DNA of 36,231 bases from an uncultured Myxococcales bacterium (GTDB lineage: Bacteria; Myxococcota_A; Bradymonadia; UBA4248), in the NCBI GenBank assembly GCA_946415045.1, contig CAMKRB010000003.1, forward strand, positions 1-36,231, written 5' to 3'. A program made the position numbers and the translations under genes. Within the stretch, counting starts at the first letter, position 1; the number at the start of each line of letters is the position of its first letter. Positions 1 to 36,231 of the stretch are shown piece by piece. The notes beneath the pieces are model-generated. The model was not told where the DNA came from and did not search any database. It worked only from the letters and a program-made list of their open reading frames with translations.

Positions 1-34
1 TGGCGGTTGCGCCACGTTGTGGCGCGCCAGATTT

Positions 35-97
35 TATTCACTATTCACTATTCACACTTCACGCTTCGCTCTTCGCGCTTCGCTCTTCACTCTTCGC
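35..97. repeat. Tandem heptamer array, 9 units (TATTCAC x3, then NCTTCRC x6)
   Basis: Read directly: tattcac tattcac tattcac acttcac gcttcgc tcttcgc gcttcgc tcttcac tcttcgc; preceded by hairpin GCGCCAC-GTT-GTGGCGC (9-25). Confidence 0.9.
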
Positions 98-113
98 TCC
101 GGACGTAACAACC

Positions 114-1340
114 ATGAAGATCCCCAACCTGCCTGGCCAGACACTGGAATCCGCGTTTGATCGCAGCGATTTCGGCATCTATATCCACGTGCCATTCTGC
201 ATGCGGCGATGCCGGTATTGTGCATTTGTTTCGTCGACCCCCCGGAGTATCCCCGAACAGGCGTATGCGCAAGCAGTGATGAATGAATTCGATCTGCGCT
301 ATCCAAACTATGCGGACCTGAATCTGAAAACGCTGTATTTTGGTGGCGGCACGCCGACCATGCTGTCAGATGCGGCCATAGGCAAAATCGTCGAAACCAT
401 TGCCAACCGATGCGATACCCCTGATGAAATCACGCTCGAAGCCAACCCCGAGCATATCACACAACAACGGTGCGAAAACTGGCGTTCCATTGGATTTACC
501 CGCATTTCGCTGGGTATTCAGTCGTTCGACACGCAGATGCTGCAGTTTCTGGGTCGCCGTCACGACCGGGCACAGGCGCTGGCTGCAATCGATCACCTGC
601 ATACCGCAGGATTTGAAGAAATCAGCATCGATCTGATTTATGGCGGATTGATACCGGACGACAGGTCTGATGCGCAGGCCCTCGCGAGCTGGCGGCACGA
701 TCTCGAAACAGCCGGATCTTGCGCAGCAGCGCACGTGTCGTGTTATGAACTCACGCTGGAACCTCATACGCCGCTGTGGACCAGGCAAAAGCGCGGCCAA
801 AAGGTTTTGTGCGACGAATCGACGATCGCCGAAATGATGACGATGATCCCACAGATTCTGTGCATGACGCGTTACGAAATCTCAAACTACAGCCGCGATG
901 ATTATTATTCTGCACACAATCTGTCCTGCTGGGCCGGTCTTTCCTATCTCGGGCTGGGTGCTGCAGCACACTCGCTGTTTGCGTCCCAAAAGCGATTTAT
1001 GCGAAAAGCGAACACCGCGAATATCAAAGATTATGTATCATCGCTCAACGCCGCGCATCCCACGCTTCCGGATCCCGAGTTTACCGAAGATCTGTCGCCC
1101 CAGACGCATCTGGCCGAGCGCCTGATGTGCGCAGCCAGAACGCGGATTCCATTCAATCCATGCGCGATTGCGTCACAAATCGGGGCCGATATTTCGCCCT
1201 ATCTCGACGGTCTCGAAAAAGCCATGGCGAGCGGGCTCATCGAGCGGCAGCGCAACGGCGCGATGCGCACCACCGAACGCGGGATTCTGCTGAACAACAG
1301 GCTGGACGCGCTGATATTTGAGGGCTGCCCAGACAACTGA
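114..1340 (+). CDS. hemW: Radical SAM heme chaperone HemW (HemN-like)
   Basis: YIHVPFCxxxCxYC radical SAM motif, YFGGGTP, EITLEANP, RISLGIQSF, YEISNY, HNLSCW (variant of HNxxYW), YLGLGAAAHS. Confidence 0.88.
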   Translation: MKIPNLPGQTLESAFDRSDFGIYIHVPFCMRRCRYCAFVSSTPRSIPEQAYAQAVMNEFDLRYPNYADLNLKTLYFGGGTPTMLSDAAIGKIVETIANRCDTPDEITLEANPEHITQQRCENWRSIGFTRISLGIQSFDTQMLQFLGRRHDRAQALAAIDHLHTAGFEEISIDLIYGGLIPDDRSDAQALASWRHDLETAGSCAAAHVSCYELTLEPHTPLWTRQKRGQKVLCDESTIAEMMTMIPQILCMTRYEISNYSRDDYYSAHNLSCWAGLSYLGLGAAAHSLFASQKRFMRKANTANIKDYVSSLNAAHPTLPDPEFTEDLSPQTHLAERLMCAARTRIPFNPCAIASQIGADISPYLDGLEKAMASGLIERQRNGAMRTTERGILLNNRLDALIFEGCPDN

Positions 1341-1549
1341 ATCACCGGTGCGCCGCAGATACATCATGCACAGGCGATCGCCAAAGTCGGCCTAAAACCT
1401 ACACCAAAGCCCCCCCATCCGATCAAATTGATCAAAAAAAGATACGATATTTGACAATTCACGGCCTTTGGGGTTATTTCTTAAGACGGCATATTGAACG
1501 GACGGAACATATCCGTTTTGGCACTTTTTCCGATTCACAGGGTAGATTC

Positions 1550-2146
1550 ATGTCATTCTTTAATTATACGACAAAGGAAATCGTTCTTAAGATTGTGTAT
1601 TACGGACCGGGACTTTGCGGCAAGACGACCAACGTCAAGCATATCTTTTCGGCGACGAACGACGAAACGCGCGGCAAGCTCATCAGCCTCGAAACGCAGC
1701 AGGAACGAACGCTCTATTTCGACTTTTTGCCGATTGAACTGCCCGAAATCCGCGGATTCAAGACACGTCTGCATTTGTACACCGTCCCTGGTCAGCTGTT
1801 CTATTCCAACAGCCGCCGCCTCATCATGAAAGGTGCCGACGGTGTCGTATTTGTGGCCGACAGCCAGGCCGATCGTCTGGAAGCCAACCTGATTTCGATG
1901 GACGATCTCCTCGACAATCTCGAGGCCTACGGCTATGACGTCGAAAAAATCCCGTTTGTCATCCAGTACAACAAACGCGATCTTCCCAGTGCCCTGCCAG
2001 TCGATACGCTGCGCAGCGAGCTCAACCGCTGGTACCCGAAAGTGCCGGATTTCGAGGCAGTTGCTTCAAATGGCACAGGCGTATTCGAATGCCTCAAGAC
2101 GGTCACCAAGATGATCCTCATCGACCTCAAAAAAACCGGAAAATAA
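1550..2146 (+). CDS. mglA: Small Ras-like GTPase MglA (polarity/gliding motility)
   Basis: MSFFNYTTKEIVLKIVYYGPGLCGKTTN, RTLYFDFLP, HLYTVPGQ, DGVVFVADSQ and QYNKRDLP closely follow Myxococcus MglA. ATG 1550 chosen because it matches the family N-terminus. Confidence 0.95.
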   Translation: MSFFNYTTKEIVLKIVYYGPGLCGKTTNVKHIFSATNDETRGKLISLETQQERTLYFDFLPIELPEIRGFKTRLHLYTVPGQLFYSNSRRLIMKGADGVVFVADSQADRLEANLISMDDLLDNLEAYGYDVEKIPFVIQYNKRDLPSALPVDTLRSELNRWYPKVPDFEAVASNGTGVFECLKTVTKMILIDLKKTGK

Positions 2147-2167
2147 CGGATATCAAGTATTTAACGA

Positions 2168-2201
2168 AGCCTGCGGCCAATGGCATGCAGGCTTTTTTTT
2201 T
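2168..2201 (+). terminator. Intrinsic terminator after mglA
   Basis: AGCCTGC...GCAGGCT stem followed by a long T run. Confidence 0.75.
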
Positions 2202-2278
2202 AAGTGCGCGTGCTATCGGGCAAGCCCGATACGCACGACGCGCCGCGCTATTGCATACGCGCGGCCACATCTGCCGAT

Positions 2279-3073
2279 ATGAAAACACACCAACAACCCC
2301 GAATCTGGAACATCACCCAGTCGGATATTTTATGGGAAGACGACTATCTGGTCGCCGTGAACAAACCTGCGGGCATCCCAAGCCAGCCCACGCCCGATCG
2401 CTCGCGGGACAACTGCTACGATGCAGTCATCCGCTATTTGCAGCAGCAAAGGGGAAATAATGCTTACGCAGGCCTGCATCACCGCCTGGACGTGCTCACG
2501 TCGGGCGTCATCGTGCTGACCAAATCTCCCGAAGCCAATCGCGGCATGGCCGCGCAGTTCCAGTCGCACACGATTCAAAAAGTCTATTGCGCCATCTGTA
2601 TTTCCGCGCTGCAGCCAGTGTTGCAGGATAACATCGCACCCGCCGATCCATTTTCGGGTGAGCCATTCGAAATCCGCGCCCCCATTGGTGAAGTGCCCGA
2701 TCAGAAAATCCAGAAATTCTGCATCGGCGGCAAGCACCGAAAACCCGCAGATACAGAATTTGTTTGCGAGGATCACATGAGACTGAGGGACGGGCATTTG
2801 TCGGTGTTCAGTTGCAAGCCGCACACGGGCCGAACGCATCAAATCCGCGTGCATCTGTCGTCTATTGGTCTGCCCATTGCGGGCGATCCGCTGTACGGCA
2901 TGCCGCTGCTTCGCAGCCTGCGCAGCATCGATCCCCAGCGCATGTGCCTGCATGCCGAATCGATCGCGTTTGAGCACCCCATCTCGCACGAAATGCTGAC
3001 GATAACCGCGCCGCAGCCAAAGGGATTTCGCGAGTTTGTCGAAAAAGCCCGCCGATTGTCCCAAACTTTGTAA
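2279..3073 (+). CDS. RluA/RluD-family pseudouridine synthase
   Basis: VAVNKPAG, catalytic HRLD, GRTHQIRVH, PIAGDPLYG, LHA. ATG 2279 preferred over GTG 2204. Confidence 0.92.
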   Translation: MKTHQQPRIWNITQSDILWEDDYLVAVNKPAGIPSQPTPDRSRDNCYDAVIRYLQQQRGNNAYAGLHHRLDVLTSGVIVLTKSPEANRGMAAQFQSHTIQKVYCAICISALQPVLQDNIAPADPFSGEPFEIRAPIGEVPDQKIQKFCIGGKHRKPADTEFVCEDHMRLRDGHLSVFSCKPHTGRTHQIRVHLSSIGLPIAGDPLYGMPLLRSLRSIDPQRMCLHAESIAFEHPISHEMLTITAPQPKGFREFVEKARRLSQTL

Positions 3074-3118
3074 AGACGTTCCATGACAATCTTTGTAAAG
3101 ACGTTCCATGGAACGTCT
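3066..3118. repeat. REP-like palindrome with 20-bp direct duplication
   Basis: CTTTGTAAAGACGTTCCATG at 3066-3085 and 3091-3110; perfect palindrome AGACGTTCCATGGAACGTCT at 3099-3118. Confidence 0.85.
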
Positions 3119-3144
3119 CTCCGAGTCACCGGAGATCATCCAAT

Positions 3145-3228
3145 GCGGCGTATTGGCGCAGCCAATAGCCGCAGGGGGCAGCGGCGTATTGGCGCAGCCA
3201 ATAGCCGCGCAGGGGGCGGTGCCCCCTG
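3145..3228. repeat. Two identical 28-bp bulged hairpins plus a GGGGGC/GCCCCC hairpin
   Basis: GCGGCGTATTGGCGCAGCCAATAGCCGC at 3145-3172 and 3181-3208, then CAGGGGGC-GGT-GCCCCCTG. Confidence 0.88.
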
Positions 3229-3370
3229 AATGCAACAAACCCGATTTACGGTTGACCTGTTCACCTATATCTGATAATAGCGTGCGACGTTTTTTGTCGC
3301 AAAACGGCCAAATATGAGAATGATTGCCGTTATTTGCTTTTAACCACAGTATTTGAGTGAGTTTCCCGAT

Positions 3371-3676
3371 ATGGACGCATTGGGTGGATTTCTTCCACTG
3401 ATTATTATCATTGTCGTGTTTTATTTCCTGATGATTTTGCCCCAGCAGAAGCAGGCAAAGAAGCGCAAAGAAATGCTCGATGCGCTGGTGCCGGGGAACA
3501 AAATCGAGACGGTCAGCCGCGTGTTTGGCACCATCACAAATGTTGAAGGTGAAATGCTGACGATTCAAATCGGCGTAAACGACGCGACAAAGATCAAGAT
3601 TCATCGCGAGGGTGTAGCGCGCGTCGTGACCGAAGCCGAGCTTTCGGGTGCCGCAAACAAGGAAATTGCCAAATAA
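3371..3676 (+). CDS. yajC: Preprotein translocase subunit YajC
   Basis: N-terminal TM segment ending FYFLMILPQQKQAK, then L.PGNKIET..VFGTI; lies directly before secD/secF. Start uncertain (3353 TTG or 3371 ATG). Confidence 0.93.
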   Translation: MDALGGFLPLIIIIVVFYFLMILPQQKQAKKRKEMLDALVPGNKIETVSRVFGTITNVEGEMLTIQIGVNDATKIKIHREGVARVVTEAELSGAANKEIAK

Positions 3677-3754
3677 TTGTCCGTTGGAAACCAGAGATTT
3701 ACCAGAATTAACCAATAACCGCACCAGATGTGGTGTAGAAAAAGAGGTGTCGCG

Positions 3755-5635
3755 ATGTCGCGAAGTTGGTGGTTACGAACTGCCCTTTTATTCTTTTTGA
3801 TACTGGCATCCTGCTATATTTTGATGCCAACAGTCGTAGAAATGATGCTGTATCCGGAGGTCACGGACGAGATGGCCGACGATTTGAACGACGAAGAAGC
3901 CGTTCGAAATCCGCCGCTTCCCGATTGGTATAATGCGATTCCCAAATCGCTGAAACCAAACACGCTGTCGCTTGGTCTCGACCTGCAGGGCGGATTGATG
4001 ATGCGTTATCGCGTCGATATCGACACAGCCATCGACGACAAGCTGGCCTCGAATGCGGCGAACATGCGAAGCGCACTGGCCGAGAACGGCAAAGTGGTCG
4101 ATTACAAAGTCGATCGTCCGCAGAATCAGATTTATCTGACATTTGCCGATGCTGCCGATACAAGTGTGCTGACCGAAGAATTCATGCGCGATTATCCGAT
4201 TCTTACGGTTGCCAAAACAGACGGTGCCCAGGTCACCCTGGCGCTGCGCGAGAACTACTTTAACGAGCAGGAAGAATCGGCGGTGCAGCAGGCGGTTGAA
4301 ATCGTCCGCGAACGTATCGATGGTCTTGGCGTTGCCCAGCCGACGGTGCGCATTGAAAACGGCCGCAATATTGCAGTTGAACTGCCAGGTTTGTCGCGCA
4401 AGGGCGTCGAACGCGCCGAAAAGCTGATTTCGACAACCGCCGTATTGTCATTCAAGCTCGTGGCCGACAAAAACGAGGCGCTGACTACATTCAGACAGCT
4501 CGCGCAGGGGCTCACCAAAGAGAACCAGATTTATATCTCGGGCAACTCGCTGCGTGCAGACGATGTGATGAAAGGCAAACGCATTGAAACGAGCGGCAAA
4601 GATATTTTGAAAGCCTACGTGCAGCTGCATGAGAACGAGATTCCAAGCGGTCGCGAAGTCGTTTTTGAAAAAGTGGATTTGCGCGAGCGCAAGATGGAAG
4701 TCGCCGAAGACGTCGATCCTGCAACGCTTCCGACGAGCTGGCGTATGCGTTTGGTGCACACCAACATCATGGAAGGCTCGAATCAGACGCTCGGCGGTGA
4801 AAACGTGGAAACCGCCTATCCTGCAAGCAATCCCGACACCGGAATGCCTTATGTTGCATTAAAGCTCGACCGCACCGGCGGCGATTTGTTCTATGAAGTC
4901 ACCAAAAAGCATGTCGGTGATCAGCTGGCCATTCTGATGGACGATCAGCTGGTAAGCGATCCTGTGATCCGCAGCGAAATCCCCGGCGGAAACGTCTCCA
5001 TCGAAATGGGCCGCGGCAATCGTCAGGAAACCATGAACGAAGTCAACAATCTGGTTGTCTCGCTGCGTTCGGGTTCGCTGCCTGCCCCAATCCGCCAGGA
5101 GTTCAAAACCCTGGTCGGCCCGTCACTGGGTATGGACTCGATTGTTAAAGGTATGGAAGCACTCGCATGGGGCTTTGCGCTCGTATTCTTCGGCATGATT
5201 CTGTACTACAAACAGTCCGGTTTGATTGCATCGTTCGCTCTGTTGATAAACATTCTGTTCATCATGGCTGGTATGGCTTCGATGGGCGCTTCGCTCACCA
5301 TGCCTGGTATTGCCGGTATCGTGCTCACCGTCGGTATGTCGGTCGATGCCAACGTCATCGTATTTGAGCGTATCCGCGAAGAGCTGCGGTCGAACGAAAC
5401 GCCGCGCAAAGCCATCATCATTGGTTACGAAAAGGCATTGTGGACGATTCTGGATTCGAACATCACAACGGCCATTGCCGCAGTTGTGCTCATGAATTTT
5501 GGTTCCGGCCCTGTGAAGGGATTCGCAGTTACCCTGCTGCTCGGTATTATCAGCACGGTCTATGCTGCTTTCTTTGTCACGAAAACGATCTTTGAACTCA
5601 AGGTTCGTCTGAACAGCGAAAAGCTGTCGATATAG
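3755..5635 (+). CDS. secD: Protein translocase subunit SecD
   Basis: LGLDLQGG, RERIDGLGV, LRSGSLPAP, VGPSLG, LTMPGIAGIVLTVGMSVDANVIVFERIREE, ILDSNITT; GAGGT RBS before ATG 3755. Confidence 0.97.
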   Translation: MSRSWWLRTALLFFLILASCYILMPTVVEMMLYPEVTDEMADDLNDEEAVRNPPLPDWYNAIPKSLKPNTLSLGLDLQGGLMMRYRVDIDTAIDDKLASNAANMRSALAENGKVVDYKVDRPQNQIYLTFADAADTSVLTEEFMRDYPILTVAKTDGAQVTLALRENYFNEQEESAVQQAVEIVRERIDGLGVAQPTVRIENGRNIAVELPGLSRKGVERAEKLISTTAVLSFKLVADKNEALTTFRQLAQGLTKENQIYISGNSLRADDVMKGKRIETSGKDILKAYVQLHENEIPSGREVVFEKVDLRERKMEVAEDVDPATLPTSWRMRLVHTNIMEGSNQTLGGENVETAYPASNPDTGMPYVALKLDRTGGDLFYEVTKKHVGDQLAILMDDQLVSDPVIRSEIPGGNVSIEMGRGNRQETMNEVNNLVVSLRSGSLPAPIRQEFKTLVGPSLGMDSIVKGMEALAWGFALVFFGMILYYKQSGLIASFALLINILFIMAGMASMGASLTMPGIAGIVLTVGMSVDANVIVFERIREELRSNETPRKAIIIGYEKALWTILDSNITTAIAAVVLMNFGSGPVKGFAVTLLLGIISTVYAAFFVTKTIFELKVRLNSEKLSI

Positions 5636-5650
5636 GCGGGGGGCTTCATT

Positions 5651-6913
5651 ATGGCTATTTTTTCAATCATCAAACCCAATACCAACATCCCGTTTATTCC
5701 GGCCCACAAGCCCATTCTGACGACGCTTGTATTTCTTGCGATTGCCAGTGTTTTAATGATTCTGCTGCCGGTTGAGGGCACCAATCCGAACTGGGGCACG
5801 AGTTTCCAGGGGGGAACATCGATTACAGTGCATTTCGATCAGCCCGTAGCCACCGAAGAAGTGCGAGCCGCATTCGTCGAAGATGCGCGATTTGAGAGCG
5901 TCTCGGTGCAGAGTGTCGGTTCCGAAGAAAGCTCAAGCTATGTGGTGCGCACGCGCACGACAACGACTTTGGGATGCACCAAGTTAGCCGATGTGCGCAT
6001 TGCGATGGATAAAGCCATCGAAGCCCAGACGGGCGGCAATCTGGTCATTGGCCAGTGGCCATCGTGTGACAGCAGCACAGATGAAGGAATCCGTGGTGAT
6101 TTCTTCGTTTCGCTCATTGCCCCGGAAGGCAAAACCGCTCCCGAAACGCCCATTGCTGCCGAAACAATCAGCAACATGCTGAAATCTGCCGATCTCGAAT
6201 CGGTCGTTTCTTACGACGAGAAATCCCAGCGTTATCTGGTCAATCCTACCGGCGTACAAAAAGACGTCCAGGATCTGCTTTCCCGCGTCTTTGGCGAGAA
6301 ATTTAACGCCCATACCGGTATCGACAGCATCACCATGGTAGGCGCCGATGTTGGCGAGAAGTTCCGAACCGATGCCATTGTCAGTATTTTTCTGGCCCTG
6401 GGCCTGATGCTGCTCTATATCGGCATTCGTTTCGATACGCGTTATGCACCTTCAGCTGTTATTTCGCTGACAGTCACCACGCTGATTACGTTTGGATTTG
6501 TGGTGATCACCCAGATTGAGATCACGCTTGAGGTTGTCGCGGCATTCCTGAGTCTGGTCGGTTACGGTATCAACGATACGATCGTGACCTTCGACCGCGT
6601 GAGAGAAAACGTGGCACTTGCCGAGCCCGACAAGAAATTCCCGGGCATCGTGAACAAAGCCATCAACGAATGTTTAACGCGAACCATCATCACGAGTATC
6701 ACGACATTGATGGCCATCATCCCGATGGCAATCATCGCGACCGGAACGACACGCGATTTCGCCATTATCATGACATTCGGCATCTGCCTGGCAACATTCA
6801 ATTCGATGTTTGTTTCATGCCCGTTTTTGATTTACTTTGACGGCTGGTTTAAAAACATGCAGAAGCGCAATGAAGCGCGCAAAGCGGTCGAAGACATTCC
6901 GGCAGAAATCTAG
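5651..6913 (+). CDS. secF: Protein translocase subunit SecF
   Basis: NWGTSFQGGT, VGYGINDTIVTFDRVRE, RTIITSITT; follows secD. Confidence 0.96.
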   Translation: MAIFSIIKPNTNIPFIPAHKPILTTLVFLAIASVLMILLPVEGTNPNWGTSFQGGTSITVHFDQPVATEEVRAAFVEDARFESVSVQSVGSEESSSYVVRTRTTTTLGCTKLADVRIAMDKAIEAQTGGNLVIGQWPSCDSSTDEGIRGDFFVSLIAPEGKTAPETPIAAETISNMLKSADLESVVSYDEKSQRYLVNPTGVQKDVQDLLSRVFGEKFNAHTGIDSITMVGADVGEKFRTDAIVSIFLALGLMLLYIGIRFDTRYAPSAVISLTVTTLITFGFVVITQIEITLEVVAAFLSLVGYGINDTIVTFDRVRENVALAEPDKKFPGIVNKAINECLTRTIITSITTLMAIIPMAIIATGTTRDFAIIMTFGICLATFNSMFVSCPFLIYFDGWFKNMQKRNEARKAVEDIPAEI

Positions 6914-7020
6914 TGAACTGATTATTTGTTCTATTTGCGCCCGAACCGCTGTATAACGGTATCGGGCGCAATTTGTTTGTACCCATATATTCCACCCCCA
7001 TCCAATCCGGCAGAAATTAC

Positions 7021-8769
7021 ATGAGTGATGGCGTTTCAAATAACAAATCCGATATCAAGTATTGGAATTTAAAGGAACTGGACAACGAGATTGTCGATTC
7101 GCTGGCAAGCGATCTGAATGAGACCCAGCTTCTGACGAGCGTGCTGTATAACCGGGGTATTCGCAACCAGGCCCAGGCCGAGCAGTTTCTGCATCCGTCG
7201 CTCGATGACCTTGAAGATTCATGGATTCTTAAGAATATGAAGGCGGTCGTCGACCGCTGTTTAAAAGCATTTACCGAGCAGGAATCGATACTGATATTTG
7301 GTGACAACGACGTGGATGGTGTCACATCGACGACGCTGGTGTACCAGTTTTTTACATATATTGGCGGCAAGGTACGCTATTTTTTGCCGCGCCGCAAAGA
7401 GGACGGCCACGGATTTAACGAGGAAACGCTCACAGCCGCGCTGTCCGGCGGCAAGCCGAATCTCCTCATCACCGTCGATTGCGGCATGAGTGGTTTTAAG
7501 GAAGTCGAGCATCTGAAAGAGATGGGCATTGATGTGATTATTGTGGATCATCATGCGCCCCCCGAACAGATTCCCGATACGCTGATACTCAACCCCAAAC
7601 AACCCGATGAGCCGTTCAGATACAAGGATTTGGCGGCAGTTGGCGTGACGTTTCATCTGGTCGATGCGTTGATACAGGAAGCACAGAAGCGCCATCTGTA
7701 TGCGGATTTGGGATTGCAGCCACCGGAACTGATGGACATGCTCGATTTGGTATGTCTGGGAACCATCGCCGATGTCGTGCCATTGCTCGGTGAGAACCGG
7801 ATGTTTGTATCGGTCGGCCTGGATGTTATTCGCAAGCGCAAGCGCAGTGGAATCGCGGCATTGCTGAGCGACGTGGGTGCGGATGAGCACTACATCACCG
7901 AACGCACGATTTGCTACCGTCTGGCACCGCGCATCAATGCAGCAGGACGCGTCGGAGATCCAAACGAATGCGTCGAGCTGCTCACAGCCTATCGCTATAC
8001 GGCGGCACAAAAAATTGCGCAAAGTCTGGAGAACTACAATCACCTGCGCCAGAATGTCGAAGCGGCCATGATTAATGAAGCCACAGCCATGGCGCAGCAG
8101 CAGGTGCTCGAAGGCCGCAAGATAATCGTGATTGCCAAGGAGAACTGGCAGCAGGGTATTTTGGGCATCATTTCAAGCCGCATTCTGGATAAATTCTACA
8201 AGCCGGCGGTTGTGATCGCCATTGAAGACGGCAAAGGGCGCGGTTCTGCGCGCAGTCCCGAAGGATTCAGTATTCTGGATGCATTTACGAGCTGCAAGGA
8301 TTTGCTCGATGATTTTGGCGGTCATCACAGCGCCGCAGGACTGAACATCAAAGCTGAACACATTCCGGAGCTGCAGACACGTCTGGAGAAGTTTGCGCGC
8401 ATCACGATGTCGAATACTTCAACCCCGAAACGCAGCCTTGATATCGACGCCGAAGCCACGATCGTGCAACTGCTCAAACTGTGGCAGAATCGCTATCTGG
8501 AACAGCTCGGGCCGTTTGGTGCCTATAACAAAGAGCCCACATTTCTTGTGCGAAACGTGCGCATCGTACTCGTCAAGCGTCTCAATCACGTCTATGCCCG
8601 TGTCAAAATGCGCCAGAACAATTCGGCGATGAGCGTACTCGTGCCCACGGCGATGGCAGGCGAAATTCTGCAGGGCAACGACTATGATATCGTGATCACG
8701 CCGAAATATGCGCCGCTCAAGGACATTCCTGAGTTTATTGTTCTCTCGGCCCGTGCGCCGGAGGCTTAG
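7021..8769 (+). CDS. recJ: ssDNA-specific exonuclease RecJ (DHH/DHHA1)
   Basis: GDNDVDG, ITVDCG, VDHH, GTIADVVPL.GENR, PRINAAGR, GRGSARS, FGGH..AAG, PFG.YN.EP.F. Confidence 0.95.
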   Translation: MSDGVSNNKSDIKYWNLKELDNEIVDSLASDLNETQLLTSVLYNRGIRNQAQAEQFLHPSLDDLEDSWILKNMKAVVDRCLKAFTEQESILIFGDNDVDGVTSTTLVYQFFTYIGGKVRYFLPRRKEDGHGFNEETLTAALSGGKPNLLITVDCGMSGFKEVEHLKEMGIDVIIVDHHAPPEQIPDTLILNPKQPDEPFRYKDLAAVGVTFHLVDALIQEAQKRHLYADLGLQPPELMDMLDLVCLGTIADVVPLLGENRMFVSVGLDVIRKRKRSGIAALLSDVGADEHYITERTICYRLAPRINAAGRVGDPNECVELLTAYRYTAAQKIAQSLENYNHLRQNVEAAMINEATAMAQQQVLEGRKIIVIAKENWQQGILGIISSRILDKFYKPAVVIAIEDGKGRGSARSPEGFSILDAFTSCKDLLDDFGGHHSAAGLNIKAEHIPELQTRLEKFARITMSNTSTPKRSLDIDAEATIVQLLKLWQNRYLEQLGPFGAYNKEPTFLVRNVRIVLVKRLNHVYARVKMRQNNSAMSVLVPTAMAGEILQGNDYDIVITPKYAPLKDIPEFIVLSARAPEA

Positions 8770-8774
8770 GTCTT

Positions 8775-9056
8775 ATGAGAAAACGCGCACAATACAAAAA
8801 GCCAAAGCCAGCCAGCAAAATCCCGACATTGATCATTATGATCCTCACGCTGTGTGTGATCATTTTCTTCGGACGGGATATCAGTTCAAAAGTCGCGGCA
8901 TTATTCGAACCCAATGTGCCGGTTTCAGATAGTCCCGAAAATCTGCATCCAGCCGATTTGCCTGCATCACGACAAACAGGAAGTGTCGTCAAACGCGCCT
9001 ACACCGATGCTGCGCAGTCGCTGCTTCCCATCATTTCCAGAGGTACCGCCGAATGA
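8775..9056 (+). CDS. Small single-pass membrane protein, unknown function
   Basis: Basic N-terminus then hydrophobic IPTLIIMILTLCVIIFF; fills the recJ-trmB gap, with an ATGA overlap into trmB. Confidence 0.7.
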   Translation: MRKRAQYKKPKPASKIPTLIIMILTLCVIIFFGRDISSKVAALFEPNVPVSDSPENLHPADLPASRQTGSVVKRAYTDAAQSLLPIISRGTAE

Positions 9057-9781
9057 CCCCGATGAACCCCAATTGGACAGAGTTGAAAAAACAACCCTTT
9101 GGCCCTTATGTTCCCGACGAAGTACTGCAATACCGTTCGGATGAAGTCGAAGAAATATTAAAGTGGTCGGCACAGAACCCGATACCGCTTCCAGCCGAAG
9201 TGGAAATCGGCTCAAACCGTGGCTGTTTTTTGCTCGGTCTGGCGCGGGGACGACGCGATGTTTCATTTTTGGGTGTCGAGCTCAAATCGGCTTTATGCCG
9301 CGTTTCGGCCAACAAACTTGCCCGCGAGGGCCTCGACAACGGCCATGTGATCCATGCAGATGCCAAACTGGCCATCCCCATTTTGTTCCAGCCGGGAACG
9401 CTGAGCGCCATCTATGTGCTGTTTCCCGATCCCTGGTGGAAACGCAGGCATGCCAGACGCCGCCTGCTCGATGACGGCTTTTTTGAAATGGCGCATATCT
9501 TCCTGAAACCCGGCGGCTGTTTCGTTCTCAAAACCGACGTGCTCGATTACTTCGAGGCCGTTGATGAGTATCTGCAAGCCAATCCATGTTTTGAACGCAT
9601 CGATATTGCCGATGTCCCCGGTTCTGAGACGTGGACGCATTCCACGCGCGAACGACACTGTCTGGAAGACAATGTGCCCTATAAATCGCTTGCGATTCGC
9701 AATCTGGCAACTGATGCGGCGTCACAGGTCAAAACGACCCTGACCGAGAAAAAGCTCATCAAACACAATTACCGAATGTAG
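9053..9781 (+). CDS. trmB: tRNA (guanine-N7)-methyltransferase TrmB
   Basis: VEIGSNRG SAM-binding motif, FLGVE, FPDPWWKRRH.RRRL, LKPGG...LKTD. Confidence 0.93.
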   Translation: MTPMNPNWTELKKQPFGPYVPDEVLQYRSDEVEEILKWSAQNPIPLPAEVEIGSNRGCFLLGLARGRRDVSFLGVELKSALCRVSANKLAREGLDNGHVIHADAKLAIPILFQPGTLSAIYVLFPDPWWKRRHARRRLLDDGFFEMAHIFLKPGGCFVLKTDVLDYFEAVDEYLQANPCFERIDIADVPGSETWTHSTRERHCLEDNVPYKSLAIRNLATDAASQVKTTLTEKKLIKHNYRM

Positions 9782-9786
9782 TTATT

Positions 9787-10348
9787 GTATACATTTCCTA
9801 CATTCTTTTTCGGACGGCTTGCGCCGTAAGCACATTTTTTCGCGGCTACGCGCCGCAGCGGGCAGGGGGTGTGCCACTGCGCACACCCCCTGCCAACCCC
9901 CGCGCAGCCGGGGGAAGCCCCCGGACCCCCTATTGGGGTTTTGAGTTCTATTCAATCCGGTTCACGCCTGTGAATCGCCATCCAGGCGAGCACAGGCGTG
10001 CGCGCCGACGTCGTGTCGGCGCGTGACAGATATCATGGCTTATCATGATGACCTTTAGTCTTTTGGTTAATGGCATATGTATGCAGGATATCATGATGAG
10101 CTTAAAACTTACCCGCCAACAGGACGTTGGCGGGCGCGTCGATGTAACGCCATGGACGGCGTTTCAGCGGCGCAATAGGAATACATAGAAAATAAGCCGG
10201 GGGGCGGGGGGCAGAGCCCCCAGACGCGCGGGGTTGCAAGGGGCGTTCGCGGAACAACGCCCCTTGCCGCCTGCGGCGCGTAGCCGCATCTATACTTGAG
10301 CTCACGGCCGCAGGCCGTCAAAAAAAACAGAATGTAGGAAATCTATAC
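9787..10348. mobile_element. 562-bp non-coding MITE/REPIN-like element with long imperfect inverted arms
   Basis: Ends GTATACATTTCCTACATTCT (9787-9806) and AGAATGTAGGAAATCTATAC (10329-10348) are a 19/20 inverted match; arms stay alignable for ~150 bp. No transposase and no clear target-site duplication. Confidence 0.65.
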
Positions 10349-10350
10349 CT

Positions 10351-12531
10351 TTACTGCATCAGTTTATTCCAGACGCTGTCGAGCGATGCCTGACTGTCGA
10401 GTGCCTGCAGATCGAATCCGACGACGGTGATCGAACCGCCTTTCGAAGTCGTCGATCTCATCGCGACCGGCATTGAAGCGAGTTTGAGAACGGTCTTCGC
10501 CCCGTTCCAGCTGTTCACACTCGACGGTCGTGTAGAACCGGAGCCGGCGGCTTTGCGTAGCCTGTAATTCTTATCCAGGTCGCCAAGCCTCCGGTCGCGG
10601 CTGACGGCCGGTTCCCCTAAGCATCCCATCAGCTTACCGGATTCCGGCGCACACGTGCTGTGCTCTTGTGTGAGCGTGTGCGCATCGACGATATTGATAA
10701 TCGTTGGAATCTCGGGAACCGGCTTAAAGTCGGTGATTTTGAGTTCTCCATTGCATACAGTCGCATGGTACAGCATGGCATCGGTCGGCGCATTGTCCTG
10801 CGTTCGAATCGTCTCCACACCCCAATCTGCACCAGCCAGCGCACCCAAAGGTCTTTCGTGCGCAATCAGATGATTGGCCGGACGCATCGCATCATCCGAC
10901 CGACATTGCGCCGCTTCGATAATGGTGAGTTTCTTCTTGCCGGGACGGTACGAATAAATCAGTGACGGCAGACTCTCCATCCCATTTTGTTTTACAGCTG
11001 TAATTCGCAGGTGCGCACCTTCATCGGGCATGACGAGTGCCGTATCTTTGGTTTCGGCAGCGACCTGCCATGTATTGCCATCAAAGCTGCGGTAAACGCG
11101 GTATCCGACGACATCCGCAACGGCATCCCACCGCGCCATCACGCGTCCATCGGTTTCCTGACGAAATGAAGCAAAGCGCGGGGTTTCAGGCATCTGGCTG
11201 CCCATGTGATTGCCAGCAAAGACGCTCAGAATGCGGTCGATCGCCTGCCGCGTCAGTTTTCGGTTGCGCATCCCGTTCACCAGCACCGAAAACGCATACG
11301 TATGGCCATCGTATTTGTTTACCAAAAAACCAGACGACGAAATCGTATCGCGCAGCGTCCCGGTTTTGGCATAGACCCGGCCTTTGCTCGAATCCCCGGC
11401 CATGCGGCCGCCATAAGTGCCGTCATATCCGGAAATCGACAACGAAGCTGCCCACTCGCGTCCATACGGCGACTTGAGCATGTGTGCAACCAGCGACGTA
11501 AAAAATGCAGCACTCATGCGGTTTTCGTGCGACAATCCCGAACCATCGTTCTGCCGAAACCCTTTGATATTCAGGTGATTCTTTTCGAGCCATTCTGAAA
11601 TGGCTTTTGTGCCTGCTGCATACGTGCTTTTTCCGTAGACTTTTGCGCCCATCGCCATTGCAAGCATATCGGCATATTCGTTATGGCTCGCCCGATTCAG
11701 CGGTACAATGGCTTCCGAAAGCATTGGCGAAAGCCAGGTCGCTACCGGTGTGCCGCTGCGTTTGGCAGTCTGTGATACTTCAAATTTACCATGCTGAACA
11801 TGCTGCTGCGAAAGCAGCGTCTCGAAATTCTTTGCCACTCGCCGTAAATGCGCCGCTGAATCAAGCGTATTCGTCGGCTGCCCGCCAAATACGACGTATC
11901 CGGAAACGATGACTTTGCCGTTAATTTTGTTGATTCCGGCCGCCTTGAGCTGCTGAATGAGCCCGCGCATCGGCACATCGCCCGCTTCATAAAACCGCAC
12001 AGACCAGGTAAAATCGTGGTCGATATACAGCTGAAGATTCCCGTTCAGAACGCCTTTATCGATCTTGCCCTGCGCCAGCAGTTCCGTCTTGAACTGGTAA
12101 TCGGGCCCCAGAATGCCCATCGCAGCAGCAGTCGTAACGAGCTTGGTATTCGACGCCGGTTTGAGCAGCTTGTCTTCGTCATGCGCATAAATCACCGAGC
12201 CGCTGTCCAGATCGACGATTTGCACCCCCACCGTCGAATTTCGAATGGCATTAAGCTTGTAAAGCGAAGCCACGCGATTGGCCAGTTCCTTGCGCGTCGA
12301 TTTGGAAATGTAGGCCGGAGCAGGCAGCTGAATATCCGAAACCGGCAGCTTCTGATCTGCTTTTACCGATTCCTTTGCAGTTTCGGGCGCAGCTTTTGGC
12401 ACAGCCGCATCGACAGCCGCATTCGCCTGCCGGCCATCAATGGTGCGCAGTTTCGGTGCATCCTGTGCCCAGGCCGGGTAACACCCCATGCCAAATAACA
12501 TCCCAATTGTAAACCAAAGCTTCCCTGCCAT
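10351..12531 (-). CDS. dacB: DacB/PBP4-family (peptidase S13) D-Ala-D-Ala carboxy/endopeptidase with C-terminal extension
   Basis: Signal peptide; PASNTK (SxxK), SHN (SxN), DGSGLS, AKTGTL; then an FN3-like segment (RWDAV...GYRVYRS) and an unrecognised C-terminal region. Start uncertain. Confidence 0.88.
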   Translation of the reverse strand: MAGKLWFTIGMLFGMGCYPAWAQDAPKLRTIDGRQANAAVDAAVPKAAPETAKESVKADQKLPVSDIQLPAPAYISKSTRKELANRVASLYKLNAIRNSTVGVQIVDLDSGSVIYAHDEDKLLKPASNTKLVTTAAAMGILGPDYQFKTELLAQGKIDKGVLNGNLQLYIDHDFTWSVRFYEAGDVPMRGLIQQLKAAGINKINGKVIVSGYVVFGGQPTNTLDSAAHLRRVAKNFETLLSQQHVQHGKFEVSQTAKRSGTPVATWLSPMLSEAIVPLNRASHNEYADMLAMAMGAKVYGKSTYAAGTKAISEWLEKNHLNIKGFRQNDGSGLSHENRMSAAFFTSLVAHMLKSPYGREWAASLSISGYDGTYGGRMAGDSSKGRVYAKTGTLRDTISSSGFLVNKYDGHTYAFSVLVNGMRNRKLTRQAIDRILSVFAGNHMGSQMPETPRFASFRQETDGRVMARWDAVADVVGYRVYRSFDGNTWQVAAETKDTALVMPDEGAHLRITAVKQNGMESLPSLIYSYRPGKKKLTIIEAAQCRSDDAMRPANHLIAHERPLGALAGADWGVETIRTQDNAPTDAMLYHATVCNGELKITDFKPVPEIPTIINIVDAHTLTQEHSTCAPESGKLMGCLGEPAVSRDRRLGDLDKNYRLRKAAGSGSTRPSSVNSWNGAKTVLKLASMPVAMRSTTSKGGSITVVGFDLQALDSQASLDSVWNKLMQ

Positions 12532-12628
12532 ATCCAATGTCCTGTGGTTGTGATGCGGATTCGTCCATCGATCATCCGCAAACATACTTAATACGATTTC
12601 ACCGGATAGCAATTATTTGACCTGATGG

Positions 12629-12686
12629 AGGGGGCCAAGCCCCCTACGCGTCTATTGGGGCTGCGCCCCAATACGCCGCTACCCCC
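12629..12686 (-). repeat. Inverted copy of the 3173-3228 hairpin module
   Basis: Reverse complement GGGGGTAGCGGCGTATTGGGGCGCAGCCCCAATAGACGCGTAGGGGGCTTGGCCCCCT aligns with GGGGGCAGCGGCGTATTGGCGCAGCCAATAGCCGCGCAGGGGGCGGTGCCCCCT. Confidence 0.85.
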
Positions 12687-12834
12687 GCAGTCTGCAGAGG
12701 AACGCCGGTTGTTTGACAATGATAAAATACCTCCATAAACCTACATGGTATTCCAATTTGTATAATTCCTGTGGTATATAGATAAATTGGCGATTTTTGC
12801 GCCGATATAAAAGCAATTGTTCATGGAGAAATCG

Positions 12835-14907
12835 ATGGAAAAAAGGCGTCTGTTGATAACGAGTGGTCTTCCGTATGCAAATGGTCCCATTCATCTCGGC
12901 CACATGGTCGAGACGATTCAAACCGATATTTTTGCGCGAGCAATGCGCATGATGGGTCACGAAGCCCTGTATATGTGCGGTGATGATACGCATGGAACGC
13001 CGATCGAAATCAGCGCAACGAAACGCGGAATCGCCCCCGAAGACCTCATCAAAGAGACGTATGCAAGCCATACAGCTGATTTTAAGGGCTTCGACATTGC
13101 CTTTACGAATTACTACACCACGCACAGCGCAGAAAACAAAGCCCTGGCTTATGATATCTTTGAAAAGATGCAGGCTGCAGGACTTGTGCGCGTAGAAAAA
13201 ATCAAACAGCTCTACAGCGAATCGCTGAACCGTTTCCTGCCCGATCGCTATGTAAAAGGCAAATGCCCCAAGTGCGGCGCAGAAGATCAGTACGGCGATG
13301 TCTGCGAAGTCTGCAAAGACCGATACGATGCCATCGATCTGGTCGAGCCCAAATGCGTGTTGGATGGCTCAACACCAGTCATCCGCGAGTCCCAGCATCT
13401 GTTCATTTCGCTGAGTGAACTCGCCGACTTTTTGCGCGATTTCGCGAAATCCGATGCGCTGTCATCCGAAGTCGAAAACTTCGTGATGACCTGGATCGAA
13501 GAAGGCCTCAAGGACTGGAACATTTCGCGGGATAAACCCTATTTTGGCTTTGAGATTCCTGGTTATCCCGACAAATATTTCTATGTCTGGATGGATGCAC
13601 CGATTGGCTATATGGCTTCAACCATGGCCTGGTGCAAAGCCAATAACAAATCATTCGATGATTACTGGAAAAACGACAAAACCGAGATCTGGCATTTCAT
13701 TGGCAAGGATATCATCTATTTCCACACGCTGTTCTGGCCTGCGATGCTCAAAGTCGCTGGCTATGCGCTGCCCAAACGCGTGCATGCGCACGGCTTCCTC
13801 ACCGTCAACGGCACCAAGATGAGCAAGTCGCGAGGAACGTTTATTCTGGCGTCCAAATATCTCAAAACGCTGCCTGCGGCTTATTTGCGGTTTTATTTTG
13901 CAGCCAAGCTCTCAACCGGTGTCGACGATATCGATCTGAACATCGAAGATTTCTATTTCCGCGTGCGATCCGGTCTCATCGACAACCTCGCCAATCTGCA
14001 CAACCGCTCGTTCTCATTTGCCGAAACCAAATTGGACGGCAAATTGTCGGCTGCGCGTTTTGACGATGACTGCCGCAAGCTGATTGGCGATACCAAAGCA
14101 CGTCTGGCCGAAATCTGCAAAGCCTACGAAAATGTCGATCTCGCAGCTGCCATCAAAGCCATTTGCGAAATTGGCAATGCAGCCAATCTGTTCTATCAGA
14201 ATCAGGCCCCGTGGAGCTATCTGAAAGGCGAAAACGCCGATATCGAAAAAGCACGTGCCATTGTAACGGCATGCGCCGAAGTCGTTCGCCTGATTGCCAT
14301 CGCCATCAAACCGGTGGTGCCCGATTTTGCCGAAAAGATCTTTGCACAGCTCAATCTGCCCGACCAGAATCTTGCCGATATCGACAACTGCCTGGGCGAC
14401 GGCAATGTGATTTCACATGTCGAAAAGACCTATATCCGCCCCGAACGCGAAACATTTGATGCGCTCACAGTTCCAGACGAAACCGAAGCTGCAGCAGCTG
14501 CAGCGGCAGCCAAAGTGCTGCCTGGCGAGGAAAAAGTAGAAGAACACAAAGTCGCCGAAATCGTGCGCGAACCGCTCAAGCCGCTCATCGATTTTGAGGA
14601 TTTTGAAAAACTCGATATCCGCGTTGGCAAAGTGCTGGCCTGCGAACGCGTGAAGAAATCGAACAAACTGCTGTGCAGCCAAATCGAGATCGGACATCCG
14701 GACGGCCCGGTTCAAATCGTATCGGGCATTTCGAAGTATTATGAGCCCGAATCGATGGTCGGACGCACTGTGCTCGTCGTCACCAACCTCAAGCCCCGCG
14801 AGATGTTCGGTCTGAAATCGTGCGGTATGGTGCTGGCAGCAAGCGATGATGCAGGTCTGGAGCTTCCGGGAACGATTCTGCGTGCCCCGGGTGCCAAGGT
14901 GAAATAG
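12835..14907 (+). CDS. metG: Methionine--tRNA ligase with C-terminal tRNA-binding domain
   Basis: ITSGLPYANGPIHLGH, DDTHGTPI, Zn knuckles CPKC/CEVC, FYVWMDAPIGY, FIGKDI, KMSKSRG, C-terminal LDIRVG...VVTNLKPR...S.GMVLAA. Confidence 0.98.
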   Translation: MEKRRLLITSGLPYANGPIHLGHMVETIQTDIFARAMRMMGHEALYMCGDDTHGTPIEISATKRGIAPEDLIKETYASHTADFKGFDIAFTNYYTTHSAENKALAYDIFEKMQAAGLVRVEKIKQLYSESLNRFLPDRYVKGKCPKCGAEDQYGDVCEVCKDRYDAIDLVEPKCVLDGSTPVIRESQHLFISLSELADFLRDFAKSDALSSEVENFVMTWIEEGLKDWNISRDKPYFGFEIPGYPDKYFYVWMDAPIGYMASTMAWCKANNKSFDDYWKNDKTEIWHFIGKDIIYFHTLFWPAMLKVAGYALPKRVHAHGFLTVNGTKMSKSRGTFILASKYLKTLPAAYLRFYFAAKLSTGVDDIDLNIEDFYFRVRSGLIDNLANLHNRSFSFAETKLDGKLSAARFDDDCRKLIGDTKARLAEICKAYENVDLAAAIKAICEIGNAANLFYQNQAPWSYLKGENADIEKARAIVTACAEVVRLIAIAIKPVVPDFAEKIFAQLNLPDQNLADIDNCLGDGNVISHVEKTYIRPERETFDALTVPDETEAAAAAAAAKVLPGEEKVEEHKVAEIVREPLKPLIDFEDFEKLDIRVGKVLACERVKKSNKLLCSQIEIGHPDGPVQIVSGISKYYEPESMVGRTVLVVTNLKPREMFGLKSCGMVLAASDDAGLELPGTILRAPGAKVK

Positions 14908-14942
14908 TTCTTGGGGCTCTGCCCCAGACTGTGGCTATGGAT

Positions 14943-15131
14943 GCCTTATGGCTTATGCCTTATGGCTTAGGGCTTAGGGCTTGTGGCTTATGGCTTATGG
15001 CTTATGGCTTGTAGCTTATGGCTTATGGCTTATGGCTTATGGCTTGTAGCTTAGGGCTTATGGCTTATGGCTTATGGCTTGTAGCTTAGGGCTGAGGGCT
15101 TGTGGCTTATGGCTTAGGGCTCATAGCTTGT
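14943..15131. repeat. Tandem heptamer array, 27 units, consensus GGCTTAT
   Basis: 189 bp parse exactly into 27 heptamers (GGCTTAT, GGCTTAG, GGCTTGT, AGCTTAK, GCCTTAT variants); preceded by hairpin TGGGGC-TCT-GCCCCA (14912-14926). Confidence 0.95.
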
Positions 15132-15161
15132 GGCATCAATTCTCCCAAAGTCCGTAGGACT

Positions 15162-15340
15162 TTCATATGAATAGCCCCCGGCAACGCCGGGGGGTAAAGG
15201 ATATCCCAAACACCCCGAACCCCGTAGGGGTTCAATATGACAAAGCGCATGATTGGTGGAACCCCTACGGGGTTCGTCCTTAATCATTCGCCCATCCCCC
15301 GGTAGTCGCTATGCTCCAACCGGGGGCTGCTGATATGGAA
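15162..15340. repeat. Nested palindromic REP/REPIN-like element
   Basis: CGAACCCCGTAGGGGTTC (15216-15233) and its exact reverse complement (15259-15276); outer imperfect arms TTCATATGAATAGCCCCCGG and CCGGGGGCTGCTGATATGGAA. Confidence 0.8.
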
Positions 15341-15387
15341 CGCCACACGGGGCATATCGAATTCTTTCCTTAATATGCTGTAACCTC

Positions 15388-15942
15388 ATGCCATACCGAG
15401 TCACGCTCAAAAATCCATCCTTCGAGGATTATGCGCATTTTTATGATCTTCGGTTTAAACCCAACGTCGTGTATTGGGCCGATGATTATCCACGCCAGAT
15501 GTCGCTGGATGAGTATGCAATGGATCGCCTGCTGGCCCAGCAAAATGGCCAGATCCTTGAGCGCATCATCGTGGTGAACGGTGAGCCGGTCGGGACGATT
15601 ACGGCGAGGGATTTTATCGAGCAGACCTGCCAGTGTACGCTGGGGATCGTGATCGCGGATGAGCATTACTGGGGCCGTGGCATCGGTTCCCAGGCTTTGA
15701 AATTATTTTTGCGTCTGCTGTCTGTCGAAGGCTTCGGACTTGTCGTCCTTGAAACTTATGCCAACAACAAACGGGCACAGCGCTGTTTTATAAAAATGGG
15801 ATTCCAGAAACGCAGGGTCTTTTTTGCACCGCAGGCGGGACGATTCGTCGTCCAGATGCTGCGACGCTTAACGCCAAACGAAACGATTGGCAAAACTATT
15901 GCTTATGGCGATCCGCGCTGGAAAGCCCCCAAAAACAAATAA
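15388..15942 (+). CDS. GNAT N-acetyltransferase, RimJ/RimL-like
   Basis: LGIVIA...YWGRGIG acetyl-CoA motif; L.T...N.RA.RCF.KMGF. Confidence 0.85.
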   Translation: MPYRVTLKNPSFEDYAHFYDLRFKPNVVYWADDYPRQMSLDEYAMDRLLAQQNGQILERIIVVNGEPVGTITARDFIEQTCQCTLGIVIADEHYWGRGIGSQALKLFLRLLSVEGFGLVVLETYANNKRAQRCFIKMGFQKRRVFFAPQAGRFVVQMLRRLTPNETIGKTIAYGDPRWKAPKNK

Positions 15943-15955
15943 ATCAGGAGAAACA

Positions 15956-18220
15956 ATGAGATCAGGAAAAATTGTCATTGCAGCAGTTCTGCTTGCATTA
16001 GGTTTGAATGGATGTGATTTGGTGAGTGGATTAATGGGTAAGGATAAAGAAAACATTGATAATCAGGCAATTGCAAACGAAGCTGTGATGTCGCGATTTC
16101 TTGCGGATGTTGTCGCATCGGCTGCCAATGTTCAAAAACCGGATTTGTCACAGCTCAACCGCAACGACTTTAATCTTGCAGCAGTCAGACTGAATTTGCC
16201 CATTTTCTGGACATTCGAAGAAACCCCAAGCAAAGAAGTCACCCCAGCCAATCTGGTTTCGTTGAATTTTTATCCGACCTCCGATTCGTTCGTCTGGAAA
16301 GACGAAAAGGGTGAATTTACAAAAGATTTTTACCTGGCCTACAACCAGATGGTTGCAGTGATGAAGGATTCTGCGTTTTCTGCAGTTTCAAACAAGGATA
16401 GTCTGTTGTATTTGCAGTGGTGCGGCCAGAATCTGGACAGCGTGATTGAAGGTCTGAAAGATCCCCAATCGAGCATTGATGACAAAGCCGACTGGGAAGC
16501 TATGAAGCAAAAAATCGCCGAGCATATATCGGCCGAGATCAAAAAAGCCCAGGTGGATGATGCTGAGAAACAGCGGCTTTCGAAAGTCGCGGAAGAGCTC
16601 GACCAGGGTGCCGTCACACTGGTTGCATCAGACTTTAGCAAAAGCGACGAAAAGGAACGTGCATTTGTCGAAGCGATGCTCAAAGTGGGCGCTTTGATTG
16701 ATAACCTGTATGCGCGTCAGGTGGGTATCGACAAGATTCTGGACAAGGTGCCGGCATCGGATGTGTTATCGCGCAGCATGATACGCCGCAACTGGGGCGT
16801 GGATCCGCAGAGTCCCAAAATGAAGGACGACAGCGCAGCCCGTGCCATCGCCGGTTCCGACAGAGTGCCCGTTGGCGTCTATCCCGCAGAATTGCAGACG
16901 AACCCCAACTTCTGTGCAGAACTCGATGCGCGCAAGGATGCGGCCACACTGCTCGACCATTTCTCGGTCGTGGTCAAGGACGGCGACGATCTCAAGCCCG
17001 TGCCCTATAACGAATTCTTTAAAGATGAGATGACAGCCGTGAGCGACGCGCTCAAGGAGGCAGCAGCAGCACTGGATGGCAATGAAAAGGAAGCCGCACT
17101 GAAGAAATATCTCGAAGCTGCATCCAATTCGTTTTTGACGAACGACTGGGAACCCGCCAACGAAGCGTGGGCCGCAATGAATTCGACGAATTCCGCATGG
17201 TATGTGCGTGTCGCCCCCGATGAAACCTATTGGGAACCCTGTTCACATCACGCCGGATTCCACCTCACTTTTGCCCGCATCAATCCCGATGCATTGGAAT
17301 GGCAGAACAAACTGAATCCGCTGCAGCAGGACATGGAAAAGCAAATCGCAGGCATCGCAGGGAAACCCTATAAGGCCCGCAAGGTCAGCTTCCATCTGCC
17401 CGACTTTATCGATATCGTCACGAACAGCGGTGATGACCGCGATCCCTTTGGTGCCACCATCGGTCAGTCGCTGCCCAATTGGGGTCCTGTGGCGAACGAA
17501 GGCCGCGGACGTACGGTCGCCATGAGCAACCTCTATACCGATCCCGACAGCCTGCGCAACCGCAAAACCCTCGCCTCGTCCCTGTTTACCGAGAAAGATC
17601 TGGCTCTGCTCGGCGACGGCGTCGTTCCCGGTCTGCTTTCGACCATCCTTCACGAAGCCGCCCACAACCTTGGCCCCGCACACGAATACACCGTCAAGGG
17701 CAAGAAAGACAAAGAGATCTACGGCGGTGCGCTCGCTTCAATGGCTGAAGAGCTCAAGGCGCAGACTGCGGCACTCTGGTTCATCCCCTATCTGCTCAAA
17801 AAAGGCGTCATCGATCAGGCATTGGCCGATAAAACCTACGCCGATTCGATTTATTGGACATTTGGCCACATCTCGCGCGGCATGACCACCGGTGACGGCG
17901 TTATCCAGCCCTATTCGCAGCTGTCGGCCATACAACTGGGCATGATGCTCGAAGATGGCGCAGTCACTTTCGATGCCGATGCAACCGCAGCAAACGGCAC
18001 CGATAAAGGCGCTTTTGTACTCCACCTCGAAAAAATGCCCAAAACAGCCGAACGCATGATGAAAGCCATCGCGCAGAGCAAAGCCAAAGGCGACAAACAG
18101 GCACTGGTCGATCTGCAGAAAAAATACGTCGAAGGCACCATCGTTCCGTTCGATATCATTCGTGAACGCATGCTGCGTCTGCCCAAAACCAGCTTTGTGT
18201 ATAGCGTGAAAACCAAGTAA
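15956..18220 (+). CDS. Lipoprotein zinc metallopeptidase, M49/DPP III-like with HExxH
   Basis: AGGAG RBS; lipobox LNGC; VPYNEFF, KYLEA.S.SFLTND, SLPN, ILHEAAHNLGP, AEELKA. Confidence 0.78.
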   Translation: MRSGKIVIAAVLLALGLNGCDLVSGLMGKDKENIDNQAIANEAVMSRFLADVVASAANVQKPDLSQLNRNDFNLAAVRLNLPIFWTFEETPSKEVTPANLVSLNFYPTSDSFVWKDEKGEFTKDFYLAYNQMVAVMKDSAFSAVSNKDSLLYLQWCGQNLDSVIEGLKDPQSSIDDKADWEAMKQKIAEHISAEIKKAQVDDAEKQRLSKVAEELDQGAVTLVASDFSKSDEKERAFVEAMLKVGALIDNLYARQVGIDKILDKVPASDVLSRSMIRRNWGVDPQSPKMKDDSAARAIAGSDRVPVGVYPAELQTNPNFCAELDARKDAATLLDHFSVVVKDGDDLKPVPYNEFFKDEMTAVSDALKEAAAALDGNEKEAALKKYLEAASNSFLTNDWEPANEAWAAMNSTNSAWYVRVAPDETYWEPCSHHAGFHLTFARINPDALEWQNKLNPLQQDMEKQIAGIAGKPYKARKVSFHLPDFIDIVTNSGDDRDPFGATIGQSLPNWGPVANEGRGRTVAMSNLYTDPDSLRNRKTLASSLFTEKDLALLGDGVVPGLLSTILHEAAHNLGPAHEYTVKGKKDKEIYGGALASMAEELKAQTAALWFIPYLLKKGVIDQALADKTYADSIYWTFGHISRGMTTGDGVIQPYSQLSAIQLGMMLEDGAVTFDADATAANGTDKGAFVLHLEKMPKTAERMMKAIAQSKAKGDKQALVDLQKKYVEGTIVPFDIIRERMLRLPKTSFVYSVKTK

Positions 18221-18297
18221 AGACGTTTTAAACGTCTCCGCCACTGCAGGGTGATCCCTGCCGTGGCGTATCGGCGCCATGCGACGATAGCCACGGC
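18217..18297. repeat. REP-like palindrome overlapping the stop codon, plus a bulged hairpin
   Basis: GTAAAGACGTTTTAAACGTCT from 18217; GCCGTGGCGTATCG...CGATAGCCACGGC at 18260-18297. Confidence 0.75.
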
Positions 18298-18500
18298 GGC
18301 GGCCGTGCAAGGCAGGCCGCCCACCATACAAAAAGCCCCCCTCTGTCAGCACCGCAAACCGTTTGTTTTATTCGCGATAAATAAGGTTTCATGCGGCCAA
18401 AAGACGCATGAATTTATTTCAAAATTGGTGCTGAATTTTAAATTTTGAACACTAAGAGTTCAAAAAAGTGAGTTCTTTTTGCATAAAATTACATAACTGC

Positions 18501-18529
18501 TTGACAAACAGCTTTAGCGACCATATAAG
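18501..18529 (+). promoter_or_regulatory. Sigma70-type promoter for the outer-membrane protein gene
   Basis: TTGACA (18501-18506), 17 bp, TATAAG (18524-18529); AT-rich tract upstream. Confidence 0.65.
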
Positions 18530-18618
18530 ACGACATTGGCCTACATTGCAACAGGTGGATGCGATGGGACATGAGATAACGATCAACATAACGTTGCACT
18601 TGATAAGGATATTCCACT

Positions 18619-19731
18619 ATGAACAGCCGTCTAATATTGATATGGATGATGTTGGCAGTTTTGCTGATCCCGGCTGCGGCCGCAGCGCAAGACGATGGAA
18701 CTTACAGGCCCCGAGAGGTGTCCGGAGCAGGATCATCTGATTCTGCAGGCGGTGCGGAGGTTGCGACTAACGACGCCAAAAGTGATGCAGCATCGGCCGA
18801 TGCCGATAAAAAAGATGCCGACAAGAAAGATGACAAGAGCTGGGGCGTTTTTGGAAAAGCCACGTTTGACATTGGCCTGGGCGCATTTACCAAGCATAAA
18901 TATGCGCGCAAGGTGCGTTCGCGCTTTGCCTTTGAGTTTGGCGCCAACTACACGATTCCGGTAATCGATGTCGATATTCATGCCGACTCGGGTTTCAGCG
19001 TATGGATGAGTAAGGCGGGCGGCACGAACGGCGTGCATGAATTCCGCTGGGCCGACACGAATGTCGGTTTGACGCGCGAAATCTGGTCTTACGACGACAA
19101 AAAAGACTTCGCCATTTCATTTACCGGCGACGTGTCGTTTACCATTCCGACCTCGAAAGCTTCGTGGACAACCAACCTTTACACCACCATCACGCCATCG
19201 ATCGCGATGAAGATCAAATTCTCGAAGATCCGCATTGGCTATGAGATTGCGTACTCGCACAGCTTCCACAAATACACGTCGGCGACCGTCGATCCCAGCG
19301 AGGTCGATGTGATTTCACGCTATGCCGGCGTCGAAAGCCTGAGCAGCGACGAAATCGCCATCGACGGCATCCTTGGCGAAATCGATCTGGCGAACGCATT
19401 TTCGTTTGGTTACCGCTTCTTCGACAATTTTGGCCTCACGGTTGGCCTTGGATTCGCCGACAGCTGGAGCTACAAAACCGACTCCAACAAGGAAAGAGAC
19501 GCCTTCACCAACCCATACGCCAAATCCGGCCGCGGCCATGCACAGGTCAGCGCCGGCTCCATCGCCCTCGACTACTCGCCCATCAAATACCTCACCCTCA
19601 CCCTGGGCATGTTCAGCAAGCAGCCTTGGAAAACAGCCGACAACAAAACCCTGCGCCTGCCGTGGTTCGATACGGTCAGCCCCTCCAAGAACTACACGAA
19701 ATTCTTCTTCTCCATCTCGGGCCAGTATTAA
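18619..19731 (+). CDS. Putative outer-membrane beta-barrel protein, unknown family
   Basis: Sec signal peptide, low-complexity D/K/A linker, many alternating amphipathic aromatic strands, C-terminal FFFSISGQY. Confidence 0.7.
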   Translation: MNSRLILIWMMLAVLLIPAAAAAQDDGTYRPREVSGAGSSDSAGGAEVATNDAKSDAASADADKKDADKKDDKSWGVFGKATFDIGLGAFTKHKYARKVRSRFAFEFGANYTIPVIDVDIHADSGFSVWMSKAGGTNGVHEFRWADTNVGLTREIWSYDDKKDFAISFTGDVSFTIPTSKASWTTNLYTTITPSIAMKIKFSKIRIGYEIAYSHSFHKYTSATVDPSEVDVISRYAGVESLSSDEIAIDGILGEIDLANAFSFGYRFFDNFGLTVGLGFADSWSYKTDSNKERDAFTNPYAKSGRGHAQVSAGSIALDYSPIKYLTLTLGMFSKQPWKTADNKTLRLPWFDTVSPSKNYTKFFFSISGQY

Positions 19732-19755
19732 TCGCGAATCCGCTTAAATCCTCAT

Positions 19756-19788
19756 GGCATGTCGATTTCCGGCATGCCTTTTTTTTTT
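19756..19788 (+). terminator. Intrinsic terminator
   Basis: GGCATGTCG-ATTTC-CGGCATGCC followed by T10. Confidence 0.85.
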
Positions 19789-19793
19789 GGCGC

Positions 19794-19867
19794 GCAGCTA
19801 TTGTGCCGCCAAACGGCACAATACGCCGCGCTGCGCGTCTATCGGGTCTTGCGCCCCGATACGCCGC
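19794..19867 (-). repeat. Two bulged hairpins of the GCGTATY...RATAG family
   Basis: Minus strand reads GCGGCGTATCGGGGCGCAAGACCCGATAGACGC and GCGGCGTATTGTGCCGTTTGGCGGCACAATAGCTGC. Confidence 0.8.
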
Positions 19868-19886
19868 GCCTCAAGGAATCCCACCC

Positions 19887-20825
19887 ATGACAGAACAGCC
19901 CAAACCCAAGATCATTCAAATCGTCGGTCCGACGGCGAGTGGCAAAACAGGATTTTCGGTGCGTCTGGCCGAGGCGCTTGGTGCCGAAATGATCAATGTC
20001 GATTCGATGCAGGTATATTGCGAACTGGCAATAGGCACCGACAAACCGACGCCGGCGCAGTGCGCACGCGTTCCCATTCACGGCATCAATTTGATTCATC
20101 TGGGGCCGCCGATGGATGCCGCAGAATTTGGCAGCTATGTGCGCACCAAAATCGCCGAAATCGAATCGCGGGGTCATCATGCCGTAATTTCGGGCGGCAC
20201 CGGACTGTACCATCGCGCCATCGTTCACGGATTAATCGAAGCCCCGTCCCGCAACGACGAGGTGCGGGCCCGCCTGCGTGCCGAACGCGACGAAATCGGG
20301 ATTGCGCAGATGTATGAACGATTGCAGCGCATCGATCCCGAGGGCGCAGCCAAAATCTACGCTACCGACTGGGTACGCATCGAACGCGCACTCGAAGTTT
20401 TTGAAACCACAGGAAAAACGCTGAGTTCGGAGCAATCACGTCATGGATTCAAATCGTCGTTTGTCGAGCGGCTGGCTTTTGGCTGCACCATGCCTCGCGA
20501 AATGCTCTATCAAAAAATCGAAAAGCGCCTGGATGAAATGTGGCATGAAGGCATCATCGAAGAGACAAAGATGATGATCGAAGCCGGGCTTCCGTCTGAG
20601 CAGCTTCCGCTGAAAGCCCTTGGATACAAGCAAGCCGCCATGTATCTGAATGGTGAATGTTCTCTGGAGGAAGCACTTGTCCTCGCCAAACGCGATACGC
20701 GGCGGTTTGCAAAACGTCAGCTCACCTGGTTCCGGTCCGACAAAGCGATCGAATGGATAGACATGCCGGTTGAAGGCGCGCGTTTCGATGCAATCGTCGG
20801 TCGATGCAAAGCATTTTTAGGGTGA
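19887..20825 (+). CDS. miaA: tRNA dimethylallyltransferase MiaA
   Basis: IVGPTASGKT, DSMQVY, IGTDKP, GGTGLY, RIERALEV, ALGYKQ, TRRFAKRQLTWFR; AAGGA RBS before ATG 19887. Confidence 0.97.
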   Translation: MTEQPKPKIIQIVGPTASGKTGFSVRLAEALGAEMINVDSMQVYCELAIGTDKPTPAQCARVPIHGINLIHLGPPMDAAEFGSYVRTKIAEIESRGHHAVISGGTGLYHRAIVHGLIEAPSRNDEVRARLRAERDEIGIAQMYERLQRIDPEGAAKIYATDWVRIERALEVFETTGKTLSSEQSRHGFKSSFVERLAFGCTMPREMLYQKIEKRLDEMWHEGIIEETKMMIEAGLPSEQLPLKALGYKQAAMYLNGECSLEEALVLAKRDTRRFAKRQLTWFRSDKAIEWIDMPVEGARFDAIVGRCKAFLG

Positions 20826-22394
20826 AACGGGTTTGAACAGATAGGTCACAAAGGGCTCGTGAATTTCGAGTGCCGTGACTTTTTTCTTTTCAAAGACGGG
20901 ATTGAGGACGAGCCCAGCGAGCGGCGGATCGATGAGAAGCACGGATTTGACGCCGGAATTGTCGATGCGAACGCCCAGTCTTGAGCGCCATTCACCGGCA
21001 TCCAGGATAATCTCGGAGCCGTTGTCGGAGATCGTGATTTTTCCGAGCAAATCCTCCTGATAGGTGCCGACGAGCGGTTTGTACCATGCGTGATCGGGCT
21101 CAATCTTCCAATAATTTCCGATCATTCGTGCGACGGTCTGGCGTGCAGCCTGGAATTTGTGTGTCGCCTCTTCGAGCAGCCATGCAGCCGAACTCTGATC
21201 GAGTGCGATATCGAGTATTTTAGCGCCGATCAAATCGATATTGAACCTTGCGAAAGTGGCATTTGCAAGGATCACCGCGCCCAGCTTTCGTTCGGGAATC
21301 ATAAAGATCATGGCTGCATAACCGACGTGATCGTTCTGAAACACGAGCACATTCTGTTCGCGCCTGTGATGAATGCGCATGGCTATGCCACGTGCACGAT
21401 TTTCGTCGCGCACAGCGCGCACCTTACGTCGTTCGAGGTTTTCGGGCATCTTGCTGTCGAGCTCGGCCTGAACGAGTTTGAGCATATCGTCGACATTCGA
21501 CCACAAACCATAAGCGGGTTCGAGGGATGAGATTGTGCGATTTGGCGACTGCACGATGCGACGCACGTTTTCATCAAGCGTGACGCCGTGGGGAAATGCG
21601 GTTTCGCGCGGATTCGGCGTATAGGTCGTCGAAGTCATTTTGAGGGGTGTAAGTACGCGTTCCTGAAGCAGCTCGCGGTAAGCCGCTTCGGCCGAACGAT
21701 CGCTGTGCTGCCTGAGAGCAGCAGCATAGCATGCGACCGAAAACAGCGCGTTATTTCGGCTGCGAATCGGCATGTGATGGCGCGATCCGGGCAATGGTAT
21801 GCGGGAGATCTTTCGGATGCGATCGAGAGCATTGAAGTAGCTGTCGTTTTCGTAAATGAAAAAGCTTGCCATCAGGCTTCCGGGCATTCCGGTGCAATCG
21901 CAGAGCGCGTCGCCAATCGTCAGCGTCTGGGTGACTTCGGGAGCATTCGCATCAAACACGGGCAATAGGTCAATCACCGGTGTTTCCCACTTAAAGCCCC
22001 CGTCGTGCACAAGGCTGGCCATCAAATAACCAGACAGTGCCTTGGTCACATGCCCGAGATTGAAAAGCGTATGCGGGGTGACAGGGTCACCGTTGTCGAC
22101 ATCCGTGACGCCAAATCCCTTGCGGTAAACGATTTTACCGTGATCAATCACACCGATGGCAATGCCTGGAATTCCAAACGACTGCTGCACGGATTCGACA
22201 AATCCATCCAGCTGTTCCACGGCCAGCGCATCAAATTTGGAAGCGACAGGTGCATCCGCATTTGGACGATTTTGTTGTGAAATGGCAGTATCCACATGAG
22301 CGGCGGGACTGTTGTCAGCCTGAGGCTGCTTATTCTGACTGCATCCGCAGGATAGAACAGCGATTGATATAGCCAAAGCGATAATAGCACGCAT
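20817..22394 (-). CDS. Class C beta-lactamase/serine hydrolase-fold lipoprotein with degenerate active site
   Basis: GGAGGT RBS, lipobox-like LSCGC; IPGIAIGVI..GK.VY.KGFG, VTPHTLF.LGHVTK, LTPLKMTST, PAYGLWSNVDDM, G.VILAN. The SxxK motif reads HVTK. Confidence 0.82.
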   Translation of the reverse strand: MRAIIALAISIAVLSCGCSQNKQPQADNSPAAHVDTAISQQNRPNADAPVASKFDALAVEQLDGFVESVQQSFGIPGIAIGVIDHGKIVYRKGFGVTDVDNGDPVTPHTLFNLGHVTKALSGYLMASLVHDGGFKWETPVIDLLPVFDANAPEVTQTLTIGDALCDCTGMPGSLMASFFIYENDSYFNALDRIRKISRIPLPGSRHHMPIRSRNNALFSVACYAAALRQHSDRSAEAAYRELLQERVLTPLKMTSTTYTPNPRETAFPHGVTLDENVRRIVQSPNRTISSLEPAYGLWSNVDDMLKLVQAELDSKMPENLERRKVRAVRDENRARGIAMRIHHRREQNVLVFQNDHVGYAAMIFMIPERKLGAVILANATFARFNIDLIGAKILDIALDQSSAAWLLEEATHKFQAARQTVARMIGNYWKIEPDHAWYKPLVGTYQEDLLGKITISDNGSEIILDAGEWRSRLGVRIDNSGVKSVLLIDPPLAGLVLNPVFEKKKVTALEIHEPFVTYLFKPVSP

Positions 22395-22589
22395 CGAATG
22401 ACCTCCAGACAACCCATAATAACGCATTCAGCGCCATCGTCCACCAATTAGATATACCGAATTGGAGCGAATTGTGCGATAGTAAATGCGACATGTGGCC
22501 GTTAGTCCTTCATGCCCCACACAATATCTATCAAAGAAGAGGTTGGCATTTTGGGGCAATTTTGCATACAGGAAACAGCAAAGGCAGAT

Positions 22590-23738
22590 ATGGAACAGGA
22601 AAACGAAAGCAGGCGTCAATCGCTGTCGAAATCGCGTCTGATAGTATTGAAGATAGGGAGCGCGGTATTGACGCGTTCAAGTGACAAATCGCTGGATCGC
22701 GGCGTATTTTGCCGCATCGTGGAGATGGTTGCGCAGCTTCGGGCGGAGGGCCGTGATGTCGTCATCGTGACGAGCGGCGCGGTGGCACTGGGCCGAGGCG
22801 TGATGGGGTGTGAACGCCCCGATCGCAAGAAATCGCTTCCGACGCTTCAGGCGCTGGCAGCGATTGGCCAATCGCTACTGATGGACGATTACGAGCGAGA
22901 GCTTGGTTATTATAATCTTCGCTGCGCGCAATTGCTTTTGACGCGGGCAGATCTCGAGGATCGCACGCGTTATTCCAATGCGCGCCGAACGCTGGAAACG
23001 CTGATAAAGATGGGGGTTGTGCCCATCATCAACGAAAATGATGCCGTAACATGTGACCAGATACGTTTTGGCGACAACGACACGCTGTCGGCACGGGTTG
23101 CGGTGTTGTGCAAAGCGGATTTGCTCATCATTATGAGTGATATTGACGCGGTGTATACGGGGAATCCCAAGCGCGATCCAACAGCAGTACGCATCGACAC
23201 GATAGATGCCGGTGATGCGCGGCTGGATACGTATGCGCAGGACAGCAGCGGAGATGTAGGCACGGGCGGGATGATCACCAAGGTTGCGGCAGCCCGTATG
23301 GCCGCGAAGATGGGGATAGCCACGCTGTTACTGGAGGGGAAGCGTCCAAAACTGGTGCCGCAGGCGATTGCAGGCCATGAGGTAGGAACGCTGCTGTATT
23401 CAACGGAACATCGCCAAACGACGCACAAAGCGTGGCTGGAATCGCTGAGTTCCAAAGGCCGCATTATATGTGATGCTGGAGCACGGCAAGCGATCACCGG
23501 TCAGGGGAGCAGTCTTTTGCCCAAAGGGATCGTGTCGGTAGAAGGACGATTTGACGAGGGCGAGGCCGTGGAGCTGGCGGATGCGTCGGGCCGTGTATTT
23601 GCGAGGGGACTGGCGCAGTATAACGATGATGATATACGCAGGATATCCGGGCACCATTCGGATGAAATAGAGTCGATTCTGGGGATTCATGTGTCGGATG
23701 TCATCGTGCACCGCAATGATCTGGTGCTGACAGATTGA
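22590..23738 (+). CDS. proB: Glutamate 5-kinase with PUA domain
   Basis: IVLKIGSAVLT, VTSGAVALG, AAIGQ, PIINENDAV, FGDNDTLSA, GTGGMITKV.AA, C-terminal PUA domain (SLLPKGI...VHRNDLVL). Confidence 0.97.
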   Translation: MEQENESRRQSLSKSRLIVLKIGSAVLTRSSDKSLDRGVFCRIVEMVAQLRAEGRDVVIVTSGAVALGRGVMGCERPDRKKSLPTLQALAAIGQSLLMDDYERELGYYNLRCAQLLLTRADLEDRTRYSNARRTLETLIKMGVVPIINENDAVTCDQIRFGDNDTLSARVAVLCKADLLIIMSDIDAVYTGNPKRDPTAVRIDTIDAGDARLDTYAQDSSGDVGTGGMITKVAAARMAAKMGIATLLLEGKRPKLVPQAIAGHEVGTLLYSTEHRQTTHKAWLESLSSKGRIICDAGARQAITGQGSSLLPKGIVSVEGRFDEGEAVELADASGRVFARGLAQYNDDDIRRISGHHSDEIESILGIHVSDVIVHRNDLVLTD

Positions 23739-23752
23739 GTTACATCATGACA

Positions 23753-23812
23753 GCGGCGCGTATTGCCGACAGGCAATAGCGCCGCAGCCGGGCGTATCGC
23801 AGATAGCCCGGC
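23753..23812 (+). repeat. Two bulged hairpins of the GCGTATY...RATAG family
   Basis: GCGGCGCGTATTGCCGACAGGCAATAGCGCCGC (23753-23785) and GCCGGGCGTATCGCAGATAGCCCGGC (23787-23812). Confidence 0.8.
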
Positions 23813-23908
23813 AACATAACAAAAAAATTGCGGAACTTGTACGCTTTTTGGGGATGTGATAACATGGCGGCGGGGGGAATACAGACAATCGGACAAGGAG
23901 GGTGAACT

Positions 23909-25423
23909 ATGCAAAGACTGAGCGGTATTATTCGCAAGATTTTGTTTACGTTATTGTTTCTGATTTTACCGACGCTGGCAGTGGCGCAGGATGGTTTGCA
24001 TATCACAGGCATTGACCTTCCCGAAGAGGGTTCAAAAGCCGCCGAAGCACATGTTTCGGTGTATTTTAGTCTACGCAGCAAACAAACGCCTGTCACGGGT
24101 ATTACGAGCGACAATTGCACACTGCAGATCGATGCGAGCCCTGTGGAAATCGTCAAAGCAGAAGTCAAGCAGTTCACAGATGGCGAACGGGGAGTCGGTG
24201 TGTTGTTTGTCATTCCGATTGCCAAGAATTATTCGGAAGAAAGCTTTGGCATTCGTTCAGCACTTGACGGACTGGTTAAGAACCTGAACCGACCAGTAGA
24301 TATGCTGAATGTCGTGACGTACGACACGAATGCGGTCGCTGTAGGCTGGTCGCGGGCAAGCGAATCGGCGTTGTCGCAGGCCATCAATAACATGCAGAAC
24401 AGTGAAGTTCTTGAGCCAAACCTGTTCATGTCATTCCAACCGGCCCTGACCGCACTGCAAAGCTTGCAGAATGTTTCACAGAAATACCTGGTATTCGTCA
24501 GCGATGCCGAAGGTGCCATCGTTGGAGACAGAGACAAGGCCAACAAGCTGATTGGACAATTCACAGATGAGCTGAAGAAGAGCAACATCATGCCAATCGT
24601 GATTGCGTACAGTCCCGATGGCAAAGAGGCCATGATGAACTACACGCTGCTGCAGCGCATGGCTAACAACGTTGGTGGTGCGTTTTATATGGCCGAAGCG
24701 CCGGATCGTTTTCAGCAGGTGATTCAGCGCGATGTGCAGAACTACATCTTCGGTCAGTACATTTATGAAGCCACGCTGAACATGGACGGCAACCACTATC
24801 TTGAGCCGAACAAATACAACGTGGACTTCATCGTGAAGACCTCAAATTCGGAAGACAAGGTGAAGTACAAAATCACATGGCCGGAGCTTTCGAAGAACCG
24901 GATGTGGCTGTGGCTGACGATAATCGGCATTGTGCTGGTAGGCGGCATTGCAGCGGCAGTGATCGTAATCAGCCGGCGCAACAACGAAGAAGAGGACATC
25001 ATCGACGAGGGTCCGCAGGAAGTGTGCTGTTCGACGTGCGGCAAGACGATACCGCAGCAGCTGTATGGATTTAACGGTGAGTTCTGTCTTTCCGGCGGAT
25101 TGCCGGACTGTCCGTATTACAAGATGCCGGATCGCGGAAAGATTCAAATCACGCGAGGGCCGATGGCGGATACGACATTCTTTATCAAGAAGGACATGAC
25201 GACGATTGGATCGTATGCCGAGAATGATATCTATCTGGCCGATAAATCCGTGTCACGCAAGCATGCAGCCATCAAGGCAGACGAAGGCATGCGCTATGAG
25301 ATACGTGATTTTGGTTCATCCAACGGCGTTTACATCAACAACGAGAAGATCGAGCGCAAGTTCCTTCGGGACGGCGATTTGATTCGGTTTGGCACCGTGG
25401 AGACGGTATTCAAACTGAAATAG
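23909..25423 (+). CDS. Bitopic membrane protein: signal peptide, vWA-like exported domain, TM helix, Cys cluster, C-terminal FHA domain
   Basis: AAGGAGG RBS; vWA-like LVFVSD and LQRMANNVGGAFY; TM WLWLTIIGIVLVGGIAAAVIVI; CCSTC...C...C; FHA motifs D.SVSRKHA.I, D.GSSNGVYIN, LRDGDLIRFG. Confidence 0.82.
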   Translation: MQRLSGIIRKILFTLLFLILPTLAVAQDGLHITGIDLPEEGSKAAEAHVSVYFSLRSKQTPVTGITSDNCTLQIDASPVEIVKAEVKQFTDGERGVGVLFVIPIAKNYSEESFGIRSALDGLVKNLNRPVDMLNVVTYDTNAVAVGWSRASESALSQAINNMQNSEVLEPNLFMSFQPALTALQSLQNVSQKYLVFVSDAEGAIVGDRDKANKLIGQFTDELKKSNIMPIVIAYSPDGKEAMMNYTLLQRMANNVGGAFYMAEAPDRFQQVIQRDVQNYIFGQYIYEATLNMDGNHYLEPNKYNVDFIVKTSNSEDKVKYKITWPELSKNRMWLWLTIIGIVLVGGIAAAVIVISRRNNEEEDIIDEGPQEVCCSTCGKTIPQQLYGFNGEFCLSGGLPDCPYYKMPDRGKIQITRGPMADTTFFIKKDMTTIGSYAENDIYLADKSVSRKHAAIKADEGMRYEIRDFGSSNGVYINNEKIERKFLRDGDLIRFGTVETVFKLK

Positions 25424-25442
25424 CCCAGAGCGCAGAAAAAGA

Positions 25443-25472
25443 CCGGGTTCATCGTGAGCCCGGTTTTTTTTT
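25443..25472 (+). terminator. Intrinsic terminator (possibly bidirectional) after the FHA gene
   Basis: CCGGGTTCA-TCG-TGAGCCCGG with a T run downstream and an A run upstream. Confidence 0.85.
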
Positions 25473-25493
25473 AACAACAAATGATGTGAATGC

Positions 25494-25526
25494 GTGACAA
25501 GATTACGCAGACGTTATACAGTATAA
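25494..25526 (+). promoter_or_regulatory. Candidate promoter/operator of the tail module
   Basis: GTGACA-17bp-TACAGT, overlapped by the palindrome TTATAC-A-GTATAA (25514-25526) and the imperfect TGCGTGA-N5-TTACGCA. Confidence 0.35.
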
Positions 25527-25589
25527 GGTATGTATTTGGGCATTGTGCCTGTTTATGAACGCAATCTTCTGCGTGGCGGAAGATTTTCA

Positions 25590-25976
25590 ATGGGAAAAGA
25601 AGCAATGGCATTTCAGACCGAGTTTCAGTTTACACTTCCAAAAGGTTATGTGGACAAGGACGGCAATCTTCATCGCGAAGGCGTGATGCGTCTTGCGACG
25701 GCGAAGGACGAAATAGCCCCTCTGCAGGATTATCGTGTACAGGCCAACCGTGCGTATCTCGTCATCATTTTATTAAGCCGCGTCATCACCAAGCTTGGTA
25801 CGCTTCGCATGATCACACCGAACATCATTGAAGAGCTGTTCAGCTCGGATTTGGCATATCTGCAGGAATTTTACCGCAAGATCAATGAAGAAGGCAGCGC
25901 ATCGATCAAGGTGACATGTCCGGCATGCAAACACGAATTTGAAGTGGATATGGGGACAGGCCTGGGGGGGTATTAA
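25590..25976 (+). CDS. Contractile injection system tail assembly chaperone (short form)
   Basis: FQFTLPKGYVD.DG.LHREG.MRLATA.DEI...LLSRVI..LG...DL.YLQ.FY..IN...CPAC matches my recollection of eCIS-associated tail assembly proteins; lies next to the sheath gene. Start 25590 or 25605. Confidence 0.8.
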   Translation: MGKEAMAFQTEFQFTLPKGYVDKDGNLHREGVMRLATAKDEIAPLQDYRVQANRAYLVIILLSRVITKLGTLRMITPNIIEELFSSDLAYLQEFYRKINEEGSASIKVTCPACKHEFEVDMGTGLGGY

Positions 25977-26010
25977 GCTACCCCCTTGATAAGCTTTATC
26001 AGGAGGTAGC
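25964..26010 (+). promoter_or_regulatory. Programmed -1 ribosomal frameshift signal
   Basis: In-frame slippery heptamer G GGG GGG (25964-25970), 6-nt spacer TATTAA, stem-loop GCTACCCCCTTGATAA-GCT-TTATCAGGAGGTAGC (25977-26010). Confidence 0.78.
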
Positions 26011-26137
26011 GTATATCGCTTATCACTTCCATTGGGCGATAGACGACATCCTCAATATGGAGCATAAAGAGCGCCAGGTCTGGATTCGCGAGATTTCCGA
26101 GATCAACAAGGAAATCAACGAAAGCCGGGGTGGCTAA
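25970..26137 (+). CDS. DUF6760-like ORF, the -1 frame extension of the chaperone (not in the ORF track)
   Basis: Translates VLSYPLDKLYQEVAYIAYHFHWAIDDILNMEHKERQVWIREISEINKEINESRGG*. EVAYIAYHFHW is the recognisable family motif; no ATG/GTG/TTG lies between the upstream in-frame TGA (25940) and this motif. Confidence 0.85.
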   Translation, partial: VLSYPLDKLYQEVAYIAYHFHWAIDDILNMEHKERQVWIREISEINKEINESRGG

Positions 26138-26194
26138 CAAAGCGTCAAAGCGGGCGCGGGTTTAGTTCATGCAATAGTCGATGCAGAGGTAAAG

Positions 26195-27943
26195 ATGGCT
26201 AAGATCAGACTGCCGGGTGTATATTTTGAAGACAATCCAAAAGTAGAGCGCGAGATATCACTGGGGGAAACGGGAGTACCCGCGTTTATTGGCGTTGCCA
26301 GCCGTGGCCCGCTCAACGAGCCGGTGGTAATCCAAAGTGTCCAGCAGTTTCGAAGGTTTTTTGGAGAACCAGTAGAAGGCAGCTATCTGTATTCGAGTGT
26401 ATGGGGATTTTTCATGAACGGCGGGACGCGCTGTCATGTCATCCGCATCGCGCACGTATTCCGCAACGGCAAAGCAGAGCTGGCGCGTAAAGCCCGCTAC
26501 GAGCTTCTGGATGCATCGGGCTATCCCACACTGGAAGTCCTCGCCCACAGCGAGGGAAACTGGGGAAATGCAGTCAACATCCAGGTCTCATATCCCGAAG
26601 AATCGCGCGTCCACACGTTCATCACGCTCGATCTAGTGCCCGGATCCCACATGATCACGCTTCAGTCGACCCGCGGCATTGAACGCGGAATGCTGCTCAA
26701 GCTGTCGGACGGCGAGAATCAGAAATTCGTGACCGTAGAAAGGGTACGAGGAAATGAAATCTATTGGCGCGATGAGATCGATTGTGGCTTCCGATCTGTA
26801 TCCCCAACGTATGTCGACAGCGTCGAATTCGATTTACGCGTGAGCGAGGGCAAACGGGTAGAAAGATTCAACGGCGTTTCACTTGGCCGATGGTCGTCGC
26901 GCAACGTTGCGCGAGTTGTTGCACAGGATTCGGAACTCATCCGTGTAAACATTCTTTCGGACGGCAAGTACGAACAATACCCGGAGCAAACCAAACAGAT
27001 TCAGCTGCGCGGCGGTCGTGATGGTCTTGCCGGCATCACCCCCGACGATATCATCGGATACAACAACGGTCCGAGCGCCCGGTATGGCCTTGGCGTACTC
27101 GAATCGAACGAAGAAATCGATCTGGTCTGCGTCCCGGATTTGCAGTACTGCTTGGATCATTGTGAAGCATTCCGCAGCAGCCGCGATATGATCGGTGTAC
27201 AGACAGCGATTTTAAACCACTGCGAACGCATGGGCGACAGATTCGCGATACTCGATATGCCTCGCGATATCAAATACGAGCAAACCTATGACTATCGAAT
27301 GAAATTCGAATCGTCTTATGGAGCGCTGTACTATCCGTGGCTTATCATCAGCGATGACGGCAAAACGAAGTCTGTGCCACCATGCGGATTTTTGGCGGGT
27401 TTGTATGCGAAATGTGACCGTACAGAAGGCGTCTTTCGTGCGCCGGCAAATGTCGAGCTTCAGGGCGTATCATCACTGCACACGAATCTTGACGAAGGCC
27501 AGCTCACCGAACTGAATGAAAAAGGCGTGAACTGTATCCGTCAGTTTATGGCACGTGGCATTCGTCCATGGGGCGCCCGCAGCCTGACCAATGAACGCGA
27601 CTGGCGTTACCTGATGTCACGGCGAGTATTTTGTGCTGTAAAGCGTGCGATATATGAGAACACGCAGTGGGTGGTATTTGAAATCAACAACCAGGAACTT
27701 CGGGATCGGGTGAAAGACATGCTCGTCGATTTTCTTGGGAAATTGTGGGCGGCCGGGTATTTCCCCGGCAAAGTCCAGAAAGACGCATTTTTTGTGACAT
27801 GCGACAAGACGAACAACGACACCGAAGAAGGTGAGCAAGGAAAGATCACAATCGATGTCGGCATCGCCATCAGCCAGCCACTGGAATATCTTGTGATCAG
27901 TTTCGAGCACAAGATAGAGGAAGCGCAAAGCGTCGGCGTATAA
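26195..27943 (+). CDS. Contractile tail sheath protein (Afp2-4/gp18-like)
   Basis: PGVYFE, TGVPAFIG...RGP.N.PV, FF.NGG..C.V.R, DRFAILD, ALYYPW, VPPCG..AG.YA..D...GV.RAPAN, GIRPWGARSL, WVVFE.N. Confidence 0.95.
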   Translation: MAKIRLPGVYFEDNPKVEREISLGETGVPAFIGVASRGPLNEPVVIQSVQQFRRFFGEPVEGSYLYSSVWGFFMNGGTRCHVIRIAHVFRNGKAELARKARYELLDASGYPTLEVLAHSEGNWGNAVNIQVSYPEESRVHTFITLDLVPGSHMITLQSTRGIERGMLLKLSDGENQKFVTVERVRGNEIYWRDEIDCGFRSVSPTYVDSVEFDLRVSEGKRVERFNGVSLGRWSSRNVARVVAQDSELIRVNILSDGKYEQYPEQTKQIQLRGGRDGLAGITPDDIIGYNNGPSARYGLGVLESNEEIDLVCVPDLQYCLDHCEAFRSSRDMIGVQTAILNHCERMGDRFAILDMPRDIKYEQTYDYRMKFESSYGALYYPWLIISDDGKTKSVPPCGFLAGLYAKCDRTEGVFRAPANVELQGVSSLHTNLDEGQLTELNEKGVNCIRQFMARGIRPWGARSLTNERDWRYLMSRRVFCAVKRAIYENTQWVVFEINNQELRDRVKDMLVDFLGKLWAAGYFPGKVQKDAFFVTCDKTNNDTEEGEQGKITIDVGIAISQPLEYLVISFEHKIEEAQSVGV

Positions 27944-28074
27944 CCCCGGACCGGCGCAGCAAGCGCCGGCAATCAGGGACGTCAGGAAGAGCCGGTTACA
28001 CCATCCGAAGGCATGGAAGCCATGTATATTCAGTGATATAAAGGATGGTGAACCATGAATTGTTATCAGCCGGA

Positions 28075-28242
28075 TGTGCCAAAGTTGTCACACCCGAAAA
28101 CGGGCTTCAGGAAGGAGTTCGTAATGGGGACAGGATTCCCCAAGAAGCGAAAACGGCGTGCGGGCAGAAACCGCGCGAAACAAGGTATAGCAAAAGGATC
28201 CGATGTGTCACAATTGACACAACACTTGGATTTGAATTTGCA
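28075..28242 (+). promoter_or_regulatory. Candidate sigma54 promoter with two palindromic activator-type sites
   Basis: TGTGCCA-N4-TGTCACA (28075-28092), TGTGTCA-N4-TGACACA (28204-28221), and TGG-N8-TTGCA with GG-N10-GC spacing (28227-28242). Confidence 0.5.
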
Positions 28243-28329
28243 TATCGGAGTGGAAGGTATTTTTGGGAAAAGCAATCCCAGTAAACACAATGCTGTAAGA
28301 GCAGTAGCTGCAATCCTCAGGAGGACGGT

Positions 28330-28749
28330 ATGGACAAGGCACCTTTGGGATCATTTGGATTTAGAGTATCGCTTGGCGGTGGAGATTTGTCATTATTCCA
28401 GGAAGTGAGTGGCCTGGGCGTACAGATCAATGTGAAGGATCAGCCGGAAGGCGGTATGAATTTTAGTTCGCACAAAGTGCTGGACAATGCGACGTTTAAC
28501 GATGTGACGCTGAAGCGTGGTCTGATTGGCCCGGAGATGTTCAGCTGGATCAACGACGTGGTAGCAGGTAACATTCAGCGCCGCGCGGTGAAGATTGAAG
28601 TACTGGACGACAAAGGGAAACCGGCCAAAACGTTTATTTGTATGAATGCCATTCCAGTGAAATGGGATGGTCCGACGCTTAATGTCATGCAGGATGCGAT
28701 TGCCACCGAAACACTCGTAATCGCCATTGAAGGTCTGTCGGTTAGCTAA
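28330..28749 (+). CDS. Tail tube protein, T4 gp19-like (Afp1/Afp5 type)
   Basis: AGGAGG RBS; P...F.FRV, FQEVSGL, EGG.N, DVTLKRGL, W.......I.RR.V.I.VLD, NA.PVKWDGP.LN, IA.ETL.IA.EG. Confidence 0.93.
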   Translation: MDKAPLGSFGFRVSLGGGDLSLFQEVSGLGVQINVKDQPEGGMNFSSHKVLDNATFNDVTLKRGLIGPEMFSWINDVVAGNIQRRAVKIEVLDDKGKPAKTFICMNAIPVKWDGPTLNVMQDAIATETLVIAIEGLSVS

Positions 28750-28858
28750 ATCAAAGAGCGAACCAGCACCGTAGTTAGTCCCGACAGTTGCGGAAGCGAT
28801 CCCGACGGGAAGGGTTATAAACGGCCCCAGAAATGGGCACAGCAAGTGGAGATGAACG

Positions 28859-31800
28859 ATGTCAAACAGCAGGCATCCAGATATAGAAAATGGGACGGTT
28901 GGTCGCATCCTCCGTCGCATGACCCTGGCGACGCTGGGGTTAGATGCGATGGACGGGGTGTCCGAGCAATCGTTCGACGTGATAGACAAGGCAGATTCAT
29001 TTGCTGAACGCCTGATGGGCGGGATGTCAAGTGTATTGCCCAAGATTCATACCGAATACATGGAAAGCCGTGCGACAGGTCTGGTCGATCACATTCTGAC
29101 CGGCATGACGGGGTTAAATGGCCCCAAGAGTGCGACAGATCTTGGAGACTGGCAGTACTGGTTGGATGCAGCGCTTCTGATGCTCTTTGATGAAGAAGAG
29201 GATGAGGATGAAGCTGTGTATGCATCAGCCGGCAAAGTGGCGCACGCAGCAAAGAATACGCAGCAGGTTCGAAGCGCAGCGATGCAGCAGGCATTGCGTG
29301 AACGCGTTGTTGCACTGAAGAATTCAGGGATCAAACCGTCGATGCTTCAGGCATTGTCGAATGATCAGAAACGTGCTGTGATCAGCCAGCTCAATGCAGC
29401 CCGGAAAGCAACCGCAGAGCATACCTCCGAAGCCAGCAAATTCGCCGGACAAAAGGATGCAGATTCGCGCATTGCCGCCGAACTGAGCAACAATATTAAC
29501 GTTAATGGTGCACAGCAGTTTGCAGACAGCATCAAGGCCAGCCTGTTTGGCGACAGCCAGGCAGAAAGCGCGCTGTTTGCGAGCACATTGCTCAACGTGG
29601 TCAAAGAAGCCTCGAATCACCGCAGCATTGATACAGCTGCGAGCAAAATCGAACGCATCTATGGTCAGAATGCACAGAATTCGCACCAGACATTTGTATC
29701 GCACATTGCAGACAAGGCAGCATCCGTATCCGCCAGTCTGAACGATGCAAAGCAAATTGGTGTGCCAGCCGAACACCGTGCCGAAGCAATGCGTCTTGCC
29801 GAAAACTGGACAGAGGCAGTTGCCGGTCTGAATGCGTCTGGAAAAGTCGAAACAGCAAGCGTCCGCCGCATGCTGACGACGATCGATGCGTTGGAGCGCA
29901 TTGGTGCCGTTACCCGTGAACAGGCTCATGAAATCCGCAATGCCGGTCAGAGCTATGCCCGCCACATTCTCGCCGAAGAAGTATCGCGCGACATCACAAC
30001 GATTGCCGGCCGCATTGAACAGATGGTGGGCCGTGTATCGGATGTTGCCGGCACAGAAATGGTATCGCACCGTGCAATCACCTATACGGGCAACACTCCG
30101 AACGTCGAAGCCATCCAGATTCTCAGGAATTCGGTTGCAGCAATCAGCGACAAACTCGGTTCGCTGTCCGAAACCGTTGCATCCAAAGTATTGTCAGACG
30201 GTGAGACAGCCGCGACGATGCGTTGGCAGCGCGCAGCAGAACGCTTCACGCGTATGCAGGGCATTTCTGATGACGTCGATCGCGTGCTTCTGCGCGACAT
30301 CATCGAATCTGCCGAAGCTCTTGGCAGCACCGGTGTTGTATCCGCAGGCATGGTCAAAAGCATTGTCAGCATTCCTGCTCAGATCCAGAGCCAGAATCAG
30401 ACACCTGCAGCGGTGTCCTCCATCGCAGCAGCACAGAGCAGCAATGTCTCTGCATCCCAGAGCCGTTCTGTTCAGACCATTCTCAATGGCCGCGAAGCCG
30501 ACAAATACATCCAAAATTCTGCAATCCAGATGCTCAGCCGTATTTCAAGCCGCGTCGAAGCATCCGTGAATACACTCGCAGACGAAATCACAGCATCCGG
30601 CATCCTGCGTCCGCAGCAGGCCGAATCATTCGTTTCGGATATCCGCCGTATTGCAGCACAGGGTAAAACTGCAGCTGCAACAGATTCGCTTTCGGTTATC
30701 GAGACCTCCTCGATCATCGAATCCCTCAGTGAAAAACTCGATCAGTTTGCACAGTTCACGGCGCGCAACGTCGTTGAACAGGGCTATGATGAGCTCACCG
30801 GTGAAACACCTGCATTCGTATCCACCAGCGAAACAGCCGCACAGTCTGAGAACGTCAGTGCAAGTGCTGCAATGAACGCAGCCGCAGTTTCCTCGGTACG
30901 TGAGCTGCAGGTCGCTTTACAGAAAGCCCAGCAGACAGCCCAGGCTCAGATTCGCTCGTTTGTCGAAACACAGCAGGCATCCGCAAAGCAGGCCGAAAGC
31001 CGCAAATTCTTCGAAGCACTTGCATCCGCAAATACTGTCGAAGCCATGGTGAAAGCCCAGAATGCGCTGTCAGCCCATCTGTCGGCAGAACAGCAGTCGC
31101 AGCTCAAGCAGACAATCGAAGCCGTTCGCAGCAGTGAAGCGCATCTCGAGAACGTCAGCCGTCAAATCCGCATGATCGAAAATGCGGTCAAACTCTCAGG
31201 CGATCTCAAGAATGTACTGAACAGCGGCATCCATACAACAGCGCAGACACTTGCAAACCGTCCGCAGACCGGCAGCGTCATCAGCGCTCCCGTGATGCTC
31301 AGCGATGTCCGCGTCAATGGCGACTATCTTGCATCACTCGGCCAGACACTGGCATCCTATGCAAGAATCCGCAATGAGTTTGCCAAGGTTCAGAGTGGCT
31401 CAACATCGTTGTTAAGCGGCATGGATGTATCCCGTCTCGACAAAATGCTCTCCATCGTCAGCCCGGTTTCTTCCCGGAATGTGGCGCAGGATCAGAAATT
31501 GTCAGGATTTGCAGGCATTCAGGCAGCAGCATCCATGGATACACTGCGCAAGATCCATGGCCGTACAGATCACCAGAATCTGAGCATCTCTGCAGCAGAT
31601 GCGGATTTGGTCAAGCAGTATGCAGCCATCGGAAACTTGGATATGGTCTATCAAATTGCCAATGAAGCCGGCCATTCGGCATCATCGGTATCCGAGAGCA
31701 CCGAACTGACAGGCAACACCGAACTGACGCGTTTGTTCAACACGCTTTCGGCACAGCCGGAACTTGCCAGACGCATTGCTGAAATGGCAGCAACCGGCAA

Positions 31801-33853
31801 GAGCACCCAGGCCGGCGTTCTCCAGAACAACCGCATTGCTGAGTTCCTCGACAGCATTTCGTCGTCCAATCCCGAAACGGTTGTCGGCTATGACGAGATC
31901 ATTCCCGAAACGGCATCGTTCGTATCGCAGCAATCCGCTCGCGGCCTGTATCCTTCGAACGACAACTACAGCGATTTGACTTCTATCCTTGGTTCGCGCA
32001 AAGCCATCGAACTTCACGCCTCCGAAATGGCAACAGGTCGTCCCGGCAGTGCCCAGACGCTCGGTCAAGCCATTGAACGTTGGGCAGCATCCGCTCATGG
32101 CAACGATTCGTTTGTGTCATACGGCATCAGCGAAAACGGCGAGCGCGTCAAAGTAACCCTTGGCCTGACTCAGTCATCCGGCAATGGCGGCTATCAGCTT
32201 CGCCAGAACATGGGTTCATCCTATATGCCGGTATCGTCGCGTCAGACCGTCTCCAGCCCGGTTGCAGCATCCCTGAATATCGACAAGATCAGTTCGTCCC
32301 AGACCATTTCGGGTGCCGAAGAGTTCATGCCGGTGATTGCAGGCGCCAACCAGACCTATTCTGCATCCGATGCCTCCACCGATCGCATTCTGACCTCGCT
32401 GGTCGCTTCTCTGGCCGGAAATCAGAATATTTCACAGACACTCTCTGTCGAAGGTAATACGCTCACAGCCGCACAGCAGGCGATGGTTCAGTCGGCCGTC
32501 CAGGCACAGAATGCACAGAACACGCAGAATGCCTCTTCTTCGGATTCCGCTGCATCCCAGCGCGAAGCCGCAATGCAGAACATTCTCAATCCTCGCACGC
32601 ACCAGTCTCAGGCACAGGCCAATGCTCAGGCCATTGCAGATCGCAACACCATCAGCGGTATCCTGGGTCGTCTGGGTATCCAGATCAACGCCAACCGCAT
32701 GCCCGAAACAAGCGAACGTCTGCAGCTGAACGTTGGTAACGTCGATTTCGATATGACATCGGCCGATTTCGTCAACATGGTTGCCAAACCCGCCATTTCG
32801 TCCACCAGCTTCATGGCCCCGACACTCGTGAATGCCAATAACGTGATGTTCTCAGGCTATGCCTCGCTGATGAACAGCCAGGGCGAACGCCGCAGCCTCA
32901 AATCCCTGCGCAAATCGTATGTCGAAGCCATGGCAAAATCCGGTGCTCGCAGCACGCACGCTGAGATCGGCTTCAATACGCAGTCGTTTGCAAACATCCT
33001 TGGACTGACCTCCGGATCGATCGCAAGCGATAATCGCTATCGCATGGTTAACGGCGGCTATGATGCCGACAGTTCACATGCATTTGTTTCGTCTGCATCG
33101 ATCGATGCATCCGCATCTTCGACGGCATCCGCATCCGCACCCGAAGCCCGCATCGCAGCACAGGGCCAGATGGCAGGCCAGACCGAAGAAACGCTCGCAC
33201 AGTCGATCATCGACGGACATGCACCTGTGGCCAGCACCGAATATGGCAGCAGCGTCGACTTCTCGTGGATTTCGAACCAGCTCATGCCGCAGTTCAATGC
33301 CGGCAGCAATGCTGCATCCGAAAGCCAGACAGTCGAAAAAGAGCGCCAGATCCTTGGCCGCATCGACAACATGCTCGATTATGTCGAGAATATGAGTTCG
33401 CGCAATGTCGGCGTGTTCAGCTCAAATGACACCGTCCGCGTATTGCTCGAATCGATGTCAACCGAAGGTGAACTCGGTAACAAGGGATTGCCCAAGTGGC
33501 GTCAGAAAGACACGAAAGCTGCCCGCGCGGCTCAGGCTCGCGAACTCCGCGAAGCACTCGCCAAAATCGGTGCGAACCCAATCCAGGGTACACAGCGTGT
33601 CAATGATCGCAACTACGTCAGCCCGAATCTGTTCGCAAACCAGAATCAGGCGGCAGCCCCCCTCTTCAGCGGTGGCGGTGAAAATGGCAGTGGTTCCGTT
33701 CCAACTGCGGCTTCGCACGCCAGTGGTAATACTAACAATCGCTTGGACAACAGCACCATCCCAGAGGATGATCTGCAGTTCATAGCCGAAGAAATTTATA
33801 ACAAAATCGTTGACAGTCTTAACGACGAACTCAAGCGTAGGAGGACAGAATAA
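28859..33853 (+). CDS. 1664-aa Ala/Ser/Gln-rich protein; tape-measure or cargo candidate of the injection system
   Basis: Uninterrupted ORF between tube and initiator genes, GGAG RBS, TAATG-coupled to the next gene; no Cys, signal peptide or obvious TM helix. Function inferred from position and composition only. Confidence 0.6.
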   Translation: MSNSRHPDIENGTVGRILRRMTLATLGLDAMDGVSEQSFDVIDKADSFAERLMGGMSSVLPKIHTEYMESRATGLVDHILTGMTGLNGPKSATDLGDWQYWLDAALLMLFDEEEDEDEAVYASAGKVAHAAKNTQQVRSAAMQQALRERVVALKNSGIKPSMLQALSNDQKRAVISQLNAARKATAEHTSEASKFAGQKDADSRIAAELSNNINVNGAQQFADSIKASLFGDSQAESALFASTLLNVVKEASNHRSIDTAASKIERIYGQNAQNSHQTFVSHIADKAASVSASLNDAKQIGVPAEHRAEAMRLAENWTEAVAGLNASGKVETASVRRMLTTIDALERIGAVTREQAHEIRNAGQSYARHILAEEVSRDITTIAGRIEQMVGRVSDVAGTEMVSHRAITYTGNTPNVEAIQILRNSVAAISDKLGSLSETVASKVLSDGETAATMRWQRAAERFTRMQGISDDVDRVLLRDIIESAEALGSTGVVSAGMVKSIVSIPAQIQSQNQTPAAVSSIAAAQSSNVSASQSRSVQTILNGREADKYIQNSAIQMLSRISSRVEASVNTLADEITASGILRPQQAESFVSDIRRIAAQGKTAAATDSLSVIETSSIIESLSEKLDQFAQFTARNVVEQGYDELTGETPAFVSTSETAAQSENVSASAAMNAAAVSSVRELQVALQKAQQTAQAQIRSFVETQQASAKQAESRKFFEALASANTVEAMVKAQNALSAHLSAEQQSQLKQTIEAVRSSEAHLENVSRQIRMIENAVKLSGDLKNVLNSGIHTTAQTLANRPQTGSVISAPVMLSDVRVNGDYLASLGQTLASYARIRNEFAKVQSGSTSLLSGMDVSRLDKMLSIVSPVSSRNVAQDQKLSGFAGIQAAASMDTLRKIHGRTDHQNLSISAADADLVKQYAAIGNLDMVYQIANEAGHSASSVSESTELTGNTELTRLFNTLSAQPELARRIAEMAATGKSTQAGVLQNNRIAEFLDSISSSNPETVVGYDEIIPETASFVSQQSARGLYPSNDNYSDLTSILGSRKAIELHASEMATGRPGSAQTLGQAIERWAASAHGNDSFVSYGISENGERVKVTLGLTQSSGNGGYQLRQNMGSSYMPVSSRQTVSSPVAASLNIDKISSSQTISGAEEFMPVIAGANQTYSASDASTDRILTSLVASLAGNQNISQTLSVEGNTLTAAQQAMVQSAVQAQNAQNTQNASSSDSAASQREAAMQNILNPRTHQSQAQANAQAIADRNTISGILGRLGIQINANRMPETSERLQLNVGNVDFDMTSADFVNMVAKPAISSTSFMAPTLVNANNVMFSGYASLMNSQGERRSLKSLRKSYVEAMAKSGARSTHAEIGFNTQSFANILGLTSGSIASDNRYRMVNGGYDADSSHAFVSSASIDASASSTASASAPEARIAAQGQMAGQTEETLAQSIIDGHAPVASTEYGSSVDFSWISNQLMPQFNAGSNAASESQTVEKERQILGRIDNMLDYVENMSSRNVGVFSSNDTVRVLLESMSTEGELGNKGLPKWRQKDTKAARAAQARELREALAKIGANPIQGTQRVNDRNYVSPNLFANQNQAAAPLFSGGGENGSGSVPTAASHASGNTNNRLDNSTIPEDDLQFIAEEIYNKIVDSLNDELKRRRTE

Positions 33854-34506
33854 TGAACTTTAATGAAGCACTCAGCAAACTGTGCAAATTAACCATTGTC
33901 GCCATCGAGAATCCTGGCGGATCCGTTTCGGCATTCTACAATCCAAAGGAGGTCTCATTCTCCAAGTCTGTGAAATGGGCCCCCGATAGCCAGGGTATGG
34001 CTACGGATTATCCCGCGCTGCAGTTCACCAACGGTGATGCCATCTCTTTGTCCGTCGATCTGTACTTCGATCTCTATGAAGTTGGTGGCGATGTGCGTCC
34101 GTTCATCAACACACTCATGGCTTACTGCCTCAAGCACCCGCAGGATGGTGGCGAAGAACGTCCGCCCAAAGTCAAGGTTCTTTGGGGTGGCGAACTCCTC
34201 GCTGGTACGTCGTTCGAAGAGGCTGTTATCGACAACGTTTCAGTCACATACACGATGTTCCACGCATCCGGTGCACCCTGCCGTGCAAAAGCTACCGTCA
34301 AGATGACTCAGGCTCTCGCAGTCGGTGCATCCGTCGATGGCTCCAAACACTACAACGTCACAAGCGCCGCCCAGGGCAGCCAGATTCCTGGATTTAAGGA
34401 ATATTGCGAACAAAACAACATCGATATGACAAACCCCAAATCCTACGAAAACGGCATCAGCTATAGCTCCGCTTCCGGTTCGGATAGTGGTGGTGGTGAT
34501 AAGTAA
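33853..34506 (+). CDS. Tube initiator / baseplate tube protein (Afp7/Pvc7-like)
   Basis: YNPKE.SF.KSVKW, P.LQFT.G....LS..L.FD.YE, RPP.V...WG, VI..VSV.YTMF...G.P.RA..TV.M; C-terminal LysM is degenerate. Confidence 0.85.
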   Translation: MNFNEALSKLCKLTIVAIENPGGSVSAFYNPKEVSFSKSVKWAPDSQGMATDYPALQFTNGDAISLSVDLYFDLYEVGGDVRPFINTLMAYCLKHPQDGGEERPPKVKVLWGGELLAGTSFEEAVIDNVSVTYTMFHASGAPCRAKATVKMTQALAVGASVDGSKHYNVTSAAQGSQIPGFKEYCEQNNIDMTNPKSYENGISYSSASGSDSGGGDK

Positions 34507-34556
34507 CCCGGGTAACAAATCTGCTTATTCGATAATTAAACCATAAGGAGGAAATT

Positions 34557-35636
34557 ATGCCCGGCATCAGAACACCAGGATTCAGAATGACGATTGGTGG
34601 AAGATCCTTTAATGAGGAACCCAAAAAGAATCACGTCGCACAGATTACTGTCGAACAGACCGCCGATGGCGCGAGCTCATTCGAAGTGATTCTCGACGAT
34701 TCTGCCAATATTTATTCTCAACAAGATCCTATCAAAGAAGGTGAGAGCTGCTCAATTTCTCTCGGTTTCGCAGAAAAAGGCGGCCCAAAGCCTGTATTCT
34801 CCGGCACCGTCAGCAGCGTCAAAATTAAACGTAAAGAAAGCGGCCGCAAGCTCATTTATGTGAAAGGTTACGATCCATTGTATGGACTCACGACCGGTAG
34901 AAAACGTCGCTCGTGGGAAGAGATTAAAGACTCCGACCTCGTCAGCGAAATCCTCTCCGATCACGGCATCAAAATCGCCGAAATCGAAGATACTGGTATC
35001 ATTCTGCCGTTCGTCGTCCAGAACAACCTCAACGACCTCAACTTCCTGCAGGAACGTGCCAAACATAATGGCTACGAACTCAAGTACGAAACCAATCCCG
35101 AACGCGATGGCGCTGTATTCGCCAAGCCCAAAAGAAGCGATGGCGGCGCTATCCTCCGCTGGGATGCTGCAAAGGAAGACGGCGCAACCGCTCTCCTGCA
35201 GCGCTGCGATTTCGATACATCCACCATCAACCAGCCAAACGCTGTCGTCGTTCGTTGGTACGATCCAGATGCAGCCGAGCCTATCATCGGTAAAGCTGCG
35301 GATGTCACCGGCGATAAAATGGGCGGCAGTATCAGACAGGGTAACACCTCTCACACCATCCAGATCAGCGATATCCCCGTCTACAGCGCCGAAGAAGCTG
35401 AACGCGTTGCGCAGAGTATTCTCGATCAGCGCGCCGGTGAATACCTCACCGGTGTTGGTCAGTGCATCGGCTGCCCCGATGTGCTCTGCGGACACAAAGT
35501 CAAAATCGAAGACGTCGGCCCCGACTTCACTGGTGATTACTATGTCACCGAATGCAAGCACGTCTTCAAAGTCGGTGGCGGCCGCGGTTTCGGTTACTGG
35601 ACTTCCTTCAAAGTCTCCAGAACCGGCAGCCACTAA
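34557..35636 (+). CDS. Baseplate hub, phage late control D / gp27-like (N-terminal VgrG/Afp8 region only)
   Basis: TAAGGAGG RBS; I.LGF.......VFSG.V, L..GRK.RSW...KDSD.V..I, VVQ.N.NDL.FL.ERA...GYE, G.G...G.PD...G..V.I..VG..F.G.YYVT...H. Confidence 0.88.
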   Translation: MPGIRTPGFRMTIGGRSFNEEPKKNHVAQITVEQTADGASSFEVILDDSANIYSQQDPIKEGESCSISLGFAEKGGPKPVFSGTVSSVKIKRKESGRKLIYVKGYDPLYGLTTGRKRRSWEEIKDSDLVSEILSDHGIKIAEIEDTGIILPFVVQNNLNDLNFLQERAKHNGYELKYETNPERDGAVFAKPKRSDGGAILRWDAAKEDGATALLQRCDFDTSTINQPNAVVVRWYDPDAAEPIIGKAADVTGDKMGGSIRQGNTSHTIQISDIPVYSAEEAERVAQSILDQRAGEYLTGVGQCIGCPDVLCGHKVKIEDVGPDFTGDYYVTECKHVFKVGGGRGFGYWTSFKVSRTGSH

Positions 35637-35658
35637 CCTTTAATCTCAATCACACTTC

Positions 35659-35685
35659 AGCGGCGCGTTACGCGCCGCTTTTTTT
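35659..35685 (+). terminator. Intrinsic terminator closing the tail module
   Basis: AGCGGCGCG-TTA-CGCGCCGCT stem with a T7 tail. Confidence 0.9.
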
Positions 35686-35700
35686 ATGCCCGGAGGTTAT

Positions 35701-36231
35701 ATGAATATCGCCATCATAGGCACAGGACGCATGGGAACCGCACAGGCCAGACTCGCCCGCGTATTCGCCGACACCATTGTTTTTGCCGTCGATTCAAATC
35801 CCAATGCGCTCACTGACTTCTCCGCCGAATTCCAAACCCCTTGTTTTGCCTCAATCGACGCAGTACCACCGGAATTATGGACGCACCTCGACCTGCTGTG
35901 GCTTGTCGTTTGCGACGATCAAATCACATCGGCAGCGTCCGTCCTGACCTCCCGCATTCAGCCCAAAACTGTCGTATTTCACACAAGCGGCGCACTGTCC
36001 TCACAAATCCTTAAACCATCACTGCCAAATAATCCCTGCGCTTCCCTGCATCCGCTCATCGCCTGTCCCCTCAAATCCGTCACCGATGATGATTGCGTCA
36101 AAACCTATCAAAATATCATCCACACATTCGAAGGTGATGATCGCGCCATCGATTTGGCAAAACAAGTCGTTTCGCGCATCCACGGCCTGTTCACCCAAAT
36201 ACAAAGCGACAAAAAACAACTCTACCACGCC
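35701..36231 (+). CDS. Rossmann-like + DUF2520 oxidoreductase (PanG-like), truncated by the window end
   Basis: GGAGG RBS; manual translation MNIAIIGTGRMG...LVVCDDQI...VFHTSGALSS..L...ASLHPL...EGD...K.LYHA; frame is open to the edge. Confidence 0.85.
   Translation, partial: MNIAIIGTGRMGTAQARLARVFADTIVFAVDSNPNALTDFSAEFQTPCFASIDAVPPELWTHLDLLWLVVCDDQITSAASVLTSRIQPKTVVFHTSGALSSQILKPSLPNNPCASLHPLIACPLKSVTDDDCVKTYQNIIHTFEGDDRAIDLAKQVVSRIHGLFTQIQSDKKQLYHA

Follow-up and report, generated by a model that had tools for sequence, protein, structure and literature searches.

A probable programmed -1 frameshift joins a tail assembly chaperone to DUF6760 in a chromosomal contractile-injection-system gene cluster

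Introduction

How can a conserved protein domain be made from an open reading frame (ORF) that has no start codon before it? This question is raised by a stretch of 36,231 nucleotides (hereafter the window) from an uncultured Myxococcales bacterium, in which the gene of a putative tail assembly chaperone (TAC) ends in a run of seven G and is followed, in the -1 frame, by a match to the Pfam family DUF6760. The initial annotation proposed that a programmed -1 frameshift fuses the two. Comparative tests and the existence of natural in-frame fusions support this proposal. The reading that we consider probable (about 85%) from the sequences compared is that ribosomes undergo a programmed -1 frameshift, of the G/GT kind known from lambda, within the TAC gene of a chromosomal contractile-injection-system cluster. 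The features on which the argument is built are the following.

25605..25976, + strand: tail assembly chaperone (TAC) gene, 123 aa plus stop, with a PHROG 508 match
25964..25970, + strand: slippery heptamer G_GGG_GGG, in phase with the TAC frame, read directly
25970..26137, + strand: -1 frame extension, DUF6760, 55 codons plus TAA (Pfam PF20546, E 2.7e-15)
25971..25976, + strand: 6-nt spacer, made of the last sense codon and the TAC-frame TAA
25977..26010, + strand: stem-loop of 14 bp, predicted to stimulate the slip from downstream (arms GCUACC...GGUAGC, with a further helix inside)
25964..25987, + strand: alternative hairpin pairing the G-run to the C-run of the main 5' arm, which excludes the main hairpin
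26195..27943, + strand: tail sheath gene (Pfam Phage_sheath_1, E 1.9e-17, plus Phage_sheath_1C)
28330..28749, + strand: gp19-like tail tube gene (Pfam Phage_T4_gp19, E 1.8e-29), candidate partner of DUF6760
28859..33853, + strand: 1664-aa ORF that occupies the tape-measure position and may partner the TAC domain, its role inferred from this position
33853..35636, + strand: tube-initiator-like CIS_tube gene at 33853-34506 and GPD-type baseplate hub gene at 34557-35636 (Pfam CIS_tube, E 1.9e-21; Phage_GPD, E 9.3e-12)

The injection-system locus

The genes succeed one another in the order TAC/DUF6760, sheath, tube, 1664-aa ORF, tube initiator and hub. The 1664-aa ORF, flanked by the genes of the tube and of the tube-initiator-like protein, gave no match in Pfam, NCBIfam or PHROG searches. 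The core set of extracellular contractile injection systems (eCIS), that is sheath, tube, tube initiator, spike/hub, gp25-like wedge and Pvc16-like terminator, is entirely present. Its genes are scattered over at least three contigs of this fragmented assembly: the sheath, tube, CIS_tube and GPD genes are found within the window, GPW_gp25 on contig C16 and Pvc16_N on contig C139, where it adjoins a second tube paralogue. The eCIS label given earlier thus holds as far as contractile-injection-system genes are concerned, extracellular release being putative. A scan for promoters and terminators gave no signal above chance.

The chaperone and its extension

The ORF upstream of the junction matches PHROG 508, "tail assembly chaperone", with E 3.5e-8. 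At least 7992 homologues exist, typically of 123 aa, some of which are named "phage tail assembly protein" by NCBI. The earlier prediction of products of 128 and 182 aa from ATG 25590 was arithmetically right; however, since the homologues are mostly called at 123 aa, ATG 25605 is the likelier start, which would give 123 and 177 aa (a further in-frame ATG, at 25530, would give a chaperone of 148 aa).

When the TAC domain is modelled alone with AlphaFold, its best PDB matches are YqbN (3klu; Z 6.9, rmsd 4.3, 90 residues aligned), a protein from a PBSX-like prophage that we take to be a tail chaperone, and the tail assembly chaperone of HK97 (2ob9; Z 6.0, rmsd 4.0, 85 aligned). These matches exceed the next unrelated ones (Z about 3), yet they stay below Z 8 and at 8-12% sequence identity. 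The likeness does not extend to the C-terminal zinc-ribbon-like CxxC segment, which the window protein has in addition, which is a low-confidence part of its model and which directly precedes the slip site. Scores of Z 6-7 are reached only with the domain modelled on its own: the fused model gives weak Foldseek matches to the PDB, the best being again the HK97 chaperone (E 1.2; Z 2.8 in the VIA comparison). In the BFVD structural search, hits of the fused model include T4-like hub assembly proteins (E 5e-4) and a tape measure chaperone (E 0.029). A sequence search of the PDB with TAC returned chance-level matches only. As no Pfam or NCBIfam family is matched, the assignment of this ORF to the tail-assembly-chaperone family or fold is made with moderate confidence.

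Reading in the -1 frame meets no stop between 25943 and the TAA at 26135-26137 and passes through the motif EVAYIAYHFHW; the first ATG, GTG or TTG of this frame is the ATG at 26057, 3' of this motif, so that the hidden ORF has no preceding start, as had been noticed initially. Its DUF6760-like character is borne out by the Pfam match (56.6 bits for a gathering cut-off of 27, profile positions 8-53 of 89). Conservation of amino acids, together with variation at third codon positions, begins at the residues SYP: the Y and the P are kept in 99 of 99 loci, and third positions elsewhere vary freely (e.g., Ala GCN, Arg CGN). Judging from this codon pattern, translation already covers the part that precedes the first ATG. 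An AGGAGG within the hairpin was also considered as a Shine-Dalgarno sequence for an internal start and was rejected, the conserved SYP...QEV residues upstream of it being clearly translated.

DUF6760 is modelled as a confident helix-loop-helix-helix (pLDDT about 90). A profile search against all PDB chains returned only chance-level matches (E 0.88 or more), and the structural matches to this part of the fused model are generic helix-loop-helix folds or helical hairpins with Z of at most 6.

The slip site

The chaperone gene ends with GGC CTG GGG GGG TAT TAA (stop at 25974-25976), and the G7 run at 25964-25970 forms the in-phase heptamer that had been read as a slip site. An in-phase G_GGG_N heptamer lies at most two codons from the TAC stop in all 99 distinct loci, in the forms GGGGGAA (62 loci), GGGGGGG (21), GGGGGGA (10) and G_GGG_stop (6). 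The glycine at this place is encoded by GGG in 94 of 94 cases, for a background usage of 0.21. GGGGGAA is the "fivetwo" slip motif, which the description of the tool PRFect gives for about 1000 SEA-PHAGES annotations of tail-chaperone frameshifts (excerpt of PMC10885494). A point against the slip is that, on GGGGGAA, re-pairing of the A-site tRNA requires a G:U pair.

The run length was questioned at the outset, as a true G8 would make a plain fused gene. Contigs from the RNA libraries of two studies span the run without indel and read G7, not G8, and about 20 related assemblies also carry G7. A DNA run of raw reads (X21) contributed 0 reads to the window. A G-rich block, a candidate upstream stimulator of the dnaX type, is found 8-12 nt 5' of the heptamer, with a Shine-Dalgarno-like word in 81 of 99 loci that coincides with conserved Gly codons.

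The downstream hairpin

Folding and shuffling confirm the stem-loop of about 14 bp that had been noticed 6 nt 3' of the heptamer. It forms 14 pairs at -15.5 kcal/mol (z -4.2), and none of 200 shuffled sequences folds equally well. The spacer measures 6 nt in 90 of the 99 loci, within the range of 5-9 nt of dnaX-type signals.

This structure goes beyond what coding imposes. In 91 of 99 loci, at most 5 of 200 synonymous recodings fold equally well, the median minimum free energy over the 99 loci being -19.0 versus -7.0 for the recodings; the hairpin is absent from the other 8. Codon choice within it is strongly biased, with Val as GTA in 91/99 (background 0.13), Ser as AGC in 84/84 and Pro as CCC in 83/99. 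RNAalifold, applied to the junction alignment of 99 sequences, predicted no consensus fold, after which pairs were counted on a structure that we defined ourselves and synonymous-recoding controls were used. On this alignment 86% of cells are paired, versus 29-66% when the partners are slid. Covariation in the main family is weak (7 double-change cells; 3 pairs, a number also reached by 67 of 500 shuffles) because the arms are almost invariant. In a subfamily from a second phylum, both arms are replaced (ACGUACGCG...CGCGUACGU) at an unchanged position, with energies of -22 to -31 kcal/mol. An Rfam search gave zero matches at E up to 1. The RNA structure downstream of the slip site is thus under selection.

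The second, mutually exclusive hairpin that had been drawn over the slip site does exist, at 25964-25987 (-14.5 kcal/mol alone; 2 of 200 shuffles equally good), though in a 76-nt context both the minimum free energy structure and the centroid retain the downstream hairpin instead. That it tunes frameshift efficiency is speculation.

Conservation of the junction

In each of 110 loci, mainly from genomes of Myxococcota, the reading frame of DUF6760 is offset by -1 from that of the TAC it follows. A script established this for 109 of them; the last one, L088, was judged by eye, its TAC being broken by indels and its last piece retaining the -1 junction. The same relation is found in 23 of 23 loci of the second phylum, 22 of which have a G_GGG_N heptamer (the G-run is missing from one locus, L143). 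Both frames are under purifying selection. Alignment of homologous junctions, which had been suggested as a check, accordingly shows that 90 to 99 of the 99 loci keep the run of G, the shift to -1 and the hairpin at a distance of 6 nt.

Four proteins carry the two parts naturally in frame. Three of them (P0289, P0330 and P0355) share 47-51% identity with the window TAC; in the fourth, P0123, the fusion might stem from a homopolymer error in a single metagenome-assembled genome.

Alternative explanations

Homopolymer runs are error-prone, the fused P0123 occurs among close relatives and the L088 locus, from a long-contig assembly, has clear indel breaks inside TAC. An assembly error hiding a true G8, or a fused gene in the course of pseudogenisation, nevertheless seems scarcely conceivable, given the -1 relation in every one of the 110 and 23 loci, from independent assemblies with varied run lengths and heptamers, the purifying selection on both frames and the G7 read in the RNA-library contigs. 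On the sequences compared, chance or assembly error is untenable, and assembly error as the source of the -1 offset is ruled out by the 110 loci. It is also very unlikely that RNA polymerase, adding one G, produces a minority of mRNAs that encode the fusion in frame. Such transcriptional slippage would suit a homopolymer as conserved core and would yield the same protein as ribosomal slippage, and it could occur at a low level, since contigs drop rare variants. However, the run is just G5 in 62 of 99 loci and G4 in 6, which is short for polymerase slippage; the RNA-library contigs across the run show no indel; and an in-phase G_GGG in 99 of 99 loci, followed by a selected hairpin at a fixed 6 nt, is typical of ribosomal -1 frameshifting and not of slippage by the polymerase.

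DUF6760 could also be a separate small protein that needs no fusion, if ribosomes reinitiate after termination at the TAC stop or if translation is coupled there. A GTG, TTG or ATG overlaps or adjoins this stop in 25 of 99 loci, most loci of the divergent second-phylum subfamily have such a codon in a GTGA junction (judged by eye), and databases contain proteins of 53-55 aa beginning with M/V-SYPL; in those lineages, separate initiation could thus yield a peptide of about 54 aa. As a general explanation it is unlikely. DUF6760 is not consistently given its own start: before the conserved SYP, the -1 frame has no ATG, GTG or TTG in 53 of 99 loci, and in 21 others such codons occur only far upstream, within TAC. 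GTG occurs only where the stop is TGA, in a codon that reads a conserved Val (GTA 35, GTG 18). The loci with a possible start still retain the G-run and the hairpin, and the natural in-frame proteins indicate that the fused form is viable. Some lineages may use separate initiation as well; for the window it is excluded, the codon at this place being GTA/TTA and no NTG preceding 26057.

Proposed mechanism

According to the frameshift reading, most ribosomes would translate the TAC frame from ATG 25605 to the TAA at 25974 and release the 123-aa chaperone. A minority would be halted by the hairpin 6 nt downstream while tRNA-Gly occupies the GGG codon(s) of 25964-25970; once the pairing has shifted by one base in the 5' direction, these ribosomes would read on in -1 as far as 26137, giving a 177-aa TAC-DUF6760 fusion. 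By analogy with lambda, the TAC domain shared by the two products would cover the tape measure, for which the 1664-aa ORF is the probable gene, and the rarer DUF6760 extension would link the TAC complex to the tube or the hub and start tube assembly. DUF6760 would then be no free-standing gene here; it would be the frameshift-encoded C-terminal extension of the chaperone, its "T" part. Being made by a ribosomal slip would also explain why a separate start codon is usually missing from DUF6760. Here we infer the slip on the ribosome, its efficiency and the binding partner of DUF6760, as well as, by analogy, a T-like role for the latter as the "T" half of the pair.

Comparison with known systems

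In lambda, gpG and gpGT are made in a ratio of 30:1; the binding partner of G is the tape measure, that of T is the tube protein, and the virion contains neither G nor T (excerpt of PMC5009743). The window resembles this system by its two overlapping ORFs, the second in -1 without a start, by a heptamer a few codons before the first stop, by the chaperone-like fold of the upstream part and by the expected pair of a short abundant and a rare extended product. It differs in belonging to a chromosomal contractile-injection-system cluster, not a phage, in the strong, selected downstream hairpin and in an extension without detected similarity to lambda T. Furthermore, the TAC gene is located 5' of the sheath gene, whereas the phage G/GT pair is flanked by the tube and tape measure genes. 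In some relatives (e.g., G057 and G039), a tube paralogue lies directly 5' of TAC, as judged by coordinates.

The chaperone frameshifts of actinobacteriophages concern the same class of tail chaperone and the same -1 direction, and the GGGGGAA of 62 of the 99 loci is identical to their motif (excerpt of PMC10885494). Hosts and proteins are different, and the heptamer of the window is GGGGGGG. A tblastn search of 50,697 phage records with the fused P0123 gave no match.

In P2 (E/E+E') and Mu (gp41/FS-gp41), a chaperone frameshift occurs within a contractile tail module. P2 is mentioned in the excerpt of Atkins et al. 2016 (PMC5009743). Mu FS-gp41 is a weak structural match to the fused model (BFVD, E 0.28); no sequence similarity of the P2 or Mu proteins to the window proteins was found.

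The plug of eCIS offers another comparison. Alg6 is a free protein with an N-terminal strand and a C-terminal helix that forms a trimer in the spike cavity; the Alg6/Afp6 plug measures tens of residues, is essential for assembly, has a C-terminal helix and, like DUF6760, is a small CIS-specific module whose role was previously unknown (excerpt of PMC8894135). DUF6760 differs by its modelled helix-loop-helix-helix, which has no sequence match among solved chains, and by having no start of its own here.

In the open-access main texts of the injection-system papers searched, the chaperone or its frameshift is unmentioned, and a search for "DUF6760" returned 0 papers. A frameshifted chaperone is thus previously undescribed for contractile injection systems, eCIS or tailocins in the papers searched; this kind of frameshift is itself known.

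Biological meaning

A wider reading, which is tentative and rather doubtful as a whole, would make TAC-DUF6760 a conserved assembly switch with four interchangeable wirings, and DUF6760 a new kind of "T" domain, in a large clade of contractile injection systems that is mostly uncultured. The wirings may be a hairpin-stimulated -1 frameshift in most loci, a frameshift with the stop in the A site and without hairpin in loci labelled Kofleriaceae, a start-stop overlap permitting a free peptide, and a permanent gene fusion. The helix-loop-helix of DUF6760 may serve as a dock between the hub or tube and the very long (1664-aa), chaperone-coated tape measure, and DUF6760 might replace the plug that exists in other systems as the free Afp6/Alg6. 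If this is true, the ratio set by the frameshift would control the number of tails nucleated.

For those who engineer delivery devices, a hidden, ratio-controlled assembly factor would have to stay intact when such clusters are refactored. The natural series from hairpin to stop in the A site without hairpin, start-stop overlap and fusion suits the study of how frameshift signals evolve. A systematic annotation gap is also flagged: the species-representative genome collection holds at least 591 loci with the domain, and frameshift encoding would explain why databases contain only 183 separately called DUF6760 proteins for at least 7992 chaperone homologues. The orphan DUF6760 would thereby gain an identity, that of a frameshift-encoded extension of the tail assembly chaperone, and the G/GT frameshift rule would be extended from tailed phages to chromosomal contractile injection systems.

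The junction between the chaperone gene and DUF6760

The tail assembly chaperone (TAC) gene ends at 25976 with ...GGC CTG GGG GGG TAT TAA (+ strand). The initial annotation proposed a lambda G/GT-style -1 frameshift at this place, fusing the chaperone to a hidden DUF6760-like frame, and the elements on which it relied can be read directly in the window:

25964-25970, +: slip site G_GGG_GGG, a G7 run in phase with the TAC frame
25943 to TAA 26135-26137, +: open -1 frame carrying the EVAYIAYHFHW motif

The peptide of the -1 frame matches the Pfam domain DUF6760 (PF20546; E 2.7e-15, 56.6 bits for a cut-off of 27), and no start codon precedes the conserved motif, the earliest ATG, GTG or TTG of this frame being ATG 26057, 3' of it. 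The product lengths of 128 and 182 aa given earlier for ATG 25590 are right for that codon, but homologues are typically 123 aa long and begin at the equivalent of ATG 25605, from which products of 123 and 177 aa are predicted.

Sampling of related loci

Of 61 genomes among the window's relatives, its own genome included, 33 carry DUF6760; there were 34 matches, and the 30 best were taken. A scan of one genome per species gave at least 591 DUF6760 loci, of which the best 80 were kept and examined; labels are mostly Myxococcota-type, with a few Chloroflexota or Planctomycetota. For 109 of the 110 loci, a script placed a TAC ORF immediately 5' and DUF6760 in the -1 frame of that ORF. In the outlier, L088 (on a 4-Mb contig), TAC is broken into three frames by indels within 350 nt, a pattern that suggests errors from long-read assembly; its last TAC piece ends ACG GGG GGA TAG and keeps DUF6760 in the -1 frame with an intact junction, so that the relation holds for 110/110 loci. 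Ten of the 109 script-placed loci, identical from -60 to the DUF6760 stop, were dropped, and all later counts are based on the 99 distinct junctions left.

Even sampling across the phylum of L100, a locus whose record is labelled Caldilineaceae, gave a second set of 301 genomes, of which 24 have DUF6760; without L149, left out because its genome is flagged unpublished, 23 loci remain, and all of them show the -1 relation. The offset expected at homologous junctions is thus found in both samples.

Slip site and start codons

An in-phase G_GGG_N heptamer ending at most two codons from the TAC stop is present in 99/99 loci, as expected for a conserved G-run:

G_GGG_GAA: 62 loci
G_GGG_GGG, the type of the window: 21 loci
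G_GGG_GGA: 10 loci
G_GGG with the stop codon immediately after it: 6 loci

Such a heptamer is also found in 22 of the 23 loci of the second phylum. The sole locus without a G-run at the TAC end is L143 (G355:C2), where DUF6760 starts after a gap of 89 nt past the stop and the -1 frame is open far upstream, with an acidic insertion. The six loci of the G_GGG-stop variant (L098, L099, L101, L104, L105 and L107), several of them labelled Kofleriaceae, have six extra codons ahead of T/S-Y-P and no significant downstream hairpin.

GGGGGAA lies outside the canonical X_XXY_YYZ pattern. According to the PRFect paper (PMC10885494), it is the exact motif across about a thousand actinobacteriophage tail-chaperone frameshift annotations, and G:U re-pairing of the second tRNA is proposed for it. 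The Gly codon made by the G-run in the -1 frame is GGG in 94/94 cases; GGG is a minor Gly codon, with 0.21 of Gly across the loci and 0.12 in the window's genome, which encodes tRNA-Gly with anticodons CCC, UCC and GCC. A G-rich block 8-12 nt 5' of the heptamer, with a Shine-Dalgarno-like word in 81/99 loci, could add a Shine-Dalgarno-like stimulus, but it overlies conserved Gly codons.

Start codons were counted in the -1 frame from the preceding stop to the conserved Ser-Tyr-Pro (SYP) just after the junction. Homologues do not consistently give DUF6760 a start of its own, since 53/99 loci have no ATG, GTG or TTG in this interval. In 21/99 the only start lies far upstream, within the TAC coding region, and in 25/99 an NTG (GTG 21, TTG 2, ATG 2) overlaps or adjoins the TAC stop. 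The junction codon is GTG where this stop is TGA and GTA where it is TAA or TAG, and in the fusion frame it is a conserved Val. The database forms of DUF6760 mirror this pattern: proteins of 53-55 aa start at M/V-SYPL, and those of 70-83 aa start inside the TAC -1 frame, with non-conserved N-termini.

Coding signal and RNA hairpin

The Tyr and Pro of SYP are invariant in the -1 frame (99/99), and third positions of unconstrained codons vary (Ala after EV is GCG 52, GCC 29, GCT 17 and GCA 1 times). The codons of the hairpin arms hardly vary: compared with an approximate background, computed from stretches of these loci that run for 200 codons or more without a stop, Val is GTA in 91/99 (0.13), Ser is AGC in 84/84 (0.22), Pro is CCC in 83/99 (0.28) and Glu is GAG in 96/99 (0.57). 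Judged from these patterns, the stretch ahead of the first ATG is coding and its RNA is under its own selection.

The downstream stem-loop proposed at 25977-26010 is real, and 0/200 shuffles fold as well in each of the three cases below.

Window, 25977-26010: MFE -15.5 kcal/mol, z -4.2
L002: MFE -22.3 kcal/mol, z -6.2
L054: MFE -23.1 kcal/mol, z -3.8

As a control, each locus was recoded 200 times, keeping the peptide and drawing synonymous codons at the frequencies of that locus. The native 36-nt SYPL...QEVA segment folds with a median MFE of -19.0, whereas the control median is -7.0. In 91/99 loci no more than 5 of the 200 recodings are as stable, the eight exceptions being L040, L091 and the six G_GGG-stop loci. 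The spacer between heptamer and hairpin arm is 6 nt in 90/99 loci.

In the alignment, 86% of cells are paired, against 29-66% with partners slid. Seven cells carry double changes (reached by 4/500 shuffles), in three pairs (reached by 67/500). The clearest compensatory change, four U-A cells at one pair in four distinct loci (L011, L012, L021 and L060), combines CTG to TTG (Leu) with CAG to CAA (Gln), both synonymous. The stem covariation that was looked for is thus present in these cells but weak overall in the main family, because the arms hardly vary, and RNAalifold predicts no structure on the 99-junction alignment. The strongest structural argument is a second-phylum subfamily (L154, L158-L163, L165 and L166) with T-Y-A in place of S-Y-P, which has at the same place a different, longer hairpin (arms ACGUACGCG / CGCGUACGU, -22 to -31 kcal/mol; 0 to 13 of 200 recodings fold as well). 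Its 5' arm begins at the stop codon and most members have GTGA at the junction, where frameshift and start-stop coupling both look possible. The mutually exclusive hairpin that the initial annotation placed over the slip site does exist in the window (-14.5 kcal/mol), although folding in context does not favour it; at junctions of the GGGGGAA type it would amount to a helix of only five G:C pairs closing a 12-nt loop.

Run length, transcription and habitat

Contigs from 13 DNA and 6 RNA libraries hold the stretch. In two RNA libraries from different studies (X14 record 2 and X15 record 4), contigs span the G-run with no inserted or missing letter, so that the run is G7 there; contigs drop rare variants and leave transcription unproven, and the raw-read DNA run had 0 reads at this place. 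In all three RNA libraries concerned, the contig covering TAC begins at 25547, 25549 or 25555 and depth at 25474-25510 is none. This only hints that a transcript may begin in the gap separating TAC from the FHA gene, 5' of ATG 25590/25605 and 3' of ATG 25530, and a consensus promoter scan for it gave nothing above chance.

All listed runs with 25400-26500 and a named organism are labelled as sheep, bovine or other gut metagenomes or metatranscriptomes, and close relatives in the species scan carry ruminant sample labels. The gut is an unusual habitat for Myxococcota-labelled genomes.

The chaperone and the fused protein

Pfam and NCBIfam searches of the TAC ORF gave no family, and PHROG 508 'tail assembly chaperone' matches it at E 3.5e-8. 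At least 7992 homologues were found, typically with a first residue equivalent to that of ATG 25605, and NCBI calls some of them 'phage tail assembly protein'. Two of the database proteins, P0007 (259 aa) and P0027 (211 aa), carry a tandemly duplicated TAC domain within one polypeptide. The window TAC modelled alone (pLDDT 72.5) was compared with 48,161 PDB representatives. The top match is YqbN (3klu; Z 6.9, rmsd 4.3, 90 aligned), presumably the chaperone of a PBSX-like prophage tail, followed by the HK97 tail assembly chaperone (2ob9; Z 6.0, rmsd 4.0, 85 aligned) and two uncharacterised phage-like proteins (Z 5.5 and 4.6), unrelated entries having Z of at most 3.3. Comparison of the fused form with viral models gave matches to T4-like 'baseplate hub assembly' proteins (E 5e-4 to 8e-3) and to one 'tape measure chaperone' (E 0.029).

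Four database proteins join the chaperone domain and DUF6760 in a single frame. The junction of P0123 (174 aa), a close relative, resembles the -1 product predicted for a GGGGGAA junction, and taken alone it could be a homopolymer error. P0289, P0330 and P0355 (150-167 aa; 47-51% identity to the window chaperone domain, E 6e-26 to 2e-34) are more distant and have neither zinc-ribbon segment nor G-run; their linkers differ, and they are better evidence for a functional fused polypeptide. In an AlphaFold2 model of P0123 (110-row alignment), residues 1-95 form a confident chaperone domain, the zinc-ribbon linker is of low confidence and DUF6760 is a confident three-helix unit (126-140, 144-148 and 152-173; pLDDT about 90). 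Structural matches of the latter are generic helix-loop-helix units only (Z at most 6), and a profile search of all PDB chains gave no match to DUF6760.

Neighbouring genes

The cluster continues with the following genes, identified by Pfam except for the 1664-aa ORF:

26195-27943, +: sheath
28330-28749, +: tube, gp19-like
28859-33853, +: 1664-aa ORF, Ala/Ser/Gln-rich, with no family match in Pfam, NCBIfam or PHROG
33853-34506: CIS_tube protein
34557-35636: GPD-type hub, with which the cluster ends

Flanked by the tube gene and a tube-initiator-like gene, the 1664-aa ORF occupies the tape-measure position; should it be the ruler, the tail would be of unusual length among contractile injection systems, on the long side. 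Genes 5' of 23900 and 3' of 35686 are all housekeeping. Directly 5' of the cluster, a 504-aa protein (23909-25423, +) has a C-terminal FHA domain (E 2.2e-19), and its weak matches to the T6SS-associated TagH and to a T3SS YscD-like domain suggest that it could regulate the system or anchor it. A gp25-like wedge gene (C16:11691-11957, L111) and a Pvc16_N terminator gene (C139:254-2640, L112) lie on other contigs of the same genome, the latter adjoining a second tube paralogue on a third contig. Either the system is spread over several sites, or gaps in the assembly (504 contigs) divide it.

Proposed mechanism and alternatives

Taken together as sequence evidence, the anatomy of the junction is that of a predicted bacterial -1 programmed ribosomal frameshift. 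The P-site GGG would re-pair one base back, and the A-site codon would follow fully (GGG, GGA), by G:U (GAA), or be a stop. The 6-nt spacer and the stable hairpin would complete the signal; in the six G_GGG-stop loci, where the A-site codon is a stop, this codon may supply the pause in place of the hairpin. Transcriptional slippage would yield the same protein but leaves the phase requirement and the spaced hairpin unexplained, and runs of G4-G5 are short for polymerase slippage; we consider it improbable. In the quarter of loci that have an NTG at the junction, DUF6760 could be initiated separately as a peptide of its own; by ordinary initiation this is impossible in the window and in most loci. 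An assembly error or pseudogene is ruled out, with near certainty, by the comparison of loci.

By analogy with lambda, as described in PMC5009743, the shared TAC domain would coat the tape measure, and tube polymerisation would be started by the DUF6760 extension, which would bind a further component of the tail.

Significance

Chaperone frameshifts are the rule in long-tailed phages. Since they are general and the main heptamer is known, the kind of event is already known. In the literature searched, with supplements and subscription journals outside, we found no mention of DUF6760 and no chaperone frameshift in contractile injection systems; 'chaperone' and 'frameshift' are absent from the main text of the eCIS survey (PMC6899500) and of the AlgoCIS paper (PMC8894135). 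The practical value lies in annotation (at least 591 loci) and in the refactoring of contractile injection systems. Furthermore, the series formed by hairpin frameshift, frameshift at a stop, start-stop overlap and fusion deserves a closer look as an evolutionary one.

Follow-up and report, generated by a model that had tools for sequence, protein, structure and literature searches.

A contractile injection system very probably dispersed over six loci in an uncultured Myxococcota bacterium of ruminant guts

Affinity and gene content of the module

Particles of Afp and PVC normally contain several sheath and tube paralogs, and a scattered gene layout is unusual for such injection machines. The genome of an uncultured Myxococcota bacterium of ruminant guts likewise encodes two sheaths and three tubes, here known from their genes. 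By sequence, both sheaths are closest to those of class-II contractile injection systems (CIS; Streptomyces-like and haloarchaeal). The best Protein Data Bank sequence matches of the 391-aa sheath (sheath391) are 8bky (9e-138), 8bl4, and 9ezm, followed by the sheaths of PVC, Afp, Anabaena, and Algoriphagus, of a pyocin (4e-20), and of T4 (gp18; 1e-11); its identity to Streptomyces loci is 55–59%. The 582-aa sheath, which is the longer and faster-evolving of the two, has its best matches in 9ezm, 8bky, and 8bl4, with E values from 1e-75 to 9e-72; the sheaths of Afp, PVC, Anabaena, and Algoriphagus follow, and a pyocin sheath scores 3e-7. An affinity to T6SS or phages was rejected, because T6SS sheaths are absent from the Protein Data Bank sequence matches of either protein and phage-type sheaths score far weaker; neither sheath nests among phages by these matches.

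The window, i.e., the whole stretch of 36,231 nucleotides that was analysed, is an entire contig (C3) of a MAG. A CIS operon of about 10.1 kb (25549–35679) forms a single unit that comprises an inner-tail and hub module (Table 1). Matches to Pfam and the Protein Data Bank and an AlphaFold model bear out the genes listed in an earlier note (chaperone, sheath, tube, giant ORF, initiator, and hub), which had, however, overlooked a conserved frame encoding DUF6760.

Table 1. Features of the operon and its flanks (positions in the window)
Feature	Positions	Strand	Remarks
ProB	22512–23738		upstream flank
FHA protein gene	23909–25423		upstream flank
Intrinsic terminator hairpin	25434–25472	+	ends FHA gene; upstream module boundary
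Promoter-like site	25494–25522	+	GTGACA / 17-nt spacer / TACAGT; consensus scan, 9/12 matches
Tail-assembly-chaperone-like protein, 128 aa	25590–25976	+	single C-terminal CPxC motif
Run of seven G, phased G_GGG_GGG	25964–25970	+	two codons before chaperone stop; candidate −1 slippery site
DUF6760 frame, 55 codons	25970–26137	+	−1 frame relative to chaperone gene; Pfam PF20546, E 1.8e-15
Sheath paralog, 582 aa	26195–27943	+	Pfam Phage_sheath_1 and Phage_sheath_1C
Tube paralog, 139 aa	28330–28749	+	Phage_T4_gp19, E 1.8e-29; directly 5' of giant ORF, adaptor position
Ser/Ala/Gln-rich protein, 1664 aa	28859–33853	+	tape-measure position; putative tape measure
Tube initiator, Cis7/Afp7 type, 217 aa	33853–34506	+	Pfam CIS_tube, E 1.9e-21
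Baseplate hub, 359 aa	34557–35636	+	Phage_GPD, E 9.3e-12
Intrinsic terminator ending operon	35659–35686	+	hairpin 35659–35679, 9 pairs (8 G-C), then T-run
Rossmann/DUF2520 gene	35686–contig end		downstream flank

The first gene product has no Pfam family and matches no Protein Data Bank chain by sequence. It is found in 73 of 80 related CIS loci of several phyla, with identities of 93–98% inside the family and 77–81% across the class. Calling it a chaperone is reasonable because its AlphaFold model (pLDDT 84.8) resembles the HK97 tail assembly chaperone (2ob9, the best Foldseek match among solved structures; E 0.09, probability 0.93) and, in a viral structure library, T4 gp51-like proteins (E 5e-8) and Mu FS-gp41 (E 2.4e-3).

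The window tube occupies the position where Afp5-type adaptors sit. In NCBIfam it scores higher with CIS5_fam (5e-21) than with CIS1_fam (2.8e-8), but all three tubes of the genome do so, and all remain under the curated cut-offs, so that the comparison does not discriminate. The 1664-aa protein has no match in Pfam, NCBIfam, the Protein Data Bank, or the ESM Atlas. In 5/5 relatives examined, a single ORF of 1487–1767 aa takes the equivalent position (three of these were scanned, with no Pfam match), and both termini are conserved at 29–48% identity; from position, size, and composition only, it is probably, if on a weak call, the tape measure that sets tail length. The initiator matches 9qgl_7A, Afp7, All3321, and Pvc7 by sequence in the Protein Data Bank. 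The hub aligns with residues 32–340 of the 589-aa All3320 and covers positions 9–349 of 547 in NCBIfam VgrG_rel, and a spike on contig C50 covers positions 368–520, which by sequence identifies the hub as the N-terminal (gp27/gpD) half of a VgrG-like protein whose spike half is a separate gene. A 117-aa ORF at 28055–28408 has a counterpart in no relative and is probably not a gene.

As stated in the earlier note, no spike, PAAR, gp25, Baseplate_J, cap, capsid, or integrase genes are present among the window ORFs scanned, and the same is true of terminase and lysis genes. The remaining genes of the window are housekeeping genes (SecD, SecF, RecJ, MetRS, MiaA, and others); an Arf-like small GTPase at 1451–2146 is a candidate MglA, the protein from which the earlier note had argued that the system could serve in predation or contact killing. 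The flanks are those previously named, but proB and FHA are absent within 3–4 kb upstream of the module in 7/7 relatives with upstream sequence.

Boundaries and transcription of the operon

Both bounding terminators had been predicted, and both hold: the region 25430–25480 folds at −23.9 kcal/mol (z −5.65; 0/200 shuffles fold as well), and the downstream signal is a stem of nine pairs with a T-run. The RNA data are assembled metatranscriptome contigs from the ruminant gut, taken from several studies, which carry neither strand nor expression level and may include carried-over DNA. In run X1, a 10,118-nt contig spans 25549–35644, with another contig terminating at 25447. On the upstream side, two studies yield RNA contigs that terminate at 25435 and 25447, where a DNA contig runs through; on the downstream side, the RNA contigs of three runs terminate at 35644–35649, where the DNA contig continues. 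The stops seen in X1 recur in runs X2 and X18, which come from other studies, whereas DNA run X4 has everything in one contig. The coincidence of the RNA contig ends argues against DNA carry-over, and the operon is transcribed as a unit, end to end. Because RNA contigs begin at 25547 (X2) and 25549 (X1), just 3' of the promoter-like site, the first gene starts at ATG 25590 and not at 25530, as had been assumed. The promoter-like site alone is at chance level (10 sites in the consensus scan vs 9.0 expected).

A candidate frameshift between chaperone and DUF6760

DUF6760, of which the genome has a sole copy, is offset by −1 from the chaperone frame in 85/86 loci, across phyla. The median pN/pS of the region is 0.16 in this frame vs 1.4 and 1.8 in the other two; coding-like evolution is seen only in DUF6760's own frame. 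All 85 loci have in the overlap either a phased G_GGG or an X_XXY_YYZ heptamer of the canonical type; among 4271 control ORF ends, the numbers are 296 and 135. Phage G/GT chaperones carry a frameshifted extension, and the arrangement suggests that a similar −1 ribosomal frameshift on the G-run would produce DUF6760 as an extension of the chaperone.

It is nevertheless quite possible, if not quite probable, that DUF6760 involves no recoding and is a small gene in its own right, coupled in translation to the chaperone gene by a stop-start overlap. An ATG, GTG, or TTG is available in the DUF6760 frame of 50/85 loci, which permits ordinary coupled initiation; in actinomycetes, the start is typically a GTG that overlaps the TGA stop, with a G-rich, Shine-Dalgarno-like run before it. 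A 4-nt overlap by itself gives the −1 phase, NCBI annotates DUF6760 proteins as free-standing, and no conserved, potentially stimulatory RNA structure was found downstream of the G-run. The common five-G form, CTG GGG GAA, falls outside the canonical heptamers, which also counts against a frameshift. No RNA or DNA contig has an indel at the G-run, and the one natural in-frame fusion of chaperone and DUF6760 may be a homopolymer sequencing error. By contrast, 35/85 loci, including the window, have no ATG, GTG, or TTG from the upstream stop to the start of homology, and loci without a G-run carry classical slippery heptamers instead (C_CCG_GGG 13 times, G_GGA_AAC and G_GGA_AAA once each). Moreover, the glycine codon stays GGG across phyla of very different GC content, and the chaperone fold resembles phage proteins that bear a frameshifted extension, such as Mu FS-gp41.

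Complementary parts and breakage of an ancestral locus

The earlier note had read the module as the middle portion of a dispersed system and named the parts to be sought. Genome-wide family searches recovered exactly one more set of parts, on five other contigs: cap, sheath391, and a 144-aa tube (tube144) on C139; a small Zn-ribbon protein, gp25, Baseplate_J, a gpI-like wedge (I), a fibre, and two more small genes on C16; a 352-aa gene and the spike on C50; PAAR on C56; and the third gp19-type tube on C42. Hub, Cis7, cap, gp25, Baseplate_J, and spike V-domain are single copies; PAAR is represented by one clear gene and one weak match (E 0.08). Pfam matches of neighbouring genes place these loci among housekeeping genes (YchF, MutS, YbeY, tRNA methyltransferase, and penicillin-binding protein). 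A CIS ATPase was not identified, since none of at least nine AAA+ paralogs, each with a C-terminal CDC48-like domain, adjoins a CIS gene or matches a CIS-specific model. There was also no sign of co-regulation, i.e., no 10-mer (one mismatch allowed) shared by at least four of eight upstream regions.

The MAG is 87% complete and consists of 504 contigs, so that parts may be missed and the six loci are seen on separate contigs. Contigs end 546 bases past the hub operon in the window and 247 bases past the tube gene of C139, and sheath and tube paralogs are able to break assemblies. An assembly or binning artefact that conceals a contiguous locus is, however, extremely improbable. What follows the hub operon is a terminator and then the DUF2520 gene rather than a contig end, and a 35,452-nt DNA contig from another run covers 25300–36231 at ≥99% and continues for about 10 kb on the upstream and 14 kb on the downstream side. 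Among 20 hub loci of relatives, the hub-to-DUF2520 junction recurs in 8 (genera g1 and g3), all independently assembled. Modules containing gp25 have no hub upstream (7/7) and cap-sheath-tube loci no CIS gene downstream (7/7); their flanks are non-CIS for several kb. The dispersed parts belong to the same organism and are not mis-binned, because three relatives carry several modules on one contig: G025 has main cluster, PAAR, and spike at spacings of 57 and 207 kb, G002 the wedge module and the spike, and G006 the hub module and the cap-sheath-tube module.

Nine of the 20 hub loci (families f2, f3, f4, and f6, and genus g2 of the window's own family) hold, on one strand, cap, sheath391, tube144, chaperone, sheath582, tube139, an ORF of about 5 kb, Cis7, hub, and gp25-J-I-fibre; a tenth is truncated at the hub, where its contig ends. 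In one locus the hub is followed by a penicillin-binding-protein gene and then cap-sheath-tube, and in another by no CIS gene. The ancestor thus had everything from cap to fibre in one locus, whereas spike, PAAR, and third tube lay apart from it even then; within the clade of the window, one break occurred after the major tube and a second between the hub and the Zn-ribbon/gp25 gene.

With two sheaths and three tubes in the genome, a promoter and terminator of its own, and sharply different evolutionary rates (within the genus, sheath391, tube144, and cap are about 96% identical, but window tube, giant ORF, Cis7, and hub only 37–56%), the module might be a second, separate or co-opted tail-like machine that does not assemble with parts from other loci. 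This is very unlikely: two complete machines cannot be built with a single hub, Cis7, cap, gp25, Baseplate_J, and spike, and each of the nine contiguous loci has one baseplate set for the two sheaths and the two linked tubes. In Afp and PVC, it is normal for one particle to contain several sheath and tube paralogs, and the matches include Afp2, Afp3, Afp4, Pvc2, Pvc3, and Pvc4. The suggestion that the minor paralogs reside here and the major ones elsewhere is borne out only in part: it agrees with the adaptor position of the window tube and with the 96% within-genus identity of the C139 sheath and tube vs 66–77% and 47–56% for those of the window; it gains nothing from the CIS5 and CIS1 scores.

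The partial and scattered layout, the lack of an identified CIS ATPase, and the fast divergence of hub, Cis7, tube, and giant ORF (pN/pS up to 0.54) would also fit a decaying, non-functional remnant of a complete CIS or prophage tail, which we regard as highly improbable. Intact ORFs of all parts are present in 15–16 of 16 other genomes of the family (hub, spike, and third tube in 16/16, Baseplate_J and PAAR in 15/16) although synonymous sites are saturated. Median pN/pS of the five window genes is 0.05 (chaperone) to 0.54, with pN < pS in all; dS is mostly saturated and omega approximate. Furthermore, the RNA libraries of several studies hold the operon end to end, and capsid, terminase, integrase, and lysis genes are lacking among the window ORFs scanned.

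The existence of complementary parts, the contiguous loci of relatives, and the intact, transcribed genes support the split-system reading; very probably, the operon is the inner-tail and hub module of one class-II CIS, the remaining parts of which are encoded in five other transcription units. It would supply the chaperone with its DUF6760 extension, second sheath, tube paralog, probable tape measure, initiator, and hub, and the C139 locus cap, major sheath, and major tube. The products of the dispersed loci may assemble into one particle, which would inject effectors into other cells. Because sister families within the class keep the genes from cap to fibre contiguous, the scattered layout is a derived trait of the window's clade, and an unusual one for such machines.

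The window operon and its complementary loci

The genome to which the window belongs (G000; 3.82 Mb in 504 contigs, 87% complete, with the window as the entire contig C3) carries the parts of a contractile injection system (CIS) in separate neighbourhoods. Between 25.5 and 35.7 kb, the forward strand of the window encodes six products, which are by Pfam assignment and order a small protein, a sheath, a tube, a giant ORF, a CIS_tube protein (Cis7), and a hub. The remainder of the window is ordinary chromosome, with genes for a HemN-like radical-SAM enzyme, an Arf-like small GTPase, a pseudouridine synthase, SecD, SecF, RecJ, a methyltransferase, a DD-carboxypeptidase, MetRS, MiaA, a GNAT acetyltransferase, a beta-lactamase-family protein, ProB, and an FHA protein. 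The earlier note had read this module as the middle portion of a host-domesticated system dispersed over several loci, and it was right in its main inference: the CIS module is real, complementary parts lie on five other contigs, and the junctions recur in other assemblies.

Features of the dispersed system of G000 and their positions (those on C3 are positions of the window)
Feature	Contig	Position	Strand	Length	Description
Upstream terminator	C3	25434-25472			Ends the FHA gene; hairpin and U-run, -23.9 kcal/mol, z -5.65
Promoter-like site	C3	25494-25522			
First gene product (chaperone-like)	C3	start ATG 25590	+	128 aa	No Pfam family
Chaperone gene with DUF6760 frame	C3	25590-26137	+		DUF6760 ORF of 55 codons, Pfam E 1.8e-15
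Sheath582	C3		+	582 aa	Pfam Phage_sheath_1 and Phage_sheath_1C
Sheath-tube gap	C3	27944-28329		385 nt	
Rejected ORF	C3	28055-28408		117 aa	Dropped as a gene
Tube139	C3		+	139 aa	gp19-type (Pfam)
Giant ORF	C3		+	1664 aa	No Pfam family
Cis7	C3		+	217 aa	Pfam CIS_tube; sequence matches to Afp7, Pvc7, and All3321
Hub	C3	34557-35636	+	359 aa	Phage_GPD
Downstream terminator	C3	35659-35679			After the hub gene
Penicillin-binding-protein gene	C139	3440-6115			Transglycosylase type; upstream of the cap
Cap	C139				Pvc16_N
Sheath391	C139			391 aa	
Tube144	C139			144 aa	
Zn-ribbon gene	C16	11400-11594		64 aa	Locus L005; module flanked by YchF and a SIMPL protein
gp25	C16				
Wedge protein J	C16			1006 aa	Baseplate_J
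Wedge protein I	C16	15058-15951			Locus L005; PASTA and gpI-like; top NCBIfam match CIS12
Fibre	C16			518 aa	N-terminus matching CIS13
Two small conserved proteins	C16				
Spike neighbour	C50	3775-4833	+	352 aa	Conserved; no family match; precedes the spike
Spike	C50			284 aa	Phage_base_V; VgrG_rel positions 368-520
Spike neighbour and spike together	C50	3775-5903			Locus L016
PAAR protein	C56			104 aa	
PAAR neighbour	C56	3231-5948	-	905 aa	Four DsbA/thioredoxin domains
Third tube	C42				Flanked by MutS and YbeY

The copy numbers of these parts in G000 amount to the inventory of one machine. Baseplate parts are present once each, at four loci (hub on C3, spike on C50, PAAR on C56, and gp25, J, and I on C16), alongside two sheaths, three Phage_T4_gp19 genes, one CIS_tube gene, and one Pvc16_N gene for the tail terminator cap, which adjoins sheath391. 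There is no single contiguous locus for all structural genes in G000, where they occupy six contigs; relatives outside the split clade do hold the genes from cap to fibre in one contiguous locus. No capsid, terminase, or integrase gene was found among the scanned ORFs of the window or the scanned neighbours on the five other contigs. The NCBIfam models CIS1 and CIS5 do not discriminate between a major and an adaptor tube among the tubes of G000.

Even the VgrG-like protein is divided between two genes, one for the hub in the window and one for the spike at another locus. In alignments, the hub corresponds to the first 300-odd residues of VgrG-like chains (580-640 aa) from solved CISs and covers positions 9-349 of the 547 positions of the NCBIfam model VgrG_rel. 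The protein encoded next to the spike, which precedes it in all five loci compared, could be an adaptor or an effector. Two ORFs on the opposite strand beside spike and PAAR were rejected; they have no family, and tblastn against relatives favours the other strand. The PASTA domain of wedge protein I is N-terminal; PASTA is a peptidoglycan-binding module that is usual on penicillin-binding proteins and Ser/Thr kinases.

By its position, conserved size, conserved termini, and Ser/Ala/Gln-rich composition, the product of the giant ORF is a putative tape measure. It has no match in Pfam, NCBIfam, the sequences of the Protein Data Bank, or the ESM Atlas (where the best score, 0.82, is too low to be useful), and three of its orthologues likewise have no match in Pfam. 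No ATPase of the Afp15/Cis15 type could be tied to the system. Among 35 AAA matches in G000 are at least nine AAA+ paralogs of 692-974 aa (on C5, C6, C13, C14, C23, C171, C220, C241, and C252) with a CDC48-like domain at the C-terminus, which is the architecture of Afp15 and Pvc15. Each also has a long N-terminus of its own, and one of them has a WHD domain. None of these paralogs is adjacent to a CIS gene or matches a CIS-specific model, and NCBIfam returned only generic CDC48, IteA, and FtsH models and one Lon protease for ten AAA proteins of G000. The top NCBIfam match of the expanded group is the anti-phage ATPase IteA, far below the cut-off. A Walker-A scan of ±10 kb around the sheath in 11 loci of distant relatives found no candidate, and the flanks of five contiguous Myxococcota loci yielded a single one, an AAA+ homologue 13 kb from the locus of the relative G011.

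The window module fits one transcription unit. DNA nearly identical to positions 25500-29000 occurs in 19 public runs from 12 studies, eight of them RNA libraries, and the runs with a recorded organism are ruminant-gut metagenomes, excepting X19 ('gut metagenome') and X15/X16. Three RNA runs from three studies were compared with one DNA run over 25300-36231. In the RNA run X1, a single contig of 10,118 nt spans 25549-35644 and a separate contig stops at 25447; in X2, a contig ends at 25435, with a restart at 25547 and an end at 35649; and in X18, the final contig stops at 35644. The DNA run X4 has one contig of 35,452 nt (at least 99% identity) that crosses both operon boundaries. The ends of the RNA contigs from several studies coincide with the promoter-like site and the two terminators, which fits an mRNA of about 10.1 kb; as assembled contigs, the RNA runs show presence and joins rather than level or strand, and carry-over of DNA is formally possible. 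The contig ends near 25549 also place the start of the first gene at its tabulated ATG. The host is a Myxococcota bacterium from cattle and sheep guts, and the operon is found in all eight RNA libraries. Within the operon, the gap between sheath and tube, which measures about 260-520 nt in relatives, is a possible place for an internal promoter or for processing; the ORF it contains has a counterpart in no relative.

Conservation and break-up of the cluster

Homologues of the hub gene are present in all 16 other genomes of the window's own family (f1) and in every genome of the families f2 (1/1), f3 (1/1), f4 (7/7), and f6 (2/2), and are absent from f5 (0/7) and f7 (0/6). Like the hub, the spike and the third tube occur in 16 of the 16 other f1 genomes. 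J and PAAR were each found in 15 of them, J being missed in G008 (89% complete) and PAAR in G005, and all these matches are open frames without internal stops. The CIS genes are under selection. Relaxed selection had been named beforehand as the mark of a remnant, and the median pN/pS of the five window genes, at 0.05 for the chaperone, 0.24 for sheath582, 0.36 for tube139, 0.38 for the hub, and 0.54 for Cis7 (Nei-Gojobori, window and 6-9 relatives), speaks against it; these values are rough because dS is saturated in most pairs. Identity within the genus is 93-98% for chaperone, sheath391, tube144, and cap, 80-89% for J, I, and fibre, about 70% for spike and PAAR, and 37-56% for the window tube, giant ORF, Cis7, and hub. 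The dS of the chaperone gene (0.9-1.3) lies below that of its saturated neighbours, which hints at nucleotide-level constraint or strong codon bias.

The gene order of relatives places the split layout in an evolutionary series. Among 20 hub loci mapped with the proteins of G000, nine are contiguous (G011, G017, G018, G021, G023, G025, G033, G036, and G039) and have, on one strand, cap, sheath391, tube144, chaperone, sheath582, tube139, giant ORF, Cis7, hub, Zn-ribbon, gp25, J, I, and fibre; the giant ORF (1487-1767 aa) and the Zn-ribbon gene were seen in the five contiguous loci examined for ORFs. Eight loci (G001, G003, G004, G005, G007, G008, G009, and G016) have the split layout of the window, with the DUF2520 gene after the hub. 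In G006, a gene for a penicillin-binding protein follows 1.8 kb after the hub and precedes the cap-sheath-tube genes; in G012, non-CIS genes follow the hub; and the locus of G019 is cut by a contig end at the hub. The modules are separate also when approached from the other side: none of seven gp25 modules has a hub upstream, and none of seven cap-sheath-tube modules has a CIS gene for 4-19 kb downstream. The DUF2520 junction downstream of the window operon is shared with relatives, and the proB/FHA flank upstream is shared with none of the seven relatives that have upstream sequence.

Spike, PAAR, and third tube are unlinked from the main locus even in genomes with the contiguous form; in G025, for example, the spike lies 207 kb and PAAR 57 kb from it on the same contig. 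YbeY adjoins the third tube in both loci compared. Because the tip parts are separate even there, the ancestral cluster lost them first. In a second step, within f1, it broke at two points, one behind tube144 and one separating the hub from the Zn-ribbon/gp25 gene. The old contiguous form is kept in one genus of f1 (g2), and the split form is found in g1, g3, and g4.

Smaller neighbours of the modules are conserved to different degrees. The Zn-ribbon gene is always immediately upstream of gp25 (L005; also L040, L042, and L044-L046) and lies between hub and gp25 in contiguous relatives; its product reaches 218 aa in f4. The penicillin-binding-protein gene is directly upstream of the cap in four genomes of the genus (also L036, L134, and L137), where its product is 42-49% identical among the four and the cap 96-97% in the three relatives. 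No upstream 10-mer (one mismatch allowed) is shared by four or more of eight upstream regions of the dispersed loci.

The chaperone-like gene and the DUF6760 frame

The protein encoded by the first gene of the operon is present in 73 of 80 related loci. It has no sequence match among family profiles or Protein Data Bank chains and no relative in any solved CIS particle, which fits an assembly factor that stays outside the particle. Its structural model (30-sequence alignment, pLDDT 84.8) has the HK97 tail assembly chaperone as its best, though weak, match in the Protein Data Bank (E 0.09, probability 0.93, TM 0.47/0.56), followed by YqbN; its matches to viral models are with T4 gp51-like 'baseplate hub assembly' proteins (E 5e-8) and with Mu FS-gp41 (E 2.4e-3). 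Phage tail assembly chaperones such as lambda G/GT, Mu gp41/FS-gp41, and P2 E/E+E' are made via a programmed -1 frameshift. The likeness extends to a short, conserved -1 ORF behind a phased slippery run, DUF6760, which lies directly behind the chaperone gene and weakly matches Phage_P2_GpE (E 0.17). In contrast to the phage genes, the chaperone gene precedes the sheath gene and does not lie directly between tube and tape measure. No mention of the DUF6760 family was found in the literature searched.

The arrangement is conserved in 85 of 86 loci with both genes (L034-L130) from Myxococcota, actinomycetes, Chloroflexota, cyanobacteria, Planctomycetota, and archaea, although kinship among the loci inflates the counts. 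In these 85, the DUF6760 frame is in -1 phase, and each has at least one of two elements in the short overlap of the frames, G_GGG in phase (83 loci) or a heptamer of the canonical form X_XXY_YYZ (40 loci), including G_GGG_GGG, C_CCG_GGG, G_GGG_GGA, G_GGA_AAC, and G_GGA_AAA. The other ORF ends of these loci, 4271 in all, have G_GGG in 7% and a heptamer in 3% of cases. The DUF6760 ORF is coding in its own frame only (median pN/pS 0.16 vs 1.4 and 1.8 in the other two).

These properties make DUF6760 a candidate for a phage-like G/GT extension produced by -1 frameshifting, a reading that we judge slightly more probable than its opposite. Plain stop-start coupling would allow DUF6760 to be made with no recoding and would be permitted by the GTGA overlap of actinomycetes; in 35 of the 85 loci, that of the window among them, the DUF6760 frame lacks any ATG, GTG, or TTG. 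As to transcriptional slippage, none of the RNA or DNA contigs has an indel in the G-run, but rare variants are lost from assembled contigs, which makes this result uninformative. No stimulatory RNA structure was detected behind the G-run in an RNAalifold consensus of 20 loci (-0.56 kcal/mol, no compensatory pair). Natural fusions of chaperone and DUF6760 were found in two of 12 longer candidates, one a single-member fusion and the other a deletion chimera, and weigh little either way. The single-member fusion, a database protein of 174 aa, is exactly the predicted frameshift fusion and possibly results from a homopolymer sequencing error.

Affinity to other systems and biological meaning

Ranked by E-value against the sequences of the Protein Data Bank, both sheaths match those of CISs and extracellular CISs (eCISs) best (E 9e-138 to 1e-27), with pyocin and T4 far weaker, and no chain of a T6SS (TssC-type) sheath is among the matches of either. 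gp25 matches TssE, and PAAR the T6SS PAAR model, only below the cut-offs. The best 80 genomic relatives of sheath391 come from Myxococcota (69-91%), then from Planctomycetota, Chloroflexota, cyanobacteria, Halobacteria, Methanosarcinales/ANME, and many actinomycetes; Streptomyces sheaths are 55-59% identical to it. Sheath matches and genomic relatives together group the system with the class-II CISs, to which it belongs, judging by these sequences. Characterised class-II CISs are described, in passages of the respective reports, as cytoplasmic (Streptomyces, PMC10066040) or as membrane-anchored like a T6SS (haloarchaea, PMC11566945); because members of the class differ in mode, phylogeny is no guide to how the system of G000 acts. 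The CIS13-like N-terminus of the fibre and the PASTA domain on the wedge protein hint at a contact with the envelope.

The top structures matched by sheath391 are 8bky and 8bl4, which we take to be actinomycete CIS entries. Two tube homologues are also present in the Streptomyces CIS (CIS-Sc, dbeCIS clade IId; Casu et al. 2023, PMC10066040), as is the chaperone-like gene with DUF6760 behind it in the -1 frame, a pair that lies downstream of sheath and tube there. Passages of that report describe one sheath and one contiguous cluster (sco4242-4260) and report neither an Afp13-type fibre nor a typical tape measure (PMC10066040). By contrast, G000 has two sheaths, three tubes, a CIS13-like fibre N-terminus, a 1664-aa protein in tape-measure position, a split VgrG, and at least six loci. 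The cytoplasmic cell-death role of the Streptomyces CIS is not to be assumed for the system of G000. The same pair of chaperone and DUF6760 occurs in the haloarchaeal and Methanosarcinales loci among the best 80 relatives of the C139 sheath, a likeness to the T6SS-like CIS of haloarchaea (clade IIa, PMC11566945). Parts of that report describe the Halogeometricum cluster as interrupted, with two subclusters 8.7 kb apart, which is a further likeness, and place the haloarchaeal CIS in a single plasmid locus with the ATPase in the cluster and membrane anchoring via a six-helix protein (PMC11566945). In G000, by contrast, the parts are in separate chromosomal neighbourhoods.

The part list of G000 resembles that of Afp and PVC, with sheath and tube paralogs, an Afp7-like initiator, gp25, J, I, fibre, PAAR, and a DUF4255 cap. 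Afp and PVC comprise 16-18 genes in one operon-like locus, whereas the genes of G000 are scattered and have a phage-like order (sheath, tube, tape measure, initiator, hub); the hub-spike is a fused protein of 580-640 aa in the solved homologues but corresponds to two genes at two loci in G000. Placement of spike, PAAR, and an extra tube away from the core recalls T6SSs with orphan hcp, vgrG, and PAAR islands. Unlike these, G000 has a cap, Cis7, and a protein in tape-measure position, and the core itself (sheath/tube, hub, wedge) is split. In the large-genome relatives of f4 (G019, G023, G027, G030, G033, G036, and G039), the spike V-domain is matched 4-13 times in each genome. Several of these matches are inside proteins of 1850-2230 aa, some of them in tandem, and look like exchangeable spike-toxin fusions.

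Closest by phylum are the eCISs of uncultured Myxococcota, which share with G000 a gp19-type tube linked to the sheath in a phage-free cluster and for which passages of the two reports propose a role in predation (PMC11937823; bioRxiv 10.1101/2024.12.19.629468). Passages on marine Myxococcota describe contiguous eCIS clusters whose tube genes are highly expressed in metatranscriptomes (PMC11937823), and those on Haliangiales a syntenic CIS of ten genes (bioRxiv 10.1101/2024.12.19.629468). These systems differ from that of G000 in being syntenic single clusters, dispersal not being mentioned in the main-text passages of either report (PMC11937823; bioRxiv 10.1101/2024.12.19.629468). No description of a dispersed CIS other than T6SSs was found in the literature searched, supplements excluded.

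The system of G000 combines a well-resolved evolutionary path with evidence of expression and a recoding hypothesis that reaches beyond the genome. That a ruminant-gut clade builds one CIS from a regulon of at least six unlinked operons, and that class-II CISs share a conserved DUF6760 -1 frameshift on a G-run, may both be true, a conjunction to which we give a little less than an even chance. If the dispersed regulon is real, it would be the first CIS outside the T6SSs with a dispersed structural core, and cluster-based catalogues would systematically miss such systems. Surveys of CISs and eCISs detect gene clusters; a conserved and expressed split core implies that contiguity is not required, so that functional systems may exist in genomes that surveys score as 'partial' or 'negative'. 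To our knowledge, the G/GT mechanism has so far been known from phages only. The arrangement of chaperone and DUF6760 is shared by Streptomyces, Chloroflexota, cyanobacteria, Planctomycetota, haloarchaea, ANME, Methanosarcinales, and Myxococcota, and if the frameshift is true, CISs would have this phage mechanism, DUF6760 would gain a function, and a classic case of phage recoding would extend to injection systems in two domains of life. The series within the clade, from a contiguous locus to a three-way split, offers a model for stoichiometry and co-regulation after the break-up of an operon. For the ecology of the rumen, the system represents a possible device for antagonism or predation, with its operon transcribed in the guts of cattle and sheep.
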